NCBI GenBank assembly: GCA_004321885.1 | Contig: SCQK01000014.1 | Span: forward strand, 75,646 to 139,645 | Direction of reading: 5' to 3' | Length of the DNA: 64,000 nucleotides | From: Patescibacteria group bacterium | GTDB taxonomy: Bacteria > Patescibacteriota > Patescibacteriia > Magasanikbacterales > GWA2-37-8 | Part shown: positions 1 to 64,000 of the stretch, in pieces | Layout of the letters: each line of letters starts with the position of its first letter | How positions within the stretch are numbered: position 1 is the first letter of the stretch | Translations under genes and position numbers: made by a program | The notes under the pieces: generated by a model | What the model was told of the DNA's origin: nothing | Databases searched by the model: none | What the model saw: the letters and a program-made list of their open reading frames with translations, nothing else

Positions 1-159
1 TTGAACGCGCAAGGCCATACTGTAATTCTGGTAACGCACGAAAAATACACGGCCGAGCACGCCCAGCGCATTTTGCGCCTCAAGGACGGTGCGTTGGTGG
101 GCGATGAGAAGGTGAGAGACCGCCAGCTCGCGGACGGAAACGGCGAATTGAGGAAATGA
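1..159 (+). CDS. ABC transporter ATP-binding protein, C-terminal fragment (MacB/LolD-like); start lies upstream of the window
   Basis: Frame 1 reads [37 protein letters not shown] to a TGA at 157-159, the typical C-terminal end of an ABC ATPase (H-loop VTHE). Two FtsX-type permease genes follow immediately. Confidence 0.6.
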
Positions 160-178
160 ATAGTGAAGGGAATACCTT

Positions 179-1417
179 ATGCACTACGGCAACAGCATGC
201 ATTGTTCGTGGAAAACGCTCGCGGCTAATAAGGCGCGTTCTTTTTTGTCTATGCTCGGCGTGATTATCGGCGTGATGGTCGTCATTATCATTATTTCCGT
301 GGGCGCGGGCGCGCAAAGCTTGATTTTGAATCAGATCAAGAGTTTGGGCTCAAATTTAGTCGGGGTTTTGCCCGGCCAGTCCGAGGAAAAAGGCCCGCCC
401 GTGGCCGCCCTGGGCGTGGTTATCACCACTTTGAAATATGAAGACGGCAAAGCCATTGCCCAGTCTGGCAATCCGCATATCATTGGCGTGGCCTCTTATG
501 TGCGCGGCATTGATACGGTTGTTGTTGGAGATAAAAAAACAGATACGAATTTTTTGGGCACTACGGCCAGCTATATCAATGTGGAAGACGCGAACGTGGA
601 AACCGGCAGATTTTTTACCGAGGAAGAAGAGCGGGCCATGGGCCGGGTGGCGGCGCTGGGCAGCCAAGTGGCGCAGGATTTGTTTGGCAATGATGACCCG
701 CTCGGCAAACAAATAAAAATTAAGCGCACGCCGTTTACGATTATCGGCGTGATGAAAGCGCGCGGGGTGAGCGGTTTTCAAAACCAGGATAATCAGATTT
801 TTGTGCCCCTGCCCGCGGCGCAAAAATTACTGCTCGGCATCAATCATGTCAGTTTTATGCGCGTAAAAGTTGACAGCGGCGAGTATGTGGACAGCGCCAT
901 GGATTTCGTGAAACAGATTTTGCGCGCAGAGCACGGCATTACGAACGCGGCTGACGATGACTTTACCGTGCGCTCGGCCACCGATGGTTTGGCCGCGCTC
1001 ACTCAAATTACCAATGCCCTGCGTTTTTTCCTGGCCGCGGTGGCCAGCATCGCGCTGGTGGTGGGCGGATTTGGCATAATGAATATCATGCTGGCGGCTG
1101 TTACCGAGCGCACCCGCGAAATCGGTTTGCGCAAAGCAGTCGGGGCGCGTCACAGCGATATCACGCGTCAGTTTTTGGTGGAGACCGTTACCATTACTTT
1201 GTCCGGCGGCATTATCGGGGCGCTGTTTGGCATTTTGCTCTCGGTAATCGCGGCCACGGTGGCGCAAAATTTGGGCTATAAATGGGATTTGGTCGTCACG
1301 TTTTCCTCGGTGCTCTTTGCCGGCGCGGTGTCTGTCGCCATCGGACTTATTTTTGGCATTGTGCCGGCCCGCCGCGCCAGCCGCCTCAATCCGATAGAAG
1401 CCTTGCGGTACGAGTAA
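179..1417 (+). CDS. ABC transporter permease, FtsX/MacB family
   Basis: 412 aa with an N-terminal TM helix, a large periplasmic domain and a C-terminal FtsX 3-TM module (LRKAVGARHSDITRQFLVETVTITLSGGIIGALFGI). Confidence 0.8.
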   Translation: MHYGNSMHCSWKTLAANKARSFLSMLGVIIGVMVVIIIISVGAGAQSLILNQIKSLGSNLVGVLPGQSEEKGPPVAALGVVITTLKYEDGKAIAQSGNPHIIGVASYVRGIDTVVVGDKKTDTNFLGTTASYINVEDANVETGRFFTEEEERAMGRVAALGSQVAQDLFGNDDPLGKQIKIKRTPFTIIGVMKARGVSGFQNQDNQIFVPLPAAQKLLLGINHVSFMRVKVDSGEYVDSAMDFVKQILRAEHGITNAADDDFTVRSATDGLAALTQITNALRFFLAAVASIALVVGGFGIMNIMLAAVTERTREIGLRKAVGARHSDITRQFLVETVTITLSGGIIGALFGILLSVIAATVAQNLGYKWDLVVTFSSVLFAGAVSVAIGLIFGIVPARRASRLNPIEALRYE

Positions 1418-1420
1418 CTT

Positions 1421-2665
1421 ATGAATAAAACCATTTTTCAATTAGCCATTACTGCTTTGCGGCGCCAGAAAACGCGCGCCATTTTAACCATGGTCGCCAT
1501 CAGCATTGGCATCGCGGCTGTCGTGGTAATGTCTGCGGCCGGCAAGGGGCTGGAAAAAATGGTCATTAGCGAGCTTGATGTTTTTGGGCCCAATACGATT
1601 GAAATAGAAGTAAAGGTGCCGAGCGTGAAAAAAACTTCTAGCGAAAACGCCATGGGTCTTTCCACGGGCATTACCATTACCACGCTTAAGGACCGCGACA
1701 TTGATTCGGTGCGCCAGCATCCCAACATTGAATACGCCAACGGCTCGGTGATGGGGCAGGAATCGGTGAGCTACGGCGGGCAAATAAAAAAAGTGGTGCT
1801 GATGGGGCACGGCTGGGAGCAGGCACTGATAGACGACGTGAAATTTGCCAGCGGCCGTTTTTTTACCAAAGAAGAAGAAGAGTCGCTGAATTCGGTGGCG
1901 GTGCTGGGCAACGCGGTCAAGCAAAAAATGTTTGGCGATGACGAGGCAATCGGCAAAACCATTTACGTGAAAGGCAAGCCTTTCAAGGTGGTGGGCGTGA
2001 TGGCCAAGCGCGGGGCCGCTTTTTTCTTTGACATAGACAACATGGTTACCCTGCCCACCAAAACAATGCAAAAAAAACTTTTAGGCATCAATTATGTCAT
2101 GTACATCATGGCCAAGATGAAAGACCGTACGCAAGCCAAGCAGACCGCGGTCGAGCTCACGGAAATAATTCGCGCCAATCACGGCATCACGGACCCGGAC
2201 AAAGATGATTTCGCTGTCAATACCATGGAAGAGGCCAAAGCCATTTTGAAAACCATTATCGGCGCGCTGACCCTGCTTCTCATCGCGCTGGTGTGCATTT
2301 CGCTGGTGGTGGGCGGGGTGGGTATTATGAATATAATGTATGTGTCCGTGGCCGAGCGTAAATTTGAAATCGGCCTGCGCAAATCCGTGGGCGCCAGGCG
2401 TCAGGATATTTTATGGCAATTTTTGGACGAAGCTGTCATTCTCACCACCGGCGGAGGAGTGCTGGGAATTGTTTTGGGCGCCCTGCTCGCGTTTGTCATC
2501 TACATTGTGGCAATATCCTACGGCTTCAAATGGTCGTATATTTTGCCGTTCTCTTCCATTTTATTATCCCTCGGCTTCTCGGCCTTTATCGGCATTCTTT
2601 TTGGTGTTTACCCGGCCAAAAAAGCCGCCTCACTAAACCCCATTGAGGCCTTGCGCCGGGAGTAA
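1421..2665 (+). CDS. ABC transporter permease, FtsX/MacB family (second copy)
   Basis: 414 aa paralogue of the upstream permease with the same architecture (LRKSVGARRQDILWQFLDEAVILTTGGGVLGIVLGA). Confidence 0.8.
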   Translation: MNKTIFQLAITALRRQKTRAILTMVAISIGIAAVVVMSAAGKGLEKMVISELDVFGPNTIEIEVKVPSVKKTSSENAMGLSTGITITTLKDRDIDSVRQHPNIEYANGSVMGQESVSYGGQIKKVVLMGHGWEQALIDDVKFASGRFFTKEEEESLNSVAVLGNAVKQKMFGDDEAIGKTIYVKGKPFKVVGVMAKRGAAFFFDIDNMVTLPTKTMQKKLLGINYVMYIMAKMKDRTQAKQTAVELTEIIRANHGITDPDKDDFAVNTMEEAKAILKTIIGALTLLLIALVCISLVVGGVGIMNIMYVSVAERKFEIGLRKSVGARRQDILWQFLDEAVILTTGGGVLGIVLGALLAFVIYIVAISYGFKWSYILPFSSILLSLGFSAFIGILFGVYPAKKAASLNPIEALRRE

Positions 2666-2687
2666 GAGCTTGGTATGCTATGCCCGT

Positions 2688-4502
2688 ATGACCGACACTC
2701 AAGCCATCAAAGACCGGCTGGATATTGTGCAAATCATCGGCGAATATCTGCAGTTGAAAAAAGCCGGGGCCAACTGGAAGGCCAACTGCCCATTTCATCA
2801 GGAGAAAACCCCGTCTTTTATGGTGCACCCGGAAAAGCAGATATTTCATTGCTTTGGCTGCGGCAAAGGCGGGGATGTTTTTACCTTTGTGCAGGAAATG
2901 GAAGGGTTTGATTTTCCCGAAGCCCTGAAATTTTTGGCTGACCGCGCCGGGGTGAAGATAGACACGTATCGCAGTGAAATAGACAAAAGCCAGCGCAACC
3001 GGATTTTGGAAATCAACAACAAGGCCGCGTATTTTTTTCATCATTTTTTACTGGAAATGCCCGGGGCGCAAAAGGCCCGCGATTATTTAACGGAAAGAAA
3101 ATTAAAACCCGAAACAATAGAAGAATGGCAGGTGGGCTTTGTGCCTGACCAGTGGGACTTGCTTACGCAATATTTATTAAAAAAAGGATTTGGCATAGAT
3201 GATTTGGTTTTAGCGGGGTTGACCATAAAAAGAGAAGGGGCCAGCTTGTACTCGGGCAAGGGTTTTTACGACCGTTTTCGCGGTCGCATCATGTTTCCCA
3301 TTTGGGACGCGCACGATAATGTCGTCGGTTTTACGGGCAGGATTTTGGTGGAAACCGAACATTCCGGCGGCAAGTACGTCAATACTCCCCAAACCCTGGT
3401 TTATGATAAGTCACGCGTGCTTTACGGCATAAACAAGGCCAAACAAGAAATAAAAGCCAAAGATTTGGCTGTGCTAGTGGAAGGACAAATGGACGTCATC
3501 GCTTGCCATCAGGCCGGCATGAAAAATGTCTTCGCGGTTTCGGGCACGGCCCTGACTGCGGAGCAGATAAAATTAATAAAGCGATACACCAACAACGCGG
3601 CCTTTGCTTTTGACGTGGACGCGGCCGGGCAAAACGCGGCCAAGCGAGGGATAGACGCGGCCATAGAACAAGGCTTGAACACAAAAATTGTTCAACTACC
3701 CGAAGGCGCCGGCAAAGACGCGGATGAGTGTATAAAAGCAAATTCACAAATTTGGTTCAAGGCTGTGGAACAAGCCAAGGATGTGATGCAATGGCTGTTT
3801 GAAAAAAATTTGGCCGGGGTGGATATAGTCGACCCCAAGCAAAAACAGAGAGCCGGGCACAATTTACTCATAGAAATCAGCCGTTTGCCTTATGCTTTGG
3901 AACGCGACCATTGGCTAAAAGTATTGGCTGAGCGCCTGCGTGTGGACGAGGAAGTATTGAGAGAAGAAATGAAGAGCGCGGCCAAAGACGCGGCCAAAGA
4001 AGACAGGCGCGGCGGTTCCCCTCCCATTGATAAGAAGAGGGATGGGGAGGGGTCTGTGAACACATTAGTTGTTCAAACCCGCTATGACCTGCTCCTGCAG
4101 AATCTGTGGGCTTTGCTTCTTAAATACCCCTCGCTCATTAGCGCGTTTTGGAGCTCGCTGAAAGAGGACTATTTTTCCGGCACAGGGTTTGGATTGCTTT
4201 ACGATTTGGCGAAAAAGAGGTATAATACCGGCAGTGTGTCGCCCGAGGATTTGAGGGCTGATTTTGGCAACCAAGAGCAAAATTTTATTGATGTTTTATT
4301 GCTCAAGGCAGACACCATTTATGGCGATTACAAAGAGAGTGAGAGCGCGAAAGAAATTGAATTGATTTTGGCCGAGTTAAATAAAAGCTGGGTGAAAAAC
4401 AAGCGTGAACAGCTGATGGAAAAATTGAAAGAAGCGCAAAAAAACGGGGATTTGGGCGAGGTTAAAGATATTTTGTATAAAATTATTGAGTTAAACGAAT
4501 AA
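2688..4502 (+). CDS. dnaG: DNA primase
   Basis: Zinc-ribbon CPFHQEKTPSF...HCFGCGKGGDVFTFV followed by a TOPRIM region (EGQMDVIACHQAG). The ORF opens at 2643, but the ATG at 2688 (MTDTQAIKDRL) avoids overlap with the upstream gene. Confidence 0.9.
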   Translation: MTDTQAIKDRLDIVQIIGEYLQLKKAGANWKANCPFHQEKTPSFMVHPEKQIFHCFGCGKGGDVFTFVQEMEGFDFPEALKFLADRAGVKIDTYRSEIDKSQRNRILEINNKAAYFFHHFLLEMPGAQKARDYLTERKLKPETIEEWQVGFVPDQWDLLTQYLLKKGFGIDDLVLAGLTIKREGASLYSGKGFYDRFRGRIMFPIWDAHDNVVGFTGRILVETEHSGGKYVNTPQTLVYDKSRVLYGINKAKQEIKAKDLAVLVEGQMDVIACHQAGMKNVFAVSGTALTAEQIKLIKRYTNNAAFAFDVDAAGQNAAKRGIDAAIEQGLNTKIVQLPEGAGKDADECIKANSQIWFKAVEQAKDVMQWLFEKNLAGVDIVDPKQKQRAGHNLLIEISRLPYALERDHWLKVLAERLRVDEEVLREEMKSAAKDAAKEDRRGGSPPIDKKRDGEGSVNTLVVQTRYDLLLQNLWALLLKYPSLISAFWSSLKEDYFSGTGFGLLYDLAKKRYNTGSVSPEDLRADFGNQEQNFIDVLLLKADTIYGDYKESESAKEIELILAELNKSWVKNKREQLMEKLKEAQKNGDLGEVKDILYKIIELNE

Positions 4503-4508
4503 CGCGTT

Positions 4509-5837
4509 ATGTCTAGAAAAAGAGGGAAAAAGGTTTTGGCGCGAAAAAAATTGAAGGTTACGAAGCGCCAAGCGCCAAAGCGCGCCGTAAAAAAAATCAA
4601 GCGGGTCAAGAAAAAAGCGCGCGCCTCCAAAGGCCGCAAAATAAAAAAGACGTTTAGGTCCGCGAAAAAGCCTGCCCATGCGGCAGGCAGGCCTGTTTTT
4701 GTTAAAGGTAAAAAATCCATACCGCCGCTGGAAGTTATCGCCGAGCCGACCGGCGAGCAAATTTGGGCGCTCATTGCCAAGGGGCGCAACCGCGGTTTTA
4801 TCACCCAGATGGAATTGGAGCAGTTATTCTCTCGTCCCGAGCGCTATTTAGATTTGTACGAGGGTTTTATAGAAACGTTGGATAAAAACGGGGTCTCGCT
4901 GGTAGAGCACGTCGGCGGTCTTTTGGCCGACAAAAAAGACAAGCAGATAGTTTTGAAACAATTTCAGGGAGAACAACCGGACATGGATTCACCTTTTGAT
5001 TTAGGGCAAATTTCTTCGGATTCAATTCAGATGTACTTGCGCGAAATCGGCAAGATTCCGTTGCTTACCGGCGAGGAAGAAGTGTCTTTAGCCAAGCGTA
5101 AAGAGCGCGGCGATAAAGAGGCCGAGCAGAAATTAATTTCGGCCAATTTGCGCCTGGTGGTTTCTATTGCTAAAAAATTTATCGGCAAATCCCTGTCTTT
5201 GCTGGATTTGATTCAGGAAGGCAACATCGGCCTGTTTCGCGCCGTCAAAAAATTTGACTACCGCAAGGGCTATAAATTTTCCACCTACGCCACCTGGTGG
5301 ATTCGTCAGGCCATTACCCGCGCCTTGGCGGACCAGAGTCGCACTATCCGCATTCCGGTGCACATGGTGGAAACCATCAACCGCTTCCAGCAGGTGCAGA
5401 GGCGGCTGTTGCAGGATTTGGGGCGCGACCCCACGCCCGAAGAATTGGCCGCCGAGATGGGCGAAGAGGTGGGCAAGATAAATCACATCATCAAAATTTC
5501 GCAGGAGACCGTGTCTTTGGAAATGTCCGTGGGCGACGACGATGACGATGATTCGTCTTTGCAGGATTTTGTGGAGGACGTGAAAAACTTGTCGCCGGAC
5601 CGCGTGGCCGGCATGGAGATTTTGCGCGATTATGTCAAAGACGCCATCAAAGACCTGTCCCCGCGCGAGCAGAAAATTTTGGAAATGCGCTTTGGCCTCA
5701 CCGACGGCGTAACCCACACCCTGGAAGAAGTGGGCAAGGAATTTGACGTGACCCGCGAGCGCATCCGCCAGATAGAAGCCAAGGCCCTGGAAAAAATCAA
5801 AGCCATGGGCATTATCAGCAAGTTGAGGGATTATTAA
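4509..5837 (+). CDS. rpoD: RNA polymerase sigma-70 factor RpoD with an unusual lysine/arginine-rich N-terminal extension
   Basis: Region 2.4 [16 protein letters not shown] and regions 3 and 4 are conserved. It lies directly after dnaG, the classic arrangement. The first 70 aa are almost entirely K/R. Confidence 0.9.
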
Positions 5838-5853
5838 TCACAAACCTGTCAAT

Positions 5854-7461
5854 ATGGCAGAGAAACCGTCGCCCTTGTATTTACACAAGGAAAGCAGGGC
5901 TCTTGAACAACTGAGAGACGCTTCTTTGAGTAAGGAAAAATTAACATCCGAAGATGTTAAGGAATATGTTGACGGGGTTTTGGATGAAATAAAAACCGCC
6001 ACCAGTAAAAGAAAAAAAGAAAGTATTTTGGCGAAGGCTTTGGATAAAGAAATCGTCTTGCGATATTTAAGTACGGAAGAAAGTATTTTTGATGAACAAT
6101 CTAAGGATGAAATTGAGGCCAAGGCCGATGTCGACGTCAGGACAATGGTTGCCGAGCGTCTTTTGAAGGCGATAATGGAAGAATTCCAGAAGAGGGGCGA
6201 GCACGATATTAATCTTTATACTCTATTGCATGGCAGAGGGATGATTAGCAGACTGGAAAGAACAGGGGGCGTTAATAGGATATACAAAGAGCATTTAACC
6301 AAGAGAGAAGGCATGCAGGAAGCAGACAAGCAGGCAAAGTATGGCGAAGGCCTGGAGGCGGCTAAAAAGACCATGCAAAAGTATATGCGCATGCCGAAAA
6401 GCGAGCATTTATTGCATGTATTCAAATTTGATCCTGACACCATGGCAGTGATAGTTCCGGAAATTCCGAATTATACCACTTTGGCGGATGTTGCTGATTT
6501 TCCAGAAAGAAATAAGTTAGCGGAGGCGTTGAAGATTTTGCTTGGAGGGATTGAAGGCGTGGAAGAATTAAGGAGGGCGGGCTTTATCATGCAGGATATC
6601 AAGGGGCTCAATATCGTAAAAATAGAGATTGTTAGAGAAGTAGAGGATACAGAGGGCAAAAAGACAATCATAAAAGAAACAAGCGGCGCGCTTCCCGATC
6701 TTGACGGTCTCACCCGAGAAAAAGATATTAAGAAAAATACGCGGTTATTTTTTGGAACACCGGGGCACGTGCCGCCGGAACTGGGAGAGGAAAAACAAAC
6801 GCGAACAGCCGAAACCGGGCAGACCGTTTCTTTGGAGAGTCCGCCGATGGCTATAGCTGATGATGAAAGTGGTCGGGTCGATTCAGGGGATACCGAAATC
6901 AATGCCGCGCCGTCGACTACAGCAGAAGACGTCGCTCCCGGCGGTATTGATAAAGGGCAGGAAAATAAAGATATTTCTCGCGACCGCACGGTATTGGCTC
7001 CGACAGCGGCCATTTCTCCGGAAGATAGCAGTCATTTAAGGCCTAAGGTTATTTCCGAATTTAACCAAGGCGGTTACAAAGAAGAGGTTTTTCAATTAGG
7101 GAGATGTCTTGAGGATATCGTGGTTGCTTTACCGCATGAAATGGAAGACAAAAACGCGGCTTCTCGCTTAAAGGATAATTATGCGGATCTAAAGGGTTTG
7201 CCTGGGAAAGACAGGAGGTCATTTATGGCGGAACTTTCTTCTTTATATCTAAAAATGAAACAGAGGGACCCAAAAAAAAGGCCGAATTTAGAAGAGGTTA
7301 GCGCGATTTTAAGCGGTCTCATCAGGCGGTTGGAAAGTCGAGGCGCTGATACGCAGGCAATTGCCGAAATCTCAAGAAGAATTGAAGAGATGACGCCAAC
7401 TGTTTCTGATACGACGAAGACGGCGATTGTTGACACAAAAATAGTAAAAAAAGCCGCATGA
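5854..7461 (+). CDS. hypothetical acidic protein with degenerate protein-kinase-like motifs
   Basis: 535 aa. AGFIMQDIKGLNIV resembles a kinase catalytic loop (HRDxKxxN), and FFGTPGHVPPE resembles the activation-segment GTPxxxAPE. The catalytic residues are not canonical, so it may be a pseudokinase. Confidence 0.3.
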   Translation: MAEKPSPLYLHKESRALEQLRDASLSKEKLTSEDVKEYVDGVLDEIKTATSKRKKESILAKALDKEIVLRYLSTEESIFDEQSKDEIEAKADVDVRTMVAERLLKAIMEEFQKRGEHDINLYTLLHGRGMISRLERTGGVNRIYKEHLTKREGMQEADKQAKYGEGLEAAKKTMQKYMRMPKSEHLLHVFKFDPDTMAVIVPEIPNYTTLADVADFPERNKLAEALKILLGGIEGVEELRRAGFIMQDIKGLNIVKIEIVREVEDTEGKKTIIKETSGALPDLDGLTREKDIKKNTRLFFGTPGHVPPELGEEKQTRTAETGQTVSLESPPMAIADDESGRVDSGDTEINAAPSTTAEDVAPGGIDKGQENKDISRDRTVLAPTAAISPEDSSHLRPKVISEFNQGGYKEEVFQLGRCLEDIVVALPHEMEDKNAASRLKDNYADLKGLPGKDRRSFMAELSSLYLKMKQRDPKKRPNLEEVSAILSGLIRRLESRGADTQAIAEISRRIEEMTPTVSDTTKTAIVDTKIVKKAA

Positions 7462-7489
7462 AAATATCCAAAGATATTTTCATGATTCG

Positions 7490-7520
7490 TTCGGAAATAG
7501 CCGCTTACAGCGGCTATTTC
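7490..7520. terminator. perfect 12 bp-stem hairpin GGAAATAGCCGC-TTACA-GCGGCTATTTCC
   Basis: A palindrome seen directly between the hypothetical gene and murG. The T-run is weak, so this may be a terminator or an RNA-stability hairpin. Confidence 0.4.
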
Positions 7521-7531
7521 CCTCACTCATT

Positions 7532-8611
7532 ATGAAAATAATGTTTTCCGGCGGGGGGACTTTGGGGCCGGTGACGCCGCTTTTGGCGGTGCACGAGATT
7601 TATCGCCGCCGCAATCCGGGGGCGAAATTTGTGTGGGTGGGCACAAAGCGCGGCCCAGAGAAAAAAATTTTGGAAAAATATAACATAGTTTTTTACGCGG
7701 TCACATCGTGCAAGTGGCGCCGCTATTTTTCTTTGCGCAACATCATAGACGCGATTAAATTCGGCGTTGCTTTTTTCCAGTGTTTGATTTTGCTGTGGAT
7801 AGAAACGCCCGACCTGCTTGTTTCCGCCGGCGGGTTCGTGAGCGTGCCTTTGCATTGGGCCGGCGCCCTGCTGGGCATACCGGCCTGGGTTCATCAGCAA
7901 GACCCGAGCGTGGGATTGGCCAACAAATTGAACGCGCGTTTTGCCAAGAAAATTACCACGGCCCTGCGCGACACCGCGCGATTTTTTCCCGAGAAAAAAA
8001 CCGAATGGCTGGGCAACCCGGTGCGCGACCTGACAGTGGGCGATGCGCAAGCGGCGCGCGGGCGTTTGGGTTTGCCGCTGACCGGCCCGGTTATTTTTGC
8101 CTTGGGCGGCGGCACCGGGGCCTCAAAATTAAACGAGCTGGTGTTGCAATCCTTGGCTTCTCTGCCCAAGGATTGGCAGGTCATTCATCTGCTCGGCGAC
8201 AGACCCATGGAAATGGCCGAGCGGGCCGCGCAGACATTTACCAATTACCATCCGCGCCAATTTTTTACTCACGAGATGAAAGACGCCTACGCGGCGGCTG
8301 ATGTGGTTATCGCGCGCGCCGGTTTTGGCACCATCAGCGAGCTGGCGGCCCTGGGCAAGGCCGCGGTCATAATTCCTATGCCCGGCTCGCATCAGGAAGA
8401 AAACGCGAAATTGCTTTCAGCCAACAAAGCGGCCATCGTGCTCCGCGAAGAAACAGCTAACGGAATGAAGCTGGCGCATATCGTGGATGAGATTGCGCGC
8501 TATCCGGAATTCAAAGATTATCTCGGCAACCGCTTGCGCTCTATTTTACCGCCGGCTAGGCCCGAGAGGGTCGTGGAAATTATTGAAGAACTTACAGAAT
8601 CAAAGAAATAA
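7532..8611 (+). CDS. murG: undecaprenyldiphospho-muramoylpentapeptide beta-N-acetylglucosaminyltransferase
   Basis: N-terminal MFSGGGTLGPVTPLLAV (the G-loop of GT28) and a C-terminal UDP-GlcNAc-binding region (GGGTGASKLN...ARAGFGTISE). Confidence 0.85.
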   Translation: MKIMFSGGGTLGPVTPLLAVHEIYRRRNPGAKFVWVGTKRGPEKKILEKYNIVFYAVTSCKWRRYFSLRNIIDAIKFGVAFFQCLILLWIETPDLLVSAGGFVSVPLHWAGALLGIPAWVHQQDPSVGLANKLNARFAKKITTALRDTARFFPEKKTEWLGNPVRDLTVGDAQAARGRLGLPLTGPVIFALGGGTGASKLNELVLQSLASLPKDWQVIHLLGDRPMEMAERAAQTFTNYHPRQFFTHEMKDAYAAADVVIARAGFGTISELAALGKAAVIIPMPGSHQEENAKLLSANKAAIVLREETANGMKLAHIVDEIARYPEFKDYLGNRLRSILPPARPERVVEIIEELTESKK

Positions 8612-8654
8612 AAATTTGAACGGTGAATCGCTCGGAGAATTTGGGATTCAATGT

Positions 8655-9986
8655 TCAAATTTTTATTTCTTTGATTTTATTTTGTAAAGTTTGTTTTGAT
8701 TTTACTCGCACCCGCACAAATTCCGGCGTATATCCCGCGAAGTAGCCGGATTTTTTTTGTTCAAACAGTACTGGGCGGGTTTTGCCGGTGAATTTGGCCG
8801 CGAATTTTTTGGCCTCGGCTTTGGAAATTTTGAGCAGTTTTTTTACGCGTTCGGTTTTGATTTTGTCCTGCACTTGGTTTGGCATTTTGGCCGCGGCAGT
8901 GCCAGGGCGCGGAGAAAAAGGGAAAACGTGTATTTTGGCAAAGCCCCCGCCAAAGGCGGGTCCGTCTTGGGCGGACATTTTTTTTACAAACGCGCAGGTC
9001 TCGGTGAATTCTTTTTCGGTCTCGCCCGGGAAGCCGACGATAATGTCGGTGGTAAAAGAAAACAGGGGATTGGCCTGGCGCAGTTTTTGAACAATTCCAA
9101 GATATTGTTTCGCGTTATATCCGCGCCGCATCCGTTTGAGCATTGTGTCCGAGCCCGATTGCAAGGACAAATGCCAATGCGGCATCAATCTGTTTTGTCC
9201 CCCCTTTTTAAGGGGGGAATAAAAGGGGGGTAAGAATAATTTTATTAATTTTTCCGAAATCAGCCGCGGGTCCAGCGAACCGAGCCGGATGCGCTCTATT
9301 TTTGTTTCTCGTAAAATTTTTTTCAGCAGTTCGGCCAAGTCTCCCCCACTGCCAGAGGGGGGGACGAAGGGGGGGTGGGAGCTGTCTTTGTATTGGCAAA
9401 TATTTACTCCGGTCAGTACCGCTTCTTTATAGCCGTCTTTTTCCGCTTCTTTGATTTTTTTTATCACCGCCTCGGATGGCACACTTCGCGTTCGGCCGCG
9501 GAAAGATGGAATAATACAATAGGCGCAGTTAAAATTACAGCCGGTTTGGATTTTGATGAGAGTGCGTGTTCTATCATTGCGTAGCCGAGCGGTCGGATGT
9601 GTTCGTAGCGCCTTATGCCGCCGCAGCGGCATGGCCGAGGCCTCGCGGCCGAGGGAAGCGAGAACACATCCGACCGCTCCTCTGCGAGCTTCGCAATGGC
9701 TCACAACTTCCTCATTCCCTCTCGCCACAAAATCAATCTCGGGCAAATCCTTGTTTTCCAGACAGCCAACCGCGATTACGTACGCCCCGCGCCGTTTGGC
9801 CCGCCGAATCATCTCGCGCGTGGTCTGACTGGCGTCCACGGTCACTCCGCAGGCGCGCACCACGGCTACGTCTTCGTGCGCGCCAAAAAGCACGACAGAA
9901 AAACCTCGCTGTACGAGGTCTTTTTTCAGTTCTTCTGTCTCGGCTTGATTCAATTTGCACCCCAGGGTGTGGAATGAAATTTTCAC
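8655..9986 (-). CDS. radical-SAM methylthiotransferase, MiaB/MtaB/RimO family, carrying three in-frame repeat insertions
   Basis: MKISFHTLGCKLNQAETEEL (UPF0004 domain), the radical-SAM cysteine motif CNFNCAYCIIP, and a C-terminal TRAM-like end. Three GC-rich palindromic segments are inserted in frame. Confidence 0.8.
   Translation of the reverse strand: MKISFHTLGCKLNQAETEELKKDLVQRGFSVVLFGAHEDVAVVRACGVTVDASQTTREMIRRAKRRGAYVIAVGCLENKDLPEIDFVARGNEEVVSHCEARRGAVGCVLASLGREASAMPLRRHKALRTHPTARLRNDRTRTLIKIQTGCNFNCAYCIIPSFRGRTRSVPSEAVIKKIKEAEKDGYKEAVLTGVNICQYKDSSHPPFVPPSGSGGDLAELLKKILRETKIERIRLGSLDPRLISEKLIKLFLPPFYSPLKKGGQNRLMPHWHLSLQSGSDTMLKRMRRGYNAKQYLGIVQKLRQANPLFSFTTDIIVGFPGETEKEFTETCAFVKKMSAQDGPAFGGGFAKIHVFPFSPRPGTAAAKMPNQVQDKIKTERVKKLLKISKAEAKKFAAKFTGKTRPVLFEQKKSGYFAGYTPEFVRVRVKSKQTLQNKIKEIKI
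9196..9236. repeat. family-A GC palindrome (CCCCCCTTTTTAAGGGGGG...AAAAGGGGGG) in frame in the miaB-like gene
   Basis: Translates as PPFYSPLKKGGQ within the ORF. Confidence 0.7.
9336..9382. repeat. family-A element with CCCCC...GGGGGGG arms and a GGGGGGGTGGGAGC tail, in frame in the miaB-like gene
   Basis: Translates as HPPFVPPSGSGGD. The same tail motif recurs at 46831-46843 and 53875-53888. Confidence 0.7.
9585..9678. repeat. 94 bp structured insert inside the miaB-like gene: 18 bp perfect inverted repeat (GAGCGGTCGGATGTGTTC / GAACACATCCGACCGCTC) around a GC-rich 56 bp core
   Basis: Inverted repeat read directly from the sequence. It is translated in frame as EVVSHCEARRGAVGCVLASLGREASAMPLRRHKALRTHPTARL. 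Confidence 0.7.
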
Positions 9987-9987
9987 G

Positions 9988-10632
9988 CTATTCCATTAAA
10001 ATGTAAGACCGAAAGCCGCCTCCATAACTCGATTCCGCGAATTGTTTTACAAAGTCATTCATCACCCTTCTGGTTGGTTCGTCTTTGATGTTTTCGTGCT
10101 GTTTGATCAGGTTGTTCAGCACGAATTTGTCCCTAAAGTCGCCTTTGCTGTTTAGGTTGGTATTGCCTATGTTGTAATGTTCAAAGAAAAATTGGTGGTC
10201 CATCTGGTCTATTATTCTTGCCACTTTCGTCTCGTCCGAATCCCCGTGTTCAAATTCGTTGAACAGTTCCTTGAGTTCGCGTCCATCCGGTTCTTCCAGG
10301 TAGCCGGCCAAAAGCTCCATCGCTTTTTCTCCAATTTTGTTTTTATATTCGGTAAGTTCTGGGTAGCGGCGGTGCAAGGGCGCAGAGATATCACCTCCGA
10401 AAAGTTCACCCAAATCATGCACCAAGAGCATGGACATTATTTTTTCGCCGTCAATTTTTCCGCCCTCCCTCTTTATTTTTTTCAGTAAAAAATAGGCGAT
10501 AATGCAGGCGCCATAATGATGCTCGGCCAGGGTTTCAACCTCGTGCAGGCGGATGCCGCCCAAAAGATAGCCGGTGAGCGGCTGTTCTTTGGTGAGTTGT
10601 AAGATGGAAAAAAGTTTGACGAGATTTTGCAT
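9988..10632 (-). CDS. HD-domain phosphohydrolase (YfbR-like)
   Basis: H...HD motif (AEHHYGACIIAYFLL...LVHDLGELFGGD). Start chosen at the ATG at 10632 (MQNLVKLFS); the longer ORF to 10800 runs through a tRNA-like remnant. Confidence 0.6.
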   Translation of the reverse strand: MQNLVKLFSILQLTKEQPLTGYLLGGIRLHEVETLAEHHYGACIIAYFLLKKIKREGGKIDGEKIMSMLLVHDLGELFGGDISAPLHRRYPELTEYKNKIGEKAMELLAGYLEEPDGRELKELFNEFEHGDSDETKVARIIDQMDHQFFFEHYNIGNTNLNSKGDFRDKFVLNNLIKQHENIKDEPTRRVMNDFVKQFAESSYGGGFRSYILME

Positions 10633-10633
10633 A

Positions 10634-10653
10634 TTTGTGACCCGGCTGGGATT
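10634..10653. repeat. 20 bp direct repeat TTTGTGACCCGGCTGGGATT duplicating the 3' end of tRNA-Lys (second copy at 10826-10845)
   Basis: Exact 20/20 match. The 170 bp between the copies contains a degenerate T-arm-like GGCGTTCGAATCCCACCG. Confidence 0.7.
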
Positions 10654-10828
10654 TGGCCTCGCCTCTCGCTCGCTTCCGCTCGCTCGGGCTGGCCACCGCC
10701 TCGCGGTTTGGCTCGCCCATAAGCTCGCCAAACATCGCTCCGGCGTTCGAATCCCACCGCGAGCAAAACTATTTGCTCGCTGCCGGTTCCCAAAATTCAA
10801 ATCCGCCTAATTGCGGATTTTAATTTTG

Positions 10829-10901
10829 TGACCCGGCTGGGATTCGAACCCAGGACCTCTTCCTTAAAAGGGAATTGCTCTACCAACTGAGCTACCGGGC
10901 C
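10829..10901 (-). tRNA. tRNA-Lys(TTT)
   Basis: On the minus strand: GGCCCGG-TA-GCTCAGTTGGTAGAGC-A-ATTCC-CTTTTAA-GGAAG-AGGTC-CTGGGTTCGAATCCCAG-CCGGGTC-A. Cloverleaf folds, with anticodon loop CU-UUU-AA. Confidence 0.8.
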
Positions 10902-10989
10902 GTCACTTCACTTTTAACTTATTAAATGATATACTAAATTCACAAGAAAATCAAGAGTCTGGCGTCGTTAAGACGCTATATTACGTATT

Positions 10990-11562
10990 ATGCTCAATAA
11001 AAAGTATTTTCAAAAAGTCCGGGGAGATTTGTTAAATTATGCCGGCGTGCACCGTGAGGTGATAAAAATTTGCGGTGATGCCCAGCATTTAGCCAAAAAA
11101 GCCATTTTTGCCATGCAAAGAGACGGGGGCAAAGACGCGGACAAGCTTTTGGAGCAGGCGCGCGCGCTTTTGGCCGGTCTGCAAAAAAAGCACGCCAAAG
11201 ACAGCCGCGTGTTTGACGAGGGCGCCTACAAAGCGGCTATGGAGGAGTTCGCGGAAGCGGCGCTGTTTTCGGAATATTTGCGGGGCGAAGAAATGGGTGA
11301 AATAAAAAATTTAAACGTCAGTTCGGAAAGTTTCGTCGGCGGTTTGTGTGATGTGCCGGGCGAACTCTTGCGTTATGCCATCAAGTCGGCCACGGAAAAG
11401 GATTTCAAAAAAGTAAAAAAATGTTTTGACGCGGCCGATGCTGTTTTGCGTGAATTAATGGACATGGACTTGACCGGATACAACCGCCAGAAATTTGACC
11501 AGGCCAAACAGGCCTGGTACAAGCTGGAGCAGGTGGCGTATGAGGTGAGCATGAAGGGGTGA
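10990..11562 (+). CDS. hypothetical protein, possibly translin-like
   Basis: 190 aa, all-helical composition. FVGGLCDVPGELLRYAI resembles the translin GLxDLTGEL region. This is weakly supported. Confidence 0.3.
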   Translation: MLNKKYFQKVRGDLLNYAGVHREVIKICGDAQHLAKKAIFAMQRDGGKDADKLLEQARALLAGLQKKHAKDSRVFDEGAYKAAMEEFAEAALFSEYLRGEEMGEIKNLNVSSESFVGGLCDVPGELLRYAIKSATEKDFKKVKKCFDAADAVLRELMDMDLTGYNRQKFDQAKQAWYKLEQVAYEVSMKG

Positions 11563-12854
11563 GTATGAAGAGAATGTTTCATTTGTTAATCGCGTGGCTG
11601 GCCTATTGGTTTTACGGCCGGCCGGCGAGAAAATTGATTGTGGTGGGCGTTACCGGCACCAAGGGTAAATCCACCGCCTGCCGGCTCATCGCTTCGGTGA
11701 TGGAAGCCGGCGGGCACAAAGTCGGTCTGCTTACCACGGTGGAGTTTCAAATAGCGGACAAGCGCTGGGCCAATGACAAAAAAATGACCATGCTCGGGCG
11801 CGGGCAGATTCAAAAAATGCTGGCGGAAATGGTGAAAGCTGGTTGCCGCTATGCCGTGGTAGAGACATCGTCAGAGGGAATTTTGCAATTTCGGCATTAT
11901 GGTTTGAATTACGACATCGCCGTGTTCATGAATTTGGGCGAAGAGCACAGCGAACGTCACGGCGGATTTGCCAATTTGAAACGTGATAAGGGAAAAATGT
12001 TCGCCGGTCTGAACCGGGCGCGCCGCAAAATTATCGGCGGCAAATCAGTGCCTAAAGTTATCGTGGCAAACGTTGACGATGAAAACGCGAAATACTACAT
12101 GTCTTTCGCGGCTGATGAAAAATACGAATTTGGAATGCGCGACGCGAACATTACAAAGAGCGATGAAAGCGGCGTGGAGTTCGCGGCGCAAAATGTAAAA
12201 TACAAAATAAATTTAGTGGGTGAGTTCAATGTTTATAACGCCTTGGCCGCGATAGCCGTGGGCAAGTCGCAAGGAATAAGCGAAGCGCAAATCGCGGCCG
12301 GATTGGCGAGCGTGAAACTGGTGCCGGGCAGGATGGAGTTTATAAACGAAGGGCAGGATTTCAAAGTGGTGGTTGACTACGCTCATGAGCCGATGAGTTT
12401 GACCGAACTATTCAAAACTTTGCGCCGGCTGATTGGGCCGCAGAACAAAATTATCGCCGTGGTCGGCTCGGACGGCGGCGGCCGCGACAAAGGCAAGCGC
12501 GCTAAAATGGGCGAGATAGCGGGCCGGCTCACCGACCGCGTGGTTATCACTGATGTAAATTGTTTTGATGAAGATCCCAAGTCCATTGCCGAGATGCTCG
12601 CGGCCGGGGCGCGCGCGGCCGGCAAAACAGAGAGCATTGATTTGTTTATAGAGCTGGACCGTGCCAAGGCGATGGAAAAAGCAATGTCGCTGGCCGGCGC
12701 TGGCGACGCCGTGGTTATCACGGCCAAAGGCACCGAGCAGTGGATTGCCGTGGCCAAGGGCAAGAAAATTCCGTGGGACGACAGAGAAGTGGCGCGAAAA
12801 ATTTTGAATCAAATACCCAGCCCAAGCAAGTGTATTAGTGTGATTAGTGAATAA
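11559..12854 (+). CDS. Mur ligase family protein (MurE-like central and C-terminal domains, short N-terminus)
   Basis: P-loop VVGVTGTKGKSTA at residue 30 and VVVDYAHEP...AVVGSDGGGRDKGKR typical of MurE. It lacks the usual roughly 100 aa N-terminal domain. Confidence 0.6.
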   Translation: MSMKRMFHLLIAWLAYWFYGRPARKLIVVGVTGTKGKSTACRLIASVMEAGGHKVGLLTTVEFQIADKRWANDKKMTMLGRGQIQKMLAEMVKAGCRYAVVETSSEGILQFRHYGLNYDIAVFMNLGEEHSERHGGFANLKRDKGKMFAGLNRARRKIIGGKSVPKVIVANVDDENAKYYMSFAADEKYEFGMRDANITKSDESGVEFAAQNVKYKINLVGEFNVYNALAAIAVGKSQGISEAQIAAGLASVKLVPGRMEFINEGQDFKVVVDYAHEPMSLTELFKTLRRLIGPQNKIIAVVGSDGGGRDKGKRAKMGEIAGRLTDRVVITDVNCFDEDPKSIAEMLAAGARAAGKTESIDLFIELDRAKAMEKAMSLAGAGDAVVITAKGTEQWIAVAKGKKIPWDDREVARKILNQIPSPSKCISVISE

Positions 12855-13506
12855 GATTAGTGGTTCTATGTCTCTCATTAAAAAAATCCAGCCGCGCGAG
12901 GGCGAGCTCGTGGTGCGCGCGGTCTATCGCTACCAGCTGACAAACTGGTGGAAGTACATGCTGGGTTTCGCGCTCTTGTTCGCGGCCTCGTTTTTCATGT
13001 TTCGGTTTTTTTCCTGGGGGCTTTTCGGTTACGGGCTTTTCGGCGTTTGTGTTCTTGTCGGTGCCATGTTCATTTTAAGAACATACATATTCAATCGCAC
13101 GAATTGCCTTGTTATCACCGACCAGAGGGTCGTTGACATCAATCGCGTCAGCATGTTTGACGAGGTGATTTCTTCGGTCGGGCATCATGATATTTTGGAC
13201 GTTTCAGCCAGGCGCAACGGCATTTTGGAAAATATTTTCAATTACGGCGGCATCAGCATTCATACCAAAAACAGCCAGTTCGCGCTGGATATCGTGAAAG
13301 TGCGCCGTCCGATTGACGTGCAGGCTGTCATTTTGGAGCTGGGCGACCGCCACTTGCGCGCCCGCGCCGCGAGCGATTCGGCCGCCGTTTGCCGCGGCTT
13401 TATCAAAATAATTCCCGAACTCTCGCAGAAAGACCTTATAGCTATCGGCAATTTGATAAATGAACAGATAGATAAGGTTTCGCCTTTCGGAGAGCGTCAA
13501 ATATGA
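12847..13506 (+). CDS. membrane protein with bacterial PH (bPH_2/YdbT-like) domain
   Basis: Two N-terminal TM helices, then ITDQRVVDINRVSMFDEV...GGISIHTKNSQFALDIV. Confidence 0.45.
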   Translation: MNKISGSMSLIKKIQPREGELVVRAVYRYQLTNWWKYMLGFALLFAASFFMFRFFSWGLFGYGLFGVCVLVGAMFILRTYIFNRTNCLVITDQRVVDINRVSMFDEVISSVGHHDILDVSARRNGILENIFNYGGISIHTKNSQFALDIVKVRRPIDVQAVILELGDRHLRARAASDSAAVCRGFIKIIPELSQKDLIAIGNLINEQIDKVSPFGERQI

Positions 13507-13925
13507 CGAGACAAGATCGGGGCTGGAAAAAAATTTTTAATTCGCGCTTGTTTTTGTTCGCTTTGACAGGCGCGGCCGTGTTTGTAATTTTTGTTTACGT
13601 CAAAACTTATTATCAGGACTTCTTGGTGCGCCAGGAAATAGCGCGCCTGCAGGAAAGCGCCGCTGTTTTGCAGGCCAGAAAATTGGAATTGGCCCAGGCC
13701 TTGCAATACGCCAAATCCAGCTCTTTTGTGGAGGAAAAAGCGCGCACCGAGCTGAATATGGCCAAGCCGGGCGAGCGCGTTTTGATTATCCCGGATGCCG
13801 CGGCCGGTCCGGCCGGCGTTAACGGGGAAAGCGGACAAAAAATTTATGGACAAGCCGGGAAAACTGTGGTACAATCGTCAAACGAATCAAATTTTTACAA
13901 GTGGTGGAAATTTTTTACAAGATAA
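13503..13925 (+). CDS. septum formation initiator FtsB/DivIC-like
   Basis: Single TM helix plus a coiled coil (QEIARLQESAAVLQARKLELAQALQYAKSSSFVEEKARTELNMAKPGE). Confidence 0.5.
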   Translation: MTRQDRGWKKIFNSRLFLFALTGAAVFVIFVYVKTYYQDFLVRQEIARLQESAAVLQARKLELAQALQYAKSSSFVEEKARTELNMAKPGERVLIIPDAAAGPAGVNGESGQKIYGQAGKTVVQSSNESNFYKWWKFFTR

Positions 13926-13935
13926 AAATTAAATT

Positions 13936-14949
13936 ATGCAAGAGCAAAACATGTCAGGAGGAGCGGAAAATTTTAATCAGGAGAAAAAATTTAACGGCAA
14001 AATGTTTTTGCTGGGTCTCTTGGGATTTTTGGCTTTGGCTTTGGCCGCGGCGCTGGCCGTGGGCATTTACCGCGTTTACGCCAAGGCGGCCACAGACGGC
14101 TTTACCCTGACCGTGGCCAGGGTTTTACGTTTGCCCGCGTTTAAGGCGGATGACAAGGCCGTGCTGTACGTGGATTATGCCGATGACCTGCGCGCCATTC
14201 GCGCGATGAGAGACTTTGACAAGAAAAATAACGGCGAAAACGCCGAGCTCACGGACCAGCAGATGTCGGACCAGGTTTTGTGGCGACTGCTGAATAATGT
14301 TTTGCTGGACAAAGCCGCCAAAACATATAATTTGAAAGTGCAGGAAAGCGATTTGCGCGATTTGAAGCGCCAGGTGATGCAGAATTTCAAGAATGAAGAC
14401 GAAGCGAATAAGGAAATTAAAGAAAGATACGGCTGGGATTTTGCCACCTATCAAAAAAAGGTGATGAGCCAGTATGTCTTGCAAAGCAAGCTTGACCAGG
14501 AGGTGCAGGGGGATAAAAAATTGCTTGACGAACAGTTTGTTTTGGCGAATAAAGTACTGACCGAGGTAAAGGGCGGGGCGGATTTTGCCGAGCTGGCGAA
14601 AAAATACGGGCAGGACGGCACGGCCGCGGCCGGGGGCGATTTGGGCTGGTTTGCCAAAGGCGAAATGGTGCCGGCGTTTGAAACCGCCGCGTTCGCGCTA
14701 AAGAAAGGCGAGCTGGCCAAAGACCCGGTAGAAACCGAATTTGGTTTTCATGTTTTGAAAGTGACTGACAAGAAAACCGAGAAGAAAAAAGACGCCAAGG
14801 GCAAGACAACCTCGGTGGCGCAAGTGCGAGCCAGTCATATTCTTTTCCGTCGGCCCAACGCGTCGCAATATCTGGACAAGCTGGCGCGGCAGGCCAATTT
14901 ACATTTATATATAGCCGTGCACGACCCGTTTGCCGGGTTGAAGAAATAA
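13936..14949 (+). CDS. peptidyl-prolyl cis-trans isomerase, parvulin type (PrsA/SurA-like)
   Basis: N-terminal TM helix and a C-terminal parvulin signature GGDLGWFAKGEMVPAFETAAFALKKGE...FGFHVLKV. Confidence 0.7.
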   Translation: MQEQNMSGGAENFNQEKKFNGKMFLLGLLGFLALALAAALAVGIYRVYAKAATDGFTLTVARVLRLPAFKADDKAVLYVDYADDLRAIRAMRDFDKKNNGENAELTDQQMSDQVLWRLLNNVLLDKAAKTYNLKVQESDLRDLKRQVMQNFKNEDEANKEIKERYGWDFATYQKKVMSQYVLQSKLDQEVQGDKKLLDEQFVLANKVLTEVKGGADFAELAKKYGQDGTAAAGGDLGWFAKGEMVPAFETAAFALKKGELAKDPVETEFGFHVLKVTDKKTEKKKDAKGKTTSVAQVRASHILFRRPNASQYLDKLARQANLHLYIAVHDPFAGLKK

Positions 14950-14990
14950 TTGGAGCGGGATACGAGAATCGAACTCGCATCTCTTGCTTG

Positions 14991-15104
14991 CCCCCACACC
15001 AATAATATTGAGCGGACGATGGGAATCGAACCCACGCCTCAACCTTGGGAAGGTCGCATACTACCATTATACTACGCCCGCGTATCGCACTATTGGTGTG
15101 GGGG
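14991..15104. mobile_element. 114 bp MITE-like element with 14 bp perfect inverted repeats (CCCCCACACCAATA...TATTGGTGTGGGGG) carrying a complete tRNA-Gly(CCC); 4 bp direct duplication CTTG at 14987-14990 and 15105-15108
   Basis: Inverted repeats and flanking duplication read directly. Removing the element plus one duplication copy restores an intact tRNA. Confidence 0.7.
15011..15081 (-). tRNA. tRNA-Gly(CCC), the cargo of the inserted element
   Basis: On the minus strand: GCGGGCG-TA-GTATAATGGTAGTAT-G-CGACC-TTCCCAA-GGTTG-AGGC-GTGGGTTCGATTCCCAT-CGTCCGC-T. Confidence 0.8.
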
Positions 15105-15147
15105 CTTGGGAAGCAAGCATACTGCCACTGTACTAATCCCGCGATTG

Positions 15148-15220
15148 AGCCGACCATGGGACTCGGACCCATAACCTACGGTTTACGATACCGTTGCTCT
15201 ACCAGTTGAGCTAGGTCGGC
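15148..15220 (-). tRNA. tRNA-Thr(CGT)
   Basis: On the minus strand: GCCGACC-TA-GCTCAACTGGTAGAGC-A-ACGGT-ATCGTAA-ACCGT-AGGTT-ATGGGTCCGAGTCCCAT-GGTCGGC-T. Confidence 0.75.
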
Positions 15221-15273
15221 GTTACTGCATACATTTTGCCAGAAAAACTGGCGCGGGTCAATGACCTGTGGTA

Positions 15274-15288
15274 TAATATCGTCATCCC
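15274..15288 (+). promoter_or_regulatory. extended -10 promoter (TGgTATAAT) upstream of ftsE
   Basis: gtggtataat at 15279-15288. Confidence 0.4.
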
Positions 15289-15293
15289 GTCGT

Positions 15294-15974
15294 ATGATTA
15301 CCATCAGCGGAGTGACAAAAATTTATCCCACCGGCACGCCCGCTTTGCGCAACGTGAACCTGCATATCAATGCGGGCGATTTTGTTTCTATCGTGGGCCA
15401 GAGCGGCACCGGCAAATCCACGCTGGTGAAATTGATGATTGCCGAAGAAAAGCCGTCCAAGGGCACGATAGACATCGGCGGCTGGGATATCACGCGCATC
15501 AGGCGCGGCGACGTGCCGTTTTTCCGCCGGCAAATCGGCGTGGTCTTTCAGGATTACAAGCTTCTGCCGAAAAAGACCGCCTACGAAAACATTGCCTTTG
15601 CTTTGGAAGTGGCCGGCGAAACTTATCGCCGCATTCACAAAATCATTCCGCAGGTGCTTGACATCGTTGGTCTCTCGCACAAGCACAACAGCTATCCTTT
15701 TCAGCTTTCCGGCGGTGAACAACAGCGCATCGCCATCGCGCGTTCTTTGGTGCACCGGCCTAAAATCATCGTGGCCGACGAGCCCACGGGAAATTTAGAC
15801 GCCATCAACGCGGCCGAGATTGTTTCTATCCTCAAAAAAATAAACGAATTCGGCACCACGGTTTTACTGGTCACGCACAACCGCGAAATCGTCAATCATT
15901 TGCGCCGCCGCGTCATCACCCTGCACGGCGGAGAAATCGTCAACGACGAACAGGAAGGAAAATACCGTTTATAG
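15294..15974 (+). CDS. ftsE: cell division ATP-binding protein FtsE
   Basis: Walker A GQSGTGKST, signature LSGGEQQRIAIARSL and Walker B IIVADEPTGNLD. FtsX follows directly. Confidence 0.85.
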   Translation: MITISGVTKIYPTGTPALRNVNLHINAGDFVSIVGQSGTGKSTLVKLMIAEEKPSKGTIDIGGWDITRIRRGDVPFFRRQIGVVFQDYKLLPKKTAYENIAFALEVAGETYRRIHKIIPQVLDIVGLSHKHNSYPFQLSGGEQQRIAIARSLVHRPKIIVADEPTGNLDAINAAEIVSILKKINEFGTTVLLVTHNREIVNHLRRRVITLHGGEIVNDEQEGKYRL

Positions 15975-15975
15975 T

Positions 15976-16884
15976 ATGCTCGCTCTACTGCGCATCATCA
16001 AATACGCCCTGCAAGACATTTGGCGCAACATCAGTCTGTCGTTCATGACGGTTTTTATTTTGGTGCTGATGCTACTTTCGGTAAACACCCTGTGGTCACT
16101 GGATGTTTTAACCAAAGAAGCCGTGGGCCTGGTGAAAAAACAGGTTGACGTCAGCTTTTATTTTTACGCCGGCGCCAATCCCAAAGACGTGGCCGAGATA
16201 AAAAAATATCTGGGCTCGTTTCCCGAAGTGGTTTCAGTGGCGGTGCAGTCGCCCGAGGACGTGCTGAAATCTTTTAAGGAGCGGCACAAAGACGAAAGCG
16301 ACGTGGAAAACGCTCTGACCGAATTGGGCGAAAATCCGTTCGGTCCCACGCTCACCGTGAAAACCAAAGAGCCGAAGGATTACCAGAAAATAATGACGGC
16401 GATGAACGTGCCTGAGTACAAAAATTTGATAGAAAAGCGCAGTTTTGAGAATCACGAGGCGGCCATAGAACGTTTGCAAAACATTATCAACCGCATAGAA
16501 AAAATCGTGCTGGGCCTCACCGCCATGTTCGCCATTATTTCTTTCTTGATTATTTTCAACACCATCCGCGTGGCCATCAACACCCAGCGCGTGGAAATCA
16601 GCATCAAGCGCCTGGTGGGAGCCAGCAATTGGTTTATCCGCGGGCCGTATATAGTGGAGTCGTTTTTATTTACCTGCCTAAGCGTGGCGGCCACCGTCTT
16701 TTTGGTTTTTTTCGCTTTGCAATACCTGGACCCTTATTTGGCCGCTGTTTTGCCCGCGGGTTCATCCTTGACAAATTACTACAATTCGCATATATTCGTC
16801 CTGTTCGGCGTGCAAACAACGGCCGTGCTCCTGCTTACTATCGCTTCCAGCGTTTTGGCGATGAGGAAGCAGTTGAAGGTGTAA
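15976..16884 (+). CDS. ftsX: cell division permease FtsX
   Basis: 302 aa with the FtsX-type 4-TM topology (KRLVGASNWFIRGPYIVE), partnered with ftsE. Confidence 0.8.
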   Translation: MLALLRIIKYALQDIWRNISLSFMTVFILVLMLLSVNTLWSLDVLTKEAVGLVKKQVDVSFYFYAGANPKDVAEIKKYLGSFPEVVSVAVQSPEDVLKSFKERHKDESDVENALTELGENPFGPTLTVKTKEPKDYQKIMTAMNVPEYKNLIEKRSFENHEAAIERLQNIINRIEKIVLGLTAMFAIISFLIIFNTIRVAINTQRVEISIKRLVGASNWFIRGPYIVESFLFTCLSVAATVFLVFFALQYLDPYLAAVLPAGSSLTNYYNSHIFVLFGVQTTAVLLLTIASSVLAMRKQLKV

Positions 16885-17013
16885 TTCCGGGGTCGTCCAA
16901 TGGCAAGACAGAGGCCTTTGAAGCCTCTTATCCAGGTCCGAATCCTGGCCCCGGAACACAGTTAATTGTGCAGTCGCTTTTAAGGCGGCTTTTTGGTATA
17001 ATGCCAGAATCGT

Positions 17014-17466
17014 ATGGAAATTAATTATTCAAGAGCCAACAGGCGCGATAAGCAAGATGTTTATGAGCTTAGCTTGTTGTTGAACAAAGGGGACGATACC
17101 AAAACAACCAAAGACATAGAAGAATCTGTTAATAGGGCGCTGAAAAATAATTTGGTGTGGTCGGCGAAAGACGAAGACAGAATCATCGGTTATGTTCTTT
17201 GTGAATTGTTTGATGAGACCCAATTGAATTTTCCGAACTCAATTTTTATTTCCGAACTTTATGTAGTTGACGCGTTTCGCAAGCAAGGAGTTGGTAAAGA
17301 GCTCGTTAAAATGGTGCTATCCAATAAATTTCCAAAAAAGTATTACTATTTTTCCGTAACACACGATCCTAAGGCGTTTTATTTAACTGATTTTTATAAA
17401 TCCTGCGGGTTTGAAGAAAAGGGCATAACGAATGCGGGAAATATAAAATTAACGAGAAAAATATAA
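17014..17466 (+). CDS. GNAT family N-acetyltransferase
   Basis: LYVVDAFRKQGVGKELVKMVL is the acetyl-CoA-binding motif A region. Confidence 0.55.
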   Translation: MEINYSRANRRDKQDVYELSLLLNKGDDTKTTKDIEESVNRALKNNLVWSAKDEDRIIGYVLCELFDETQLNFPNSIFISELYVVDAFRKQGVGKELVKMVLSNKFPKKYYYFSVTHDPKAFYLTDFYKSCGFEEKGITNAGNIKLTRKI

Positions 17467-17483
17467 TTAACATCAAAAATAAT

Positions 17484-18323
17484 ATGGAGAAAACAAAAAT
17501 CGCAATTTTTAAGGGCAAAAAAGTTCGCAAGATTCTATTTCAAAAAGAGTGGTGGTTTGTCATAAATGATGTCATTGAAATGTTGACGGATTCAGGTGAT
17601 CCAGCCCAATACTTTAAGAGATTAAAAGAAAGAGACGAGGAGCTGGCAAAAATCGTAGACAAAGGGGGGGTACAATTTGTACCACCCCTCATGCTTGTTG
17701 TAGAAACTGCCGGTGGCAAGCAAAAAATGTATTGCTGGAATACTGAGGGTATTTTTCGTCTTGTACAATCAATCCCGTCGCCAAAAGCCGAGCCATTTAA
17801 GCGCTGGCTGGCCAGGGTGGGCTATGAGCGTGTGCAGGAAATTGAGAACCCGGAATTGGCCACTAAACGAACGCGGATGTTATACAAGTTAAAAGGCTAT
17901 CCTGATAGTTGGATAGAAAAACGAATGCGCGGCATTGAAGTGCGCGAAACCCTGACTGACCAGTGGCAAAAACACGAAGTGAAACTGCAAAAAGAGTACG
18001 AAATACTAACCGCCGAAATCGCCCGTGCCACTTTCGGCCTTACTCCAAGCCAGCATAAAAAAGTTAAAGGTTTAAAAAGAGAAAATCTGCGCGACCACAT
18101 GAACGACTTGGAGTTGATTTTTTCCATGCTTGGCGAAGCCGCCACCACGGAAATCGTCCGCAACGAACATCCGCTTGGATTTGTGAAAAATAAAAAAGTT
18201 GCCAAACGCGGCGGCGGCGTGGCCGGTTTGGCCAGAAAGAAGATGGAAATAGAAACCGGTAAAAAAGTAGTGAGCAAAGAAAATTATCTGCCGCTGATAA
18301 AAAGAAAAAAGCGGTTAAAATAA
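17484..18323 (+). CDS. Bro-N domain protein (DinD/antirepressor-like)
   Basis: N-terminal IAIFKGKKVRKILFQKEWWFVINDVIEML matches the Bro-N fold signature. The C-terminus is basic. Confidence 0.4.
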   Translation: MEKTKIAIFKGKKVRKILFQKEWWFVINDVIEMLTDSGDPAQYFKRLKERDEELAKIVDKGGVQFVPPLMLVVETAGGKQKMYCWNTEGIFRLVQSIPSPKAEPFKRWLARVGYERVQEIENPELATKRTRMLYKLKGYPDSWIEKRMRGIEVRETLTDQWQKHEVKLQKEYEILTAEIARATFGLTPSQHKKVKGLKRENLRDHMNDLELIFSMLGEAATTEIVRNEHPLGFVKNKKVAKRGGGVAGLARKKMEIETGKKVVSKENYLPLIKRKKRLK

Positions 18324-18327
18324 TTTT

Positions 18328-20157
18328 TTACTCCCACTCAATAGTTCCGGGTGGTTTGTTGGTGAGGTCGTAGAAGATGAAGTCCACGGCGTTTAGAGCG
18401 TGGATTTTTTTGATGATTTTTTTCAGAGTGGGCGAGGGTATGACGCCAAACGAGACGGTCATCGCTTCTTCTGATTCCACGGGTCGCAGGACAATTGATT
18501 CGCCGTGCTTGTGCCCAAACGGCACGAGCACCGTGGGCATTTGCCAGATTTTTTGGCATTGCTTGTCGGTCAAAATGGCGCTGTCGGCGATGTCATCTAT
18601 TTTTCGCAAAAGGTCCAGCCGTTTTTTGGTAAGATACGCTTTTTTCAGCGTGGCTTTTGGCAATGATTTTTTGTCGCCGGAAACAAGCAGTAGAACGCGG
18701 TTGATGTCTTTGTGGGCGTTGGTGATTTTAGGAGAAAGGGATTGATAATACCCCCACCCGGCCTCCCCCTTATAAAGGGGGAGGGGACCTGTGATAACGG
18801 CGGGGTGGGCGTAGGAGCGCTCGTCGCCTTGCACGCCCACGGATTTGATGGGGAGACGCCAAATTGTTGGCTCCACAGCCCCGACTAAGTCGGGGACTAT
18901 GGAGCCAGCGTCGTTTGATCCTTCCGAGCACAGACAGCGAATGGCCAGGCCCGGGCCCGGAAAGGGATGGCGGTTTATCAATTTTTGCGGCAGACCGAGC
19001 TTAAGGCCGATGGCGCGCACTTCGTCTTTGTACAAATCCTTAATCGGCTCTATGATTTTTCCTTCGGCGATCATTTGTTTTATCCGCGGTACGCGATTGT
19101 GATGCGTTTTTATGACGTCGGCGTTTTTGGTGCCGCCCGATTCAATAGTGTCGGGATAAATGGTGCCTTGGCCGACCAACCATTTGTCTCCGGTCAATTT
19201 TTTTCTACCAGACCCGCCTTTGGCGGGTTCGGCCATTACTTTGTCCACAATATCCAAAAACAAATCGCCGATGATTTTTCTTTTTTGTTCCGGATCAGAC
19301 ACGCCTTTGAGCGCGGATAAAAATTCTTTTTCGGCGTTATACACCCGCAAGTTGTCTCCCAGTCGCTTCAGAGCCGCTATGATTTTTTTTGTCTCATCCA
19401 ACCGCATCAGGCCGCTGTCAATGTGCAAGCCGAAAACCCTTTTTTCGCCAAGCACTTTTCGCAATAGGGCGAAACAAACCGTGGAATCAACGCCGCCGGA
19501 GACGAGCAAGAAAACATTTTTACCGCCCGCTTCCTTTTTTATATTTTTTTCAATTTGATCCAGCATTGTCTCTGTCGTCCAGTTTTTTTCCGCCCCGCAA
19601 ATATTTAAAATAAAATTGGCCAGAATTTTTTTTCCTTCTTTCGTGTGATTTACTTCCGGATGAAACTGAAAGCCGAAGAACTTTTTTGATAAATTTTGCA
19701 TGGCCGCCACCGAACGGTTGCCGGTTGAAGCGATTGGCGTAAAACCGAACGGCAGTTTGTCCACGTGATCGCCGTGGCTCATCCAGACAACGGTATTTTT
19801 ACTTACGCCCGAAAAAATCGGCGAGGCGCTGACGGATAATTTCGCCAAACCGTATTCACGCGCCTTGCCCGATTCAACGCGCCCGCCAAAAAAATCTGCC
19901 ATCAACTGATGCCCGTAGCACAGACCCAAAATCGGCGCGCTGAGCGTAAAAATTTTTTTATCAAAAGGCAAACGCGCGTCGCGCACCAGCGAACGCGGAC
20001 CGCCGGAAAGGATGATTCCACACGCGTTTTTCAATCGTTCGGCTTTGACGTTATTCGGGTAAATACGTGAAATAACGCCCAGTTCGCGCACGCGACGGGC
20101 GATGAGATGGGTGTACTGGGAACCGAAATCAAGGATGGCGATTTCACTTTTTGGCAT
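18328..20157 (-). CDS. guaA: GMP synthase (glutamine-hydrolysing) with a roughly 95 aa in-frame insertion derived from palindromic repeats
   Basis: ILDFGSQYTHLIARRVRELGV (GATase), SGGVDSTVCFALL (PP-loop) and C-terminal KPPGTIEWE are conserved. Start set at the ATG at 20157; the longer ORF to 20532 overlaps the guaB promoter. Confidence 0.85.
   Translation of the reverse strand: MPKSEIAILDFGSQYTHLIARRVRELGVISRIYPNNVKAERLKNACGIILSGGPRSLVRDARLPFDKKIFTLSAPILGLCYGHQLMADFFGGRVESGKAREYGLAKLSVSASPIFSGVSKNTVVWMSHGDHVDKLPFGFTPIASTGNRSVAAMQNLSKKFFGFQFHPEVNHTKEGKKILANFILNICGAEKNWTTETMLDQIEKNIKKEAGGKNVFLLVSGGVDSTVCFALLRKVLGEKRVFGLHIDSGLMRLDETKKIIAALKRLGDNLRVYNAEKEFLSALKGVSDPEQKRKIIGDLFLDIVDKVMAEPAKGGSGRKKLTGDKWLVGQGTIYPDTIESGGTKNADVIKTHHNRVPRIKQMIAEGKIIEPIKDLYKDEVRAIGLKLGLPQKLINRHPFPGPGLAIRCLCSEGSNDAGSIVPDLVGAVEPTIWRLPIKSVGVQGDERSYAHPAVITGPLPLYKGEAGWGYYQSLSPKITNAHKDINRVLLLVSGDKKSLPKATLKKAYLTKKRLDLLRKIDDIADSAILTDKQCQKIWQMPTVLVPFGHKHGESIVLRPVESEEAMTVSFGVIPSPTLKKIIKKIHALNAVDFIFYDLTNKPPGTIEWE
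18750..18786. repeat. family-A palindrome CCTCCCCCTTATAAAGGGGGAGG inside guaA
   Basis: Translated on the minus strand as PLPLYKGEAGW. Confidence 0.7.
18869..18906. repeat. family-C palindrome GGCTCCACAGCCCCGACTAAGTCGGGGACTATGGAGCC inside guaA
   Basis: Translated as AGSIVPDLVGAVEP. A near-identical copy sits at 58028-58065. Confidence 0.7.
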
Positions 20158-20212
20158 ACTTGCAATAAAATCGGCTATACTATACCATACAACCAATTTA
20201 CAGCCAATATTT

Positions 20213-21676
20213 ATGCGTGAAACACTTACATTTGATGATGTTTTGCTGGTGCCGCAGAAGTCCGACGTTCTGCCCAAAGACGCCCATCTGACCAGTTTTT
20301 TAACACACGAAATCAAATTGAATTTGCCGTTTTTGAGCGCGCCCATGGACACGGTCACCGAACACGGTATGGCTATTGCTTTGGCCCTCTCCGGCGGCCT
20401 GGGCATTATCCACAAAAATTTGTCTTTGGAACAGCAGGTAGCCGAGGTGCGTTGCGTAAAAAGATTTGAAAACGGTTTTATAGAAAATCCGGTTACGGTA
20501 AAACCGGATGACAAAATTTTGAAAGTTGACAAAATAAAAAGCGAGCTGGGTTTTAAGAAAGTGCCGGTCTGCGACGAAGGCGGCCGGCTGGTCGGCCTTA
20601 TTTCCGACGTGGATTATTATATGCCCGACGACGCCGAGGCGCCGGTGCGGGAAAGAATGCGCCCGCTTGGCGAACTGAAAATCGCGGTGGGTAAAATTGA
20701 ACTGGACGAAGCCAACAGATTATTGCGGATGTTTCGCCTCAAAACTTTGTGCGTGGTGGATGAGAGCGGCAAGTTGGCGAGCATTGTCACGCGCAAGGAT
20801 TTGGAAAAAAATCAAACCTATCCATTGGCCTGCAAGAACAAGCATAAGCAATTGCGGGTGGGCGCGGCCATTGGCGCCGGCGAGTTTGCTTTGGCGCGGG
20901 CCGACGCCCTGGTGGCGGCCGGCGCCGACGCTCTGGTGATAGACACGGCCCACGGACACTCCGAGGGCGTTTTGGAAACCCTGCGCCGGGTCAAGCAAAA
21001 ATATCCTTATCAGCCGGTGCTCGCCGGCAATATCGCCACCGGCGCCGCGGCCAGGGATTTGATAGAAGCCGGCGCCGACGCTATAAAAGTTGGTATCGGG
21101 CCCGGTTCAATCTGTACCACGCGCGTTGTTTCTGGCGTGGGCATGCCCCAGCTCACGGCCATTATGGACGTGGCCGAAACCGTCAGGGCCATGGGCAGCC
21201 AAACGCCGCTCATTGCCGACGGAGGCATTAAAAATTCCGGCGATATCGTGAAAGCCCTGGCCGCCGGCGCCAGCTCGGTGATGATGGGCAATATGTTCGC
21301 CGGCACCGACGAAGCCCCGGGCCGCGTGGAATTTTTGAACGGGCGCATGTATAAAGTCTATCGCGGCATGGGCAGTTTGGAAGCGATGGACAGGGGAAGT
21401 AAAGACCGCTATGGCCAATGCGATGTCAGCGAAAAAAATAAGCTCGTGCCCGAAGGCGTCAGCGGCCGCGTGCCGTACAAGGGCCACGTGGCGCGCATTA
21501 TTTTTCAGCTGGCCGGCGGGGTAAAAAGCGGCATGGGCTACCTGGGGGCGCGCACCATTCCAGCACTTCAGCAAAAAGCCGAATTTATAAAAATTTCTTC
21601 GTCAGGCGTGCGCGAAAATCATCCGCACGACCTGCTTTCGTTTGACGCGGCGCCCAACTACCGCGCCGATGAATAG
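20213..21676 (+). CDS. guaB: IMP dehydrogenase
   Basis: [22 protein letters not shown] pair, catalytic [11 protein letters not shown] and [17 protein letters not shown]. Divergent from guaA with a 55 bp shared intergenic region. Confidence 0.9.
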
Positions 21677-21678
21677 CG

Positions 21679-23055
21679 TTGACAATAATTTTTTATATGA
21701 CCGAGCCAATCAATCAAACAGAAACACCAAAGGAACAGCGTAATTTCATCAGGGTCACAAAAAAAATCGCGGCGATTTTTGTGATACTTTTGCTCATTGG
21801 TTTGGGTGCGATGCTTTACGTGGGCGCCCAGGCCGGCCATTGGGCCTATGCTAATTTTTTGCATTGGAAAAATAAAAATGCCGGGTCGTTTATTTTTAAT
21901 CCGGCGCAAAAAATAAAAGACTTGTTTCGGGCGCCGCAAAAAACCGCGCCGGCAGCCGCGCCGGCGCAAACCGTGCGCGTGGTCAGCGAGGAGTCGGCCG
22001 TGATAGATGTGGTAAAAAAAGCCTCGCCGGCCGTGGTCAGCGTCATCGCCAGCGAGGAAGTGCCCAAATTGGAGCAGTGTTTTGAGGATTACAACAGCGG
22101 CTTGCCGCCCCAGTTGCGCGATTTTTTTAATTTTGATTTCCGGGTGCCCGGCTTGTGCCAGCGCGGCACTGAAATTCAGCGGGTGGGCGCGGCCTCGGGT
22201 TTTATCGCTTCCGCCGACGGCTATATTCTGACCAACAAGCACGTGGTGGAAAATGATAGGGCCGAGTACACCGTGGTGCTAAACGATGAGAAAAATTTCG
22301 GCAAAAAAGTGAAGGCCCTGGTGGTGGCGCGCGACCCCGCTAACGACATTGCCGTGCTTAAAATAAATTTGAGCGGACTGCCTGAATTGGATTTCGGCGA
22401 TTCGGATAAATTGCAGGTGGGGCAAACCGCCATTGCCATCGGCTATTCTTTGGGGCAGTTTGAAAATACCGTGAGCAAGGGAGTGGTTTCTGGCTTGCTT
22501 CGCTCCATCACCGCCGCGGGCTCGCGCGCCGGCGCGGAAAGACTGCGCGGCCTGATTCAAACCGACGCGGCCATCAATCCGGGCAATTCGGGCGGTCCGC
22601 TTTTGGATATCGGGGGCAATGTCATTGGCATGAATGTGGCCGTGGCCGACGCGCAAAGCATTGGTTTCGCCATTCCGATAAATGCCGTGAAAAAAGTTTA
22701 CGATGAAGTGAGAACGACCGGCAAAATCAGCGCGGCCAAACAGCCGTTTTTGGGGGTGCGCTATGTGCCGGTAAATGAAGAACTAAAAAAGAATTATAAA
22801 TTATCCTACGATTACGGTATGCTTTTGGTGAAAGGCAAAGACGTCAGCGAGCCGGCTGTGGCGCCGGGTTCTCCGGCCGACCAAGCCGGGCTCAAAGAAG
22901 GGGATATTATTTTGGAAGCCGGCGGGAAAAAGTTGGATGAAAGAAATTTGCTTGGCGATGTGATAGCCGAACGCAAGATTGGCGATGACATTTCACTTTT
23001 GGTTTTTAGCGGGGGACAAACCAGAGATATAAAAGTAAAATTGGGAGAAAAATAG
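21679..23055 (+). CDS. htrA: HtrA/DegP family serine protease with PDZ domain
   Basis: Catalytic triad context HVV...DIAVLKI...GNSGGPLLDIGGNVIGMN plus a C-terminal PDZ. Confidence 0.85.
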   Translation: MTIIFYMTEPINQTETPKEQRNFIRVTKKIAAIFVILLLIGLGAMLYVGAQAGHWAYANFLHWKNKNAGSFIFNPAQKIKDLFRAPQKTAPAAAPAQTVRVVSEESAVIDVVKKASPAVVSVIASEEVPKLEQCFEDYNSGLPPQLRDFFNFDFRVPGLCQRGTEIQRVGAASGFIASADGYILTNKHVVENDRAEYTVVLNDEKNFGKKVKALVVARDPANDIAVLKINLSGLPELDFGDSDKLQVGQTAIAIGYSLGQFENTVSKGVVSGLLRSITAAGSRAGAERLRGLIQTDAAINPGNSGGPLLDIGGNVIGMNVAVADAQSIGFAIPINAVKKVYDEVRTTGKISAAKQPFLGVRYVPVNEELKKNYKLSYDYGMLLVKGKDVSEPAVAPGSPADQAGLKEGDIILEAGGKKLDERNLLGDVIAERKIGDDISLLVFSGGQTRDIKVKLGEK

Positions 23056-23081
23056 TCTATTCATTCCGAAGAATTTAAGCT

Positions 23082-23807
23082 GTGAAAATATTTATTCGCG
23101 ACGACGCGGACCAAAGCGTGTATAACGAAATTTTTAAGCTGGGCGAATATCGCGCCGCGGACAAAGCCATAAAAAACGCGCGTGAACCCGTTATAGACGT
23201 CGGCGCGCACGCCGGCTTTTTTAGTTTGTATTGCCGCGCGCTCAATCCCCAGGTGAAAATTTTCGCCATTGAACCCGAGCCGGAAAATTTTAAGCAGTTA
23301 CAAAAACACATCGCGGGCAACAATATTAAGGGCGTGGAGCCGGTGCCAGCCGCTTTGGCCGGCGAGACCGGGGAGAGGGAGTTGATAATATCCAAAGACA
23401 ATCATAATCATCGGCTCCGATTACCCCCTCCTCGCCTCCCCCTTATAAAGGGGGAGGACAATTTCCCTCCCCTTGATAAGGGGAGGGCGAGGGAGGGGTA
23501 CTGGGTCGCGGCTTTTTCCTTGGGTGATTTTTGCCGGCGTTATAAAATCAAAAACGTCGCTTTGCTCAAAATGGACATAGAAGGAGGAGAGGAAGAAACG
23601 TTCAAAAGTGCGAGCGCGTCTGATTTGGCTATGGTAAAAAACGTAATTTTGGAGTATCATGGTAATAACTTCGCGCCAATAGAACAAAAATTGCGCGAAA
23701 ACGGTTTTGGAGTACAGAAATTTCCGTCCAAGTTTGATAATAAAATGGGTTTTTTGTTTGCACGCAATAAAAGGTATGTCTCACCAAGCATGGATAGTGG
23801 CGGTTGA
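23082..23807 (+). CDS. FkbM-family methyltransferase with in-frame palindromic insertion
   Basis: VIDVGAHAGFFSL...FAIEPEPENF...LLKMDIEGGEEE is the FkbM signature. The insert is translated as HRLRLPPPRLPLIKGEDNFPPLDKGRAREGYW. GTG start. Confidence 0.55.
   Translation: MKIFIRDDADQSVYNEIFKLGEYRAADKAIKNAREPVIDVGAHAGFFSLYCRALNPQVKIFAIEPEPENFKQLQKHIAGNNIKGVEPVPAALAGETGERELIISKDNHNHRLRLPPPRLPLIKGEDNFPPLDKGRAREGYWVAAFSLGDFCRRYKIKNVALLKMDIEGGEEETFKSASASDLAMVKNVILEYHGNNFAPIEQKLRENGFGVQKFPSKFDNKMGFLFARNKRYVSPSMDSGG
23418..23500. repeat. tandem pair of family-A palindromes (CCTCCCCCTTATAAAGGGGGAGG and CCCTCCCCTTGATAAGGGGAGGG with a CGAGGGAGGGG tail)
   Basis: Lies in frame inside the methyltransferase gene. 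Confidence 0.7.
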
Positions 23808-25101
23808 CATGGGCTATGGCCACCAGCGCGCGGCCCACCCTTTGCGCCACTTGTCGCCCACGGGCAAGGTGATTACGGCCAACAACTACGCGGGCATTCC
23901 GGTCAAAGACCAGAAAATCTGGCAGGATTCCGAGACTTTTTACGGGCATGTTTCGCGTCTGTCCAATCTGCCGCTTATTGGCCATTGGTTATTCGGCCTG
24001 TACGATAAATTGCAAAGCATTGCCGAGTTTTATCCGCGCCGCGATTTGTCCAAACCCAATTTTCAGCTCAAACAAATGTACCGGCTGATTGGCAGGGGCT
24101 GGGGCAAAGATTTGGTGAATTTTTTGAACACGCGGGATGTGCCGCTTATCACCACTTTTTTCTTGGTGGCTTTTTTCGCTGAAGAACACGGCTTCAAAAA
24201 CGATATTTACTGCGTGCTCTGCGACGCCGACATCAGCCGCGCCTGGGTTGGTTTCAATCCGCCCAAGAGCAGAATCAAATATCTGGCGCCCTGCCGGCGC
24301 GTAGTGGAGAGGCTGAAGCTTTACGGCGTGCCCGAGAAAAATATCTATCTCACAGGCTTTCCCTTGCCCGAAGAAAATCTGGGCGGCGCCCAGCTGCATT
24401 CTCTAAAAAGCGATTTGTCCGAGCGCATTATTAATTTGGATCCCCAAAATCGGTATCGCCAAAAATATTTCCAGACCGTGAAGCATTTTTTGAAGGACGC
24501 GAACAAGGAAGAGGCGCACAGCCATCCGCTCACCCTCACTTTCGCCGTGGGCGGAGCCGGCGCGCAGAGAAATCTGGCCAAGGACATTTTGCGCAGCTTA
24601 AAGAAAAAATTATTGGATGAAGAAATCAATCTGAATCTGGTCGCCGGCAATCGCAACGACGTGTATTTGTATTTCCGCGACCATATCGCCGAGACTGGTT
24701 TGGGCAAGTTGGCGGGCCGTAATCTGAATATAATTTTTGATGTCAATAAGGAAGATTATTTTACCAAGTTTAACAGTTGTTTGCGCAGTACCGATATTTT
24801 GTGGACCAAGCCGAGCGAGCTGGTGTTTTACACGGCCCTGGGATTGCCCATTATTATGGCGCCGTCTCTGGGGTCGCAGGAGGTTTTCAACCGCACCTGG
24901 CTAAAAACCATCGGCGGGGGCATTTCGCAAAACGAGCCGCGCTACACGCGCGAGTGGCTGATGGACTGGGTGGATTCGGGCTGGCTGGCCGAAGCGGCCA
25001 TGGCCGGTTTTCTTGACGGCCGGCAGTTCGGGGTGTACAACATTATGGACGTGGTTTTTAACGGCGTGAGAGAGCCGGCCAAGAGCTATCAGTTGTTGTA
25101 G
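23776..25101 (+). CDS. hypothetical protein (possible GT-B-like glycosyltransferase)
   Basis: 442 aa. N-terminal WIVAVDMGYGHQRAAHPL is reminiscent of the GT28/MGDG-synthase G-loop. This is weak. Confidence 0.3.
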   Translation: MSHQAWIVAVDMGYGHQRAAHPLRHLSPTGKVITANNYAGIPVKDQKIWQDSETFYGHVSRLSNLPLIGHWLFGLYDKLQSIAEFYPRRDLSKPNFQLKQMYRLIGRGWGKDLVNFLNTRDVPLITTFFLVAFFAEEHGFKNDIYCVLCDADISRAWVGFNPPKSRIKYLAPCRRVVERLKLYGVPEKNIYLTGFPLPEENLGGAQLHSLKSDLSERIINLDPQNRYRQKYFQTVKHFLKDANKEEAHSHPLTLTFAVGGAGAQRNLAKDILRSLKKKLLDEEINLNLVAGNRNDVYLYFRDHIAETGLGKLAGRNLNIIFDVNKEDYFTKFNSCLRSTDILWTKPSELVFYTALGLPIIMAPSLGSQEVFNRTWLKTIGGGISQNEPRYTREWLMDWVDSGWLAEAAMAGFLDGRQFGVYNIMDVVFNGVREPAKSYQLL

Positions 25102-25168
25102 TCGTCAATAGACCCTCTCCTATTAGGAGAGGGATACAGGGTGGGGTTTGTATTAAATAATTTTTTGA

Positions 25169-27103
25169 TTGCTTATGCCCATAAGACTTTCGCCGGAAGT
25201 CAATATACCAGAGCCGAAAATGGAACAAAAGCCAGTCTCGGAATTATCGCGATTGCGCCATGAGTTGGATTTTGCGGACAAGATAAAAGGTTTTGAGGCC
25301 GGAGTGGAAAGTCCGAATGATGGGCGGATAATGGCCGATGTTTTGGAAAGGCGCGATTGGGGGCATTTGTTCAGGGAAGCCAAGAAAGGACGAAGAATAC
25401 TCACGTTCAAGACGCCAAGCGACGAGGTTTATAATTTAAAGAAAATGAATGACAAGGTTTTGGGCCCGACCAGGGTTGATGAAATCTTTATTTTTCGGCG
25501 TAAATTAATGGATGAAGCGGCAAAGAAAATCGGGGCGAAAGTCGTCATCAATCCGGTTGTCGCCGATGTCATGATTATAGATGAAGCTCGGAAGAATATA
25601 ACCGAGGATGAATTAACAGAGATTGCGCGGGAAATTAAAGAGAAAATGACAGCCAAGATTTTGGCCCTGGCCGAGTCGGCGCAAGAGCCGGGCCGTCGCG
25701 AGGCGGCCGCGGCCTTTATAAAAGAATTTAAGAAAAGCGGGTATGAAGTCAGGTTTGGTGTGGCCGATATTGAAGGCGACGACGAAGCGGCTAAAATTTC
25801 GGCTGTCAGCCGGTCTTTGCAAGCGTGTAAAATGGCAGCCGAGGGCGAATTTGGAAGCGTGTACAATCCGGAAAAAATCCTGCAAACCTTAGAGAGGATT
25901 TCGGTTTTAACGGAAGAAATTGATAAAGCGGGCAATGAAATTACCGATGCAAATGGCTTTTCGTATTACATTATGATACAAGGAAGCATAAACATAGATG
26001 TTTTGCGCATGGCGCGCAGTTATTCCTTGAAAGTCAAAAAAGGCGACACAGACGGGGCAAAACAGCTAAGCCGTATTTTGGAGTATCTCAGCTTGATAAA
26101 TAATTTGGATAATGTCAAACCCTTTACGATGAAAGAGGTTGACGCGGGCGAGACCAAAAAACGAATAGCCCGCCATGAAGCGTTGGCAGAGAAAGTTAGA
26201 AGCGGCGATCTATCGGATGACGAGAGAGCCGAGGCGGCCAAAAGCATTGAGAGAGATGAAAAGGACGGCCGCTTCACCGCCAGGAGCATTTTTCACCAAA
26301 GGGCTTCCGCGATGAGCCATTGCCATTACATATTGATAGACGTTCGCGATATCGGAGTTGAGCAGTTAAAAAAATACGAGAGAAGGACTTTGGCTATCGC
26401 CCAGTTGAAAGACGACGCCACCAAAGTTGAGGCGTATGAGCAGGCGTCATTGGAGGCGGACGATGACACTACGGAAAAATTGCGTCGTTTTAGGGATGTC
26501 ATCGTGGAGACAGTCAGGGAAAAATTTTCTTTGTCCGAGGCGGAAGAAATTTTGGGTTTTGTGGGCGGGGACGAGCTTAACTTGGCGATTGACGGCGACA
26601 AGTTTGGCCAGGAAAAAGTGGATGAATTGATTTTTGCGATAAAAGCCAGGCTGGCGGCGGGCGGAGTGGAAGCGAGAATCCAGACAGTTGTTTCACAGGC
26701 CGAGAAAGACATTGACAGCGCGAGCGGCCAGGAAGAAAAATTACAGGCTCATTTTGAATCGCTTAAAATGGCCGAAGAAGGCGCGGATATCGCCAAAGCC
26801 GTGGAGGATTTGGAGCGGAAATTGAATTACTATTTAATTAGGGGAGAAGAATATCCGGAGGAAGGAGTGGCGCCGGAGCGGCTGAAGGACTTTTTGGGCG
26901 ACTTGAATTGGCTTTTTGAATTTCAAAATAAGAAGTTTAAGTGCGTTGATTTTAAGGTTGAAGCGCTCGGCGATGAACGGGTCAATATTGTGGGCCGCAA
27001 ATCGTCTTTGCAATATTCCAAAAAGGAAATTAAGGCAAAATTGGAGAGTTTTATAACTCCGAACGATGTGGCAAAGATGCCAAAGGAGCTGAAGATGGCG
27101 TAA
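25169..27103 (+). CDS. hypothetical protein, acidic, coiled-coil rich
   Basis: 644 aa ORF with normal codon structure and no recognisable motif. Confidence 0.45.
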   Translation: MLMPIRLSPEVNIPEPKMEQKPVSELSRLRHELDFADKIKGFEAGVESPNDGRIMADVLERRDWGHLFREAKKGRRILTFKTPSDEVYNLKKMNDKVLGPTRVDEIFIFRRKLMDEAAKKIGAKVVINPVVADVMIIDEARKNITEDELTEIAREIKEKMTAKILALAESAQEPGRREAAAAFIKEFKKSGYEVRFGVADIEGDDEAAKISAVSRSLQACKMAAEGEFGSVYNPEKILQTLERISVLTEEIDKAGNEITDANGFSYYIMIQGSINIDVLRMARSYSLKVKKGDTDGAKQLSRILEYLSLINNLDNVKPFTMKEVDAGETKKRIARHEALAEKVRSGDLSDDERAEAAKSIERDEKDGRFTARSIFHQRASAMSHCHYILIDVRDIGVEQLKKYERRTLAIAQLKDDATKVEAYEQASLEADDDTTEKLRRFRDVIVETVREKFSLSEAEEILGFVGGDELNLAIDGDKFGQEKVDELIFAIKARLAAGGVEARIQTVVSQAEKDIDSASGQEEKLQAHFESLKMAEEGADIAKAVEDLERKLNYYLIRGEEYPEEGVAPERLKDFLGDLNWLFEFQNKKFKCVDFKVEALGDERVNIVGRKSSLQYSKKEIKAKLESFITPNDVAKMPKELKMA

Positions 27104-27125
27104 AATACTTAATACAAAAATAGCC

Positions 27126-27160
27126 TTGAATTTAGGGCTATTTTTTTGCGTTTAGTTTAT
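27126..27160 (+). terminator. intrinsic terminator AAATAGCC-loop-GGCTATTTTTTT
   Basis: Hairpin plus a T-run directly after the stop at 27103. Confidence 0.6.
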
Positions 27161-27226
27161 CCACAGGCCAGCCCTTGATTTTTTTTCGGCTTTATGCTAT
27201 GTTGGTTTGTCCCTATAATGGGGAAG

Positions 27227-27825
27227 AGAGGAGACCCTACGGATGTGTGCTCGGCGATGGTTTTTTAGAATCGCCGGGCTGAAAGTCCGGCGGGTTGCAT
27301 GGGACCCGCGTTCGCGGGAACTATGCTTGGAGTTTTGTTGCAGTGAGCTTGGAAACGGAGTTTCCAGCCCACTGCTTAGCCGCAAGGTCTGGCACGGGAT
27401 TTTTGGGGATTTGCGCAAGCTTATCCTCAAGCCAGACCACATAGACACGTATACGTTGAAGCCAGTGTCTATGAGGCCGTTGGTGCCGGGCAGTTTGGCG
27501 CCTGATCCCGGGGGCGAAATGCGAGTGAGACTCGTTTTCGCCGTTGGCCCGGGCGGGGCGAGCACTGACAGGGCCGGTGCGGAAAACGCGGCCGCGTTAA
27601 TAGAATGGGAGTGGCCGCGTTGGTGGCGCAAGATGCTCTTCTTTTTTAAGGGAGAAGAGCAAGCCATGAGCTTGACGCCCGTGGATGACGTTGCCGCGGA
27701 CACAATCGCGGCAAACAAATAAAATTACGCCCGACAGAGCATCAGAGCATCGCCGGGCGAGCACATCAAGGAGAAAGGAGGAAAACCCGGCAGTTCGTCT
27801 GACCGGGTTTCGTATTTTTACTGTC
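27227..27825 (+). ncRNA. candidate structured ncRNA (RNase P RNA-like motifs; identity unconfirmed)
   Basis: A roughly 600 nt stretch at about 60% GC with no credible ORF; the two overlapping ORFs on opposite strands are W/R-rich. A TATAAT sits at 27215-27220 and an intrinsic terminator at 27796-27830. It contains CUGAAAGUCCGGCGGGUUGCAUGGGAC (compare RNase P CR-I AGGAAAGUCCGGGCUCCAUAGGGCA), GGUGCGGAAAACGCGGCC (compare GGUGCGGUAAGAGCGCACC) and ACAGAG near the 3' end (compare ACAGAA of P4). Confidence 0.35.
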
Positions 27826-27870
27826 ATTCCAGCCCGCCTTTAGTCCCAGCGAAAGCTGGGATGGAATCCA
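27822..27870. repeat. family-B element TGTCATTCC-(hairpin)-GGAATCCA
   Basis: tgtcattccagcccgcctttagtcccagcgaaagctgggatggaatcca. Confidence 0.6.
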
Positions 27871-27878
27871 TTCGCTGG

Positions 27879-29033
27879 TCATTTTTTCTCCTGCCCCAGC
27901 CAGTAGGCCGCCAGCAAAGTGGCGATGGGCACGGATAGGGCCACGCCGATACTGCCCACCAGGGTGCGCACGATTTCCGTGGCAATGGTTTCGTTGTTTA
28001 TGGCTTGGGCCCAAGAGAGCGGCGGGTCGCGTTGAATATGAAACAGCAGTAAAACAGGCAAAGACGCTCCGGCGTAGGTTAAAAACAAAGTATTGACCAA
28101 GGCGCCCAAATGCGCGTTGCCGATTTTATAGGCTGATGTAAAAACTTGCGCGGGCGACAGCGACGGATTCGCGTTTTTTATTTCCCGCACTGCTTCAATT
28201 TGCCCCACGATTACATCATCAAGCACGCCGATGGCGCCGATAAGTATGCCGGATAGTAACAGGCCCTGAAAATTTATGGCGCCCTTGTTCGCGCCGATTA
28301 AAAACATGGCCTCTTCCTGCCCCAGGCCGGAAAGCCGCGCCAGTTTCGTGAAAAGCCAAGACAGAAAAAACGTGGCCGCCAGCGAGAGCAAAACACTGAC
28401 AATGGCCAGGTGGGATTTTTTATTCCAGCCTTCGTTTAAGTAAATAATGATGGCCAGCACCGCGAAGGCGCCAAACAAGGCGATGGGCAGGGGACTGACG
28501 CCTTTCATGAGCAAGGGCACAATTATTTTGATAATTAAAAAAAAGCTGATGGCCAAGCCGACCAGGGCCAGCAGGCCTTTTTTCTTGCCCACCAAAAGAA
28601 CCACGAGCGCGAAAATGAGAGTCAGCCACAACAGGGGAGTCTGGCGCACGTAATCTACTGCGTAAAAATTTTCCGTGCCATCGCTGCGCTTGACATAATT
28701 TACCAAAACCTTGTCGTTGACTTTATAAACTCCGGACGAGAGCACATCCAAATCGGAAATGCCGCTCACATTAAATTCTTTGTCTTCCCATTTTCCCTCC
28801 AGCCCGCGCAGAAGCAGATTTTGTTGGACGGCTTGGCGGCCGTCCGGGCGCGTCGTTTCTTTTTGTTCCAGTATTTTTATTACTTTGGCTTTGAAAACCG
28901 CTTCTGTTTCATTGGCCGCATACGTACCGGCTGGCAGAAACAAAATAAAAAACAGCGTCAAAATAAAAATAATGAATCGTTTACGTCCCTCCCTTAGGGG
29001 GAGGATAGAAGGGGTATGCATGATGTTATACAA
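27879..29033 (-). CDS. YibE/F-like polytopic membrane protein
   Basis: Signal/TM start, a roughly 100 aa extracytoplasmic segment, then 7-8 TM helices, as in the YibE/F family. The TTG/ATG start region contains a family-A palindrome translated as PSILPLREGRKR. Confidence 0.5.
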   Translation of the reverse strand: MYNIMHTPSILPLREGRKRFIIFILTLFFILFLPAGTYAANETEAVFKAKVIKILEQKETTRPDGRQAVQQNLLLRGLEGKWEDKEFNVSGISDLDVLSSGVYKVNDKVLVNYVKRSDGTENFYAVDYVRQTPLLWLTLIFALVVLLVGKKKGLLALVGLAISFFLIIKIIVPLLMKGVSPLPIALFGAFAVLAIIIYLNEGWNKKSHLAIVSVLLSLAATFFLSWLFTKLARLSGLGQEEAMFLIGANKGAINFQGLLLSGILIGAIGVLDDVIVGQIEAVREIKNANPSLSPAQVFTSAYKIGNAHLGALVNTLFLTYAGASLPVLLLFHIQRDPPLSWAQAINNETIATEIVRTLVGSIGVALSVPIATLLAAYWLGQEKK

Positions 29034-29034
29034 C

Positions 29035-29067
29035 AGTCATTCCCCCGACTTAGTCGGGGGAATCCAG
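29035..29067. repeat. family-B element (CCCCCGACTTAGTCGGGGG core) abutting the start of the 27879-29033 gene
   Basis: agtcattcccccgacttagtcgggggaatccag. Confidence 0.7.
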
Positions 29068-29074
29068 TCGTCAA

Positions 29075-29713
29075 CTAAAACAATATCGCCGCATGCGGCA
29101 TTCTCGCTTTCAAAGTCCTAATCGCGCTCTTGGGAATGGGATTGCCGATAAGGTTCAGCTCGGTCAGATTTTTTAATCCGGCGATGCCGGCGGGAACGGA
29201 CGTTAATTTGTTGTAAGAAAAATCCAAAATTTGCAGTGATTTAATTTCTAAAATTTTTGCCGGGATTGAGCGGTAGGTATTTTTGGCCAGAGATAAATGT
29301 GTGAGTTTTTTCAGGTTGGCGATTTCATCGGGCATGGTGTCAATTTTGTTTTCGCCGTAGTTTAGGGTTTCCAGGTTGCCGAGCTGGCCGATTTCGGCCG
29401 GGATGCCGGTCATATTATTATTGCTCGCGTCCAAGAATTTCAAATTTTGCAAATGGCGGATTTCGGCCGGCAAGGCGCCGGTGAGATTGTTGCCGGACAA
29501 GTCCAAAATTTCCAGCGCGGTTTTGCTAAAAATATCCATGGGTACTTTGGATAAGCCGCGCTCGCTAAGGTCAAGCTGGGTCTGGCTTTGCGGTATGCGC
29601 GGCGCGAAAGTTTTCAGCGCCCCATCCCGCGATTTGGCAAAGTATAAAATACCGGCCGCGGCCACAACGAGCAAAGCAATAATCGCTCCAAGCGTTACTT
29701 TTTTTTGAGGCAT
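29075..29713 (-). CDS. leucine-rich repeat protein, membrane anchored
   Basis: N-terminal TM helix (TLGAIIALLVVAAAGIL), then at least 7 LRRs (LDLSGNNLTGALPAEI, LDASNNNMTGIPAEI and others). Start at the ATG at 29713; the upstream ORF extension is made of palindromic repeats. Confidence 0.7.
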   Translation of the reverse strand: MPQKKVTLGAIIALLVVAAAGILYFAKSRDGALKTFAPRIPQSQTQLDLSERGLSKVPMDIFSKTALEILDLSGNNLTGALPAEIRHLQNLKFLDASNNNMTGIPAEIGQLGNLETLNYGENKIDTMPDEIANLKKLTHLSLAKNTYRSIPAKILEIKSLQILDFSYNKLTSVPAGIAGLKNLTELNLIGNPIPKSAIRTLKARMPHAAILF

Positions 29714-29727
29714 ATATTTGTGGTTCC

Positions 29728-29800
29728 TCTCCCCTTTACAAGGGGGAGGCTTGTCACCACACCAAAAATTTTGGTGTGGTGACAGAGAGGGGGTAATCCT
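29728..29800. repeat. nested palindromes: family-A CCCCTTTACAAGGGGGAGG, then CACCACACCAAAAATTTTGGTGTGGTG (an empty inverted-repeat pair of the tRNA-Gly element family), then AGAGAGGGGG
   Basis: Read directly in the intergenic region between the LRR gene and the SHOCT gene. Confidence 0.65.
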
Positions 29801-29801
29801 C

Positions 29802-30050
29802 TCACATTTCAATATCTTTTCTCATTTCCGCGAATTGCGCTTTGGTTATTTCGCCTTTGACGTATCTCTCTTTGAGAATGGCGAGCGCGTCGGCGCGCGT
29901 TGGGCTAGTTCTGGGCGGTTCGTGGTCGCGGCGCTCGCGCGAACCCTGCACCAGTGAAACAATACCCCATATCAGCGCCATCCAAAAAAGCAGCATAAAC
30001 ACCGGGCCGATAATTCCGTATCCTCCCCAGTTGGTAAATGGGAACATCAT
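29802..30050 (-). CDS. SHOCT-domain small membrane protein
   Basis: TM helix plus a C-terminal LAILKERYVKGEITKAQFAEMRKDI, the SHOCT motif. Confidence 0.5.
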   Translation of the reverse strand: MMFPFTNWGGYGIIGPVFMLLFWMALIWGIVSLVQGSRERRDHEPPRTSPTRADALAILKERYVKGEITKAQFAEMRKDIEM

Positions 30051-30057
30051 AAATTAT

Positions 30058-30092
30058 TGTCATTCCGGTCGCCTGCGGCGGCCGGAATCCAG
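30058..30092. repeat. family-B element tgtcattccggtcgcctgcggcggccggaatccag
   Basis: The same core also occurs at 47453-47487 in the opposite orientation. Confidence 0.7.
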
Positions 30093-30139
30093 TTAATTAG
30101 CTCATTCTATCTTAACAGATTATAATTTTTTGTCCATAA

Positions 30140-30168
30140 TTGACATTTTCGCTATTTTTTTCTATAAT
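30140..30168 (+). promoter_or_regulatory. consensus sigma-70 promoter TTGACA-17 bp-TATAAT
   Basis: ttgaca at 30140-30145 and tataat at 30163-30168. It reads into a family-B element, a tRNA-Asn 5'-half copy, the GIY-YIG gene and tRNA-Asn. Confidence 0.6.
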
Positions 30169-30172
30169 AGTT

Positions 30173-30200
30173 GTCATTCCGGACTTGATCCGGAATCCAG
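30173..30200. repeat. family-B element tgtcattccggacttgatccggaatccag placed 4 nt after the -10 box
   Basis: Read directly. Confidence 0.7.
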
Positions 30201-30218
30201 CTCCTTTGAAAATAAATT

Positions 30219-30262
30219 CCGGGGTAGCGCTCCGCCAGCCGGCGGAGGTAGCGCAGTTGGCT
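30219..30262 (+). repeat. partial copy of the tRNA-Asn 5' half (acceptor plus D-arm) with a 13 bp hairpin inserted in the D-loop
   Basis: TCCGGGGTAGCGC-tccgccAGCcggcgga-GGTAGCGCAG compared with the tRNA TCCGGGGTAGCGCAGCGGTAGCGCAG at 30502-30527. Confidence 0.65.
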
Positions 30263-30511
30263 GTGTATACTGTTTACGCTATTTACAATCAAAAAAACGA
30301 TAAAATTTATATTGGACAAACAAAAGACATGGCCGAACGATTAAGGTTGCATAATGAAAAAATCCTTCTTGGTTATACTTATAGATTTGATGGAAATTGG
30401 AAATTAATTTATAGTGTACAGATCGAGAATAGACAAAAAGCTTTACAAAGAGAGAGACAACTTAAAAGTTTTAGAGGCAGAGAATTTATAAAACAATTTA
30501 TTCCGGGGTAG
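30258..30511 (+). CDS. GIY-YIG nuclease family protein (small, YhbQ/UPF0213-like)
   Basis: VYTVYAIYNQKNDKIYIGQTKDMAERLRLHNE is the GIY-YIG core. A GTG start at 30258 lies inside the tRNA-half copy, and the stop overlaps tRNA-Asn by 10 nt. Confidence 0.6.
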
Positions 30512-30573
30512 CGCAGCGGTAGCGCAGAGGACTGTTAATCCTTTGGTCGTGGGTTCGAATCCCACCCCCGGAG
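30502..30573 (+). tRNA. tRNA-Asn(GTT)
   Basis: TCCGGGG-TA-GCGCAGCGGTAGCGC-A-GAGGA-CTGTTAA-TCCTT-TGGTC-GTGGGTTCGAATCCCAC-CCCCGGA-G. Confidence 0.85.
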
Positions 30574-30578
30574 CAAAA

Positions 30579-30707
30579 ACAAAAATACTGGTAATATCCA
30601 GTATTTTTGCTTTTGCTCGGAATACACGAAAAAATACGAACGGATTTGGGCGAATTTTAGGGCGCGGGCGAAATTCCCTCCCCACACCCCTTCCTTTCGC
30701 CCGCGAA
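30579..30707. repeat. left terminal inverted repeat of the island
   Basis: See the island feature. The outermost hairpin probably also terminates tRNA-Asn. Confidence 0.7.
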
Positions 30708-30883
30708 GCGAAACGGGGGCTCTGGTGGACAAAAACTGCCAAAGAACCCGTAAAAAATGTCGGCCGAACTTTATGTTGGCCAAAAGCAAACTTTTCTCTT
30801 TGATATTGAATTACGATTGTTAAAGTGATATAATCAAGTCAATGAGCGTCCCATTCTTGCTATCTTATGTATACTATCATACT

Positions 30884-31090
30884 ATGGAAGAAAAGAAAAC
30901 AATCGGCGAAAAAATAAAAAAATGGAGAGCGAAGAAAGATTTGACACAAGACGCCTTGGCAAAAAAGGCGGATATTCCATATAGCACGATTGCTAAAATT
31001 GAATCAGATGTTATTACGAGGCCAACAATACAGACAGTGCAAAAGCTGGCCGTTGGTTTGGGTATAACACTTGATGAATTATTAAAATAG
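30884..31090 (+). CDS. XRE-family HTH protein, probable C (controller) protein of the R-M module
   Basis: TIGEKIKKWRAKKDLTQDALAKKADIPYSTIAKIE is an HTH_XRE motif, about 70 aa. An extended -10 TGATATAAT sits at 30826-30834, and the gene lies immediately upstream of the methyltransferase (stop-ATG overlap). The ORF also opens at 30842, a possible leaderless start. Confidence 0.55.
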   Translation: MEEKKTIGEKIKKWRAKKDLTQDALAKKADIPYSTIAKIESDVITRPTIQTVQKLAVGLGITLDELLK

Positions 31091-31091
31091 T

Positions 31092-31973
31092 ATGGTTAAA
31101 GGTCACAAAGTGAAAAATGAAAAAATCGATAAAAAAATAGCTTTTGGTTGGTATGGCGGTAAGTTTAGTCATCTTGACTGGCTTTTGCCGCTGTTGCCGG
31201 AAACCGATCATTTTTGTGAGCCGTTTGGTGGCTCTGCTGCCGTTATCATAAACAGAAATCCTTCTTTAATCGAAACATATAATGATTTAGATGGCGAGGT
31301 AGTTAATTTCTTCAGAGTATTAAGGGAACATCCTAACGATCTTATAAGACAAATTGGGCTTACTCCATTTTCGAGGGAAGAATTCAAATATGCTATTGAA
31401 CACGAAGATGATAAAAATCTTTCAGATATTGAGAGGGCTAGGTCTTTTTTTATCCGCGCAAGGCAGGTTAGGACTGGACTTGCTCAAAAAGCTACTTCTG
31501 GTAGATGGGCAAATTGTAAATTAACTTCCAGAGCCGGAATGTCAGGTGCGGTCTCGAGGTGGTTGGGAAGTGTTGACGGGCTAACAGAGATTGCGGAAAG
31601 GCTTTTACGAATACAAATTGAAAATGCTCCTGCAATTGAAGTTGTAAGGCGATATGATAGCCCACAGACCTTATTTTACTGTGATCCTCCGTATACACAT
31701 GATTCTCGAGGTGATATAAATGCCTATAAATTTGAAATGGACAGGGATGCGCATGTCGAACTGGCCGAAACACTAAAACAGGTTAAGGGGTTAGTCGCTA
31801 TATCGGGTTACGACTCTCCCCTAATGAACGAGCTGTATCAAGGATGGAAAAAAATCGCTGGGCCAGTAAAAAATGCAAATTCTATACAACAACCTAGACA
31901 AGAAATTTTATGGGTTAATTATAATATTAATGATAAATCTTTATGGAAAAAGCAGCAAAGATCCTTGATATAA
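31092..31973 (+). CDS. N6-adenine DNA methyltransferase, Dam/D12 class
   Basis: FxGxG motif EPFGGSAAV and catalytic DPPY (LFYCDPPYTHDS). Confidence 0.8.
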   Translation: MVKGHKVKNEKIDKKIAFGWYGGKFSHLDWLLPLLPETDHFCEPFGGSAAVIINRNPSLIETYNDLDGEVVNFFRVLREHPNDLIRQIGLTPFSREEFKYAIEHEDDKNLSDIERARSFFIRARQVRTGLAQKATSGRWANCKLTSRAGMSGAVSRWLGSVDGLTEIAERLLRIQIENAPAIEVVRRYDSPQTLFYCDPPYTHDSRGDINAYKFEMDRDAHVELAETLKQVKGLVAISGYDSPLMNELYQGWKKIAGPVKNANSIQQPRQEILWVNYNINDKSLWKKQQRSLI

Positions 31974-33064
31974 TTTTGAAAAAAACTAATGGGCATCTAG
32001 AAAAACCTTTTATAAAAAATAGGGAGATTTTGCGGAAAATAGAATTTATTTCTCATAATATTCAAAATCGAGCCGGCGTCCGCCTTATTATGTCTTGCTT
32101 ACTGGCGAAACTTGACGATCCAAAAGTTGATGTAAGAAAACCTTATACGGAGATTGGCAGTCGTGATAGTTTTTCGGGCAGAACATATGACGAGGCCTAT
32201 GTCGGCAGTTTTATCACTAAACATCACTTGCCGTGTAATCCAACAACAGCGTTTTTGACGCCAGCTCTACGTAATAGAAATATTGTACTTACGCCAAAAG
32301 TAAATTTAGTCGGCAGGCCACCAGAAATTTATCAATACGTTCTCGACCTCCTAGAATTAGTATTTAAAGGATTTCTTGCCCCAGCCATTCTGCTTGCGGA
32401 AATAATGCGACAACTTGTTCTTTTACGAGATGAAAATCAAAAACGTATAAAATCTTTGTTAAAGAATCTCGGGAAAAATGGTAGTGTGCCTCTTTCGGGT
32501 GAAGACATAATAAAACTTATTGAGCAACATTTAAATTGCAAAGGAGCCAGCAGACTTCCCGTACTTATCGTGGCCGCTGCTTACAACACTATTGGAAATT
32601 TCATCCAAGAAAAAGTATTACCTATCTTTTCTCACAATTCTGCAGATAAACAAACTGGTGCGCTCGGCGATATACAAATTACGTTAATTAATGACGAGAA
32701 TGTAGTAACTAGTTATGAGATGAAGATGAAGAAGGTCACAAAGGACGACATTGATATCGCTCTGCAAAAAATTTCGGGAGTTAAGTACAAAATAGATAAT
32801 TATATTTTTATAACGACGGATATAATAGATGATTCGGTAAAAGAATATGCGAAATCACTTTATGAGCAAACCGGCGGAATAGAGATAGTTGTCTTAGATT
32901 GTATTAGTTTTCTTAGGCATTTTATTCATTTATTCCACCGCTTCAGATTGCCATATCTTGAAGAGTATCAAAAGTTGGTGATGGGTGAAGCAGACAGCGC
33001 GGTCAGTCAGCCCCTTAAAGAGGCATTTCTTGCTCTTCGACAGGCAACAGAAAGCGCGAATTAA
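31943..33064 (+). CDS. putative type II restriction endonuclease (PD-(D/E)xK-like)
   Basis: Overlaps the methyltransferase gene by 31 nt. GDIQITLINDENVVTSYEMK fits a D...ExK nuclease motif. Its position in a C-M-R array supports the call. Confidence 0.45.
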   Translation: MEKAAKILDIILKKTNGHLEKPFIKNREILRKIEFISHNIQNRAGVRLIMSCLLAKLDDPKVDVRKPYTEIGSRDSFSGRTYDEAYVGSFITKHHLPCNPTTAFLTPALRNRNIVLTPKVNLVGRPPEIYQYVLDLLELVFKGFLAPAILLAEIMRQLVLLRDENQKRIKSLLKNLGKNGSVPLSGEDIIKLIEQHLNCKGASRLPVLIVAAAYNTIGNFIQEKVLPIFSHNSADKQTGALGDIQITLINDENVVTSYEMKMKKVTKDDIDIALQKISGVKYKIDNYIFITTDIIDDSVKEYAKSLYEQTGGIEIVVLDCISFLRHFIHLFHRFRLPYLEEYQKLVMGEADSAVSQPLKEAFLALRQATESAN

Positions 33065-33145
33065 TGCAATAAAATAGTAAAAATGCAACCTTTTTCGGTG
33101 TGCGACGTTATATTATTGGGAGCTAAATATGACGATTATTAAAAA

Positions 33146-33802
33146 GTGTTTATCTTTATGGATATTGAAGCCGAAAAAGAACAAATCGTGAAGGCCCAAA
33201 GTAATATCAAGGAGTTTGCGCCTTTATTTGATGAATATTACCCCCAAATACTTAAATATTTAATAGGGCGTATCCGCAGTGTGGAAATTGCCCAGGATAT
33301 TGCATCTGTTACATTCTTGAAAGCCTTAGAGAATATAAAAAAATTTAACTGTCGGGGGATTAGCATATCATCGTGGCTGTACCGAATAGCTACGAACGAG
33401 GTCACTACATATTTTAGAAAAAATAAAACCCTTTCACTCGATGAGATAAGGGCATGTGAAAATTTTGATCCGCCCGCTATCGGCAACCCGTACATTGAAA
33501 TTGTCCAGGCGCAGGAAAAAATTGAAAATGATAAAAAATTTTTGAATCTACAAAATGAGATTCTAAAATTACATATAAATTATCAAGAAGTCATAATGTT
33601 GCGATATTTCGAGAAAAAACAAATAAATGAGATAGCAGAAATTTTAAATAAAAGCGAGGGGACGATTAAATCTCTCCTCCATCGAGGTTTGAAAAAATTA
33701 AAAAAAAATTTTCAACTACACAACAGTGACGCCAGAACGCAACCTTTTCAAAATAAAAACGTTCTAAATATAGAACAGGTACTAGTACCCATAAAATTAT
33801 GA
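33146..33802 (+). CDS. ECF-type sigma-70 family sigma factor encoded on the island
   Basis: Region 2 (FDEYYPQILKYLIGRIRSVEIAQDIASVTFLKALENIKKF...WLYRIATNEV) and region 4 (QEVIMLRYFEKKQINEIAEILNKSEGTIKSLLHRGLKKL). Confidence 0.8.
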   Translation: MFIFMDIEAEKEQIVKAQSNIKEFAPLFDEYYPQILKYLIGRIRSVEIAQDIASVTFLKALENIKKFNCRGISISSWLYRIATNEVTTYFRKNKTLSLDEIRACENFDPPAIGNPYIEIVQAQEKIENDKKFLNLQNEILKLHINYQEVIMLRYFEKKQINEIAEILNKSEGTIKSLLHRGLKKLKKNFQLHNSDARTQPFQNKNVLNIEQVLVPIKL

Positions 33803-34041
33803 ATGACCTACAGGAGTTAGAAAAAATGTTAGAGGAGATCGAGGTTCCGTCTGTGGACTTAAATATAAATAAGGAGTTGTTGAAGAGTTACCTATTTAGA
33901 AATGAGCGGGTTGAATTTGAGAGCAGCAAACAAGATAACTCCATATTTGCCCCGCAGTTTGAATTTTTACCTTGTCCGTCATTTACGTATGATTATTTAA
34001 TTAATGATTTTAATTCAACTACATATGTCCTTAGTTATTAA
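33799..34041 (+). CDS. hypothetical small protein (positioned like an anti-sigma factor or adaptor)
   Basis: 80 aa. It overlaps the sigma gene stop and the next gene's start. No motif was recognised. Confidence 0.3.
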   Translation: MNDLQELEKMLEEIEVPSVDLNINKELLKSYLFRNERVEFESSKQDNSIFAPQFEFLPCPSFTYDYLINDFNSTTYVLSY

Positions 34042-34987
34042 TGTAACCACACCCGAAGGAATTGTGTTAGCAGCTGATAGTCGTCAAAGCTACCGCAACC
34101 AAAAAGGCGCAGCCCGTATAGGCAGCGATAACGCTTCGAAACTGTTTAAATTAAACGACCGGATAGCTGTTGCAGCTACAGGCATGGCCTTTTTACCTGA
34201 AAAAGGAATGCTTAAAAATATAAGTAAATTTATAGAACAATTTAAAAAAATTGAAATTGAAAAAATAGAAAATATATCAGTTAAGGAAACGGCAGAAAAA
34301 ATTCATGAATATTTCAAAAGTATATACAAAGTAGAAGACCAGATAAGGGCAATTGAGCAGCAAATTACAAATGATATCGCAAAAAACGGGGGTAAAATAT
34401 TGAGAACAGACGCTAAAAAAAATATAGTTATTGTAGAGTTTGAAGATGCAAATGGGAAAAAAGGTGTTGCCAACGTAGTTCTGGAGCCCTTGAATTTCAT
34501 GGTGGCTGGTTTTAATAGCAATTTCGATTCGCACGAGGTTTACACGTGTAGAATACCGGGGGGGATAGAATTAAAAAGAAATAGTAGCGTGGATAATAAA
34601 GAGTATGGCGCCTCGTGGGAAGGGCAAAATGATGTGGTAGCGCGAATTGTCTTGGGTTTTGATCCTAGGATAGGGAATATAAAATTTGTACAAGAAGCAG
34701 CGGAAAAAATTGGGAAGGATCAAATTAATGAACAGCTTAGAAATTTAGAATACGCAATACAATGGGGCACCATGACTTTGCAAGATGCTATCGACTTTTG
34801 TGTGTTAATTATAAAAACAACCTCAGCCATTCAAAGATTTTCGGATGGCATTAAAGCTGATCCTGGTGCAATCCCTGGCGTGGGCGGCTCCATCGATGTG
34901 GTGGTCATCAGACCAGAAGAGGGGTTTAATTGGGTAAGTAAAAAGAAGTTATCTATCAATGAAAATTGTTCAGAAATAAATTTTTAA
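34025..34987 (+). CDS. proteasome beta / HslV-like Ntn-hydrolase with C-terminal extension
   Basis: VINV|TTPEGIVLAADSRQSY...ASKLFKLNDRIAVAATGMA matches the N-terminal Thr nucleophile and GxxxD/R pattern of the proteasome beta/HslV family. The start could also be the ATG at 34004. Confidence 0.5.
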   Translation: MSLVINVTTPEGIVLAADSRQSYRNQKGAARIGSDNASKLFKLNDRIAVAATGMAFLPEKGMLKNISKFIEQFKKIEIEKIENISVKETAEKIHEYFKSIYKVEDQIRAIEQQITNDIAKNGGKILRTDAKKNIVIVEFEDANGKKGVANVVLEPLNFMVAGFNSNFDSHEVYTCRIPGGIELKRNSSVDNKEYGASWEGQNDVVARIVLGFDPRIGNIKFVQEAAEKIGKDQINEQLRNLEYAIQWGTMTLQDAIDFCVLIIKTTSAIQRFSDGIKADPGAIPGVGGSIDVVVIRPEEGFNWVSKKKLSINENCSEINF

Positions 34988-35011
34988 TAAATTATTTTTA
35001 ACTAATAGTTT

Positions 35012-35656
35012 ATGAAAAAACCTCTTTATATAATGCTCCATCACTCGGCTGTTTCATACGACAAAAATCCAGATCAATTTGATGCAAATAATAATTACCA
35101 TAAAGCACAGTGGAATTTTAAAGGTTCCCTTGGTTTTTATCTTGGTTACAATTACGAAATATCTAAAACCGGCCTGACACGACAAGCCCGAGCAGACGGT
35201 GAAGTTACGGCAGCATGCTATCAAAAAGATATGAACGATGGTAGGTGTATACATATTTGTATGGATGGCCACTTCGATCAAGAAAAACCAACGCCAGAAC
35301 AAATAGAGGCGTTAAGAAAATTGCTAAAACAAAAATTCGAGGAGCACAATATCAAAAGAGAGAACTTAATTTTTCATAGGGATTACGCCCCTAAAACCTG
35401 TCCGGGGTCTAATTTAGACATAAAAAATATTCGCGATCTTGCCACACCGGAAGGCAATGAATTGTACGCAGCCGCATTGACGCTTATGAAAGAGAATAAT
35501 TCACCAGCTATTTACTTTTTCGGTTTTGATAATATGTGGCACGGACTTGGGGATATGGATATTTTAAAATCATTAAAAGGAAACTATAATCCAGTAGAAA
35601 TAATGAAAGTAGAAAATCTCCCTGATAATATTTCATTTTCAATAGGCAAACAATAA
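35012..35656 (+). CDS. N-acetylmuramoyl-L-alanine amidase, PGRP/amidase_2 type (endolysin-like)
   Basis: MLHHSA...H...GYNYEI...HICMDGHFD...IFHRDYAPKTCPG matches the zinc-binding pattern of T7-lysozyme-type amidases. Confidence 0.75.
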   Translation: MKKPLYIMLHHSAVSYDKNPDQFDANNNYHKAQWNFKGSLGFYLGYNYEISKTGLTRQARADGEVTAACYQKDMNDGRCIHICMDGHFDQEKPTPEQIEALRKLLKQKFEEHNIKRENLIFHRDYAPKTCPGSNLDIKNIRDLATPEGNELYAAALTLMKENNSPAIYFFGFDNMWHGLGDMDILKSLKGNYNPVEIMKVENLPDNISFSIGKQ

Positions 35657-35777
35657 AAAGCTGCGTTTCCGCCAAAGCCGAGCGAAGCTCGGTATCCCGC
35701 CGCAACAAGTAGCGTCGGGATGAAAAACTGGAAATCGTCATTCGTCGGAGATCCCTCCGCCCAAGGCGGGCAGGCAC

Positions 35778-35905
35778 CGCGGGCGGAAGGAAGGGGTGTG
35801 GGGAGGGAATTCCGCCCGCGCCCTAAAATTCGCCCAAATCCGTTCGTATCTTTTCATAAGTCCCGAGCAAAAGTAAAAATACTGGTAATATCCAGTATTT
35901 TTTGT
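35778..35905. repeat. right terminal inverted repeat of the island
   Basis: Reverse complement of the left inverted repeat. Confidence 0.7.
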
Positions 35906-35928
35906 TACTATGTTAGTAAATAAAATTT

Positions 35929-36552
35929 ATGCTTGGCCTGACAAAATCCGAACTGAAAATTTTAAAAAGACTCAACACGCCCATAAAAATTCAGAATTTT
36001 TTGGATACCTTTCCGATAAATTGGGAAAAGAAAGGCGAGACATACATGTCGCCCGGCCGGTCGCTTGGCGCGCGCAAGATACATTGTTTTGAGGGCGCGC
36101 TTTTGGCGGCCGCGGCTTTGTGGATAAACGGCGAACAGCCGTTGCTTTTAGACCTAAAAGCCAAAGGCGACTTTGACCATGTGGTGGCGCTGTACAAACG
36201 AAACGGCTATTGGGGGGCGATAAGCAAAACCAATCACGCCACTCTGCGTTGGCGCGACCCGGTGTATAAAACCCTGCGTGAGCTGGCCGTGTCGTATTTC
36301 CACGAATACTTTGACAACAAGTTTTACAAAAAACGCCTGGTCAGTTTTTCCCGGCCGTTTAACTTAAAAAAATACGGCGCCAAGTGGATGGCGGCCGAAG
36401 AAGACCTGCACGAGCTGGTGGATGCTTTGGACCACTGCCCGCACGAAAAAATCTGCCCGCCCAAAAACGCGAAATATATCCGCCGGGCGGACAAAATGGA
36501 GCGTCGCGCCGGCCGGCTGATTGAGTGGAAAAAATCTCATCCGCGTACTTGA
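35929..36552 (+). CDS. hypothetical protein
   Basis: 207 aa ORF. No confident motif; KIHCFEGALLAAAAL could be a cysteine-hydrolase-like site. Confidence 0.4.
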   Translation: MLGLTKSELKILKRLNTPIKIQNFLDTFPINWEKKGETYMSPGRSLGARKIHCFEGALLAAAALWINGEQPLLLDLKAKGDFDHVVALYKRNGYWGAISKTNHATLRWRDPVYKTLRELAVSYFHEYFDNKFYKKRLVSFSRPFNLKKYGAKWMAAEEDLHELVDALDHCPHEKICPPKNAKYIRRADKMERRAGRLIEWKKSHPRT

Positions 36553-36708
36553 CGTTAGTAGGCGCGTCTCCGATATGGGGCGCGCTGTTTGCGCGGAGTA
36601 AGATTTTTTGCTATAATGGAAATGAGCGAAAATAATAAATTGCTTGCAGTTTACTATTGAGCGAATGACATTATATGTGGCCGTAGGCCACCTATACTAA
36701 TTTCATTT

Positions 36709-37629
36709 ATGCAAGCCCAAAGCTATCTGTTAATCGTATTCGCCGGTATTATTATCGGTTTTTTGATATTTGACCTGGGTTTTCTAAATCGTCAAAGCCA
36801 CAAAATTGAATTCAAGCCCGCTTTACTTCAGTCCATTTTTTGGATCGCGGTCGCCCTTATTTTCGGGCTTTTGATTTTAAGATTCATGGACCAAACCCTG
36901 GCCGCGGAATTTTTCAGCGCCTATGTCACCGAAAAAATGCTGTCCGTGGACAATCTGTTCGTGATGATGCTCATATTCAGCTATTTCGGTCTGGAAGAAA
37001 AGTACCACCACAAGGCGCTGTTTTGGGGAATAATGGGAGCCATCATTTTTCGCGGCATTTTTATCAGCGCCGGCTCTTTCATCGTCGGCCAGTTTCATTG
37101 GGTGCTTTACATTTTTGGCGCGATTTTAATTTACACGGCCTTCAAAATTTTGAAAGACAAAAAAGAAGAGCATATTGATTTCAGCCGCAACAAAGTTATC
37201 AGGCTGGCGCGCAAATATCTGCCCTTCACCGCCAGCCATCACGGGGGCAAATTTTTCTTCAGAGAAAAAGGCAAATTTTTCTTCACCTCGCTGTTTTTGG
37301 TGGTACTGCTCGTGGAAGCCACCGACATAATTTTCGCCGTTGATTCCATTCCGGCCGTGTTCGCCATATCGCAAAATTTATTCATCGTGTTCACCTCCAA
37401 CATTTTCGCCATCATGGGTTTGCGCGCCCTTTTCTTCCTCATAGAAAACGTCTTGCACCAATTTCACCACCTGCAAAAGGGACTGTCCTTTATTTTATTT
37501 TTCATCGGCGCTAAAATGCTTTCCGGCATTTTCGGTCTGCACATCTCTTCGCTTATCTCTTTTGGCATAATCATGTTAGCCCTCGCTTTATCCATAATTC
37601 TCTCGGTTGTGTTCCCGAAAAAGATTTGA
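36709..37629 (+). CDS. terC: TerC family integral membrane protein
   Basis: MLSVDNLFVMMLIFSYFGL and VEATDIIFAVDSIPAVFAIS are the paired TerC motifs. Confidence 0.8.
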   Translation: MQAQSYLLIVFAGIIIGFLIFDLGFLNRQSHKIEFKPALLQSIFWIAVALIFGLLILRFMDQTLAAEFFSAYVTEKMLSVDNLFVMMLIFSYFGLEEKYHHKALFWGIMGAIIFRGIFISAGSFIVGQFHWVLYIFGAILIYTAFKILKDKKEEHIDFSRNKVIRLARKYLPFTASHHGGKFFFREKGKFFFTSLFLVVLLVEATDIIFAVDSIPAVFAISQNLFIVFTSNIFAIMGLRALFFLIENVLHQFHHLQKGLSFILFFIGAKMLSGIFGLHISSLISFGIIMLALALSIILSVVFPKKI

Positions 37630-37737
37630 CCGCCCCGGCTTGATTATTTCGCCCTTTTGTGGTATACTGTTGGCATACCTTAATAGAAATGTCGTCAATT
37701 TCTGTTCGGTATATTTTATTCACCAGAGAACATTTCT

Positions 37738-37938
37738 ATGAAAGGCACCATCAAGACCATCATTGCCGAGAAGAATTTTGGCTTTATCACGCCCGAAGAC
37801 GGCGCCAAAGACATCTTCTTTCACGCCACTTCTTTAAGCGGCGTTGAATTCAGCCAGTTAAAGACCGGCGATGCCGTAAACTTTGATGTGGAAGAATCGG
37901 AAAAAGGCCCGCGCGCGGCCAATGTCACGTTAGCTTAA
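37738..37938 (+). CDS. cspA: cold-shock protein
   Basis: MKGTIKTIIAEKNFGFITPEDGAKDIFFHATSL carries RNP1/RNP2-like motifs. A long 5' UTR follows a TGgTATACT promoter. Confidence 0.9.
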   Translation: MKGTIKTIIAEKNFGFITPEDGAKDIFFHATSLSGVEFSQLKTGDAVNFDVEESEKGPRAANVTLA

Positions 37939-37950
37939 CATCAAAAAAAA

Positions 37951-37990
37951 CAAACCCTGCGCCGACAAAGCGCGGGGTTTTGTTTTTTTG
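37951..37990. terminator. bidirectional intrinsic terminator AAACCCTGCGCC-loop-GCGCGGGGTTTTGTTTTTTT
   Basis: Read directly after csp. Confidence 0.7.
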
Positions 37991-38088
37991 AAAAATTGTG
38001 CTATACTATTTAGGGCCTGTCGCCGGATACGCTTTCGTGACGAAATGGTATTCGGCGACAGGCCCATTTATGAAGAAGAATCATTTGT

Positions 38089-38928
38089 ATGAAAAAAATC
38101 ATTGTCTCTTTGCTCGTGCTGGGAATCGCGGTTTTGGGTTTTGTGTTGTTCAGGGAATTTAGAAAAAATTTCGGGCGCGTGGCCGGGCCCGCGGGACAGA
38201 CCGGCGAAACCGCCGGGCCCGAGGCAGGGGCCTACAAAATTTCCGACGCCGCGCTTAAAGAAGACAGCGCGCGTTATGTTATCATCGCCAAGTATCCGCG
38301 CCTCTTGGGCTTGTCGCCTGCGGCCGACAAAAATTTCAATGACGCGATGTTGGCCTTAATCAATCAGAATGTCAGCGATTTTAAGAAAAATGTGGCCGAA
38401 ACGCCCGACACGCAGGTAAACAGCAGTCTGGAAACCAACTTTGACATCGTGGAAGAAAATGAAAATTTTGTCAGCATTCTTTTGATTGTTGATTCGTACG
38501 TGGCAGGCGCGGCTCATCCCGCGCGCCGTCTGGCCAGCTTTAATTTTGATTTGGAAAAAGGCGCGGTGTTTGGGCTCAAAGATGTTTTCAAATCCGGCGC
38601 GCCATATTTGGAACGGCTGTCGCAATTCGCGCGCGCCGAGCTTTTAGAGTCCAACAAACAGGAGCCGTTTACCGACGAAGCCACCATCAACGCCGGCACC
38701 GAGCCGAAAGAGGAAAACTTTCAGGTGATAAATTTTTCCGCGGCTGGCATTGCGATAGTTTTTAATGAATATCAGGTGGCGGCCTACGCGGCCGGGCCGC
38801 AAATGGTGGAGATTGATTACGAAAGCGTGAAGGATATTTTGAACGAAGAAGGCCCGCTGGCGCTGTTTTTAGCCAAGACCGAGGAGGAAGCGGAGCCGTC
38901 GCTGGATTCAGGGTCAAGCCCGGAATGA
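38089..38928 (+). CDS. hypothetical secreted/anchored protein (possibly DUF3298/DUF4163-like)
   Basis: An N-terminal TM helix followed by a roughly 250 aa domain. Confidence 0.35.
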   Translation: MKKIIVSLLVLGIAVLGFVLFREFRKNFGRVAGPAGQTGETAGPEAGAYKISDAALKEDSARYVIIAKYPRLLGLSPAADKNFNDAMLALINQNVSDFKKNVAETPDTQVNSSLETNFDIVEENENFVSILLIVDSYVAGAAHPARRLASFNFDLEKGAVFGLKDVFKSGAPYLERLSQFARAELLESNKQEPFTDEATINAGTEPKEENFQVINFSAAGIAIVFNEYQVAAYAAGPQMVEIDYESVKDILNEEGPLALFLAKTEEEAEPSLDSGSSPE

Positions 38929-38955
38929 CAATAAAAATATTTTTTAATAAATAAA

Positions 38956-38988
38956 CTGGATTTTCCCGACTTAGTCGGGGGAATGACA
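38956..38988. repeat. family-B element (inverted orientation) ctggattttcccgacttagtcgggggaatgaca, ending 5 nt before the ATG of the M4 peptidase gene
   Basis: Read directly. Confidence 0.7.
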
Positions 38989-38993
38989 AGTGT

Positions 38994-41870
38994 ATGCCTA
39001 AGAGAAAAAAGAGGGATAGACGCGTAAGGTACGCGTTTTTGGCGATAGTTTTGTGTTTGGCCGCGGGCGGTGCCGGCGCGGCCGTGTATTTAACATCAAA
39101 GGCCAGTTCGGCGAATTTTAGCGCGCAAATTTACGGCGCGGTTTCGCCGCGATTAAACGTTATAGACGTGGATTTTTTGCGCGACAATAATTTGAAGTTC
39201 ACGCAGGACAAAAAAACCAATTTCGTGCGCTCGCTTTCGGCCCTGGGCCAGCCCATTCCTTTAAGCAAAGGAAATTTGGTCAGCGACTTGGCGGTCAGCA
39301 ATCAATTTTTGAAAGACTACGCGCGCTTTTTCGGAGTGGGCGACAGCAAACAACTCATACTGCATTCGTCCAAGAAAGACGAGCTGGGGCTAAGTCACAT
39401 AAAATACCAGCAAAAAATCGGCGGGGTGCCGGTGTTTGGCGCACAGATGCTGGTGCACGTAAAAGAGGACCTGTCCGTCAATTCAGCGGCCGGCAAACTA
39501 TTGGCCAATGTTTCCATCAATACCAATCCCAAAATCACGGGGCGCGCGGCCGGCGACGCGGTGAAGCGTTCGTGGCAAAAGAGCGACAAGGCGCCCAAAG
39601 TTTCGGCGGGCAAGCTGTATATTTTCAACAAGAACCTTTTGGACGCTCGGTTTGAAAATAAAAATCATCTAACCTGGGAGATAAAGGCCGTGGACGCGGA
39701 TTCGGGCTTTTCCGAAACCTATTACATAGACGCAACCAGCGGAGCAATTTTGCAGAAAATTTCCAATGTCAAACAGATTAGCCGTCGGATTTTTAATTGC
39801 GGCAACAATCGCAACCGTACTACCTGCCGAAACATGCTGGGCGCCGCGGCCAGCCGGGCGCAAAACGACCGGGCCGAGGGCTGGGCCGCCGCGGGCGTGG
39901 CCGAGGTTGACAACGTCTATCAAATGATGAACCAGGCGCATAATTATTTTCAAAACACCTTTGGCATAGACGGCGCCAACGGCCGCGACGGCATTGGCGA
40001 CAACACCGACGGCCATCCGCGCACCTCCACCGACGTTTATGCTGATTGGCTTATCCCCGCCAGCTGGGGTTTTAATTGTCCCAATTCTTTCTTTTTCGAA
40101 AACAAGCTGATGTTCTGCAACAACACGGTCAATCTGCCGGTGGTGGGACACGAATACATGCACGGCGTGGCGCACTTCAACGGCCCGCCCCTCACTTACG
40201 CCTACGAGTCCGGCGCCATTGAAGAGGCCAATGCCGACATCTTTGGCCAGGCCCTGGAAAATGCCGTGACCGGCTCTTCCAGCTGGCGCATCGGCCCCAC
40301 TGGCGGAAATCTGTGGCGCAATATCGTCAATCCCGCTTCGCTCAATGACCCGGACCGGTTTTACAGCAACAATTTTTATTGCGGAGATAATGACGAGGGC
40401 GGGGTGCACAACAATTCCAATGTCATTTCACACGCCGCGTATTTGCTTGCCACCGGCGGCAGTTTCAACGGCTGTTCCATAGACAGCATCGGCCAAAACA
40501 GAATGGAAAGAATTTTCTACCGCGCCCTGACAGTTTACCTCACGGCCAGTTCGGATTTCAATGATTTGTACGACGCGCTGGACAATGCCTGCGGCGACCT
40601 GTATTCCGACGCGATTTGCGCGCAAGTGCGCCGCGCCTTGCAGGCCGCGGAAATAGACCAGCCCGGGCGATGCAGCGGCACAGCGGCCGCGCCCAAGCCA
40701 ACCTGTTTTCCGCCGTATATTCTTTCGGTGTCGGCGAATGCCGGGCATTATCGGGCCAATCAAAGTATTACATTGAGGTTTAAGTTTTCCAAGCCCGTGC
40801 GCACGGCCGGCGCCGTGGATGTGTTCGCGGTCTTAAACGGCCGCACGGCCGAAAAAATTTGCTCCCTTGATTTGAGCTCGCGCGCCGACGACGTGTCATG
40901 CTCGTTTAAGGTAAATGACGGCGACAGCGGCCGTCTGCGCGTGGACAGAATTGAGTGGGATGTCAAGAGGCCGATTTTGGACGCTGATTCAAGCGAGCTT
41001 ACCGATATGGTGCCGGCCGAGCAGTTTCCCAAGGGCGACGTGATTATAGACACCGCCAAGCCAACCGGAAGCGTTACCATCAATAGCGGGGCTAAAACCA
41101 CGGCCAGCCATATAGTGGAGCTGGCGCTAAGTTCAAACGACGACAAAGCCGGGTTGCTATACCGCGTTTCCAACAACGGCGTCAGTTACAGCCGTTGGGA
41201 TGATTTTGCGGCAACGACGTCGTGGAATTTGTACAACGCGGACGCGGGCGGCGGGGTGTTTCCCACCACCAACAGTGGATATCCGCGCACGGTTTATGTT
41301 CAGTTCAAAGACCAGGCCGGCAATGTTTCCGACACGTATTCGGCCAATATCACCTTTAGCCGGCTGACGATTTTAATAGAAGAGCCGGCGCAACTTGCGG
41401 TTCCAACTTCATCACAGCCGAATGGCGCGAATCTCCTACTCAATATTCCCCCCAGCGCCCTGACCATCCCCGGCGTCAATGTTACAGTTACGCAGACAAG
41501 CGCGGTGGTTCTGCCGCAGATTTCCACGACCACTGTCAATTTGAATCCGGCGATTTCTTCTTCGCTTATTGATGTTGTCAGTGTTCCGGATTTCACGATT
41601 TCCGTAAAGCAGGGCGGGCTGACAACATATTTGAGCGGCGCCATAAATTATTGGGGCAAGGGGGCAAAATGCGAGGGCCCGCGAACTTATGACGCGGTAG
41701 TAGCGAACTGGGGCGATGGCGCATCAGCCAAGCCCGCGCGCAAGGATAAAACATTCTATGCTTCGCATACTTACGCCAAGACCTTTGGCTCGTACAAGAT
41801 TTTGGTAAAGGTTTACAACAGTTGCGGTGGCAGCGCGAGCAAATCTTTGTACGTAAAGCCGCAGATATAA
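38994..41870 (+). CDS. secreted thermolysin-like (M4) zinc metallopeptidase with long C-terminal extension
   Basis: HEXXH in VVGHEYMHGVAHF, the downstream Glu in GAIEEANADIFG, and GGVHNNSNVISHAAYLLATGG (M4 C-terminal domain). 958 aa, and the C-terminal third is repetitive. Confidence 0.75.
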   Translation: MPKRKKRDRRVRYAFLAIVLCLAAGGAGAAVYLTSKASSANFSAQIYGAVSPRLNVIDVDFLRDNNLKFTQDKKTNFVRSLSALGQPIPLSKGNLVSDLAVSNQFLKDYARFFGVGDSKQLILHSSKKDELGLSHIKYQQKIGGVPVFGAQMLVHVKEDLSVNSAAGKLLANVSINTNPKITGRAAGDAVKRSWQKSDKAPKVSAGKLYIFNKNLLDARFENKNHLTWEIKAVDADSGFSETYYIDATSGAILQKISNVKQISRRIFNCGNNRNRTTCRNMLGAAASRAQNDRAEGWAAAGVAEVDNVYQMMNQAHNYFQNTFGIDGANGRDGIGDNTDGHPRTSTDVYADWLIPASWGFNCPNSFFFENKLMFCNNTVNLPVVGHEYMHGVAHFNGPPLTYAYESGAIEEANADIFGQALENAVTGSSSWRIGPTGGNLWRNIVNPASLNDPDRFYSNNFYCGDNDEGGVHNNSNVISHAAYLLATGGSFNGCSIDSIGQNRMERIFYRALTVYLTASSDFNDLYDALDNACGDLYSDAICAQVRRALQAAEIDQPGRCSGTAAAPKPTCFPPYILSVSANAGHYRANQSITLRFKFSKPVRTAGAVDVFAVLNGRTAEKICSLDLSSRADDVSCSFKVNDGDSGRLRVDRIEWDVKRPILDADSSELTDMVPAEQFPKGDVIIDTAKPTGSVTINSGAKTTASHIVELALSSNDDKAGLLYRVSNNGVSYSRWDDFAATTSWNLYNADAGGGVFPTTNSGYPRTVYVQFKDQAGNVSDTYSANITFSRLTILIEEPAQLAVPTSSQPNGANLLLNIPPSALTIPGVNVTVTQTSAVVLPQISTTTVNLNPAISSSLIDVVSVPDFTISVKQGGLTTYLSGAINYWGKGAKCEGPRTYDAVVANWGDGASAKPARKDKTFYASHTYAKTFGSYKILVKVYNSCGGSASKSLYVKPQI

Positions 41871-41981
41871 CGAGTAAAAAAACAAGGCCTTGGGATAATC
41901 CCCAAGGCCTTTTGGTTGTGCCTGCCCGTGGCAGGCAGGGGCCGCCCCGCGTGAAGAAGCGGGGCGGCCATGAGGCGCTGG

Positions 41982-42674
41982 TCAGGTACAACCCGGGATC
42001 GGGTTGTTTTTGCACCCGATGCTGGGAATGCACTCGTTGGTGGTGCAGGCATTCCCATCATCGCAGAAGTCCGGACAAGAGCCGCAACTTCCGGCGATAC
42101 TGGTCCAGGTGCAAAATCCGTTGACGCACCCGACTTGGGTACACCCCACGTAGTAGTTGACGCATGGGGTCGTCGGGAGCGAACAAGCGACCTTGGCGCA
42201 AGCGCCTGACACACAGTGCAGCCCCTTGTTACAGAAGCTGTTGTTGCCGCTACACTTGCCGCTGGGCAGGCAGTTGTAGCACCGCGCGCCCTCGGAGCCC
42301 TGGGCCGGCTGGACATCGGGCTTGACCACGATGCTGTCCGGCGGCGGTTTCTTGTCTGGCGCCGGCTTGTCCGGCAGTGGCTTAGTGTCGTGCGTCGGCT
42401 TGGTGTCTGGCGTGCCCTTGTCCGGGCCAAGGTCCGCGCCCAGCTCGCGGCCTGCTTCACGCTTCGGCGTGAACGCGTCAGCCGCCATGTCGGGCATGCC
42501 GCCCTCCACGCTGGCTGCGCTGTCTTGCCAGCTGTCAGCGACAGCGGCGTCAATGCCGCTGTCCAGCCGGTTCTTGTCGGCCTGGGCGTCCACCGACGCC
42601 GCCGGGTTGTAGCCAAAGAGCAGGTGGCACCCGCCGGCGCCCAGCGCCAGCATTGCGATGAAAAGAGCCTTCAT
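41982..42674 (-). CDS. cysteine-rich secreted protein / putative lipoprotein in a high-GC patch
   Basis: Signal peptide MKALFIAMLALGAGGC, a P/K/D-rich linker (DTKPTHDTKPLPDKPAPDKKPPPD) and a C-terminal domain with at least 20 Cys. Chosen over the overlapping R-rich ORFs on the other frames. Confidence 0.4.
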   Translation of the reverse strand: MKALFIAMLALGAGGCHLLFGYNPAASVDAQADKNRLDSGIDAAVADSWQDSAASVEGGMPDMAADAFTPKREAGRELGADLGPDKGTPDTKPTHDTKPLPDKPAPDKKPPPDSIVVKPDVQPAQGSEGARCYNCLPSGKCSGNNSFCNKGLHCVSGACAKVACSLPTTPCVNYYVGCTQVGCVNGFCTWTSIAGSCGSCPDFCDDGNACTTNECIPSIGCKNNPIPGCT

Positions 42675-42873
42675 GTTCTCTCCTTTTCTTGAAGCGCCCT
42701 ATCCATAAGGACGCTTGTTTGTTTTTGTCAAGTTTTGCCTATTTTGGCCAAAACTCGGGCGTATCATATCTTGCGCCTGGCCAAAAAACAAGCAGAACCT
42801 ATTATTTAATACACAAAAAGCGAGAGTTGTCAACCTTGCGCCAATATGGTAAATATGGTAAAATTGTTGGCGA

Positions 42874-42902
42874 TGGATTCCGGCTCGGGGGCCGGAATGA
42901 CA
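42874..42902. repeat. family-B element (inverted orientation) tggattccggctcgggggccggaatgaca overlapping the start of the PAP2 gene
   Basis: Read directly. The ATG at 42897 lies inside the GGAATGACA arm. Confidence 0.65.
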
Positions 42903-42911
42903 CGACTGGTT

Positions 42912-43448
42912 ATGTTTGAAAAAATTGTTCAGTTGGATAAATATCTAAATCAGGAGTTCGTCGGTTCCGGCGGAAAATTTTTGCAGGGATTGGGAATTTT
43001 TATTGATTCGGCTTCGGGCATGGTTGTTTTTGGCGTCATCGGCCTAATCGCGGCGCTGTATTTTTGCAAAACAAAAAAATGGCGCGAGCTGGCCTTGTTT
43101 TTCGCGGCCGGGGCCGGCGCGGTTTTTTGGGAATTATTTTTGAAATGGGTTTTTGGCCGGCCGCGCCCGGGCGCGCTGTCGCCGACCGATGGTTTTAGTT
43201 TCCCCAGCGGGCACGCGACTGTTTCCCTGGCTGTCTTTGGCGCTATAATATATTTGTTTGCTCCGCGCATAAAAAATAAAAATTGGCGCAAGATTTTTAT
43301 CGGCGCTTGCGCTCTGTTTATTCTTCTCATCGGCGTCAGCCGCGTGTATCTGGGGGTGCATTGGTTTAGCGATGTAGTGGCCGGCTTTGCTCTCGGTTTA
43401 GTTTGGCTTTGGCTGGTAATTTTTGGCTTCAAACGATTTTGGCGATAG
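42912..43448 (+). CDS. PAP2 family phosphatase (undecaprenyl-diphosphatase-like)
   Basis: KxxxxxxRP...PSGHAT...SRVYLGVHWFSDVVAG are the three PAP2 motifs. Alternative in-frame starts at 42897 or 42846. Confidence 0.7.
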   Translation: MFEKIVQLDKYLNQEFVGSGGKFLQGLGIFIDSASGMVVFGVIGLIAALYFCKTKKWRELALFFAAGAGAVFWELFLKWVFGRPRPGALSPTDGFSFPSGHATVSLAVFGAIIYLFAPRIKNKNWRKIFIGACALFILLIGVSRVYLGVHWFSDVVAGFALGLVWLWLVIFGFKRFWR

Positions 43449-43537
43449 TGATACCCCTCCCTTTAACCCTCCCCTTAATAAGGGGAGGGAGGGGTGGGGT
43501 TTGCTTTTTTAGGTTCGCGAGTATATTATAAAAATGT

Positions 43538-44647
43538 ATGGACGAGCAATTTTCCTACAAATTTTTTAATACCACCAGGACGGCCTGGGACGCGATGTAC
43601 GCCGCCATTTCCCGCGCCCAAAAATCCATTTATTGGGAGGTGTATATTTTTGTTGACGATGCTTCGGGCGCGCGCTTCGTGGATTTGCTTTGCGAAAAAG
43701 CCCGGGCCGGTCTGGACGTAAAAATCGTGGTGGACGCGCTGGGTAGCAAAGGGCTTTCCAACTCGGGCATCAAGCGCCTGAAATCCAGCGGCGCGAAAGT
43801 GCTGGCGTTTCACCGCCTGGCGCCGGATTTTAATTTGCGCGGCTGGTGGAACGATGTCTGGCGCCGCACCCACCGCAAGGTGCTTATCATAGACAGCGCC
43901 GAGGCGTTTATCGGCGGGGTGAACGTGGAGCACGGCTCGGCCGAATGGGACGACCTGCTCTTGGAGCTGTCCGGAGAAAAAATCATCCGGCCGCTGGCGC
44001 GCGGATTCGCCAAAAGTTATTTGCGTTCGGGCGGGGAGCGCAAAGACGTGCGCGAACTGCTGCACCCCAAAATCACGCGCGGCCTGGAAGAGTGGCGCGA
44101 GAAAATAAATTTTATTTTGCACTCGCCGGTAAAAGTAACGCGCCATTCGCCCCTGCAGAATTTTTACGCCAAGGCCCTGGGGGTGGCCAAAGAAAGTTTT
44201 AATTTGCTCACGCCCTACTACGCGCCGGACCGGAATTTTTTGGAGCTGGTGTCGCGCGCGCGCAAGCGGGGAGTGAAAGTAAATATCATTATGCCCTGGC
44301 GCACCGACGTGAAGCTGATGGAATATATGGCGCGCGCCCTGTATGGGGTTTCGGAAAAAGCCGGCGCCGCCTTTCATTTTTTGCGCAAAATGAATCACGG
44401 CAAGGCTGTTAGTGTTGACAGCGCCCTGGGCATGGTAGGCAGCGCCAATCTCACCCCGCGCAGTTTATTTATGAACCAGGAAGCGGGCGTGGTTTTTTCC
44501 GATGCCAAAATGGTGGACGAACTCAACCATATTTTGGACGACTGGAAAAGCCAGGCCGACCCGCTTTTGGAAGTGGGTTTCAAAAAGCGCGGCTGGGCCA
44601 AGCGGTTTAAGGATTGGTGGGTAAAAAGATTACGCGATTATGTCTAA
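43538..44647 (+). CDS. phospholipase D / cardiolipin synthase family protein
   Basis: Two HKD motifs: THRKVLIIDSAEAFIGGVN and NHGKAVSVDSALGMVGSANL. Confidence 0.75.
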   Translation: MDEQFSYKFFNTTRTAWDAMYAAISRAQKSIYWEVYIFVDDASGARFVDLLCEKARAGLDVKIVVDALGSKGLSNSGIKRLKSSGAKVLAFHRLAPDFNLRGWWNDVWRRTHRKVLIIDSAEAFIGGVNVEHGSAEWDDLLLELSGEKIIRPLARGFAKSYLRSGGERKDVRELLHPKITRGLEEWREKINFILHSPVKVTRHSPLQNFYAKALGVAKESFNLLTPYYAPDRNFLELVSRARKRGVKVNIIMPWRTDVKLMEYMARALYGVSEKAGAAFHFLRKMNHGKAVSVDSALGMVGSANLTPRSLFMNQEAGVVFSDAKMVDELNHILDDWKSQADPLLEVGFKKRGWAKRFKDWWVKRLRDYV

Positions 44648-45857
44648 CGCGCCTTTGGCCGACCGCCTGCGCCCGCGCGATTTTTCCGAATTCGCGGGAC
44701 AGTCGGAAATCGTCGGCCCGGACAAATTACTGCGCAAGCTGATAGAAAACGACGAGCTGTCGTCAATTATTTTTTGGGGCCCGCCGGGCACGGGCAAGAC
44801 CACGTTGGCGCGCATTATCGCCGGCGAAACCGCGGCGCGATTTGAAATGCTCTCGGCTGTGATGAGCGGCAAAGAGGAACTGCGCCGGATAATCGCCGAG
44901 GCGAAAAAATTGCTGGAGCAGGAAAAGCGCACCGTGCTGTTTGTGGATGAAATCCATCGTTGGAACAAGGCCCAGCAGGACGCGCTGCTGCCTTTCGTGG
45001 AAAACGGCACGATTATTTTAATCGGCGCCACGACCGAAAATCCGTCTTTTGAAATCATCGGCGCCCTCTTGTCGCGCTCGCGCGTTTTTATTTTGAAACA
45101 TTTAAGTCGAGGGGATATAATAAAGATAATTGAACGGGCTCTAACCGACGAAGACAGGGGATTGGGTAGATTAAAAATAAAAATGCCGGACGAGACGAAG
45201 GAATTACTGGCCGAGCTGTCGGGCGGCGATGCGCGCGTGGCCCTAAACGGTTTGGAGCTGGCGGCCAAGGCGATGGGGAATAAAAAATCCATTCTCGGCG
45301 AGGACATCAAAGAAGCCCTGCAACGCACGCATCTCATTTTTGACAAAAGGGGAGAGGAGTTTTACAATTTAATATCAGCCCTGCACAAATCCATGCGCGG
45401 GTCTGACGCCAACGCGGCGTTGTACTGGCTGGCGCGCATGCTGGAAGGCGGGGCCGATCCGCTCTACGTGGCGCGCCGGGTACTACGTTTTGCCAGCGAA
45501 GACATTGGCATGGCCAACAGCGAAGCCCTGGTGCAGGCCAATGCGGCCTATGACGCCTGCCACAAAATCGGCATGCCAGAGTGCGCGGTGCATCTGGCCC
45601 AGGCCGTTGTTTATTGCGCCAAGTCCACAAAATCAAATTTGCTCTATGTCGGTTACGGACGGGCGGCGTCTGACGCGCGCCAGACATCGCATTTGGGCGT
45701 GCCCCTGCACTTGCGCAACGCCCCCACTGATTTTATGAAAGATATCGGTTACGGCAAGGATTATAAATATTCCCCCGAATTCGACTATAAAGAAAAGCAG
45801 GAGTATATGCCGAAAGAATTAAAGGGGAGAAATTATTTAAAATTCAATTCCCAATGA
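44640..45857 (+). CDS. rarA: replication-associated recombination protein A (AAA+ ATPase)
   Basis: [37 protein letters not shown] and the C-terminal MgsA helical domain. Confidence 0.85.
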
Positions 45858-45935
45858 CCAATGTCCAATCAATTTCCAAGTTTCAATGTTCAAAACGGAC
45901 ATTGGAAATTGTGATTTGGAAATTTAAAAAATTTT

Positions 45936-46487
45936 ATGTCAATAAAATTTTTATTACATGCCTGCTGCGCGCCGTGCAGTATCGCGGTGATAGATGAGCT
46001 GAAATCAAAGTTCGTTTTGACCGTGTTTTTTTACAATCCCAACATCCATCCGGAAGAAGAATACAAAAAAAGAAAAGCCGAATTGGTGAAAGTTTGTAAA
46101 GAATGGGGCGTGCCGATGGTGGACATGGATTACGACGCAGACCGGTGGCACAAGATCGTGGGTGAAGGCCTGTCTGCCGAGGGCGAGGGCGGCACGCGCT
46201 GTTTCTTGTGTTTCAAATTTCGTTTAGCCAAGGTGGCCGATTATGCCGCCAAAAACTGTTTTCAGTATTTCGGCACCTCGCTTTCCAGCGGCCGCAATAA
46301 AAACGCCGAGGTAATAAACGACGTTGGCCGGTCTTTCGCGGCGCATTATAAAATAAAATACTACGCCGCTGATTGGAAAAAAGGCGGACGGCAGGAAAAG
46401 GCGCGCCAGATGGCGGCCGAGCGGGGGATTTACCGCCAGGATTATTGCGGCTGTGTTTATTCTTTTCGCGACAAGCGCGAGGAATAG
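45936..46487 (+). CDS. queH: epoxyqueuosine reductase QueH (DUF208)
   Basis: LLHACCAPCS...CFLC cysteine motifs characteristic of QueH. Confidence 0.75.
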   Translation: MSIKFLLHACCAPCSIAVIDELKSKFVLTVFFYNPNIHPEEEYKKRKAELVKVCKEWGVPMVDMDYDADRWHKIVGEGLSAEGEGGTRCFLCFKFRLAKVADYAAKNCFQYFGTSLSSGRNKNAEVINDVGRSFAAHYKIKYYAADWKKGGRQEKARQMAAERGIYRQDYCGCVYSFRDKREE

Positions 46488-46508
46488 GCGTGCGCCCTCC
46501 TCCCCCTT

Positions 46509-47063
46509 TTAGAGCCTGTCCCGAACTTGTTTCGGGAGGGAGGATAGAGGAGGGAGTATGTGTATTTTTCTCTTGTTCCCTCCCGCGTATTCAATTCTGA
46601 CGGTTATTATTTTCGGCCCTTGGCCGATATTTTTCAAAAGCTCTTTTATTTTCTCCGGCCACTCAATCGCGCAAATCGTATCCGGCCTGCCCAAATAATC
46701 CAGCGCGCCGATTTCCACAAGTTCGTGCTCATTTTTTAGCCGGTAGGTATCTATATGGACGAATTTTTGTGTCCCCCTGCCCCCACACCAAAATTTTTGG
46801 TGTGGGGGCCTGCCCGAGGGGGACTTTGAGGGGGGTGGGAGCAAGTACACATTCATCAACGCGAACGTCGGACTGGTAATTTTTTCTTTGACGCCCAAGC
46901 CGGCGGCAATGCCTTTCACCAATGCAGTTTTGCCCGCGCCCAGTTCGCCGTAAAGCAATAAAATATCGCCGCCGCGCAATTTTCGCGCCAAAGCCGCGCC
47001 AAACGCAAATGTTTCTTTTTCGTTTTTCGTGATAATTTTTTGATTGTTTTGACGGGTTGACAT
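46509..47063 (-). CDS. tsaE: tRNA threonylcarbamoyladenosine biosynthesis protein TsaE with a 23 aa in-frame palindromic insertion
   Basis: LLYGELGAGKTALVKGIAAGLG...SPTFALMNVY...HIDTYRL. Start at MSTRQNN; the ORF extends upstream to 47138. The insert LLPPPSKSPSGRPPHQKFWCGGRGTQ lies between the two conserved blocks. Confidence 0.7.
   Translation of the reverse strand: MSTRQNNQKIITKNEKETFAFGAALARKLRGGDILLLYGELGAGKTALVKGIAAGLGVKEKITSPTFALMNVYLLPPPSKSPSGRPPHQKFWCGGRGTQKFVHIDTYRLKNEHELVEIGALDYLGRPDTICAIEWPEKIKELLKNIGQGPKIITVRIEYAGGNKRKIHILPPLSSLPKQVRDRL
46771..46843. repeat. composite palindromic insert: outer GTCCCCCTG...CGAGGGGGAC, enclosing CCCCCACACCAAAATTTTTGGTGTGGGGG, plus a GAGGGGGGTGGGAGC tail
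   Basis: The inner palindrome equals the two 14 bp inverted repeats of the tRNA-Gly-carrying element joined head to head. The outer part matches the grpE insert at 53838-53888. Confidence 0.7.
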
Positions 47064-47270
47064 AGAAAAGCGATTACCTGTAATATATAGATGGTGGGCG
47101 CGGAGCGGCGGAAAAAATGTTCTACAACTTTTTTTCATAGGTTCGCCAATATCTGTTTGGCCCTTGGGTCAAACGTGCGGCTTACCACCTACTATCACGG
47201 GACACGTGACGCCGCTTGCGCGCTTAACCCTTTTTTGATTTTACAGTAAAACTGAAAAAAAGCAACGGGT

Positions 47271-47337
47271 TATACTGCGTATAGCCCGTTCTCGCTCGGA
47301 AACGCAAAATTAAAATTTTGCGTTTCGCTCGCTCGAA
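47271..47337. repeat. two palindromes upstream of tRNA-Pro: AACGGGTTATACTGCGTATAGCCCGTT (a near inverted copy of the tRNA 5' end) and GAAACGCAAAATTAAAATTTTGCGTTTC flanked by CTCGCTCG direct repeats
   Basis: Read directly. Confidence 0.55.
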
Positions 47338-47410
47338 CGGGCTATAGCGAAGTTGGTATCGCGCATGCATGGGGTGCATGAGACCGTGGGTTCAAGTCCC
47401 ACTAGCCCGA
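47338..47410 (+). tRNA. tRNA-Pro(GGG)
   Basis: CGGGCTA-TA-GCGAAGTTGGTATCGC-G-CATGC-ATGGGGT-GCATG-AGACC-GTGGGTTCAAGTCCCAC-TAGCCCG-A. Confidence 0.8.
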
Positions 47411-47417
47411 CTAACAC

Positions 47418-47448
47418 AAACTACTCCGCCCGGGCGGAGTAGTTTTTT
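47418..47448 (+). terminator. intrinsic terminator AAACTACTCCGCCC-GGGCGGAGTAGTTTTTT
   Basis: Read directly after tRNA-Pro. Confidence 0.7.
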
Positions 47449-47452
47449 GCTA

Positions 47453-47487
47453 CTGGATTCCGGTCGCCTGCGACGACCGGAATGACA
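47453..47487. repeat. family-B element (inverted) ctggattccggtcgcctgcgacgaccggaatgaca
   Basis: Same core as the element at 30058-30092. Confidence 0.7.
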
Positions 47488-47491
47488 ATTT

Positions 47492-48022
47492 TTACTCAAT
47501 GCAACAGTCAATCGCTTTTTTGACCAGCGTGCGCAAACGGCCCATCAGCCCGGCCTTTTCCTCGTCGTGCCGGTTGAGAGCGTTGTCGTCTATCTTTTTA
47601 ATGTCGTCGGTTTTTATCAATTTCATGTTCACGCCCCAAAACAGCGAATACAAATCATAAGCCTTTTGAAACAAATCGCGCGCCTCGTCTTTTTTGCCCA
47701 TGCCCATTTGCTTGGCGCCCACTTCCATCAGGCGCATGCTGGCGGCCAGCAAATGTTTGGAAATGCACCAGACTTCGCCTTCGTATTCTTTTATAATTTT
47801 TCGCAAAAGTTCTCCCCTTATCTGCCGCACTTCTTGAAGCAAATCATAATATTCGGGCTTGCCGGTTTTGGCGCCGGTAAAGAAAAAATGCTCTTCAATG
47901 CTAATCAGGTTCATGATGGCGATGGACAAATCCTGGTCCGAAGACAAATCCAGCTTGTCCTGTTTTTTCATGCCGTCAACTTTTTTGACGAGCTCGTCCA
48001 AATTTTGAATGGGATTGTCCAT
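47492..48022 (-). CDS. hypothetical protein
   Basis: 176 aa helical ORF with no recognised motif. Confidence 0.4.
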   Translation of the reverse strand: MDNPIQNLDELVKKVDGMKKQDKLDLSSDQDLSIAIMNLISIEEHFFFTGAKTGKPEYYDLLQEVRQIRGELLRKIIKEYEGEVWCISKHLLAASMRLMEVGAKQMGMGKKDEARDLFQKAYDLYSLFWGVNMKLIKTDDIKKIDDNALNRHDEEKAGLMGRLRTLVKKAIDCCIE

Positions 48023-48025
48023 AAT

Positions 48026-48532
48026 TTAACGTGTTATAAAATAAAACAGCGCGCTGAGGGCGACCAGCGGCCCCACGGACAGCGCTATTTTTTCAAAGGG
48101 AAAATGCGCGTGCCCGTTGTTTTTAGTTTTGAGATAAAAATATAAATTGGCGCCGGCGTAAAATACCACACTGCCGATGATGATGCCGAGCAGTAGTTTG
48201 TCCATGCCCCACAGGGTATTGTATGGATGTCCTATGACATTCATCCAGAACAGGGGAACAATGGTGAGGCCATAATAAACAATCGCGAAAACAATGCCGC
48301 TTAATTTGAAGTTTTTGCCTTTTTTGATAAGCCAGTTTTTTGTCCACATTGTCAGCGCGGCCAGCAGGCCGCCCACCCACAAGCCGGTAATGGCATCATC
48401 CACGCCCAGCCAGCGCGACAGCCCCACGCCCGCCCCCACGGCCACGGCGCAGACAGGGCACACTGCTTTGGCCGGAGCCGCGGCGGCAAGAATGACGAGG
48501 ATACTAATTAGCGACGTTTTTTTGTTTAACAT
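48026..48532 (-). CDS. membrane protein with CPVC motif (possible thiol-disulfide exchange partner, VKOR/DsbB-like)
   Basis: 4-5 TM helices with CxxC (KAVCPVCAVAVG) at a TM boundary. Adjacent to a thioredoxin-fold gene. Confidence 0.35.
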   Translation of the reverse strand: MLNKKTSLISILVILAAAAPAKAVCPVCAVAVGAGVGLSRWLGVDDAITGLWVGGLLAALTMWTKNWLIKKGKNFKLSGIVFAIVYYGLTIVPLFWMNVIGHPYNTLWGMDKLLLGIIIGSVVFYAGANLYFYLKTKNNGHAHFPFEKIALSVGPLVALSALFYFITR

Positions 48533-48875
48533 ACTGAAATAAATAATCTCTCACCTGGTCTTCTCCGACGTGGCAAGAAGCGCCGTCTGACAAAAACGGC
48601 ACCCCCACCTGCCCGCCCGGCAGACCGCATTTTTTGGCGGCCCTGGCCATGTCCAGGGCATTGCCCTGGTCGTGATAAACTTCTTTGCGGTTGATGGTTA
48701 TTTTTTCGTCCAGCTTGTTGCTTTGAATGAAAGCGTCTATGTTGGCGCAGTGCGGGCATTCGCGACCGTAATATAAAACAATCTCTCCGGCCGCGGCTGG
48801 TTTTTCGCGGAAAAGAAAAATTACGCCGGCGATGGCCGCGAGAGAAATGATGACAAGCAGGGTTGTTTTTTTCAT
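48504..48875 (-). CDS. membrane-anchored thioredoxin-fold protein (CPHC active site)
   Basis: Start at MKKTTLLVIISLAAIAG, then IVLYYGRECPHCANIDAF. The upstream ORF extension is R/Q-rich and was rejected. Confidence 0.55.
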   Translation of the reverse strand: MKKTTLLVIISLAAIAGVIFLFREKPAAAGEIVLYYGRECPHCANIDAFIQSNKLDEKITINRKEVYHDQGNALDMARAAKKCGLPGGQVGVPFLSDGASCHVGEDQVRDYLFQYVKQKNVAN

Positions 48876-48883
48876 GTTAATCC

Positions 48884-49060
48884 TTAGGCCGCCTTTTTGG
48901 CCAGAGTGCGCCGGCAGGTGGAGCAGACGCGCGCGGAAACGCCGTCCAGCTTTATCATCTGCAAGTTCGGCTTTTGGCGCCGCGGCGTTTTGATGTTGGA
49001 GTGGCTGACGCTGTTGGCGCGGGCCGCTTTTTTTCCGCACAAGTCGCAGGTTCGGGACAT
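48884..49060 (-). CDS. rpmB: 50S ribosomal protein L28
   Basis: MSRTCDLCGKKAARANSVSHSNIKTPRRQKPNLQ...RVCSTCRR. Confidence 0.85.
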   Translation of the reverse strand: MSRTCDLCGKKAARANSVSHSNIKTPRRQKPNLQMIKLDGVSARVCSTCRRTLAKKAA

Positions 49061-49145
49061 AGTGAGCAAATTATACTAAACTTGGCATTTACTGTCAAGT
49101 ATGGTATTATGAAGACAATTCATTTTTTTCATATTTTGCGTTTGT

Positions 49146-50393
49146 ATGCCGTCAAAAATTCAAAAAGAAGGGCCGTTTGAAGGGGCGCTGAAACAACTGG
49201 AAAAAACGCGCAAGCTCATCAGCCTGGAAGAAAATATTTACGCTCAGCTCAAAGCGCCGAAGCGGTTTTTGCAAGTGTCCATTCCGGTGCGCATGGACAA
49301 TGGCTCGGTGCGGGTCTTTACCGGCTATCGTTCGCAGTATAACGACAGCCGCGGGCCGTACAAGGGCGGTATTCGTTTTCATCCGGATGTGAACGAAAGT
49401 GAAGTCAAGGCCTTGAGTATGTGGATGACTTGGAAGTGCGCCGTGGTCGGCATTCCTTTGGGCGGCGGCAAGGGCGGGGTGATTGTCAATCCCCGCGAGC
49501 TGTCGGTCGGCGAGCTGGAGCGCCTGTCGCGCGGCTATATTCAGGCCGTGTTTGCGTTTTTGGGTCCGCAACTGGATGTGCCGGCCCCGGATGTTTACAC
49601 TGACCCGAAAATCATGGGCTGGATGCTGGATGAATACGAAAAATTGCTGGGTCATCACGCGCCCGGAGTAATTACCGGCAAGCCCCTTTCTATCGGCGGT
49701 TCAGCGGCGCGCGGCTACAGCACGGCCCAGGGCGGGGTTTATGTTTTAAGCAATGCCGCGGCCAAATTAAAATTAAGCAAAGACGCCAAGGTGGCTATCC
49801 AGGGTTTTGGCAACGCCGGTTCCAATATGGCTGATTTGCTGGCCAAAAAAGGATACAAAATTGTGGCTGTGAGCGATTCCAAGGGCGCTATTTACAAGGC
49901 CAAGGGATTGGACGTGGCGGCTTTAGCGGCGCACAAACAAAAAACCGGCGGGGTGGCCAATTTTGCCGGTGCGCAAAAATTGGAAGACATCATCGGCTGT
50001 GATTGCGATATTTTGGTTTTGGCGGCTTTGGAAAATTCCGTCACTTTGGAAAATGCGAAAAGCATCAAAGCGAAATTGGTGTTTGAGCTGGCCAATGGGC
50101 CGGTTTCGCCCGGGGCCGATGAGGTTTTGGCAGGCGACGGAGTTTCGATAATACCGGATATTTTGGCCAACGCCGGCGGAGTGGCCGTGAGCTATTTTGA
50201 ACAGGCGCAAAATGCGAGCAATTATTATTGGACCGAAGCAGAGGTTTTGCAAAAACTGGAAAAGCTGATGAACGATGCTTTTGACGCGGTATGGGAAAGA
50301 AAAGAAAAATATAAAACGACCTTGCGCCTGGGCGCGCATATTTTGGCCGTGGAGCGCGTGGCCCAGGCGATGAGGGATAGGGGATTGAATTAA
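49146..50393 (+). CDS. gdhA: NAD(P)-specific glutamate dehydrogenase
   Basis: YKGGIRFHPDVNESEVKALSMWMTWKCAVVGIPLGGGKGG and the dinucleotide-binding GFGNAGS. Confidence 0.9.
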   Translation: MPSKIQKEGPFEGALKQLEKTRKLISLEENIYAQLKAPKRFLQVSIPVRMDNGSVRVFTGYRSQYNDSRGPYKGGIRFHPDVNESEVKALSMWMTWKCAVVGIPLGGGKGGVIVNPRELSVGELERLSRGYIQAVFAFLGPQLDVPAPDVYTDPKIMGWMLDEYEKLLGHHAPGVITGKPLSIGGSAARGYSTAQGGVYVLSNAAAKLKLSKDAKVAIQGFGNAGSNMADLLAKKGYKIVAVSDSKGAIYKAKGLDVAALAAHKQKTGGVANFAGAQKLEDIIGCDCDILVLAALENSVTLENAKSIKAKLVFELANGPVSPGADEVLAGDGVSIIPDILANAGGVAVSYFEQAQNASNYYWTEAEVLQKLEKLMNDAFDAVWERKEKYKTTLRLGAHILAVERVAQAMRDRGLN

Positions 50394-50514
50394 AATGACC
50401 AATTTCAAATTACAAATGTCAAATTAATGTCAAAATTACAATGTCCAATTTGATATTAAAATTAGTCATTGGACATTGATTGGAAATTGGAAATTTGGAT
50501 TTTGAAATTTTCGT

Positions 50515-51210
50515 ATGCTGTCTTACATCTGGTTCACTTTCCTGTATCAGCCGCTGTTTAATGCCTTGGTTTGGCTTTACGTAAACGTGGCGCATCAAAA
50601 TTTGGGCTGGGCTGTGGTTTGGCTGACAATTTTTTTGCGCGTTCTGCTTTTGCCGTTCACAATAATTTCTTACCGCGACGTTGGGCGCCAGGAAAAAGCC
50701 CAGCTGGAGGCCTTAAAAGCGGCGCGGGCGTACCAGGGCGATTTAGTGGCGCAGAAAGAAATTATCCGCGATATCATGAGGAAAAACCGCATTTCGCCCT
50801 GGGCCAAGGTTTTGACTTTGGGCGTTCAGCTTTTGGTTTTGGTCCTGCTCTATCAGGTTTTCGTGCGCGGCATTACCGGCGAGAAGGTCATTAAAATTCT
50901 TTACCCGAGCATTGATTTTCCGGGCAAAATCAACACTGAATTTTACGGTTTTGACATCGGCGCTAGGCATGATTTTATCTGGGCCGGCGCGGCCGCGCTC
51001 TATTTGTTTATTTCCATAATGTTCGCCAGCCGGCATCGCAAGCATTGGGACGGCGCTTCGGCCGTCTATGTGGTGCTTTTTCCGCTGGCCACTTTTTTCG
51101 CGCTTTGGCTTTTGCCTATGGTTAAATCGCTCTTCATTTTGACAACCATGATTTTTTCTGATACAATATCCGTGTTAAAAGCGCTTTTATTCCCCGCTAA
51201 AAAAACCTAG
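50515..51210 (+). CDS. yidC: membrane protein insertase YidC (short form)
   Basis: GWAVVWLTIFLRVLLLPFTI...ISPWAKVLTLGVQLLVLVLLYQVF is the YidC/Oxa1 core. Confidence 0.65.
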   Translation: MLSYIWFTFLYQPLFNALVWLYVNVAHQNLGWAVVWLTIFLRVLLLPFTIISYRDVGRQEKAQLEALKAARAYQGDLVAQKEIIRDIMRKNRISPWAKVLTLGVQLLVLVLLYQVFVRGITGEKVIKILYPSIDFPGKINTEFYGFDIGARHDFIWAGAAALYLFISIMFASRHRKHWDGASAVYVVLFPLATFFALWLLPMVKSLFILTTMIFSDTISVLKALLFPAKKT

Positions 51211-51216
51211 TATAAT

Positions 51217-51244
51217 TGTCATTCCCGCGAAAGCGGGAATCCAG
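51217..51244. repeat. family-B element tgtcattcccgcgaaagcgggaatccag, directly after a TATAAT at 51211-51216 and 6 nt before the ATG at 51250
   Basis: Read directly. Confidence 0.7.
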
Positions 51245-51249
51245 CAAAT

Positions 51250-51822
51250 ATGTCCGCCGACTCATTGGACAAACTGATGTATTCGTTCGTGATGGAGGAT
51301 GTTTTGAAAGGCATTTTTATCACAGTGCCGCCCGGGTATGTGGCGTGCGTTTACGATTACGGCCGGGGAGTGCTGAAAAAAGTTTTGACTCCGGGTTTGC
51401 ATTTGAAAATTCCGTTTTGGCAGAAGGCCAAATTGTTTAACACACAGACCTTGGAATACAGCATTTCGCGCAACTTTAATCCCGAGCACGAAAAGTCTTT
51501 GGGCGATATTCCCATCGCGGCCGTAACCAAAGACAGCCAGCGCGTGGGCGTGGAAGGCACAATTTTACTTCGCCTGGACGTGCACCAGATTCCCAGCATT
51601 TGGCAGACCATTGGCGAGGATTTTGTGGTCAAGATAGTGCGGCCCAGCATACGTAGCCGCATCCGCATGGTCTTTTCGCACTATGATTTTCAGGAAATTA
51701 TCACGGTGAAGCGCGACGCCGTGGAAATGGAACTAAAAAACGAGCTTGAGCGCATCTTTTACGCGCGCGGCATTTACGTGGAGAATGTATTGCTCTCCGA
51801 GATTTCACAGATAAGGCAGTAA
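51250..51822 (+). CDS. SPFH/band-7 (prohibitin/HflC-like) domain protein
   Basis: The region YVACVYDYGRGVLKKVLTPGLHLKIPFWQKAKLFNTQTLEY...VEGTILLRLD matches the SPFH fold pattern. Confidence 0.65.
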   Translation: MSADSLDKLMYSFVMEDVLKGIFITVPPGYVACVYDYGRGVLKKVLTPGLHLKIPFWQKAKLFNTQTLEYSISRNFNPEHEKSLGDIPIAAVTKDSQRVGVEGTILLRLDVHQIPSIWQTIGEDFVVKIVRPSIRSRIRMVFSHYDFQEIITVKRDAVEMELKNELERIFYARGIYVENVLLSEISQIRQ

Positions 51823-51863
51823 TGTCATTCTGGCTCGGGAGCCAGAATCCATCATTCAATTCA

Positions 51864-51892
51864 AACCGGCAGTATCACTGCCGGTTTTTATT
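51864..51892 (+). terminator. intrinsic terminator AAACCGGCAGT-atca-CTGCCGGTTTTT
   Basis: Read directly. It is preceded by a family-B-like element at 51824-51852. Confidence 0.7.
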
Positions 51893-51957
51893 ATTGACTT
51901 TTTTATGTTAGTGGTATATTATAATGGGTCTTTTCGGATTCACGTCCGAGGGATAGT

Positions 51958-52452
51958 TTGAAAACCAGCCGCTTGCAAGCGGCACAACGATGGAGGGAAA
52001 TCATGATCGCTCTTTTTATCGTGCTGACGCTCTGTGCCTTGGCAGGCAAGGTGTACCTCACCTTCTTCAAAGAGGAGGAATGGTGGGGGAATGTTTGTCT
52101 GTTATTCGGGCTGGTCTTTAGTGTGGTCATCGCGACGTTTCTGGCGTATAATGACCAGAAACGTGACTGGGAGAAAAAAGTGGCAAATGCTAAAACTGTT
52201 ACAGGAATCGTGCAAAGAGTGTCGGTGGAGGTTGCTACTCCAAGTAACTTCGCCACCTTCTATATCTACTTGCGCGGCGACTCTAAGCTCTATCGTTTGT
52301 CGAGGAATATTTCCGACGAGCTGCCGTCCACACGTGAAGGCGACAGGGTGCGTGTGAAGTATGTGGAAGGAAAAGATGAGACGATCTACTTCGACAACCT
52401 CGATCTCTCTCCCACTCCACCGACCTCCACGGCCTGTCCGGAAAGGCAGTGA
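51958..52452 (+). CDS. hypothetical membrane protein (DUF3592-like)
   Basis: Two TM helices followed by a small beta-rich domain. The start may be the ATG at 52003. Confidence 0.4.
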   Translation: MKTSRLQAAQRWREIMIALFIVLTLCALAGKVYLTFFKEEEWWGNVCLLFGLVFSVVIATFLAYNDQKRDWEKKVANAKTVTGIVQRVSVEVATPSNFATFYIYLRGDSKLYRLSRNISDELPSTREGDRVRVKYVEGKDETIYFDNLDLSPTPPTSTACPERQ

Positions 52453-52700
52453 TAGAGATGACGAAGCTCAGGCGGTGCATGTTGTTGGCGGTTGAGATCG
52501 TGTTCTGGACGGTTGGTTCGTTGGTTTACGTTGCGGTTGTGCTGTTTCTGGCGCCGCCGTTGCCGGTAATCACCGCTACTCTCGGCGTGTTTGGCGCCCT
52601 GCTGTCGCCGTTGGGAGGGGTCGCCTTCGGAACGGCGCTGGTTCTGGGCGCTAACAAACTTGAAGAAAGGAGGCGGAAATCAAGGCGGTTCTTTGTGTGA
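52449..52700 (+). CDS. hypothetical small 2-TM protein
   Basis: 83 aa with ATGA overlap onto the previous gene. Confidence 0.3.
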   Translation: MIEMTKLRRCMLLAVEIVFWTVGSLVYVAVVLFLAPPLPVITATLGVFGALLSPLGGVAFGTALVLGANKLEERRRKSRRFFV

Positions 52701-52820
52701 TTTTTCAGGAGTGTTCCGGCGCGCTAGTAGCGAGGCGCTGGGCAGAGTGGGGAAAGGAGGAAATCTCGCTACCACTCAAAAGCAGCTTTTTACAAGGCTG
52801 TTTTTGTTTTTTCCATGCTC

Positions 52821-52873
52821 TTGACATTCCTTTCGCGCGTATGATATTATCACTCGTGTAGTGAGAGTGATAA
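52821..52873 (+). promoter_or_regulatory. hrcA promoter (TTGACA-18 bp-TATTAT) overlapped by a CIRCE-like operator TTATCACTC-N9-GAGTGATAA (52847-52873)
   Basis: Perfect 9 bp inverted repeat with a 9 nt spacer, one position off the canonical TTAGCACTC-N9-GAGTGCTAA. It lies directly upstream of hrcA-grpE-dnaK-dnaJ. Confidence 0.7.
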
Positions 52874-52879
52874 CGGACG

Positions 52880-52913
52880 CTGGATTCCCCCGTACTTAGT
52901 CGGGGGAATGACA
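52880..52913. repeat. family-B element (inverted) ctggattcccccgtacttagtcgggggaatgaca ending 12 nt before the hrcA ATG
   Basis: Read directly. Confidence 0.7.
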
Positions 52914-52925
52914 CTTGGATAAAGT

Positions 52926-53612
52926 ATGGATACTCGCAGACAAAAACTCCTTATTTTGGTGATAGAAAACTATATTGATTCAGCCGAGCCGGTTGGCTCC
53001 AAGTTTTTGGTGTCTGACGCGGATCTGGATTGGAGCGAAGCCACGGTGCGAAACGACCTGCGCGCCCTGGAAGAAGAGGGTTATCTGACCCACCCGCACA
53101 CTTCGGCCGGACGCGTGCCCACCGAGCGCGGCTACCGTTTTTATCTGAAAAATTTGGATTTGAACAAGGTCAAAATTTCCAAGCGCGACAACGATGTTTT
53201 GGGTATGAGCATGAAAGAAGCGCGCGACGTGGAACTGCGCTACAAAAATTTGGCCAGGTCGCTGGCCGAGCTTTCCGGCGAGACCGTGCTGTTTGCTGTC
53301 TCGCCCGAGAAAGTGTATTTTACCGGTCTTTCCAATTTATTCAGCAAGCCGGAGTTTCACGCCCTGGAGCTGATAGCCGACTTGTCGCAGATTTTGGATC
53401 ACTGCGACCGCTGTCTGGACCAGTTTTTTTCCGAAGAAGAAGTGGGCGGCGAACCTAAGTTTTTTTTGGGGCGTGAACATTCTTTCGGCGACATGCTTTC
53501 GGCGTTGGCTTTCAGTGGCGGTCCGGAGAGTTTGCTGGTGATGCTTGGCCCCATGCGCATGGATTACCGCCGCAATTACGCCTTGATGAATAAGATAAAA
53601 GAATTGTTATAA
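52926..53612 (+). CDS. hrcA: heat-inducible transcription repressor HrcA (short form)
   Basis: MDTRRQKLLILVIENYIDSAEPVGSKFLVS...ATVRNDLRALEEEGYLTHPHTSAGRVPTERGYRFY is the N-terminal winged helix. At 228 aa it is shorter than the typical 340 aa. Confidence 0.75.
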   Translation: MDTRRQKLLILVIENYIDSAEPVGSKFLVSDADLDWSEATVRNDLRALEEEGYLTHPHTSAGRVPTERGYRFYLKNLDLNKVKISKRDNDVLGMSMKEARDVELRYKNLARSLAELSGETVLFAVSPEKVYFTGLSNLFSKPEFHALELIADLSQILDHCDRCLDQFFSEEEVGGEPKFFLGREHSFGDMLSALAFSGGPESLLVMLGPMRMDYRRNYALMNKIKELL

Positions 53613-53614
53613 AT

Positions 53615-54121
53615 ATGGCTGAAGAAGAAAAAAAAGAGATAGAGGAAAAGGAAGAGGGAGCGCCTTGTGAAAAGTGTGAAGAGCACAAAGCCAATTGGAA
53701 GAGGGCGTTGGCCGATTACAAGAATTTGCAAAACGAGATCGCCCGATGCAAATCAGATTGGGCGAAAATGAGCGAGGCGCAGATTTTGCAGGAGTTTATT
53801 CCGGTGTATGATAATCTGAAACGGGGGCTGGCGGTTTCTCTCCCCCTGCTCGAGGGGGAGAAGCCCGAAGAACAGAGGGGGTGGGAGCAGTTGAAACAGG
53901 GGATAGAGTACGTGAAAAAGCAATTTGGAGAGGTCTTGAAAGCGCACGGAGTGGAGGAAATAAAAACCATCGGCGAACAGTTTGACCCGCGTTGGCACGA
54001 AGCCGTGGGCGAGGAAGAAGCCGATGGCGCCGAGGCGGGCGCGATTGTTCGCGAGGTGGATTCGGGATATAAAGTGGGCGACAGGGTCATAAAACCGGCG
54101 AAAGTAATCGTGGCGAAATAG
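53615..54121 (+). CDS. grpE: nucleotide exchange factor GrpE with in-frame palindromic insert
   Basis: WKRALADYKNLQNE...EFIPVYDNLKRGLAV...VLKAHGVEEI...VREVDSGYKVGDRVIKPAKV. The insert SLPLLEGEKPEEQRGWEQ is encoded by the palindrome at 53838-53888. Confidence 0.8.
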   Translation: MAEEEKKEIEEKEEGAPCEKCEEHKANWKRALADYKNLQNEIARCKSDWAKMSEAQILQEFIPVYDNLKRGLAVSLPLLEGEKPEEQRGWEQLKQGIEYVKKQFGEVLKAHGVEEIKTIGEQFDPRWHEAVGEEEADGAEAGAIVREVDSGYKVGDRVIKPAKVIVAK

Positions 54122-54138
54122 CACCTTAAAATTAGGTC

Positions 54139-54228
54139 TTGACAAACGGGTGGTTAGTGTTGTATAGTAAATTCACTAAAATCACCCACTCTGCTCCCGC
54201 AAGGGAGCACAGTGGGGCTTTTATTTTA
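54139..54228 (+). promoter_or_regulatory. dnaK promoter (TTGACA-17 bp-TATAGT) followed by a 14 bp-stem hairpin plus U-run at +15 to +60
   Basis: ttgaca at 54139-54144 and tatagt at 54162-54167. The hairpin CACCCACTCTGCTCCC-gcaa-GGGAGCACAGTGGGG at 54183-54217 is followed by CTTTTATTTT. Two family-A palindromes follow at 54252-54310. Confidence 0.45.
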
Positions 54229-54323
54229 TAAAGAAAAAAGAAAATAAATTTTCTCCCTTAATTAGGGGGAGAACGCCAAACAGTTCCCTCCCCTAAAAGG
54301 GGAGGGTGTAAAACAATGAAATT

Positions 54324-56231
54324 ATGTCAAAAGTACTCGGAATAGATTTGGGGACTACGAACAGCTGTATGGCTGTGATTGAAGGCGGCCAGCCGAAAGT
54401 GCTGGAAAACAAGGAAGGAGCGCGCACCACGCCCTCGGTGGTGGCGGTAAGCAAAAGCGGCGAGCGGCTGGTGGGCTTGCTGGCCAAACGTCAGGCCGTC
54501 ACCAATCCGGAAAACACTTTGTATTCCATCAAGCGCTTGATAGGTCGCAGATGGGAAGACCCGGAAGTGCAAAAGGATTTGCAACTGATGCCTTATAAAA
54601 TCGTGAAAGCCAATGGCGGAGTGAAAGTGGCTTTGCAGACCGAAGAAAAATCGCCGCAGGAAATTTCGGCCATGATACTGCAAAAAATGAAAACCGACGC
54701 CGAGGCGCGTTTGGGCGCGACCATCACCGAAGCGGTCATCACCGTGCCGGCGTATTTTGATGACAGTCAAAGACAGGCCACCAAAGACGCGGGCGAAATC
54801 GCGGGTCTCAAAGTTTTGCGTATTATCAACGAGCCGACCGCGGCCGCTCTGGCTTACGGTTTTGACAAAAAAGCCGAACAGAAAATCGCCGTGTATGATT
54901 TGGGCGGCGGCACTTTTGACGTTTCCATTTTAGAAGTGGCGCCCGACACGGTGCAAGTGCTCTCCACCAATGGCGACACGCACTTGGGCGGCGATGATTT
55001 TGACCAGCGCGTGATTGAATGGATTTTATCCGAGTTCAAGCGCGATAGCGGCATTGATTTGGGCAAGGACCCCCTATCTTTGCAGAGAATAAAAGAAGCC
55101 GCCGAGAAAGCCAAGATAGAATTGTCCACTGCCCAGGAAACCGAAATCAACCAGCCGTTTATCACTTCCGACGCCTCGGGCCCCAAACATTTAATGATGA
55201 AACTGACCCGCGCCAAACTGGAAGAATTGGTGGGCGATTTGGTGGAAAAAACCTTGGAGCCCGCGCGCAAGGCCCTGGCCGACGCCAAACTGACAGCCAA
55301 TGATTTGCACGAGGTGATAATGGTGGGCGGCATGACCCGCATGCCCTTGGTGATGCAAACCGTGGAAAAGTTTTTCAACAAGAAACCGAACATCAGCGTG
55401 AACCCCGACGAAGTGGTGGCCATTGGCGCGGCCGTGCAAGGCGGCGTGCTTTCCGGCGACGTGAAAGACGTTCTGCTTTTGGACGTAACCCCGCTTTCGC
55501 TGGGCATAGAAACCCTGGGCGGCGTGATGACAAAATTAATAGAACGTAACACCACGGTTCCCACCAGCAAGTCGCAGGTGTTTTCCACGGCGGCCGATAA
55601 TCAGCCGAGCGTGGAAATTCACGTGCTTCAGGGCGAGCGTCCGATGTCTGGCGACAACAAGACCCTCGGCCGGTTTATCCTTAGCGGTTTGCCTCCGGCG
55701 CCGCGCGGAGTGCCGCAAGTTGAGGTGAGTTTTGACATAGACGCCAACGGCATTTTGAACGTCAAAGCCAAAGACAAGGCCACTAATGCCGAGCAGTCCA
55801 TTCGCATTGAGGCCTCTTCGGGTTTGAATAAAGACGAAGTGGAAAAAATGAAAAAGGAAGCCGAGGCGCACGCCACCGAAGACAAGAAAAAACAGGAATT
55901 GATAGAGGCGCGTAATTTGGCCGACACCATGATTTACACCACGGAAAAAATGATGCGCGAGGTGGATGAAAAAAAAGTGGCCGTCACTGACGAAGAAAAA
56001 ACAAAAGTAGACGACGCGCTCAAGGCCCTCAAAGACGTGAAAGATAAAGAAGACGTGGAAGCCATAAAAAAGTCCGCCGAAGAATTATCCAAAGCCGCGC
56101 AAACCGTGGGCATGAAGATGTATCAGCAGGAGCAGGCAAACAAAGGCGGCCAGGCCGGCGGCAACCCAAGCGGCGAGGGAAAAAAAGACGAAGGCCCGAT
56201 TGAGGGCGAGGTGGTTGATGATAAGAAGTAA
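54324..56231 (+). CDS. dnaK: molecular chaperone DnaK (Hsp70)
   Basis: [25 protein letters not shown], and a C-terminal substrate-binding and lid region. 635 aa. Confidence 0.95.
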
Positions 56232-56243
56232 AGAGAGTAGAAT

Positions 56244-56268
56244 AAAGAGGCCCTAATTAGGGCCTCTT
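56244..56268 (+). terminator. hairpin AAGAGGCCCTAATTAGGGCCTCTT after dnaK
   Basis: Read directly. Confidence 0.55.
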
Positions 56269-56288
56269 GAATAATTAAGATAAAACGT

Positions 56289-56741
56289 ATGTCAGAAGGG
56301 TATACTAAAAATGGCACTCACGATAGGGTTAGCCGCTTGCTTGAAACAGAGGGGCAGTTGGCAATTTTCAGGGCGGAAATAGAAACGTTGAGAAACAGGT
56401 ATGGCAGTAAAGATGCCACTTTGGCCAATGTTAAAGATGTTGAAGAATTGGATGAGAAGGATATGGAAAGCTGGCAGATTTACAAGAAAATTTTAACAAA
56501 TGTTAATAATTTGGTGAATGACCCGGAAGCAATGCTGTCGGACTGCAAAGATTTGATGGCGAGAAATTTTGTCTCAAAAACCGAATCTGTCGCAGAGTCC
56601 GGAAGACAGTCAAAGTTGTCTTTTATGAGCTGGCTTAACAACAGAAATCCTTTCTCCTGGGCACAGCTTTTCACATCTGGCGATATCAGCGCTGAAGAAT
56701 TAAAACTTACACTGACTCGCGATATTGGCAGGTATTTGTAA
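56289..56741 (+). CDS. hypothetical protein between dnaK and dnaJ
   Basis: 150 aa ORF with no motif. Confidence 0.4.
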   Translation: MSEGYTKNGTHDRVSRLLETEGQLAIFRAEIETLRNRYGSKDATLANVKDVEELDEKDMESWQIYKKILTNVNNLVNDPEAMLSDCKDLMARNFVSKTESVAESGRQSKLSFMSWLNNRNPFSWAQLFTSGDISAEELKLTLTRDIGRYL

Positions 56742-56868
56742 AAAAACATGTCCAAGGATTATTATATGGCCTGCGGCCATATAAGCTCCTTGACTCGGAA
56801 ATTGCCATTCGTGGCAATTTCTCTCGTCTGCGTTCGCTTATAAAATTTTAGGGCAAAAATGTCTGGGT

Positions 56869-57969
56869 ATGGCAAAAGATTACTATAAAATACTGGGTAT
56901 TGATAAAAACGCCTCGCCCGAGGAAATAAAAAAAGCTTTCAAAAAGCTGGCTTTGGAGCACCATCCGGACAGGCCGGGCGGCAATGAGGCGAAGTTCAAG
57001 GAAATAAACGAGGCCTATCAGGTGCTGGGCGACGCGGAAAAACGCCAGCGTTACGACCAGTTTGGCGCGGACTTTGAACAGCAAGGCGGTTTTGGCGGCG
57101 CCAGCTGGGAGGATTTTATGCGGGCCGCGCGCGGGCAAAACGGTTTTAGCAACGGCGGATTTTCATTTAACTTCGGGGACTTGGATTTGGGGGATATTTT
57201 CGGCGATGTGTTTGGCGCGGGCCGTTCACGCCGAGGAGGACGTGAGCGCGGCCAGGACATTCAAATTGACGCGCAAATTGATTTCAAAGAAGCGGCTTTT
57301 GGCGTGGAAAAAACTTTTTCTTTGCGCAAGAAAAGCCAGTGCGACGTGTGCGGCGGCAGTGGCGCCGAGCCGGGCAGTAAAATGGAAACCTGCAAGACCT
57401 GCGGGGGACAGGGGCAGGTGGTACGCCAGCAAAGCAGTTTTTTTGGCATGGTGCAGACAGTGGGCGCCTGTCCCGATTGCGGCGGCCGCGGGCAAAAGCC
57501 GGGTAAAAAATGCAAGCATTGCGGCGGCTCGGGCGCGCTGGCTAAAACCAGCGATATAAATGTGAAAATTCCGGCCGGCATTGACGATGGCCAGGCCATA
57601 CGGTTGGCGGGTTATGGCGAGGCGGGCGAACATGGCGGGCAGGCCGGTGATTTGTTTGTGCGGGTGCGCGTAAAGCCGCTCAAAGGTTTTGAACGCGACA
57701 GCGATGACGTCTACACCGAGAGCGAGATTAGTTTTGTTCAGGCCGCGCTAGGCGATAATATCAGCGTGGAAACATTGGACGGTTTGCTCACGATTGTGGT
57801 GCCGGCTGGCACCGAGCACGGGCAAATGATACGACTCAAAGGCCGCGGGATAGAACGAATAAACCGCGGGGGCCGGGGAGACCATTTCGTAAAAATAAAA
57901 ATCCGCGTGCCGAAAAAATTAAGCCGCTCGGCGCGGAAGTTGTTAGATGATTTAAGAGGGGAATTGTAA
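56869..57969 (+). CDS. dnaJ: molecular chaperone DnaJ
   Basis: J domain [32 protein letters not shown], a G/F-rich region, and four CxxCxGxG zinc-finger repeats. Confidence 0.9.
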
Positions 57970-57977
57970 TAATCGCT

Positions 57978-58113
57978 GGCTCCATAGTTGCGAAGCACTA
58001 TGGAGCTCAAATGTTGGTCAGCAATTCGGCTCCACAGCCCCGACTGGGTCGGGGACTATGGAGCCAGCCATAGGATAACACTGGATTCCCCCGACTAAGT
58101 CGGGGGAATGACA
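57978..58113. repeat. array of three palindromic elements (a C-type with alternative core at 57978-58006, a C-type at 58028-58065, and a B-type at 58081-58113) filling the dnaJ / ECF sigma intergenic region
   Basis: Read directly. The B-type ends 2 nt before the ATG at 58116. Confidence 0.7.
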
Positions 58114-58115
58114 AC

Positions 58116-58613
58116 ATGAATAAGAAAAAATTTGAAAAATTTTACAGCGACAACATAGACAAAATTTACCGTTTTGTCTTTTTTCGCGTGGGCGGGGACA
58201 AAGACCTGGCCGAGGATTTAGTTTCGGAAGTTTTCATGAAGGCGTACAACAGCTTTGCGGTCTACGATGAAAACATCAGCAAGTCGGCCTGGCTGATTAC
58301 CATCGCCCGCAACCACTTGGCCAATTACTGGCGCGATCGTAAACTGACCTCGCCTTTGCCAACGGGCGAAGACGGCGAGGAAAGCGAATCGGTCTGGCTG
58401 GATTCGGGCATCGTCAAATTCAAGCAGGAAGAGAACGGCCGCCAGGTTTACGAACTGCTGGAAAAGCTGAATCCGGACGAAAAAGAGGTTGTAACCTTTC
58501 ATTATTTATTCGGGTATAGTTACTCGGAAATCGCCCAAATGAGGGGCTCCAGCGAAGGAGCGGTCAAGGTGGCGGCCCATCGGGCGATAAAAAAGATGAG
58601 GGGGAGACTATGA
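58116..58613 (+). CDS. ECF-type sigma-70 family sigma factor
   Basis: Region 2 (VFFRVGGDKDLAEDLVSEVFMKAY...WLITIARNHLANYWR) and region 4 (EVVTFHYLFGYSYSEIAQMRGSSEGAVKVAAHRAIKKM). Confidence 0.8.
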   Translation: MNKKKFEKFYSDNIDKIYRFVFFRVGGDKDLAEDLVSEVFMKAYNSFAVYDENISKSAWLITIARNHLANYWRDRKLTSPLPTGEDGEESESVWLDSGIVKFKQEENGRQVYELLEKLNPDEKEVVTFHYLFGYSYSEIAQMRGSSEGAVKVAAHRAIKKMRGRL

Positions 58614-58662
58614 ATACCCCTCCCGCGCCCTCCCCTTAAAAAAGGGGAGGGGCAAACTAAAT

Positions 58663-59358
58663 ATGAATCTCAAAGTTAGGTACAATTTATGGAAAGAACA
58701 GCGCCGGATGTCGCCGAATTTTAAGTTTAAGCGCGCGCTTTTGGCGCGTGTGCTGGATTCTCGCCTGCGCGGGAATGACAGCGAGGACTGGCGCGGCAAA
58801 CACCCTATTAGATTTTTTGCCTATTTCACCCACTTGCGCTGGGGCGTGGTTATGGCCAGTGTTTTGTTGTTGGCTTTGCTGGCCACCGGCGCATACGCCT
58901 ACAACAGCGACGAAGTTACCGAGGGTACTGTTTTGTATCCGGTAAAACAAAAGCTGGAAGAAGTGGAGGAACTGACCAAGCGCACGCCCGAAGCCAAGGC
59001 GGATTTTTATCTGAAACAGATTAAGCGGCGCGAAGCCGAGGAGGCGGCGCTGGAGCGCCGGCGCGCCAGGATTGAAAAAGCTAAAAATCGGCTGGACATG
59101 CTGGAAAAAAACATAGAAGCGTCCGAGGAAAAAGCCGAGCGCGTGCAGACCCAGCTTGAAGAAGTAAATAAAATATTGAGCGGCAAAAACAGCGCGCAGA
59201 ACAAAGAATTGCGCCAGCGCGTGCAGGCGATTTTGGAAGCCAAAAAAATAAAAAGAGAGCGCGAATTGGACAAAAAAGTGGAAATGATACGGCGGAAAGC
59301 GGAAATGATTGACAAGTTATACGCCAGCTTGGAAGAGGAAATGGAAAAAGAAGAATAA
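58663..59358 (+). CDS. putative anti-sigma factor (single TM plus long coiled coil)
   Basis: Lies immediately downstream of the ECF sigma gene, with a TM helix (WGVVMASVLLLALLATGAYA) and an E/K-rich coiled coil. A B-like palindrome at 58747-58775 is in frame. Confidence 0.4.
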   Translation: MNLKVRYNLWKEQRRMSPNFKFKRALLARVLDSRLRGNDSEDWRGKHPIRFFAYFTHLRWGVVMASVLLLALLATGAYAYNSDEVTEGTVLYPVKQKLEEVEELTKRTPEAKADFYLKQIKRREAEEAALERRRARIEKAKNRLDMLEKNIEASEEKAERVQTQLEEVNKILSGKNSAQNKELRQRVQAILEAKKIKRERELDKKVEMIRRKAEMIDKLYASLEEEMEKEE

Positions 59359-59384
59359 AATAATTAAAGGTCGAGACAAAAAGT

Positions 59385-60236
59385 GTGTCTATTAAAATAA
59401 ACATAAATTATATGTTCAAAAAAATTATAACCCTAACACTGGTGGCCGCGATGGCTCTGGCCCTGGTCGCTCCGGCGTCGGCCTCTACTTTGGACGACAC
59501 CACCACTACCCTGAAAAACAAACTGAAAGATTTGAATAGTCAGATTAAGGATGTCAGGAAACAGTTGAATAAAGTGTCTGTCTTGAAAAGAATACTCGCC
59601 CGTCCGTTTGTTTTGAAAGGCGAATTGGTTTCTGTCGCTGGTCTCACGCCTCCGACCACGCTTACGGTAAAATTAACCGGCATGTCGCCGAAAAGACCAA
59701 ATGACGCCGAAGCTGTTTGGCCTGAAATTGGGAAAGAATTGACCGTAAAAATAACCGAGAAAACACAGATTGTGCGCCGCTATTGGGGCAAGAGCTCGCT
59801 GGAAGAGCTGACTCCCGGCGATAAACTGCACATTGTCGCCAAGAGGGGCGAAGACGGCGTGTTCACGGCTACGGTGGTTAAAGACGAGTCAATCCATGTT
59901 ACCTTCCGCGTGCACAATGGCAAAATTGAGTCCATTGACGCGGCGGCCCAGACCTTTGTTTTGAAGCAGAACAACAAACGGCAGGTAACGGTGAAAGTTT
60001 CCGCCAAGACAAAACTGTTCGTGCTTGGCGTAACCAATCCGACATTCGCTGATTTGAAAGTCGGCATGAGGGCGCATGTGCGCGGAGTGATAAACAACCG
60101 AACCAAGACCATAGACGCTTCGCTCGTGCGCGCCAATTGGCCGCTCGTGGAAGCGACTCCCACCAGCACTCCTACTCCGGTGCCGGCGCCTGCCCCAACA
60201 CCCACTCCCGCGCCGACCTCCACCACTTCAACCTGA
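59385..60236 (+). CDS. hypothetical secreted protein with C-terminal PT-rich low-complexity tail
   Basis: A signal peptide and a C-terminal PTPTPVPAPAPTPTPAPTSTTST. Confidence 0.45.
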   Translation: MSIKININYMFKKIITLTLVAAMALALVAPASASTLDDTTTTLKNKLKDLNSQIKDVRKQLNKVSVLKRILARPFVLKGELVSVAGLTPPTTLTVKLTGMSPKRPNDAEAVWPEIGKELTVKITEKTQIVRRYWGKSSLEELTPGDKLHIVAKRGEDGVFTATVVKDESIHVTFRVHNGKIESIDAAAQTFVLKQNNKRQVTVKVSAKTKLFVLGVTNPTFADLKVGMRAHVRGVINNRTKTIDASLVRANWPLVEATPTSTPTPVPAPAPTPTPAPTSTTST

Positions 60237-60250
60237 TTGAGAATGAACGA

Positions 60251-60282
60251 AAAAAGGCGGCCTAACGGCCGTCTTTTTTTTT
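60251..60282. terminator. bidirectional terminator AAAAAGGCGGCC-taa-CGGCCGTCTTTTTTTTT
   Basis: Lies between convergent genes; the rnhA stop codon sits in the loop. Confidence 0.6.
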
Positions 60283-60672
60283 ATCCAATATCTGATTCAC
60301 AATCTTATCCGCTTCTTTATTTTTTTCCCGAAACACATGCCGGTAATTCACTTTTTTGAATTTGGCGGCGACGTTGTAGGCGGCCACGAACATTTTTTGC
60401 AGGGTCGGTTCTTTCACTTTGTACTCCAGTTTCATCTGCTTGGTTACCAGCTCGCTGTCCAGCACGCAATCCACGGCTTCGGCCCCCAGCTCGGCCGCTT
60501 TTTTCAGCCCGGCGATAAGCGCCGCGTATTCGGCGTAGTTGTTGGTCTGCTCGCCAAGATACTCGCCGAAAGCCGCCACGGTTTTGCCGGCCTCATTTTT
60601 TACCACTACCCCGGCCGCCGCCGGCCCCGGGTTACCCCGCGCCCCCCCGTCAGAATAAATAATCAGTTTCAT
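60262..60672 (-). CDS. rnhA: ribonuclease HI
   Basis: MKLIIYSDGGARGNPGPAAAGVV...NNYAEYAALIAGL. Confidence 0.85.
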   Translation of the reverse strand: MKLIIYSDGGARGNPGPAAAGVVVKNEAGKTVAAFGEYLGEQTNNYAEYAALIAGLKKAAELGAEAVDCVLDSELVTKQMKLEYKVKEPTLQKMFVAAYNVAAKFKKVNYRHVFREKNKEADKIVNQILDKKKDGR

Positions 60673-60749
60673 ATTTTCAAAATTTTAGTCAATGATTTAT
60701 CATTGGCGAGCTCGACCAATATATCCAATTCGAGCGAGCGGAACTAAAA

Positions 60750-62090
60750 TTAATATTCCAAACGCCACAATCCTTCCACATTCCCAATTTTATCCACGTA
60801 ATACAGCGCCTTCTGCCCCGGGTCAGCCGCGGCCACAGCCGCGTTTCCATCCGCCAATTCATGGGTCACGTAATAATACGGAAACAAGGCCGTAATTTTA
60901 TTTTTCCAGACCAGCGCCAAAGTATTGTGCTTGTCCAGCGGAAATACGTTCATTAAATTTTCGCCGGAGCGGTTTAGCAAATAGGGCTCTTCGCCCGCGC
61001 TGTATGTCCACAGCTCCCACGGCGTCCACATCAGCCACCAATTGTTGTATGGCGAGATATAAAATTTGTCGCCGGCAAAAGCAAATTTTTTGTCTCTTGT
61101 CACGAGCATCATCTCAGACGCGTTGTTTTTTTTCAAAAGCGCGCTGTCGCGTTCGGCGTAAAGCAGCCGCCAATCTTCCGTGTTTTCCAGTTGGCCGATT
61201 TCGGATTGAAAACCCAAAGCGTCTTTTTTGACGAGTAGATTGTGGCTGGAGGTGGCGAATGTTAGAGTCCAGAGCTGGCCGTTGTCCATATACCAGTCGT
61301 AAAAATCGCGCTCGGAGATTTTTTGCGCGCGTCCATTGGCTGGCGAAAAGGCGAACAGCCCGTCTCGCGTTTGATAATATAAACTCGGTCTGCTGCCGTC
61401 GCCCCATTGCGTTTTGATGATTTTTACCCCGGCGATTTTGGTTAAATTGTAAATCTTGCCCGGATTATCCGGCGCCTGCCTGCCGGCAGGCAGGCAAAAC
61501 GCGTAGACAACGTCATTGCCTGTCACGGAGGCGCAATTTTTTTCCTTTGCCCACGCCAGAGACGGCAATGTTTTTGGCATGGTTGTCACGCTCGCCAGCG
61601 CTTCGGTTTTGGTGTTTAACAACCAAATTTTCCCGTCGGCCGACGAGGCAAAAAGAATATAGCGGCCGTCGCTGGAAAGCGCCAGCGCGGCAATTTGCCC
61701 GGGGGCCGCCAAGAGCGGCCTGGCATTTTTTTTGAGCAGGCTGATTTCCTTTATATACACGGTCAGCTTGTTAAAGACCTCTATTTCTTTGTTCCAGTCC
61801 GCGTAGCCGGGCGCTGTGATGCGCAAGCTGTATTTGGCCGGCGCGATATTGTTTAGGCGCACCGGCATCTTGCTTTTGATTTTGATGCCGTTCAAATAAA
61901 GCGCCGCGTTTTTGGGCTCCACGTCCACGCTGATGGCGCCGGTCTGTTTCAAGAAGCCGTTTTTGAAATCATAGCGATAGCCGGCGGTGTAGGCGATTAT
62001 TATCGGGGAAACGACAAAAAAAAGCGCGATGAGCGCGAGCAGAAAAGCGCGCCGGAAGGCGAAAGTAAATCTGGTGCCCGGGTATTCCAT
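60750..62090 (-). CDS. PEGA-domain / beta-propeller periplasmic protein
   Basis: N-terminal TM helix, then a PEGA-like VDVEPKNAALYLNGIKI...YSLRITAPGY, then WD/TolB-like repeats. Confidence 0.45.
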   Translation of the reverse strand: MEYPGTRFTFAFRRAFLLALIALFFVVSPIIIAYTAGYRYDFKNGFLKQTGAISVDVEPKNAALYLNGIKIKSKMPVRLNNIAPAKYSLRITAPGYADWNKEIEVFNKLTVYIKEISLLKKNARPLLAAPGQIAALALSSDGRYILFASSADGKIWLLNTKTEALASVTTMPKTLPSLAWAKEKNCASVTGNDVVYAFCLPAGRQAPDNPGKIYNLTKIAGVKIIKTQWGDGSRPSLYYQTRDGLFAFSPANGRAQKISERDFYDWYMDNGQLWTLTFATSSHNLLVKKDALGFQSEIGQLENTEDWRLLYAERDSALLKKNNASEMMLVTRDKKFAFAGDKFYISPYNNWWLMWTPWELWTYSAGEEPYLLNRSGENLMNVFPLDKHNTLALVWKNKITALFPYYYVTHELADGNAAVAAADPGQKALYYVDKIGNVEGLWRLEY

Positions 62091-62152
62091 CTGTTTTGCT
62101 TATTTTTTTGAATTATAGTATAATTTAGCAAATATATAAAGGTAAGTAAAGT

Positions 62153-63454
62153 ATGCATCTAAAAATAACCGGTGGAAAAAAATTGCGCGGAGCCATAAAT
62201 AACCAGTCGGCCAAAAATAGCGCCACGCCCATCATCTGCGCCTGCGCTATGATTAAAGGCCCGGTTACGCTCGCCGACGTGCCTGATATTGAAGATGTCA
62301 ATCGTATTTTAGAACTCATCGCCAGCATCGGCGTGAAAGTAAAAAAAACCGGTGCGCGCGAATTTTTGTTAGACGCGTCGGGTTCTTTGGACGTAAAAAA
62401 AATGAATCGCGCGGCCGCCGAGGCCAATCGGTCGTCTCTTTTTCTGCTCGGCGCTTTGGCGGCGCGGGTAAAAAAATTTTCCCTGTACAAGCCCGGCGGC
62501 TGCAAGCTGGGTGAGCGCACCATCCGTCCGCATTTGTTCGCCTTGGCGGATTTGGGCGCGCGCATAGAGGAGCGCGGAGATTGTTTCGCGGTCAAAGCGC
62601 CCGCGCTCAAAGGCAATAAAATAATAATGTACGAAAGCGGGGACACGGCCACGGAAAACGCGGTGTTGGCCGCGGCGCTGGCCCGCGGAGAGACGACCAT
62701 CAAATTCGCTTCGGCCAATTACCAGGTGCAGGATTTGTGTCATTTTCTAAATCGCGCCGGCGCCAAAATTTCCGGCATCGGCACATCCACCCTAAAAATT
62801 ATCGGCGTCAAAAAATTAAAATCCGTAAAAAATTATTCCATCATGCCCGACCCCATCGTGGCCATGACTTTTATCGCCGCGGCTATCACGACCGGCTCGC
62901 GCCTTGTTGTTAAAAATTGCCCCATGGATTTTTTGGAGTTGGAATTGTACAAGCTAAAAAAAATGGGGCAGAAGTTCAAAATAAAAAATCAGCGCTTGTC
63001 AAAAAATGGCGCCTTTGCCATTGCCGATATAGAGATTATTCCTTCGGCGCTGACGGCCTCGCAGGATAAAATAGAAAGCCGTCCGTTTCCGGGCCTGAAC
63101 ATAGACAACCTGCCGCTGTTTGTGCCCATACTTTTGCGGGCCAGGGGTAAAACCCTGGTGCATGATTGGGCCTATGAAAACAGGGCCGCCTACAATTTGG
63201 AATTAAACAAGCTTGGCGCTAAAATATCTTTGCTTGACCCGCACCGCGTGTGGGTGGAGGGGCCCGCCACGCTGAAAGCGGCCGACATCGCCTCGCCCGA
63301 TGCCCTGCGTTCGGCCGTGGTTATTCTGTTGGTCATGCTGGCGGCCAGGGGCAAATCAATTTTGCGTAATACCCGCCCCATAGAGCGCGGGTATGAAAAT
63401 TTATACGCCACATTAAATAAAGCCGGCGCGAACATAAAAATAATAAACGATTAA
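62153..63454 (+). CDS. murA: UDP-N-acetylglucosamine 1-carboxyvinyltransferase
   Basis: MHLKITGGKKLRGAINNQSAKNSATPIICA, catalytic Cys context KPGGCKLGERTIRPH, 433 aa. Confidence 0.9.
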   Translation: MHLKITGGKKLRGAINNQSAKNSATPIICACAMIKGPVTLADVPDIEDVNRILELIASIGVKVKKTGAREFLLDASGSLDVKKMNRAAAEANRSSLFLLGALAARVKKFSLYKPGGCKLGERTIRPHLFALADLGARIEERGDCFAVKAPALKGNKIIMYESGDTATENAVLAAALARGETTIKFASANYQVQDLCHFLNRAGAKISGIGTSTLKIIGVKKLKSVKNYSIMPDPIVAMTFIAAAITTGSRLVVKNCPMDFLELELYKLKKMGQKFKIKNQRLSKNGAFAIADIEIIPSALTASQDKIESRPFPGLNIDNLPLFVPILLRARGKTLVHDWAYENRAAYNLELNKLGAKISLLDPHRVWVEGPATLKAADIASPDALRSAVVILLVMLAARGKSILRNTRPIERGYENLYATLNKAGANIKIIND

Positions 63455-63466
63455 AATATATTTTGT

Positions 63467-64000
63467 TTATGGATAATATCCCGGAAAAAAAACCAAGAAA
63501 ATACGTTTGGCTCATTTTCGCGGTTGCCCTGTTCTCTTTGTCTTTTGGCACGGGCATTGTGGTGGGCCGGGTTTGGGGCATTAAAAAAGCCATTACCGGC
63601 GAGGGCGGCAATGTGGAAATCAGCAAGGTGATAAACATCCAGCGCGCGCTGAACAAAAGCGACGAGGTGGAGTTTTCGCAATTTTGGGACGTATGGGACA
63701 AAGTGAAAGCGAAGTTCGTGAAACAGCCGATAAAAGACGCGGATTTATTTTACGGCTCAATGCAGGGAATGGTGGCGTCGCTTGGCGACCCGTACTCGGT
63801 TTATTTGCCGCCCAAAGAGGCAAACGAATTTGCCAAGGATTTGTCCGGCGAGCTGGAAGGCATTGGCGCGGAAATTGGCATAAAGAGCAGTCAGCTTTTG
63901 ATAGTGTCGCCTTTGCCTGATTCGCCGGCCGAGAAAGCAGGCCTGCGCCCGGGCGATAAAATTTTAGCCATTGATAAAGTAATCACCCTGGGCATGGACG
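63467..64000 (+). CDS. carboxyl-terminal processing (S41) protease, N-terminal part; continues beyond the window
   Basis: TM helix, then LGDPYSVYLPPKEANEF...LEGIGAEIGIK...GLRPGDKILAIDK (S41 with PDZ start). No stop codon before the window end. Confidence 0.7.

What the first reader, a model, noticed from the sequence alone, without database searches (positions are those of the whole stretch)
18750..18906. guaA carries two different palindromic elements in frame plus a partial duplication of its C-terminal dimerisation block
Between RHPFPGPGLAIR and the C-terminal ...KPPGTIEWE the ORF contains about 95 extra residues. AGSIVPDLVGAVEP comes from the C-type palindrome at 18869-18906, and PLPLYKGEAGW comes from the A-type palindrome at 18750-18786. 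Between them sits LPIKSVGVQGDERSYAHPAV, which repeats the conserved GuaA C-terminal motif (LPVRSVGVMGDGRxY). That motif occurs again downstream as TVLVPFGHKHGESIVLRPV. Element insertion therefore seems to have been accompanied by a local duplication.
Basis: seen in the sequence. Interest (0 to 1): 0.6.

Follow-up and report, generated by a model that had tools for sequence, protein, structure and literature searches.

The report
Hairpin repeats inside long-form guaA
This candidate-phyla bacterium's GMP synthase gene carries three short hairpin-forming repeats read in frame as extra surface loops, a Rickettsia-like kind of selfish DNA, while the apparent duplication of its tail is an old two-copy architecture shared with the human enzyme.

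Summary
guaA (18328-20157, minus strand, 609 aa) contains the two palindromes at the stated coordinates, both in frame. I found a third one (19212-19228). Each has a near-identical copy elsewhere in the window.

The "partial duplication" is not recent, not local and not tied to the insertions. It is the D1+D2 tandem of the GMP-synthase C-terminal domain. Every Patescibacteria relative retrieved has it, other bacterial phyla have it, and it aligns collinearly with human GMPS (PDB 2VXO).

The palindromes belong to dispersed families of GC-rich hairpin repeats. The window holds 26 such hairpins against about 1.7 expected. They lie mostly just downstream of genes but also in frame in at least six other genes, including the MiaB-like, FkbM, GrpE and TsaE genes.

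In guaA they occupy the least conserved, low-confidence loops. Relatives carry other hairpins in the same loops.

Best reading: REP/RPE-like selfish palindromes tolerated in permissive loops of an intact enzyme. How they move is unknown.

This is a new member of a known kind and of moderate interest. Side note: GMPS papers call the D1 domain eukaryote-only, and these bacteria contradict that.

The parts
18328..20157 (-). guaA coding sequence: glutamine-hydrolysing GMP synthase, 609 aa, long form
   Evidence: ORF listing and sequence. NCBIfam PRK00074 scores 528 bits against a cut-off of 400. 100% match to an NCBI protein.
19603..20136 (-). Class-I glutamine amidotransferase domain (residues 8-185)
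   Evidence: Pfam GATase, E 2e-44. C80, H166 and E168 are invariant in alignments A3 and A5.
18928..19569 (-). ATP pyrophosphatase core (residues about 197-410) with the P-loop SGGVDS
   Evidence: Pfam NAD_synthase and NCBIfam guaA_Cterm. S220-S225 are invariant.
19204..19227 (-). 8-codon insert PAKGGSGR specific to this genome. It contains the palindrome ACCCGCCAAAGGCGGGT (19212-19228).
   Evidence: It is a gap in all 25 relatives. It is one of only three perfect GC-rich hairpins in the gene. A one-mismatch copy lies at 8945-8961, against 0.05 expected. pLDDT for this block is 53 with no secondary structure.
18869..18906 (-). C-type palindrome (38 nt), in frame. It encodes GSIVPDLVGAVE in loop 1, between the ATP-PPase core and D1.
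   Evidence: Loop 1 is the most length-variable region of the family.
18643..18867 (-). D1 sub-domain (residues about 431-505): a degenerate extra copy of the GMP synthase C-terminal domain. It carries LPIKSVGVQGDERSY, including R447.
   Evidence: On its own it hits Pfam GMP_synt_C at E 2.9e-5. It is collinear with human D1. R447 is invariant. The role of the human equivalent, Arg524, is from PMC10526850.
18750..18786 (-). A-type element: a 10-bp-stem hairpin (18762-18784) plus one G/C-tract outer arm, in frame. It encodes PLPLYKGEAGW in loop 2, inside D1.
   Evidence: pLDDT is below 50 at residues 460-462. Loop 2 varies in length among relatives.
18331..18642 (-). D2 sub-domain (residues about 506-609): the canonical C-terminal domain, ending KPPGTIEWE.
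   Evidence: Pfam GMP_synt_C, E 7.9e-14, profile positions 12-92.
58028..58065 (.). Second C-type copy, intergenic between dnaJ and a sigma-factor-like gene. It is flanked by a related hairpin (57979-58006) and a B-type hairpin (58085-58109).
23423..23499 (+). Composite A-type element (outer arm, hairpin, spacer, hairpin, outer arm) in frame in an FkbM-family methyltransferase gene. It adds about 22 residues.
   Evidence: It is absent from the nearest homologues P0122 and P0123.
8945..8961 (-). Second copy of the third guaA palindrome, in frame in a MiaB/MtaB-like radical-SAM gene.
   Evidence: The alignment to MiaB (7MJV) has a 10-residue gap exactly here.

Best explanation
Two independent things are superimposed in this gene.

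(1) The long-form enzyme. guaA encodes the long form of GMP synthase that is standard in Patescibacteria. After the amidotransferase and ATP-pyrophosphatase domains come two copies of the C-terminal 'dimerisation' domain: a degenerate D1 followed by the canonical D2. By analogy with human GMPS, D1 packs against D2 as an intramolecular pseudo-dimer. It supplies in cis the arginine (R447 here, Arg524 in human) that a partner subunit supplies in short bacterial enzymes. The enzyme is therefore predicted to work as a monomer.

(2) The hairpin repeats. Three short GC-rich hairpin-forming repeats (17-39 nt) sit in frame in three poorly conserved, exposed loops. They belong to dispersed repeat families that pepper this genome. 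They behave like REP elements or Rickettsia palindromic elements: selfish or near-neutral DNA that spreads through the genome. Within essential genes such elements survive only where they keep the frame, add no stop codon and land in a tolerant loop.

Shown: repeat identity, enrichment, in-frame position, loop location, and recurrence in other genes and other lineages.
Inferred: that they arrived by insertion, that they are translated, and that they are harmless.
Unknown: the enzyme or process that copies them.
For: Architecture:
- The best sequence hit among solved structures is human GMPS 2VXO. It aligns in two collinear stretches covering D1 and D2.
- The AlphaFold model (pLDDT 80.7) finds 2VXO as its best fold match, E 1e-50.
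- The D1-D2 region is 32% identical to the human one over 188 columns, E 3e-22.
- D1 and D2 each hit Pfam GMP_synt_C on their own.
- Both copies are conserved in all aligned relatives and in other phyla.

Repeats:
- Each guaA palindrome has a second copy in an unrelated context, with about zero expected by chance.
- The window has 26 perfect GC-rich hairpins, against 1.65 +/- 1.3 in Markov simulations.
- The only three perfect GC-rich hairpins in guaA coincide with its three lineage-specific loop segments. The hairpin-free relatives P0002 and P0003 lack those segments.
- The segments have low pLDDT and no regular structure.
- The same kind of in-frame insert is seen, relative to homologues or solved structures, in the FkbM gene and the MiaB-like gene. 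Hairpins also lie inside the GrpE, TsaE, LRR and PEGA genes.
- Other lineages carry different hairpins in the same guaA loops: P0014, P0017 and P0041; many more judged by their peptides; and a Cloacimonadota enzyme.
- The A-type stem occurs in more than 120 metagenome contigs. It is mostly intergenic, with 22% inside long open frames.
- In-frame intragenic REPs and RPEs are a documented phenomenon (PMC3733652, PMC10969869).
Against: - No allele close enough to show an empty site exists in the collections; the nearest relative is 72% identical. Insertion boundaries, target duplications and direction of change are therefore not demonstrated.
- At loop 1 the query is no longer than several relatives such as P0008. 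The C-type element may have replaced older loop sequence rather than added to it.
- The C-type sequence was not found in 185,579 species-representative genomes or in JGI metagenomes. Its copy number is known only as two.
- No transposase was linked to the repeats.
- Translation of the inserts and the monomeric state are not tested.
- A direct profile comparison of D1 against D2 is not significant (E 0.21). Their homology rests on each matching the canonical domain.
Confidence: 0.8

Rival explanations
1. One reading: insertion of the elements triggered a recent local duplication of the dimerisation motif, or the duplication is an assembly collapse or misjoin.
For: The motif does occur twice, and the first copy lies between the two palindromes.
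Against: Both copies are present in every relative from independent assemblies, including those with no palindromes. They are present in other phyla and in human GMPS. D1 and D2 are too diverged for a recent event (hhalign E 0.21). The ORF is collinear with homologues across every junction.
Confidence: 0.02
2. The hairpins are selected nucleic-acid signals rather than selfish insertions. Examples would be RNA structures that slow ribosomes at domain boundaries, mRNA stabilisers or processing sites, or DNA sites for a binding protein. Under this view their presence in guaA is functional.
For: - Both differences between the two C-type copies fall in the loop, so the stem is kept.
- Intergenic A-type copies sit 12-20 nt after stop codons, like REPs thought to act on mRNA 3' ends (PMC3733652).
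- The C-type lies exactly at the boundary between the ATP-PPase core and D1.
- The three guaA genes with an A-type hairpin also use CAC CCC codons upstream that extend the pairing.
Against: - The elements are absent from most relatives of an otherwise highly conserved enzyme.
- Different sequences occupy the same loop in different lineages.
- None of them matches an intrinsic terminator or any Rfam family.
- Two copies are too few to show covariation.
Confidence: 0.12
3. The palindromes arose in place, without a mobile intermediate. Candidate processes are hairpin-templated repair, template switching, or gene conversion from other copies guided by short homology.
For: - No target-site duplication or terminal tag is visible on the A and C types.
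- At loop 1 there is no net gain in length compared with some relatives.
- The outer arm of the A-type element is 13/15 complementary to the conserved Y-A-H-P-A codons 35 nt away.
- The C-type looks like a B-type core placed inside the arms of the hairpin at 57979-58006. That suggests recombination among repeats.
Against: - A 38-nt copy with only 2 differences, and exact 23-nt copies, in unrelated loci need a copying process of some kind.
- The same stems occur in more than 120 unrelated metagenome contigs.
- The complementarity to the host codons is no stronger than other chance pairs in the gene.
Confidence: 0.15

Closest known systems
Human GMP synthetase (PDB 2VXO) with D1 and D2 dimerisation sub-domains; 'ensemble A' GMPS of PMC9312489
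   Same: The domain order is the same: GATase, ATP-PPase core, D1, D2. D1 keeps LPIK(S/T)VGVQGDxRSY with the XMP-contacting arginine. D2 has lost that motif in the same way (IWQMPTVLVPF versus ISQMPVILTPL) and ends in KPPGT(I/T)EWE. 2VXO is the best sequence and fold match.
   Different: The bacterial D1 is shorter, about 75-95 residues against about 128. It lacks the N-terminal helical part of the human D1. The oligomeric state is untested. The literature describes D1 as absent from bacteria (PMC10526850, PMC9312489).
Rickettsia palindromic elements (RPE) and Wolbachia protein-coding palindromic repeats
   Same: They are dispersed palindromic repeats found both between genes and in frame inside many unrelated housekeeping genes. 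They add peptide segments without breaking the protein (PMC10969869).
   Different: The elements here are 17-40 nt single hairpins or 77-nt composites, not elements of about 100-150 bp with a conserved peptide. The host is a Patescibacteria lineage. Sequence relatedness to RPE families was not tested.
CGTC-tagged REP superfamily (Di Nocera et al. 2013, PMC3733652), which includes Neisseria dRS3 and R. conorii RPE-4 and RPE-6
   Same: The B and D types in this window are TGTC-ATTCC...GGAAT-CCA(G). That matches the TGTC variant of the tag, a stem starting with A-T and T-A, and a CCA tail. That paper also reports intragenic, in-frame copies and finds no dedicated transposase.
   Different: The two elements actually inside guaA (A and C types) have no CGTC or GTAG tag and no AT-first stem. 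The B and D stems are 10-12 bp with 1-7 nt loops, rather than 8-9 bp stems with 4-5 nt loops. The C-type shares only the inner CCCCGAC-TTA-GTCGGGG core with the B type.
REP/REPIN elements mobilised by RAYT transposases
   Same: They are short, imperfect, extragenic-biased palindromes, often paired or clustered, and usually just downstream of genes.
   Different: There is no GTAG head. No RAYT gene was identified or looked for beyond the ORFs scanned. A sizeable fraction of copies is intragenic.

Membership tests
Long-form (D1+D2) GMP synthetase, human-GMPS type | Class-I glutamine amidotransferase domain with a Cys-His-Glu triad | tested here: met
   Pfam GATase, E 2e-44. C80, H166 and E168 are invariant.
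Long-form (D1+D2) GMP synthetase, human-GMPS type | ATP pyrophosphatase core with the SGGVDS P-loop | tested here: met
   NCBIfam PRK00074 at 528 bits against a 400 cut-off. Residues 220-225 are invariant.
Long-form (D1+D2) GMP synthetase, human-GMPS type | An extra sub-domain (D1), related to the C-terminal domain, inserted between the ATP-PPase core and D2 | tested here: met
   D1 alone hits GMP_synt_C at E 2.9e-5, and D2 at E 7.9e-14. The region is collinear with 2VXO residues 514-697. 2VXO is the top fold hit. A direct D1-versus-D2 profile comparison was not significant.
Long-form (D1+D2) GMP synthetase, human-GMPS type | An arginine in D1 that contacts XMP in cis (human Arg524) | tested here: met
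   R447 aligns with it (the chain numbering is offset by 4) and is invariant. Its role is taken from PMC10526850.
Long-form (D1+D2) GMP synthetase, human-GMPS type | A full-size D1 of about 128 residues: a three-stranded sheet with five helices | tested here: not met
   The bacterial D1 is about 75-95 residues. Only about 20 residues precede its first strand, where human has about 60. It is a shorter variant.
Long-form (D1+D2) GMP synthetase, human-GMPS type | Monomer in solution, with D1 and D2 forming a pseudo-dimer | not testable with these tools
   This needs SEC-MALS or a solved structure.
Rickettsia-type protein-coding palindromic elements (RPE-like) | Palindromic DNA repeated at dispersed loci in the same genome | tested here: met
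   The census found 26 hairpins against 1.65 expected.
Rickettsia-type protein-coding palindromic elements (RPE-like) | Copies lie in frame inside otherwise intact, conserved genes | tested here: met
   guaA carries three. Others are in the FkbM gene, the MiaB-like gene, and the GrpE, TsaE, LRR and PEGA genes.
Rickettsia-type protein-coding palindromic elements (RPE-like) | Inserted peptides lie in exposed, non-conserved parts of the protein | tested here: met
   They fall in variable alignment columns, in stretches with low pLDDT and no regular secondary structure. Surface exposure was not measured because no coordinates were available.
Rickettsia-type protein-coding palindromic elements (RPE-like) | Element length of about 100-150 bp with a family-specific conserved peptide | tested here: not met
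   The elements here are 17-39 nt, and 77 nt for the composite.
CGTC-tagged REP superfamily (PMC3733652) | Unpaired CGTC, TGTC or CCTC tag at one end, a stem starting with A-T and T-A pairs, and a CCA tail | tested here: not met
   The guaA elements (A and C types) have none of these. The B and D types elsewhere in the window do have them, so those types qualify as variants and the guaA ones do not.
REP/REPIN-RAYT system | A GTAG head and a cognate RAYT (Y1 HUH transposase) gene in the genome | not tested
   No GTAG head is seen on any type. Only 64 kb of the genome is available and it was not scanned systematically for transposases.
MITE | Terminal inverted repeats flanking a non-palindromic core, target-site duplication, and a length of 50-500 bp | tested here: not met
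   The elements are simple hairpins of 17-39 nt, and the copies show no flanking direct repeats.

The most novel reading that the evidence does not exclude
In Patescibacteria, and in at least some other phyla, REP-like GC-rich hairpins recurrently colonise the same few permissive loops of essential enzymes. Here these are loops 1 and 2 of long-form GMP synthase, plus loops in the MiaB-like, FkbM, GrpE and TsaE genes. Insertion may be guided by short homology between the element's C-rich arm and host codons such as CAC CCC GCC. Under this reading, selfish hairpins are a major and so far undescribed source of lineage-specific protein loops in streamlined genomes that have almost no intergenic space.

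A second, separate point concerns the D1+D2 GMP synthase architecture. GMPS papers call it a single eukaryotic invention. It is in fact widespread in bacteria and probably shares an origin with the eukaryotic form.
Probability: 0.35. Interest if true: 0.6.

Novelty: new member of a known kind. Interest (0 to 1): 0.42.

Why it matters
First, it removes a false lead. The doubled C-terminal block is neither an assembly error nor a by-product of element insertion. It is the normal long-form enzyme.

Second, it adds a candidate-phyla lineage to the short list of organisms (Rickettsia, Wolbachia, Opitutus and a few others) in which palindromic repeats are read through as protein. At least seven genes in 64 kb are affected, and the same loops are hit repeatedly in different lineages. 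That pattern is useful for asking how such repeats spread and which protein sites tolerate them. It also warns annotators that odd peptides such as PLPLYKGE or IPDLVG in conserved proteins come from repeats.

Third, the bacterial D1+D2 GMP synthases contradict published statements that D1 is confined to eukaryotes. This bears on the origin of the monomeric human-type enzyme.

Tried and rejected
- A direct profile-profile comparison of D1 against D2 (hhalign) was not significant (E 0.21). The homology had to be argued through each copy matching Pfam GMP_synt_C.
- The C-type pattern gave no hit in the GTDB species-representative genomes or in JGI metagenomes. Its wider distribution is therefore unknown.
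- An exact look-up of the GuaA protein to fetch the rest of its contig failed, as it is not on record. No whole-genome census was possible.
- Rfam found only six tRNAs, so no known RNA family covers the hairpins.
- The terminator and promoter scan did not flag any of the three guaA hairpins.
- No target-site duplications or conserved termini were visible in pairwise alignments of the copies.
- Literature searches combining palindromic elements with Patescibacteria or CPR terms returned nothing relevant.
- No model coordinates were available, so solvent exposure could not be computed.
- An NJ tree did not settle whether the A-type hairpins in loop 2 of the query, P0014 and P0041 are one old insertion with losses or independent events.
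Full report
**What is there**

The finding lies in guaA, on the minus strand at 18328-20157. The gene starts at the ATG that gives MPKSEIAILDFGSQ and encodes 609 residues. The protein is 100% identical to an NCBI entry named glutamine-hydrolysing GMP synthase from a Patescibacteria MAG. Its nearest relatives, at 72% identity and below, are mostly unnamed or labelled Candidatus Magasanikbacteria. Pfam and NCBIfam find the amidotransferase domain, the ATP-pyrophosphatase core and the GMP synthase C-terminal domain. guaB (IMP dehydrogenase) lies divergently next to it.

**Checking the observation**

- The 38-nt C-type sequence at 18869-18906 has a second copy at 58028-58065. The copies differ at two bases, both in the loop. 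Shuffles gave none. It folds far better than shuffles do (dG -18.7 kcal/mol, z -7.0).
- The A-type core at 18762-18784 is identical to one at 23435-23457. Similarity extends over 18750-18786.
- I found a third palindrome, ACCCGCCAAAGGCGGGT at 19212-19228. It sits inside an 8-codon insert (PAKGGSGR) that none of 25 aligned relatives has. A one-mismatch copy lies at 8945-8961.
- These three are the only perfect GC-rich hairpins (stem of 7 or more) in the gene. They coincide with its three lineage-specific segments.
- The motif LPIKSVGVQGDERSY lies between the two reported elements. TVLVPFGHKHGESIVLRPV is its positional counterpart downstream.
- The extra length compared with short bacterial enzymes is about 87 residues rather than 95.

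**The 'duplication' is the long-form enzyme**

- The best match among solved structures is human GMPS (2VXO). It aligns in two collinear stretches, and the second covers residues 433-609.
- An AlphaFold model built on 26 homologues (pLDDT 80.7) also finds 2VXO first (E 1e-50).
- The C-terminal 175 residues are 32% identical to the human D1-D2 region (E 3e-22).
- Scanned separately, residues 429-529 (which contain D1) and residues 531-609 (D2) each hit Pfam GMP_synt_C, at E 2.9e-5 and 7.9e-14. A direct D1-versus-D2 profile comparison is not significant, which shows how old the split is.
- Reviews describe the human D1 as an inserted copy of the dimerisation domain that packs on D2, mimics the dimer interface of short enzymes and contributes Arg524 to XMP binding. 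The human enzyme is a monomer (PMC10526850). The equivalent R447 is invariant here.
- All 40 relatives I aligned have both copies, including those with no palindromes. So do long-form enzymes from Oligoflexia, Armatimonadetes, Cloacimonadota and bacteria with large genomes.

The duplication is therefore ancient, unrelated to the elements, and not an assembly artefact.

**What the palindromes are**

The window holds 26 perfect GC-rich hairpins (stem of 9 or more, loop of 8 or less). First-order Markov simulations give 1.65 +/- 1.3. The hairpins fall into recurrent families:
- A: CCCTCCCC-loop-GGGGAGGG, often with C-tract and G-tract outer arms.
- B and D: TGTC-ATTCC...GGAAT-CCA(G).
- C: GGCTCCATAG arms around a B-like core.
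- E: CACACCAAAA/TTTTGGTGTG.

Intergenic copies sit mostly within 20 nt of a stop codon. The 146-nt spacer between dnaJ and the next gene is filled by three of them.

Intragenic copies are all read through:
- The FkbM methyltransferase gene carries a 77-nt composite A-type element. It adds about 22 residues that the nearest homologues lack.
- The MiaB-like gene has 10-residue gaps against MiaB 7MJV exactly at two palindromes.
- Hairpins also lie inside the GrpE, TsaE, LRR and PEGA-domain genes.

**Why they sit in these spots in guaA**

The three segments fall in the least conserved columns of the family alignment. In the model they fall in stretches with low confidence and no regular structure.

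The same loops are hit in other lineages:
- P0014 and P0041 carry different A-like hairpins in loop 2.
- P0017 has three hairpins in loop 1.
- Many other relatives show repeat-type peptides in loop 1, such as IPPPIRGR, FPLLRGND and HCERSEA.
- A Cloacimonadota enzyme has PLDRGR twice in loop 1.

The hairpin-free relatives P0002 and P0003 lack these segments. This pattern fits repeated arrival plus selection for tolerant sites.

**Wider distribution**

- The B-type sequence occurs in several Patescibacteria MAGs and in uncultured Gammaproteobacteria MAGs, with the same TGTC or TGG and GACA or CCA flanks.
- The A-type stem occurs in more than 120 metagenome contigs with GC from 0.32 to 0.70. Of 131 copies, 29 lie deep inside long open frames, against 340 of 600 random positions. 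The copies are therefore biased to intergenic DNA, with a substantial coding minority.
- The C-type was found nowhere else.

**Comparison with known systems**

- In-frame palindromic repeats are known from Rickettsia (RPE), Wolbachia and a few REP-rich species (PMC10969869, PMC3733652).
- The B and D types fit the published definition of CGTC-tagged REPs: a TGTC variant of the tag, an AT-first stem and a CCA tail. That superfamily includes Neisseria dRS3 and R. conorii RPE-4 and RPE-6, and it has no known transposase.
They are much shorter than classical RPEs and show no target duplications.
- They therefore behave like RPE/REP elements, but I do not file them in any named family. I found no paper describing this in Patescibacteria.

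**Open points**

- No near-identical empty allele exists, so insertion boundaries are unproven. At loop 1 the query is no longer than some relatives.
- The outer arm of the A-type element is 13/15 complementary to the conserved Y-A-H-P-A codons 35 nt away. The three guaA genes with an A-like hairpin all use CAC CCC there, and the four without do not. This could reflect homology-guided insertion, overwriting of host codons, or selection for a longer stem. The sample is too small to decide.
- A functional role for the hairpins in RNA or DNA is not excluded. However, none of them resembles a terminator or an Rfam family.

**Side finding**

Two GMPS papers state that the D1 domain is absent from bacteria and arose once in eukaryotes (PMC10526850, PMC9312489). 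The bacterial long forms here share D1, the arginine and the same degenerate D2 motif with the human enzyme. That statement therefore reflects limited sampling.

**Verdict**

The gene is an intact long-form GMP synthase decorated with three REP/RPE-like hairpin repeats in tolerant loops. This is a new member of a known kind and of moderate interest.

Noticed in passing
window 8655-9986 (-), palindromes at 8945-8961 and 9198-9230: A MiaB/MtaB-like radical-SAM methylthiotransferase gene carries two in-frame palindromes, encoding GPAFGGG and PPFYSPLKKGG. Each falls at a 10-residue gap in the alignment to MiaB 7MJV. A further 6-residue gap (SSHPPF) may be a third insert.
   Followed up: partly
window 23082-23807 (+), element at 23423-23499: An FkbM-family methyltransferase carries a 77-nt composite A-type element: two hairpins inside complementary 12-nt outer arms. 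At the same loop, homologues from other Patescibacteria have unrelated repeat-type peptides (PPLKKGGINEPPLFKAG, IPAKAGI). At a second site they have PAGRQG.
   Followed up: partly
window 57970-58115: The whole spacer between dnaJ and a sigma-factor-like gene consists of three adjacent hairpins. The C-type looks like a B-type core placed between the arms of the first hairpin (57979-58006). This hints at nesting or recombination among repeats.
   Followed up: partly
window 29039-29063, 52884-52909, 58085-58109 (B); 30062-30088, 30176-30196, 42877-42898, 47457-47483, 51827-51848 (D); loci L001-L016: ATTCC...GGAAT hairpins with TGTC or TGG and GACA or CCA flanks fit the published CGTC-tagged REP pattern (that of Neisseria dRS3 and RPE-6). 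The identical B-type sequence occurs in Patescibacteria MAGs and, in multiple copies, in uncultured Gammaproteobacteria MAGs.
   Followed up: partly
window 46509-47138 (-), hairpin 46779-46809; window 29075-29812 (-), hairpin 29752-29784: The E-type palindrome (CACACCAAAA/TTTTGGTGTG, encoding PHQKFWCG) lies inside tsaE, where it splits the Pfam TsaE match into two stretches. It also lies inside a leucine-rich-repeat gene. GrpE (53839-53861) and a PEGA-domain gene (61474-61495) carry other in-frame hairpins.
   Followed up: partly
guaA residues 431-609; proteins P0344, P0349, P0360, P0373, P0380, P0422, P0443, P0475: The D1+D2 (human-type) GMP synthase architecture is the norm in Patescibacteria. 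It is also present in Oligoflexia, Armatimonadetes, Cloacimonadota and bacteria with multi-megabase contigs. Two GMPS papers state that D1 is absent from bacteria and arose once in eukaryotes.
   Followed up: partly
window 18799-18813 versus 18750-18761; loci L018, L020: The outer arm of the guaA A-type element is complementary (13/15) to the codons of the conserved YAHPA motif. The three guaA genes with a hairpin in this loop use CAC CCC for His-Pro, and the four without do not. This may be a sign of homology-guided insertion or of stem extension.
   Followed up: partly
window 17484-18323 (+): The gene immediately downstream of guaA encodes a Bro-N domain protein (Pfam E 7e-13). This domain is typical of phage and other mobile-element anti-repressor-like proteins.
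   Followed up: no
window 30000-36000: A low-GC stretch (0.36-0.39, against about 0.50 elsewhere) begins beside tRNA-Asn (30502-30574) and a GIY-YIG nuclease-domain gene (30140-30511). It may be an integrated foreign element.
   Followed up: no

What the first reader, a model, noticed from the sequence alone, without database searches (positions are those of the whole stretch)
27227..27825. About 600 nt GC-rich non-coding transcript unit: probable structured RNA (RNase P RNA-like motifs)
There is no plausible ORF on either strand; the overlapping ORFs are W/R-rich. A TATAAT sits at 27215 and a clean intrinsic terminator at 27796-27830. Internal motifs CUGAAAGUCCGGCGGGUUGCAUGGGAC, GGUGCGGAAAACGCGGCC, a GGUGCC loop and ACAGAG near the 3' end resemble RNase P RNA CR-I, CR-II and P4. 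However, the length is above the usual 330-420 nt and I could not pair a convincing P1/P4. It could instead be another large ncRNA.
Basis: partly seen in the sequence, partly recalled or inferred. Interest (0 to 1): 0.55.

Follow-up and report, generated by a model that had tools for sequence, protein, structure and literature searches.

The report
Orphan 600-nt structured RNA, not RNase P
A roughly 600-base stretch between two genes of an uncultivated Patescibacteria (CPR) bacterium looks like a stand-alone gene for a very tightly folded non-coding RNA; it matches no known RNA family, RNase P included, and no relative was found in public data, so its function is still a guess.

Summary
Window 27226-27819 (+) is a gene-free, G-rich stretch and the most structured 600 nt in the window. 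Its fold z-score against dinucleotide shuffles is -14.8; 40 background windows average -1.4, with a minimum of -6.75. An 18-bp helix (27242-59 / 27748-67) encloses about ten well-defined hairpins. A TATAAT lies upstream and a hairpin plus U-tract downstream.

The two long ORFs across it (159 aa on +, 173 aa on -) have spurious-type codon usage and no Pfam or PHROG match. Neither 5.8 billion protein clusters nor 1.84 billion representatives hold a homologue.

The RNase P reading is not supported:
- No RNase P model scores even about 10 bits, on the whole region or on sub-pieces. In the same mode, the first 100 nt of E. coli rnpB scores 51.6 bits.
- Only the CR-I-like 10-mer GAAAGUCCGG is present.
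- CR-V (ACAGAA...GGCUUA) and the canonical P4 with its bulged U are missing.
- tmRNA, SRP, OLE, ROOL, GOLLD and intron models also miss.

I found no homologue by synteny, by DNA patterns or by using the ORFs as protein queries, so covariation could not be tested. The best reading is an orphan large structured ncRNA of an undescribed family. A scaffold (RNP) role is inferred, not shown.

The parts
27214..27219 (+). TATAAT, a possible -10 box. The -35 is poor (TTTATG at 17 nt, 3 of 6).
   Evidence: Sequence. The promoter scan did not call it. Position only, so weak evidence.
27226..27241 (+). Purine-rich 5' leader (GAAGAGAGGAGACCCUACG region). The transcript start is inferred, not mapped.
   Evidence: Sequence. 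The start is inferred as 7 nt after the TATAAT.
27242..27259 (+). 5' strand of closing helix P1 (GAUGUGUGCUCGGCGAUG).
   Evidence: MFE and base-pair probabilities of 0.97-1.00. Also inverted repeat I2.
27271..27293 (+). Hairpin A (UCGCCGGGCU-GAA-AGUCCGGCGG). It contains the RNase P CR-I-like 10-mer GAAAGUCCGG at 27281-27290.
   Evidence: This is the only exact copy of the 10-mer in the window.
27297..27326 (+). Hairpin B.
   Evidence: pair probability 1.00.
27328..27339 (+). 5' strand of long-range helix Px (UGG.GUUUUGUU). It pairs with 27733-27744, which includes the ACAGAG.
   Evidence: pair probability 0.74-0.97.
27340..27375 (+). Hairpin C, with a GGA triloop.
   Evidence: Domain z = -5.4.
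27380..27582 (+). Four-way-junction domain. Helix Py (CCGCA / UGCGG) encloses hairpin D (27386-27438, GCAA loop), hairpin E (27440-27473, 16-nt loop) and branched arm F (27475-27575).
   Evidence: Domain z = -5.3.
27585..27621 (+). Hairpin G: an 11-bp perfect stem with a 15-nt loop.
   Evidence: pair probability 0.99. z = -4.7.
27625..27731 (+). Domain Pz. Helix GGCG / CGCC encloses hairpins H (27634-27661), I (27664-27684) and J (27691-27714), followed by the A-rich junction ACAAAUAAAAUUA.
   Evidence: Domain z = -4.6.
27733..27744 (+). 3' strand of Px (GACAGAGC.UCA).
27748..27767 (+). 3' strand of P1 (CAUCGCCGGGC-GA-GCACAUC). Its AUCGCCGGGC repeats 27270-27279, which allows an alternative P3-like hairpin plus P4-like pseudoknot.
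   Evidence: (D2, I2, I3). The alternative fold is about 4-10 kcal/mol less stable.
27768..27785 (+). Purine-rich 3' tail, AAGGAGAAAGGAGGAAAA.
   Evidence: Sequence.
27786..27819 (+). Terminator-like hairpin (27786-27807) plus the U-rich tract UUUCGUAUUUUU.
   Evidence: pair probability 1.00. The simple scan did not call it because of a bulged A.

Best explanation
Window 27226-27819 (+) is most likely an independent gene for a highly structured non-coding RNA of about 590 nt. Its 526-nt core (27242-27767) is closed by an 18-bp helix. The host is a sparsely sampled Patescibacteria lineage, and the RNA belongs to no described family.

Shown:
- It is non-coding by composition and by absence of homologues.
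- It is the most structured segment of the window.
- The + strand is the strand that folds.
- It has no downstream gene on its own strand, because the next gene converges on it. That rules out a 5' leader or riboswitch.

Inferred:
- It is transcribed from the TATAAT at 27214 and ends at the 27786-27819 hairpin and U-tract.
- It works in trans as a folded scaffold or ribonucleoprotein component, as OLE, ROOL and GOLLD RNAs do, rather than as a base-pairing sRNA. The reasons are that about two thirds of its bases are paired, it has a closed multi-domain architecture, and several large loops (15-16 nt) and an A-rich junction remain available for protein or tertiary contacts.

The specific partner and activity are unknown.
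For: - Folding: z = -12.35. In my scan the target has z = -14.8, against a background mean of -1.4 and minimum of -6.75. It ranks 1 of 848 GC-corrected windows.
- The helices are well defined, with pair probabilities mostly 0.9-1.0, and every domain is separately significant.
- Strand: MFE is -284 on + versus -246 on -. There are 24 G-U pairs, and G is 33.5% against C 23.6%.
- Non-coding: codon usage and position-2 GC; no domain; only a self hit among 5.8e9 clusters and 1.84e9 representatives.
- Genes in this window mostly lack a Shine-Dalgarno sequence, so the GAGGAG before ATG 27243 means little.
- Context: the upstream gene has its own terminator at 27116-27145, and the downstream YibE/F gene is convergent.
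- The sequence is identical in a second assembly.
- No Rfam family matches, and ARAGORN finds no tmRNA.
Against: - No homologue was found anywhere, so there is no covariation. Conservation, the usual proof that a structure is functional, is missing.
- Expression is untested.
- The promoter has no -35 box, and the scans did not call the terminator.
- Many stems are long and perfect, which also fits a young, selfish or repeat-derived hairpin cluster.
- The genome carries a separate family of palindromic repeats, with one copy abutting the 3' end.
- One of five single-sequence AlphaFold models of the 159-aa ORF reached pTM 0.53.
- The scaffold or RNP mechanism is an analogy only.
Confidence: 0.55

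Rival explanations
1. It is a highly divergent, expanded RNase P RNA. In this reading 27249-58 / 27270-79 forms P3, UGAAA is J3/4, GUCCGGCG (27285-92) pairs with CGCCGGGC (27751-58) as P4, and GAUGUGU / GCACAUC forms P1. The RNA would cleave pre-tRNA 5' leaders.
For: - The exact CR-I-like 10-mer GAAAGUCCGG occurs once in the window, inside this RNA.
- An 8-bp P4-like pairing of -17.6 kcal/mol is possible, in the right order relative to a P3-like hairpin, an ACAGAG and a P1 3' strand.
- The internal four-way junction with a branched third arm loosely resembles P7-P8-P9-P10/12.
- Lui et al. 2021 (PMC8172020) report that 10 of 35 circular CPR genomes have RNase P RNAs below Rfam cut-offs, with extended or missing helices.
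- No RNase P RNA was found elsewhere in the 64-kb window. This is uninformative given the size of the genome.
Against: - No RNase P model reaches about 10 bits on the whole region or either half. A 100-nt fragment of E. coli rnpB scores 51.6 bits in the same mode.
- CR-V is absent even with 2 mismatches allowed.
- The candidate P4 lacks the bulged U and the two A-U pairs, and 11 nt separate ACAGAG from it.
- There is no P2.
- No CR-II/III-type A-rich junctions appear in arm F, by inspection.
- The nested fold, a long P1 plus hairpin A, is 4-10 kcal/mol more stable.
- The core is 526 nt, against 330-420 nt for typical RNase P RNAs.
- The 18-mer around the CR-I-like motif is not conserved in any of 185,579 species genomes beyond chance.
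Confidence: 0.08
2. It is a non-functional or selfish structured element: a decayed mobile element or ORF-less intron remnant, or a lineage-specific hairpin cluster filling the gap between convergent genes. It would be transcribed, if at all, without a cellular role.
For: - It is an orphan. No relative turned up next to the closest YibE/F homologues, in viral, metagenome or genome collections, or in phages and plasmids.
- It contains internal direct repeats. AUCGCCGGGC occurs twice, and two 12-13-nt repeats share the same 199-nt offset, which suggests recent duplication.
- Many stems are perfect.
- The neighbouring 644-aa gene is also nearly an orphan.
- The genome tolerates palindromic repeats.
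Against: - There are no terminal inverted repeats, no target-site duplication and no second copy in the window.
- No intron or ribozyme model hits.
- The genome is densely packed, so a 700-nt useless spacer would be unusual.
- The hairpins differ from one another and from the repeat family.
- Promoter-like and terminator-like signals bracket the folded core exactly.
Confidence: 0.2
3. It is a real orphan protein gene, the 159-aa ORF 27243-27722 (+). NCBI annotates part of it as hypothetical protein EPN28_04285. On this reading the RNA structure is incidental.
For: - The ORF is open for 159 codons.
- GAGGAG lies 9 nt upstream of the ATG.
- Gene callers call it.
- The best of five AlphaFold models has pLDDT 56 and pTM 0.53.
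Against: - Codon log-likelihood is 0.018, within the spurious-ORF range.
- GC at codon position 2 is +3 SD and A at position 2 is -2.3 SD.
- There is no homologue in two very large protein sets and no domain.
- The other four models have pLDDT 29-39, and there is no fold match, TM <= 0.27.
- NCBI and Logan call different starts, giving 103 aa versus 159 aa.
- The start codon lies inside an 18-bp helix of a -265 kcal/mol fold.
- Genes here rarely use a Shine-Dalgarno sequence.
- A 173-aa ORF on the opposite strand shows that the lack of stop codons is compositional.
Confidence: 0.06
4. It is the RNA partner of the upstream orphan 644-aa protein (25169-27103). That protein carries a GGDEF-like palm signature (IDVRDIGV...QL and VGGDELxLAID), so the pair would form a two-component module, for example a nucleotidyltransferase guided or regulated by a structured RNA.
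For: - The two are adjacent on the same strand and both are nearly orphans.
- The palm-like motifs are conserved against the single 28-30% identical homologue.
Against: - The only homologue's locus has no RNA beside it. The gene is followed 14 nt later by an FMN reductase gene, and nhmmer finds nothing.
- The protein gene has its own terminator, and the RNA has its own -10 box.
- The protein has no credible match to Pfam, PADLOC, NCBIfam or PDB.
- Its AlphaFold model is unreliable, pLDDT 52.
Confidence: 0.05

Closest known systems
Bacterial RNase P RNA, class A (Rfam RF00010), including the diverged CPR forms described by Lui et al. 2021 (PMC8172020)
   Same: It is a stand-alone, highly structured RNA gene. 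It contains GAAAGUCCGG, identical to the core of CR-I, and an ACAGAG near the 3' end. A P3-hairpin plus P4-like long-range pairing is geometrically possible. CPR RNase P RNAs are known to carry helix expansions and to escape Rfam thresholds.
   Different: There is no covariance-model match at all, under about 10 bits against 51.6 bits for a 100-nt E. coli fragment. CR-V (GGCUUA) is missing. The P4-like helix has no bulged U and no A-U pairs. P2 and the CR-II/III junctions are absent. The core is 526 nt. The nested alternative fold is more stable.
OLE RNA (ornate, large, extremophilic; about 600 nt; the Rfam OLE model)
   Same: Similar length, a closed multi-domain 'ornate' secondary structure, a stand-alone gene, and a membrane-protein gene next door (YibE/F here, oapA for OLE). 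OLE works as a membrane-associated RNP scaffold, which is the mechanism I infer by analogy.
   Different: The OLE model does not match. The phylum differs: OLE occurs in anaerobic and extremophilic Firmicutes. No oapA/B/C genes are present. OLE has many invariant nucleotides defined from hundreds of members, whereas this RNA has one member.
ROOL and GOLLD RNAs (about 580 and 800 nt; form homo-oligomeric cages, PMC12286853)
   Same: Size class, an elaborate fold, and unknown biochemical function.
   Different: The Rfam models do not match. There is no prophage or tRNA-cluster context and no match in viral collections. Oligomerisation is untested.

Membership tests
Bacterial RNase P RNA (RF00010/RF00011 and clan CL00002) | A significant covariance-model match to an RNase P model. 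| tested here: not met
   No hit at gathering thresholds. No hit at E<=10 on 27050-27950, 27225-27420 or 27540-27790. Control: E. coli rnpB nt 1-100 scores 51.6 bits.
Bacterial RNase P RNA (RF00010/RF00011 and clan CL00002) | CR-I / P4 5' strand (GAGGAAAGUCCGGGC). | tested here: met
   GAAAGUCCGG is exact at 27281-27290 and is the only exact copy in the window. The flanks differ: CU before the 10-mer where the consensus has GG, and CG after it where the consensus has GC.
Bacterial RNase P RNA (RF00010/RF00011 and clan CL00002) | CR-V / J2/4 plus the P4 3' strand (ACAGAANNNGGCUUA). | tested here: not met
   The pattern ACAGARNNNGGCTTA with up to 2 mismatches has no match within 27200-27850. Only ACAGAG is present, at 27734-39.
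Bacterial RNase P RNA (RF00010/RF00011 and clan CL00002) | A P4 pseudoknot with the conserved bulged U and the A-U pairs at its base. | tested here: not met
   The best partner, CGCCGGGC (27751-58), gives 8 bp (-17.6 kcal/mol). In it U27286 pairs with G instead of bulging, and A27283/A27284 face A and G. Covariation cannot be tested with one sequence.
Bacterial RNase P RNA (RF00010/RF00011 and clan CL00002) | Specificity-domain conserved junctions (CR-II/CR-III, J11/12 and J12/13). | tested here: inconclusive
   By inspection of the predicted arm F (27475-27575), the junctions are AUCC and GA, not A-rich. This rests on a single-sequence fold and my recollection of the consensus.
Bacterial RNase P RNA (RF00010/RF00011 and clan CL00002) | It is the only RNase P RNA in the genome, and it cleaves pre-tRNA. 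| not testable with these tools
   Only 64 kb of the genome is available. Attempts to read beyond the window failed.
OLE / ROOL / GOLLD large ncRNAs | A covariance-model match to the family consensus. | tested here: not met
   No hit at gathering thresholds or at E<=10.
tmRNA | A tRNA-like domain plus a tag reading frame. | tested here: not met
   ARAGORN finds only six tRNAs in the window. There is no Rfam tmRNA hit.
Group I / group II introns and small ribozymes | A covariance-model match to the catalytic core. | tested here: not met
   No hit. There are no flanking exons of a split gene.
Protein-coding gene | Codon usage like the host's genes, and homologues or a domain. | tested here: not met
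   composition; no domain, only a self hit; no confident fold, no PDB match.

The most novel reading that the evidence does not exclude
This is the founding member of an undescribed class of about 600-nt 'ornate' RNAs in a deep, poorly sampled branch of Patescibacteria. It may be an RNase P-derived paralogue that kept the CR-I strand but acquired a new core.
Probability: 0.3. Interest if true: 0.65.

Novelty: new member of a known kind. Interest (0 to 1): 0.42.

Why it matters
Only a handful of large structured bacterial RNAs with unknown function are known (OLE, ROOL, GOLLD, raiA, HEARO). Each has revealed unexpected biology once studied, and none is known from the Candidate Phyla Radiation, whose small genomes leave little room for spare sequence. 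A 600-nt RNA kept in such a genome would be a good target for structure determination and for asking what RNA-based functions these reduced cells retain.

There is also a practical point. Public databases currently annotate this locus as a hypothetical protein. It also shows that a 10-nt RNase P motif is not enough to call RNase P. With a single sequence and no expression data, the case remains a candidate.

Tried and rejected
- **Rfam at four settings**: only tRNAs elsewhere and chance-level hits here.
- **Synteny:**
  - The upstream 644-aa protein has one distant homologue, and its locus lacks the RNA.
  - The closest YibE/F relatives are only about 60% identical (Magasanikbacteria, Falkowbacteria, Buchananbacteria). 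Three inspected loci have different downstream genes and no nhmmer match.
  - The YibE/F scan of species genomes found no close relative.
- **'ORF trick':** I used the spurious ORFs as protein queries to catch mis-called homologous RNAs. Results were negative in the 5.8e9-cluster database, by phmmer over 1.84e9 representatives, in viral contigs and in JGI metagenomes.
- **DNA pattern:** TGAAAGTCCGGCGGGTTG in 185,579 species genomes gave 20 hits, against about 17 expected by chance. None is from CPR and none shows extended similarity.
- **blastn:** no match in phages or plasmids, and no paralogue in the window.
- **Reading beyond the window to look for a canonical rnpB:** this failed, yielding only a short Logan contig.
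- **Loop-loop pseudoknot search:** nothing better than 5-6 weak pairs.
- **Replication origin:** rejected. The perfect DnaA box at 27157-65 is isolated.
- **Second GC-rich 'gene-free' region at 41871-42845:** rejected. It encodes a lipoprotein.
- **AlphaFold of the 644-aa neighbour:** too poor to use, pLDDT 52.
- **Literature searches:** no described large ncRNA from Patescibacteria.

Full report
**What is there.** The 776-nt gap between a 644-aa ORF (25169-27103, +) and a convergent YibE/F membrane-protein gene (27879-29033, -) is one of the largest gene-free stretches in a densely packed window. The upstream gene ends with its own hairpin and T-run terminator at 27116-27145. A TATAAT lies at 27214-27219. 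A G-rich segment follows (G 33.5%, C 23.6%, overall GC about 57%, against 49% for the window). It ends in a hairpin at 27786-27807 followed by UUUCGUAUUUUU up to 27819. The promoter lacks a usable -35 box, and the simple consensus scan called neither the promoter nor the terminator, so both are positional hints rather than evidence.

**Is it more than chance?**
- ViennaRNA gives -289 kcal/mol for 27222-27830 on the + strand, z = -12.35 against dinucleotide shuffles. The - strand gives -249 kcal/mol, z = -7.6.
- Shuffles can overstate significance, so I scored 40 evenly spaced 600-nt windows the same way. The background z has mean -1.4, SD 1.9 and minimum -6.75. The target has z = -14.8 and lies 63 kcal/mol below its shuffles, whereas the background lies 8.8 +/- 11.8 below.
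- In a GC-regressed scan of all 848 windows on both strands, the target ranks first.
- The fold is well determined, with most helices at pair probabilities of 0.9-1.0, and each domain is separately significant at z = -4.5 to -5.4.
- 24 of the 200 pairs are G-U. Together with the 40 kcal/mol strand difference, this identifies + as the strand that folds.

**Architecture.**
- An 18-bp helix P1 (27242-59 / 27748-67) closes the core.
- Hairpins A and B follow P1.
- A long-range helix Px (27328-39 / 27733-44) encloses the rest: hairpin C, a four-way junction Py (hairpins D and E plus branched arm F), hairpin G, and a three-hairpin domain Pz (H, I, J).
- Purine-rich tails flank P1 on both sides.

**Is it coding?** Two long ORFs cover the region, which is why a Logan gene call (159 aa) and NCBI (103 aa, 'hypothetical protein EPN28_04285, Patescibacteria group bacterium') annotate a protein here. 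The evidence is against a protein:
- Per-codon log-likelihoods are 0.018 for the + ORF and -0.12 for the - ORF. Real genes score 0.18-0.63, with one outlier at 0.04, and known antisense ORFs score -0.26 to 0.12.
- GC at codon position 2 is +3.0 and +4.8 SD relative to real genes.
- There are no Pfam or PHROG domains.
- The 159-aa ORF matches only itself among 5.8 billion clusters and, by exhaustive phmmer, among 1.84 billion representatives.
- The GAGGAG 9 nt upstream of the ATG carries little weight, because genes in this window mostly have no Shine-Dalgarno sequence.
- A single-sequence AlphaFold run gave one model at pLDDT 56 and pTM 0.53 and four at 29-39, with no PDB fold match (TM <= 0.27). 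This is a small caveat and not support for coding.

**Is it RNase P?** A missing Rfam hit is not decisive on its own. Lui et al. (PMC8172020) found that 10 of 35 circular CPR genomes have RNase P RNAs below Rfam cut-offs, with expanded or missing helices, so I tested the idea at several levels.
- No RNase P model appears at E<=10 on the whole region or on the two halves. On those short pieces, E<=10 admits hits down to about 10 bits.
- As calibration, the first 100 nt of E. coli rnpB, retrieved from a RefSeq genome, score 51.6 bits (E = 9e-16) in the same truncated mode.
- The CR-I-like 10-mer GAAAGUCCGG is real and unique in the window.
- The CR-V signature has no match in the region even with two mismatches.
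- Because AUCGCCGGGC occurs twice (27270-79 and 27749-58), an RNase-P-like alternative can be drawn: a P3-like hairpin 27249-58 / 27270-79, J3/4 UGAAA, and a P4-like helix 27285-92 / 27751-58. That helix has no bulged U and no A-U pairs, lies 11 nt from ACAGAG, and there is no P2. The alternative is about 4-10 kcal/mol less stable than the nested fold.
- The 18-mer spanning the motif occurs in 185,579 species genomes only at the chance rate, never in CPR and never with flanking similarity.

I put the RNase P reading at about 8%. tmRNA (ARAGORN), SRP, 6S, OLE, ROOL, GOLLD, HEARO, introns and ribozymes are likewise unmatched.

**Relatives.** None were found.
- The organism is isolated. The closest YibE/F proteins are about 60% identical, from Magasanikbacteria, Falkowbacteria and Buchananbacteria.
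- Their loci have different downstream genes and no similarity to the RNA.
- The upstream 644-aa protein has a single 28-30% identical homologue, and its locus lacks the RNA.
- Using the spurious ORFs as degenerate multi-site probes found nothing in viral contigs, JGI metagenomes or the protein databases.
- blastn against phages and plasmids was empty, and there is no paralogue in the window.
- The only other copy comes from a Logan assembly of run SRR8426592 and is identical.

Covariation, the decisive test of a functional structure, therefore could not be run. This is the main weakness of any functional claim.

**Most likely explanation.** The region is a stand-alone gene for a roughly 590-nt structured ncRNA of an undescribed family (confidence 0.55).
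- Shown: it is non-coding, its fold is exceptional and strand-specific, and it is closed and multi-domain.
- Also shown: it has no downstream gene on its own strand, so it is not a leader or riboswitch.
- Inferred: its transcription boundaries, and a trans-acting scaffold or RNP role by analogy with OLE, ROOL and GOLLD.
- Rivals: a selfish or decaying hairpin-rich element (0.20; favoured by orphan status, internal repeats and perfect stems), divergent RNase P RNA (0.08), an orphan protein (0.06), and a partner RNA for the neighbouring GGDEF-like protein (0.05).

**Novelty and score.** As a sequence family it is new. As a kind, a large ornate bacterial ncRNA of unknown function, it has precedents. 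I could not find a described large ncRNA of this type in Patescibacteria in the literature searches. With one sequence, no covariation and no expression data, it is a good candidate rather than a discovery. I score interest at 0.42.

Noticed in passing
window 27822-27871(-), 29035-29067(-), 30058-30092(-), 30172-30200(-), 38902-38930(+), 38956-38988(+), 42873-42902(+), 47453-47487(+), 51217-51244(-), 52880-52913(+), 58081-58113(+), 58753-58780(+): This is a family of short palindromic repeats of the form (C/A)TGGATTCC-[variable GC-rich stem-loop whose two halves change together]-GGAATGAC(A/T). There are 12 copies in 64 kb. The exact word GGAATGACA occurs 11 times against 0.32 expected. Several copies sit 2-14 nt upstream of start codons (38994, 58116, YibE/F), and others follow genes. 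One copy abuts the 3' end of the RNA. No Rfam family matches. Whether it is REP-like, a 5'-UTR element or a terminator is unknown.
   Followed up: partly
window 25169-27103 (+): This is an orphan 644-aa protein with only one distant homologue among 5.8 billion clusters. Two motifs are conserved between the pair and resemble a GGDEF or Cas10-type palm domain: C.Y...DV.D.GV.QL...E.RT and VGGDELxLAID. An N-terminal K..ND...GP...D motif is also conserved. There is no credible Pfam, PADLOC, NCBIfam or PDB sequence match, and the AlphaFold model is too poor (pLDDT 52) for a fold search.
   Followed up: partly
window 27553-27592 vs 27752-27791; 27267-27279 vs 27746-27758: The RNA contains internal direct repeats. 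Two 12-13-nt matches share the same 199-nt offset. AUCGCCGGGC occurs at both ends of the core, giving two mutually exclusive pairing schemes. This could reflect a duplication or a designed conformational switch.
   Followed up: partly
window, upstream of most start codons (e.g. 179, 5854, 13936, 34004, 49146): Most genes in the window have AT-rich upstream regions with no Shine-Dalgarno sequence. The clear exception is the GC-rich lipoprotein gene 41982-42674 (-), which has AAAGGAGAGAAC before its ATG. That gene has 63-69% GC against 49% for the window and looks horizontally acquired.
   Followed up: partly
window 57970-58115 (+): The intergenic region between dnaJ and a sigma-factor gene holds three consecutive strong hairpins. 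The 600-nt window starting at 57901 has z = -6.75, the most structured of the 40 background windows. The last hairpin is a copy of the repeat family above.
   Followed up: no
window 37739-37939 (+) and 38013-38066 (+): A small cold-shock-protein gene (about 66 aa, with promoter and terminator) sits in an apparent gap. It is followed by a perfect 18-bp hairpin in the 5' UTR of the gene that starts at 38089.
   Followed up: no
window 30140-30573 (+): A GIY-YIG nuclease ORF (30140-30511) overlaps the start of an intact tRNA-Asn gene (30502-30573). A 2026 paper (PMC13011429) reports group I introns in tRNA-Asn genes of Patescibacteria. A D12 methyltransferase and a SacI-like restriction enzyme follow at 31092-33064.
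   Followed up: no
window 27157-27165 (+): A perfect DnaA box (TTATCCACA) lies between the upstream terminator and the RNA promoter. It is isolated: there are 3 perfect boxes in the window and no cluster, so it does not mark an origin.
   Followed up: yes

What the first reader, a model, noticed from the sequence alone, without database searches (positions are those of the whole stretch)
30579..35905. 5.3 kb AT-rich island with roughly 127 bp terminal inverted repeats next to tRNA-Asn: R-M module plus sigma/Ntn-hydrolase/amidase cassette, no recombinase
The left (30579-30707) and right (35778-35905) ends are inverted copies at about 90% identity. Each begins with the same palindrome AAAAATACTGG-loop-CCAGTATTTTT, and the left one starts 6 nt after tRNA-Asn. 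The interior is clearly lower in GC than the flanking chromosome. It carries a controller HTH protein, a Dam-class methyltransferase with DPPY, a putative PD-(D/E)xK endonuclease, an ECF sigma factor, a small ORF, a proteasome/HslV-like Thr-protease and a PGRP-type amidase. There is no integrase, transposase or relaxase, so it is either a non-autonomous element mobilised in trans or a long-inverted-repeat cassette of an undescribed type. This gene combination is not a standard island.
Basis: partly seen in the sequence, partly recalled or inferred. Interest (0 to 1): 0.85.

Follow-up and report, generated by a model that had tools for sequence, protein, structure and literature searches.

The report
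Recombinase-less tRNA-Asn island with inverted arms
A 5.3 kb foreign, AT-rich gene island (a restriction-modification system, a sigma-factor/protease module and a cell-wall amidase) sits at the end of a tRNA-Asn gene in a Patescibacteria genome; this is an ordinary kind of tRNA-linked island that has no recombinase, and its one odd feature is that its far-end arm is repeated upside-down at the tRNA end.

Summary
The arms at 30581-30705 and 35778-35902 are a 125-nt, 90% inverted repeat. The interior has GC 0.32-0.39 against about 0.50 in the flanks. The gene content is as described, and no recombinase was found.

The anatomy differs from a simple terminal-inverted-repeat (TIR) cassette in four ways.
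- The 28-nt hairpin H has its loop in the same orientation at both ends. The outer 41 nt, degenerately about 56-61 nt from the tRNA T-loop onward, is therefore a direct repeat. This is the usual mark of integration at a tRNA 3' end.
- H is host sequence. A relative (L012) carries one identical H before the same flank gene, with no island.
- The arm has a 72-nt core that ends in a degenerate tRNA 3'-end copy. It recurs once, at 97% identity, at the distal end of a different recombinase-less R-M island beside tRNA-Gln in another genome (L002).
- The sigma/80-aa/Ntn triad lies next to tRNA 3' ends in three related contigs. In two of them a large serine recombinase and a DNA methyltransferase gene sit beside it.

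Best reading: a horizontally acquired, now recombinase-less tRNA-Asn island whose left arm is an inverted, truncated copy of its attR-side arm. Whether the arms act as functional TIRs is unresolved. Interest is moderate.

The parts
30502..30574 (+). tRNA-Asn (GTT). This is the integration target and the proximal (attL-side) boundary of the island.
   Evidence: ARAGORN; Rfam tRNA, 73.4 bits.
30571..30618 (.). Left hairpin with a 21-bp stem. It contains hairpin H (30581-30608: AAAAATACTGG TAATAT CCAGTATTTTT). Its left arm is the tRNA end plus trailer, and its right arm is the start of the inverted arm. It is terminator-like on the + strand.
   Evidence: Inverted repeat I4; exact 28-mer on the + strand; terminator scan.
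30609..30748 (-). Left arm, an inverted and truncated copy of the right arm. It comprises an inverted trailer (30609-30615), a tRNA-3'-end-like remnant (about 30616-30641) and the 72-nt core (30634-30705).
   Evidence: The core matches the right arm at 70/72. The 5' extension is not shared (13/29).
30842..31090 (+). HTH controller (C-protein-like) gene of the R-M operon. The probable start is the ATG at 30884. A sigma-70-like promoter lies at 30806-30834.
   Evidence: Pfam HTH_3, 3.6e-16; PADLOC Control_protein, 1e-8; promoter scan.
31092..31973 (+). D12/Dam-class N6-adenine DNA methyltransferase (motifs FGGSAAV and CDPPY).
   Evidence: Pfam MethyltransfD12, 4.6e-21; PADLOC MTase_II, 2.3e-54; translation.
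31943..33064 (+). Putative restriction endonuclease. It is SacI-like over its C-terminal ~100 aa, with a D-x13-ExK pattern (GDIQI...YEMK). It overlaps the methyltransferase gene by 31 nt.
   Evidence: Pfam RE_SacI, 23.8 bits against a cut-off of 19.3. No hit in PADLOC, PHROGs or PDB.
33084..33108 (+). ECF-type promoter TGCAACC-N16-CGT upstream of the sigma gene. It is invariant in the window and in three related loci.
   Evidence: Alignment A2; pattern search.
33158..33802 (+). ECF sigma factor, with the start taken at the conserved ATGGATATTGAA.
   Evidence: Pfam Sigma70_r2 and r4_2; TIGR02937; alignment A2.
33799..34041 (+). Conserved 80-aa ORF with no family match. It is translationally coupled on both sides (ATGA overlap with the sigma gene, 17-nt overlap with the Ntn gene). 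It could be an anti-sigma or partner protein, which is inference only.
   Evidence: The same 79-80-aa ORF with the same overlaps occurs in L006, L008 and L010.
34025..34987 (+). 320-aa proteasome/Ntn-hydrolase-like protein, widespread in Patescibacteria.
   Evidence: Pfam Proteasome, 25.2 bits against 22.4, N-terminal part only. More than 1400 homologs. The structure model is poor (pLDDT 59) and the fold search is not significant, although the top hits are proteasome beta subunits.
35012..35656 (+). Amidase_2 (PGRP/T7-lysozyme type) N-acetylmuramoyl-L-alanine amidase with a C-terminal extension.
   Evidence: Pfam, 2e-16; PHROG endolysin/amidase. Its homologs sit in ordinary chromosomal contexts.
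35722..35874 (+). Right arm, the full-length form. It comprises a 5' extension (35722-35750), the 72-nt core (35778-35849), a degenerate tRNA 3'-end copy GTTCGTATC..AAGTCCCGAG (35842-35867) and the trailer CAAAAGT (35868-35874). It reads as the attR-side element arm.
35875..35902 (.). Right copy of hairpin H, with the same loop orientation as the left copy. It is host sequence upstream of the 207-aa gene.
   Evidence: An identical H in the same position occurs in the island-free relative L012.
35929..36552 (+). Conserved host gene (207 aa, no Pfam family) that marks the distal flank.
   Evidence: 7625 homologs; closest 76-85% identical.

Best explanation
The segment is a horizontally acquired genomic island, integrated by site-specific recombination at the 3' end and terminator hairpin of tRNA-Asn, just upstream of a conserved 207-aa host gene.

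Its cargo is:
- a C-protein-controlled type II R-M operon (HTH, Dam-class methyltransferase, SacI-like endonuclease);
- a self-contained, autoregulated ECF sigma / 80-aa / proteasome-like module;
- a cell-wall amidase.

The right end has attR structure. It consists of a conserved element arm (72-nt core), then a degenerate copy of a tRNA 3' end, then the host trailer and hairpin H.

The left end is the intact tRNA-Asn with trailer and H (attL side). Directly behind it lies an inverted, truncated copy of the right arm, and this copy is what creates the 125-nt inverted repeat.

The island encodes no recombinase. It is either a decayed derivative or a cis-mobilizable derivative of the tRNA-targeting integrative elements that are common in this lineage, several of which carry a large serine recombinase.

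Shown: foreign composition; the direct and inverted repeat anatomy; the host origin of H; the arm shared with another island; the recurrence of the triad next to tRNA 3' ends.

Inferred: the recombination mechanism; the origin of the left arm as a secondary inverted duplication pivoting on the palindromic hairpin; the present immobility or dependence on a recombinase supplied in trans.
For: Composition:
- GC is 0.32-0.39 inside against ~0.50 outside.

End repeats:
- The 41-nt direct repeat includes the tRNA end (family D2).
- The hairpin loop has the same orientation at both ends.
- A T-loop-to-acceptor pattern matches only tRNA-Asn (30553-30573) and the right arm (35842-35867). Both matches are on the + strand, with 0.01 expected by chance (alignment A5).

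Island-free site:
- Relative L012, whose flank protein is 84% identical, has a single, 28/28-identical H followed by the same downstream sequence and gene. It has no island and no arm.

Arm shared with a different island:
- The arm core is 70/72 identical in L002, where host DNA is only ~65% identical to the window.
- In L002 it sits once, downstream of the last gene of a different AT-rich island (RadC-Dcm, Vsr and unknown ORFs; no recombinase).
- That island lies 3' of tRNA-Gln and carries tandem repeats of the tRNA 3' end.

Left arm is the derived copy:
- The right arm and the L002 arm share a 29-nt 5' extension (27/29) that the left arm lacks (13/29).

Triad context in relatives:
- The triad's nearest relatives (72-74% identical) end ~110 nt from the 3' ends of tRNA-Leu or tRNA-Arg genes.
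- In two of the three loci they sit beside a 437-aa large serine recombinase and a ParB-N6/N4 methyltransferase.
- The triad keeps GC 0.30-0.37 whatever the host GC.

Hot spot:
- In L013 a prophage-like element with a large serine recombinase and a type IIG R-M gene abuts the 3' end of tRNA-Asn, next to the same 207-aa gene.
Against: - Only two islands with this arm were found, and only one has both arms. The claim that the left arm is a secondary duplication rests on this n=2 comparison.
- The arm core is equally well conserved in both window copies (70/72), while the linker has diverged (7/12). This pattern suggests selection on both copies, which would fit functional TIRs or a functional palindromic attP.
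- No exact pre-insertion site (tRNA-Asn, then H, then the 207-aa gene) was recovered. L012 lacks the tRNA, and L003 and L013 are rearranged.
- The recombinase responsible is unidentified. A tRNA-derived direct repeat with a long conserved arm is more typical of tyrosine integrases than of serine recombinases.
- Only 64 kb of the genome could be searched for a recombinase.
Confidence: 0.55

Rival explanations
1. Non-autonomous TIR transposon. The 125-nt arms would be true terminal inverted repeats recognised by a transposase supplied in trans. The element would have inserted into the loop of the tRNA-Asn terminator hairpin, making a 6-bp target duplication (TAATAT).
For: - The arms are imperfect inverted repeats (90%), as in many transposons.
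- TAATAT flanks both arm tips, and the island-free site L012 has a single TAATAT within H.
- Both core copies are conserved while the linker has drifted.
- R-M units with long inverted repeats, a short target duplication and no transposase are documented (PMC2853133).
Against: - The arm tips (CCAGTATTTTT...) are identical over 11 nt, and similar over 21 nt, to the host sequence flanking the supposed target. A cut-and-paste insertion does not predict this, and the chance is about 4^-11.
- The right arm ends in a tRNA-3'-end-like copy in direct orientation to the tRNA.
- The only other island carrying the arm (L002) has one copy.
- No further copies were found in the window, 17 loci, viral contigs, the phage or plasmid collections, or exact-word scans of metagenome and genome collections.
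Confidence: 0.15
2. Island with a functional palindromic attP, mobilised by a host or helper recombinase (IMEX/CIME-like). H has an 11-6-11 architecture and would be the crossover site. The excised circle would carry arm, H and inverted arm as a ~250-bp palindrome that mimics the tRNA terminator. A host Xer-like tyrosine recombinase, or a serine recombinase from a co-resident element, would catalyse integration and excision.
For: - Two identical 28-bp sites lie in direct orientation at the ends, and one such site lies at the island-free locus.
- There is no recombinase in the island.
- H is 28/28 conserved between genomes whose flank gene is only ~80% identical, which suggests constraint.
- The central dinucleotide AT is self-complementary. 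For a serine recombinase this would allow either orientation, which would explain why the triad points away from the tRNA here but towards it in relatives. This step is inference.
- Recombinase-less, att-flanked 'cis-mobilizable elements' are a known concept (PMC3146451).
Against: - H also looks like an ordinary intrinsic terminator, which is sufficient to explain its conservation.
- It does not resemble canonical dif (my own knowledge of dif consensus sequences).
- It does not lie at a GC-skew turning point.
- No circular junction or helper recombinase was observed.
- L002 shows no palindromic arrangement.
Confidence: 0.15
3. Invertible cassette, or the product of an inversion. The inverted repeats would mediate, or would have arisen during, inversion of the 5-kb segment (duplication associated with inversion, as described in Helicobacter pylori).
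For: - Relative to the tRNA, the triad is oriented opposite to its orientation in L006, L008 and L010.
- The left arm is a truncated inverted copy of the right arm that includes host-derived trailer and hairpin sequence.
- Duplication associated with inversion is reported in H. pylori (cited in PMC4671568; the primary paper is known to me only from memory).
Against: - No invertase gene is present.
- At 90% identity over 125 nt, ongoing homologous inversion is possible but untested.
- No alternative-orientation contig was seen. Short-read assemblies break at the arm (L001), so they cannot show one.
Confidence: 0.1
4. Assembly artefact. The MAG contig would be chimeric at a repeated sequence, which would create a false inverted repeat.
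For: The source is a metagenome-assembled genome. An independent Logan contig breaks inside the right arm.
Against: - The arms differ at 12 of 125 positions, so they are not a collapsed repeat.
- The Logan contig reproduces the right junction at 100% over 6.4 kb.
- The arm exists independently in another metagenome.
Confidence: 0.03

Closest known systems
tRNA-gene-integrated genomic islands, as defined by the Islander logic (PMC4383910), including recombinase-less, att-flanked 'cis-mobilizable elements' (concept cited in PMC3146451)
   Same: - The island abuts the 3' end of an intact tRNA gene.
- A displaced, degenerate tRNA 3'-end fragment in direct orientation marks the far end.
- The composition is foreign.
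- The locus is a hot spot, with different islands in relatives.
- There is no integration gene, as in cis-mobilizable elements.
   Different: - The direct repeat continues through the tRNA trailer and a palindromic terminator hairpin.
- An inverted copy of the distal arm lies directly behind the tRNA, which gives a 125-nt inverted repeat.
- No integrase was found to prove the mechanism.
Mobile forms of R-M gene complexes without mobility genes: 'transposon-like structures flanked by long inverted repeats' and 'insertion with long target duplication' (Furuta, Abe and Kobayashi 2010, PMC2853133)
   Same: - An R-M operon with no transposase or integrase is bounded by long imperfect inverted repeats (their examples are 60/65 and 26/26).
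- Outer direct repeats align with the empty site in a related genome, while the inner inverted repeats do not.
   Different: - In their cases the outer repeat is a plain 8-bp duplication. Here it is a 28-41-nt palindromic hairpin that overlaps the inverted repeat.
- Here the cargo also includes non-R-M modules.
- Here the arm carries a tRNA-like end.
Serine-recombinase islands at the 3' ends of tRNA or tmRNA genes, for example Dehalococcoides ssrA genomic islands (PMC3146451)
   Same: - Low-GC islands lie in tandem at the 3' end of a small RNA gene, with short direct repeats of that end.
- The integrase is a large serine recombinase.
- Some islands lack the integration module.
- The triad's closest relatives in L006 and L010, and the tRNA-Asn element in L013, carry large serine recombinases.
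   Different: - The window island has no serine recombinase.
- The conserved spacer next to the tRNA in L006, L008 and L010 is unrelated to the arm found here.
IMEX elements (integrative elements exploiting Xer), which are flanked by two dif-like 28-bp sites. This comparison is from my own knowledge.
   Same: - No recombinase is carried by the element.
- Two copies of a 28-bp 11-6-11 site lie in direct orientation at the ends, and a single copy lies at the empty site.
   Different: - H has no sequence similarity to known dif sites.
- H is not at the replication terminus (by GC skew).
- H doubles as a tRNA terminator.

Membership tests
tRNA-integrated genomic island (Islander-type) | Intact tRNA gene at one end of the island | tested here: met
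   tRNA-Asn(GTT) at 30502-30574.
tRNA-integrated genomic island (Islander-type) | Displaced tRNA 3' fragment in direct orientation at the other end | tested here: met
   GTTCGTATC..AAGTCCCGAG at 35842-35867, followed by trailer and hairpin. The 41-nt repeat is 93% identical. The fragment is degenerate, with a 5-nt insertion and a 1-nt deletion. It resembles the L002 arm more than it resembles the local tRNA.
tRNA-integrated genomic island (Islander-type) | Integrase gene inside the island | tested here: not met
   All seven island ORFs were scanned with Pfam, NCBIfam, PADLOC and PHROGs, and none is a recombinase. tblastn with large serine recombinases found nothing in the window.
tRNA-integrated genomic island (Islander-type) | Island absent from the same locus in a related genome | tested here: met
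   L012 has a single H directly before the flank-gene homolog. L003 and L013 have different inserts next to tRNA-Asn. An exact site of tRNA-Asn, H and the 207-aa gene was not found.
TIR DNA transposon / non-autonomous TIR element | Terminal inverted repeats | tested here: met
   125 nt, 90%.
TIR DNA transposon / non-autonomous TIR element | Short target-site duplication of otherwise unrelated host sequence | tested here: inconclusive
   TAATAT occurs at both tips. However, the adjoining host sequence is identical to the arm tips over 11-21 nt, so the duplication cannot be told apart from a 28-41-nt att repeat.
TIR DNA transposon / non-autonomous TIR element | Multiple copies, or other elements bounded by the same two ends | tested here: not met
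   Only one further copy of the arm was found, and it is single-ended (L002). The collection scans used exact words, so diverged copies could have been missed.
TIR DNA transposon / non-autonomous TIR element | Cognate transposase somewhere in the genome | not testable with these tools
   Only 64 kb of the genome is available. No transposase appeared among the 47 window ORFs scanned with Pfam.
Type II restriction-modification system with C-protein control | Methyltransferase with SAM-binding and catalytic DPPY motifs | tested here: met
   Pfam D12, 4.6e-21; PADLOC MTase_II, 2.3e-54; FGGSAAV and CDPPY are present in the translation.
Type II restriction-modification system with C-protein control | Cognate restriction endonuclease | tested here: inconclusive
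   A 373-aa ORF overlaps the methyltransferase gene. It gives only a partial RE_SacI match just above the cut-off, with no PADLOC, PHROG or PDB match. Its activity and specificity are unknown.
Type II restriction-modification system with C-protein control | Small HTH controller protein upstream, with an operator (C-box) | tested here: inconclusive
   The HTH_3 / Control_protein-like ORF starts the operon. No C-box was searched for or identified.
Proteasome / Ntn-hydrolase fold (HslV-like Thr protease) | Ntn fold with an N-terminal catalytic Thr | tested here: inconclusive
   - The Pfam Proteasome match covers residues 13-62 only.
- A profile search against the PDB gives E ~0.2 to proteasome subunits.
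- The AlphaFold model has pLDDT 59. Foldseek top hits are proteasome beta subunits but with E >= 0.056.
- T8 and T9 are invariant in the family.
IMEX (Xer-exploiting integrative element) | Flanking sites are dif-like and lie at the chromosome dif locus | tested here: not met
   H has an 11-6-11 layout, but cumulative GC skew rises monotonically across the locus. There is no sequence resemblance to dif consensus sequences (my own knowledge).

The most novel reading that the evidence does not exclude
The conserved 72-nt arm core, with its tRNA-like end, would be the recognition module of a so-far undescribed family of recombinase-less cassettes in Patescibacteria. These cassettes would move between the 3' ends and terminator hairpins of tRNA genes, either as TIR-bounded units or through a long palindromic attP, using a recombinase supplied in trans. 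They would carry interchangeable defence and regulatory cargo.
Probability: 0.15. Interest if true: 0.7.

Novelty: new variant of a known kind. Interest (0 to 1): 0.4.

Why it matters
Little is known about how the small genomes of Patescibacteria (CPR) exchange genes. This locus and its relatives show three things.
- tRNA 3' ends are recurrent landing sites for small AT-rich islands that carry R-M systems.
- A conserved ECF-sigma / small-protein / proteasome-like module appears in several of these islands.
- Different cargos can share one conserved end module.

If the inverted arms proved functional, they would define a trans-mobilised cassette type. If they do not, the locus is a clean example of how a palindromic terminator at an att site can seed an inverted duplication.

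Tried and rejected
More copies of the arm:
- Exact-word scans of viral contigs (two words) found none. The metagenome scan found one true hit (L002). The genome collection gave only a chance hit inside a coding region (L005).
- blastn against the phage and plasmid collections found none.
- An nhmmer profile search over all 17 loci and the window found none.

Known RNA family for the arm:
- An Rfam E-value search of 29500-37000 returned only the tRNA.
- Folding shows stable hairpins. One compensatory pair exists between the two window copies, but with three sequences this is not significant.
- A short ORF runs through the arm in both window copies, but it is not kept in frame in L002 (read by eye). 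It was rejected as coding.

Phage origin of the triad:
- No relative of the Ntn protein was found in IMG/VR, with a single sequence or with a 22-sequence alignment. None was found for the endonuclease either.

Amidase as a guide to further arms:
- Its closest full-length homologs lie in ordinary chromosomal contexts without the arm.

Telomere-resolvase site:
- Rejected, because the central 6 bp (TAATAT) is not self-complementary.

dif site:
- Rejected on sequence and on GC skew.

Repeats in related islands:
- L006, L010 and L013 have no long inverted repeats, and no upstream direct repeats of their tRNA 3' ends.

Structure of the Ntn protein:
- The model was too poor to support a fold assignment.

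Full report
**1. Observation**

The inverted repeat is real. The arms at 30581-30705 and 35778-35902 are 125 nt long, 90% complementary and 5072 nt apart. A 35-mer from the arm and the 28-mer hairpin each occur exactly twice in the window, with none expected in shuffles.

tRNA-Asn(GTT) lies at 30502-30574. GC is 0.32-0.39 between about 30750 and 35750, against 0.45-0.57 on both sides, and no other extended low-GC tract exists in the 64 kb.

The gene list holds:
- HTH_3, resembling an R-M control protein
- D12/Dam-class methyltransferase with CDPPY
- 373-aa ORF with a weak RE_SacI match
- ECF sigma factor
- 80-aa ORF
- 320-aa protein with a weak Proteasome match
- Amidase_2

No recombinase is in the island. 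tblastn with two large serine recombinases found nothing in the window. Thirty further window ORFs are housekeeping or unrelated.

**2. The ends are not simple TIRs**

Both copies of the hairpin H (AAAAATACTGG TAATAT CCAGTATTTTT) match on the + strand, so the loop has the same orientation at both ends. The outer 41 nt (30568-30608 and 35862-35902, 93%) is therefore a direct repeat that begins inside the tRNA acceptor end (family D2). Only the inner ~97 nt is strictly inverted.

At the left end the stem is 21 bp long, because the start of the inverted arm pairs with the tRNA end plus trailer (pair I4).

The right arm ends in GTTCGTATC..AAGTCCCGAG. This is a degenerate copy of a tRNA T-loop and acceptor 3' strand, in direct orientation to tRNA-Asn. 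A pattern for this feature hits only tRNA-Asn and the right arm, with 0.01 expected by chance (alignment A5). The pattern was designed after seeing the sequences, so the figure is indicative only. An intact tRNA at one end and a displaced 3' fragment at the other is the standard signature of islands integrated at tRNA genes (PMC4383910, abstract).

**3. H is host sequence**

The window comes from a Patescibacteria MAG. A contig from a relative whose flank protein is 84% identical (L012) has the following order: the stop codon of an unrelated gene, 25 nt, one 28/28-identical H with the same downstream TGTTA..., and then the 207-aa gene. It has no island, no arm and no tRNA.

In another relative (L003, 83%), tRNA-Asn is followed by a hairpin whose left arm is homologous to that of H (ACAAAAATAATGG). 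A different, partly AT-rich 5.4-kb gene set then separates it from the 207-aa gene.

In a third (L013, 76%), tRNA-Asn lies 112 nt from the 207-aa gene. Its 3' end faces a prophage-like element with a large serine recombinase, a type IIG R-M gene, a superinfection-immunity gene and a terminase gene.

The tRNA-Asn / 207-aa locus is therefore a hot spot occupied by different inserts.

**4. The arm is an element module shared with a different island**

The only other copy found is in metagenome contig L002. There, 134 nt match the right end of the window island over 146 alignment columns at 85%, and match the left end over 115 columns at 85%. By contrast, host genes in L002 are only ~65% identical to the window.

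In L002 the arm occurs once. It lies just downstream of the last gene of a different AT-rich island (RadC-Dcm fusion, Vsr and three ORFs without Pfam matches; no recombinase). That island lies 3' of tRNA-Gln and is preceded by three extra direct copies of the tRNA-Gln 3' end.

Segment by segment:

| Segment | Comparison | Identity |
|---|---|---|
| 72-nt core | window right vs left | 70/72 |
| 72-nt core | window right vs L002 | 70/72 |
| Linker | window right vs left | 7/12 |
| 29-nt 5' extension | window right vs L002 | 27/29 |
| 29-nt 5' extension | window left vs right | 13/29 |

All three copies end in YCCGAG, and similarity to L002 stops exactly there.

My reading is that the right arm is the ancestral, attR-side element arm. 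It resembles a P arm joined to the element's own degenerate tRNA-end copy. The left arm is a truncated inverted copy that also took along the trailer and the left half of H.

The core can form an 11-bp stem. The two differences between the window copies form one compensatory pair in that stem, but with three sequences this carries no statistical weight. Rfam finds nothing there.

**5. The cargo modules**

The HTH, methyltransferase and endonuclease genes are tightly packed or overlapping, behind a sigma-70-like promoter.

The sigma / 80-aa / Ntn triad is a self-contained unit.
- An ECF-type promoter (TGCAACCTTTT..CGTTATA) is invariant upstream of the sigma gene in the window and in three relatives.
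- The genes are translationally coupled.
- The Ntn family has more than 1400 homologs in Patescibacteria.
- No relative was found in IMG/VR.

The three closest triads (72-74% identical) each end about 110 nt from the 3' end of a convergent tRNA (Leu-taa, Arg-gcg, Arg-ccg). The spacer between them is conserved and unrelated to the arm found here. In two of these loci the triad is preceded by a 437-aa large serine recombinase and a ParB-N6/N4 methyltransferase.

The triad stays at GC 0.30-0.37 in hosts ranging from 0.37 to 0.50. A DNA-methyltransferase gene together with the triad next to a tRNA is thus a recurring island design in this lineage. The window version lacks the recombinase, points the other way relative to the tRNA, and has gained an amidase. 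The amidase's own relatives are ordinary chromosomal genes.

**6. Mechanism**

*Best-supported.* A tRNA-targeting integrative element inserted at the tRNA-Asn 3' end and terminator. This left tRNA-Asn, trailer and H on one side. On the other side it left the arm, the pseudo-tRNA end, the trailer, H and the 207-aa gene. Because the element's tRNA-end copy is degenerate, the crossover must lie at or beyond the acceptor end, most simply within the trailer or H.

The recombinase gene has since been lost, or was never part of this unit, as in a cis-mobilizable element (PMC3146451).

The inverted left arm most plausibly arose secondarily. Possible routes are template switching or repair primed on the palindromic H, or a duplication associated with inversion (cited in PMC4671568). 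Either route would also account for the reversed orientation of the cargo. These last steps are inference.

*Rivals.* Four rival explanations remain:
- a true non-autonomous TIR element;
- a functional long palindromic attP used by a host or helper recombinase;
- an invertible segment;
- an assembly artefact, which is unlikely.

The equal conservation of both core copies keeps the first two alive.

**7. Comparison with known systems, and novelty**

The island fits tRNA-integrated genomic islands in every defining feature except the integrase. It also closely parallels the R-M 'mobile forms' of Furuta et al. 2010: R-M genes without mobility genes, flanked by long imperfect inverted repeats, or by long direct repeats that align with the empty site.

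What is unusual is the combination in one locus of:
- a palindromic host hairpin duplicated in direct orientation;
- an inverted copy of the attR arm;
- an arm core shared at 97% with a differently loaded island at another tRNA in a different genome.

I rate it a new variant of a known kind, with moderate interest (0.4).

Noticed in passing
window 30140-30511: A perfect sigma-70 promoter (TTGACA-17-TATAAT, 30140-30168) drives a degenerate tRNA-Asn 5' half (30217-30265). That half has a 16-nt hairpin inserted in the D-loop, and its anticodon stem is identical to that of relative L003. It runs straight into a GIY-YIG ORF that ends inside the intact tRNA-Asn (30502-30574). The intact tRNA has a different anticodon stem, related by compensatory changes. 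In L003 the tRNA-Asn carries a group I intron at the same anticodon-loop position (Rfam 86.7 bits). This looks like a homing-endonuclease or intron remnant followed by a replacement tRNA copy.
   Followed up: partly
L002 7105-7681: Downstream of tRNA-Gln there are three extra direct copies of its 3' end (23-42 nt). Two of them sit within ~100-nt units that are 77% alike, and each is followed by its own hairpin. This looks like tandem accretion of att sites.
   Followed up: partly
window 16886-18323: tRNA-Gln is followed directly by a short AT-rich stretch (GC 0.40) that encodes a GNAT acetyltransferase and a Bro-N domain protein. It may be another small tRNA-adjacent islet.
   Followed up: partly
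L006 8964-9084; L008 8955-9074; L010 8946-9064: A conserved ~110-nt spacer lies between the Ntn stop codon and three different tRNA 3' ends. It consists of a terminator hairpin followed by GATGTGTCTCGGTCAC...TTCAGAAACCGCTCACTACA. It is probably the att-side arm of a second family of islands, the ones that carry a serine recombinase.
   Followed up: partly
L013 3952-4064 (- strand): A LOOT RNA (Rfam RF03000, 83 bits) lies about 145 nt upstream of the large serine recombinase gene of the prophage-like element next to tRNA-Asn.
   Followed up: no
window 30059-30089, 30173-30197, 42876-42901 (-), 47456-47486 (-): A dispersed family of small hairpins, GTCATTCCGG-loop-CCGGAATC, has four copies in the window (0 expected by chance). 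Two lie just upstream of the tRNA-Asn promoter region and one lies 45 nt after tRNA-Pro. None occurs in the 17 related loci.
   Followed up: partly
L006 4915-4974 / 5574-5633 and 9148-9170 / 9249-9271: A 60-nt direct repeat (93%) brackets a 105-aa ORF just upstream of the serine recombinase gene. Separately, the 5' 23 nt of tRNA-Leu is duplicated exactly, 101 nt away.
   Followed up: no
window 33084-33108 and L006/L008/L010 upstream of the sigma gene: An ECF-type promoter motif, TGCAACCTTTT-N12-CGTTATA, is invariant across four genomes. In the relatives it is preceded by a strong terminator hairpin that the window lacks.
   Followed up: partly
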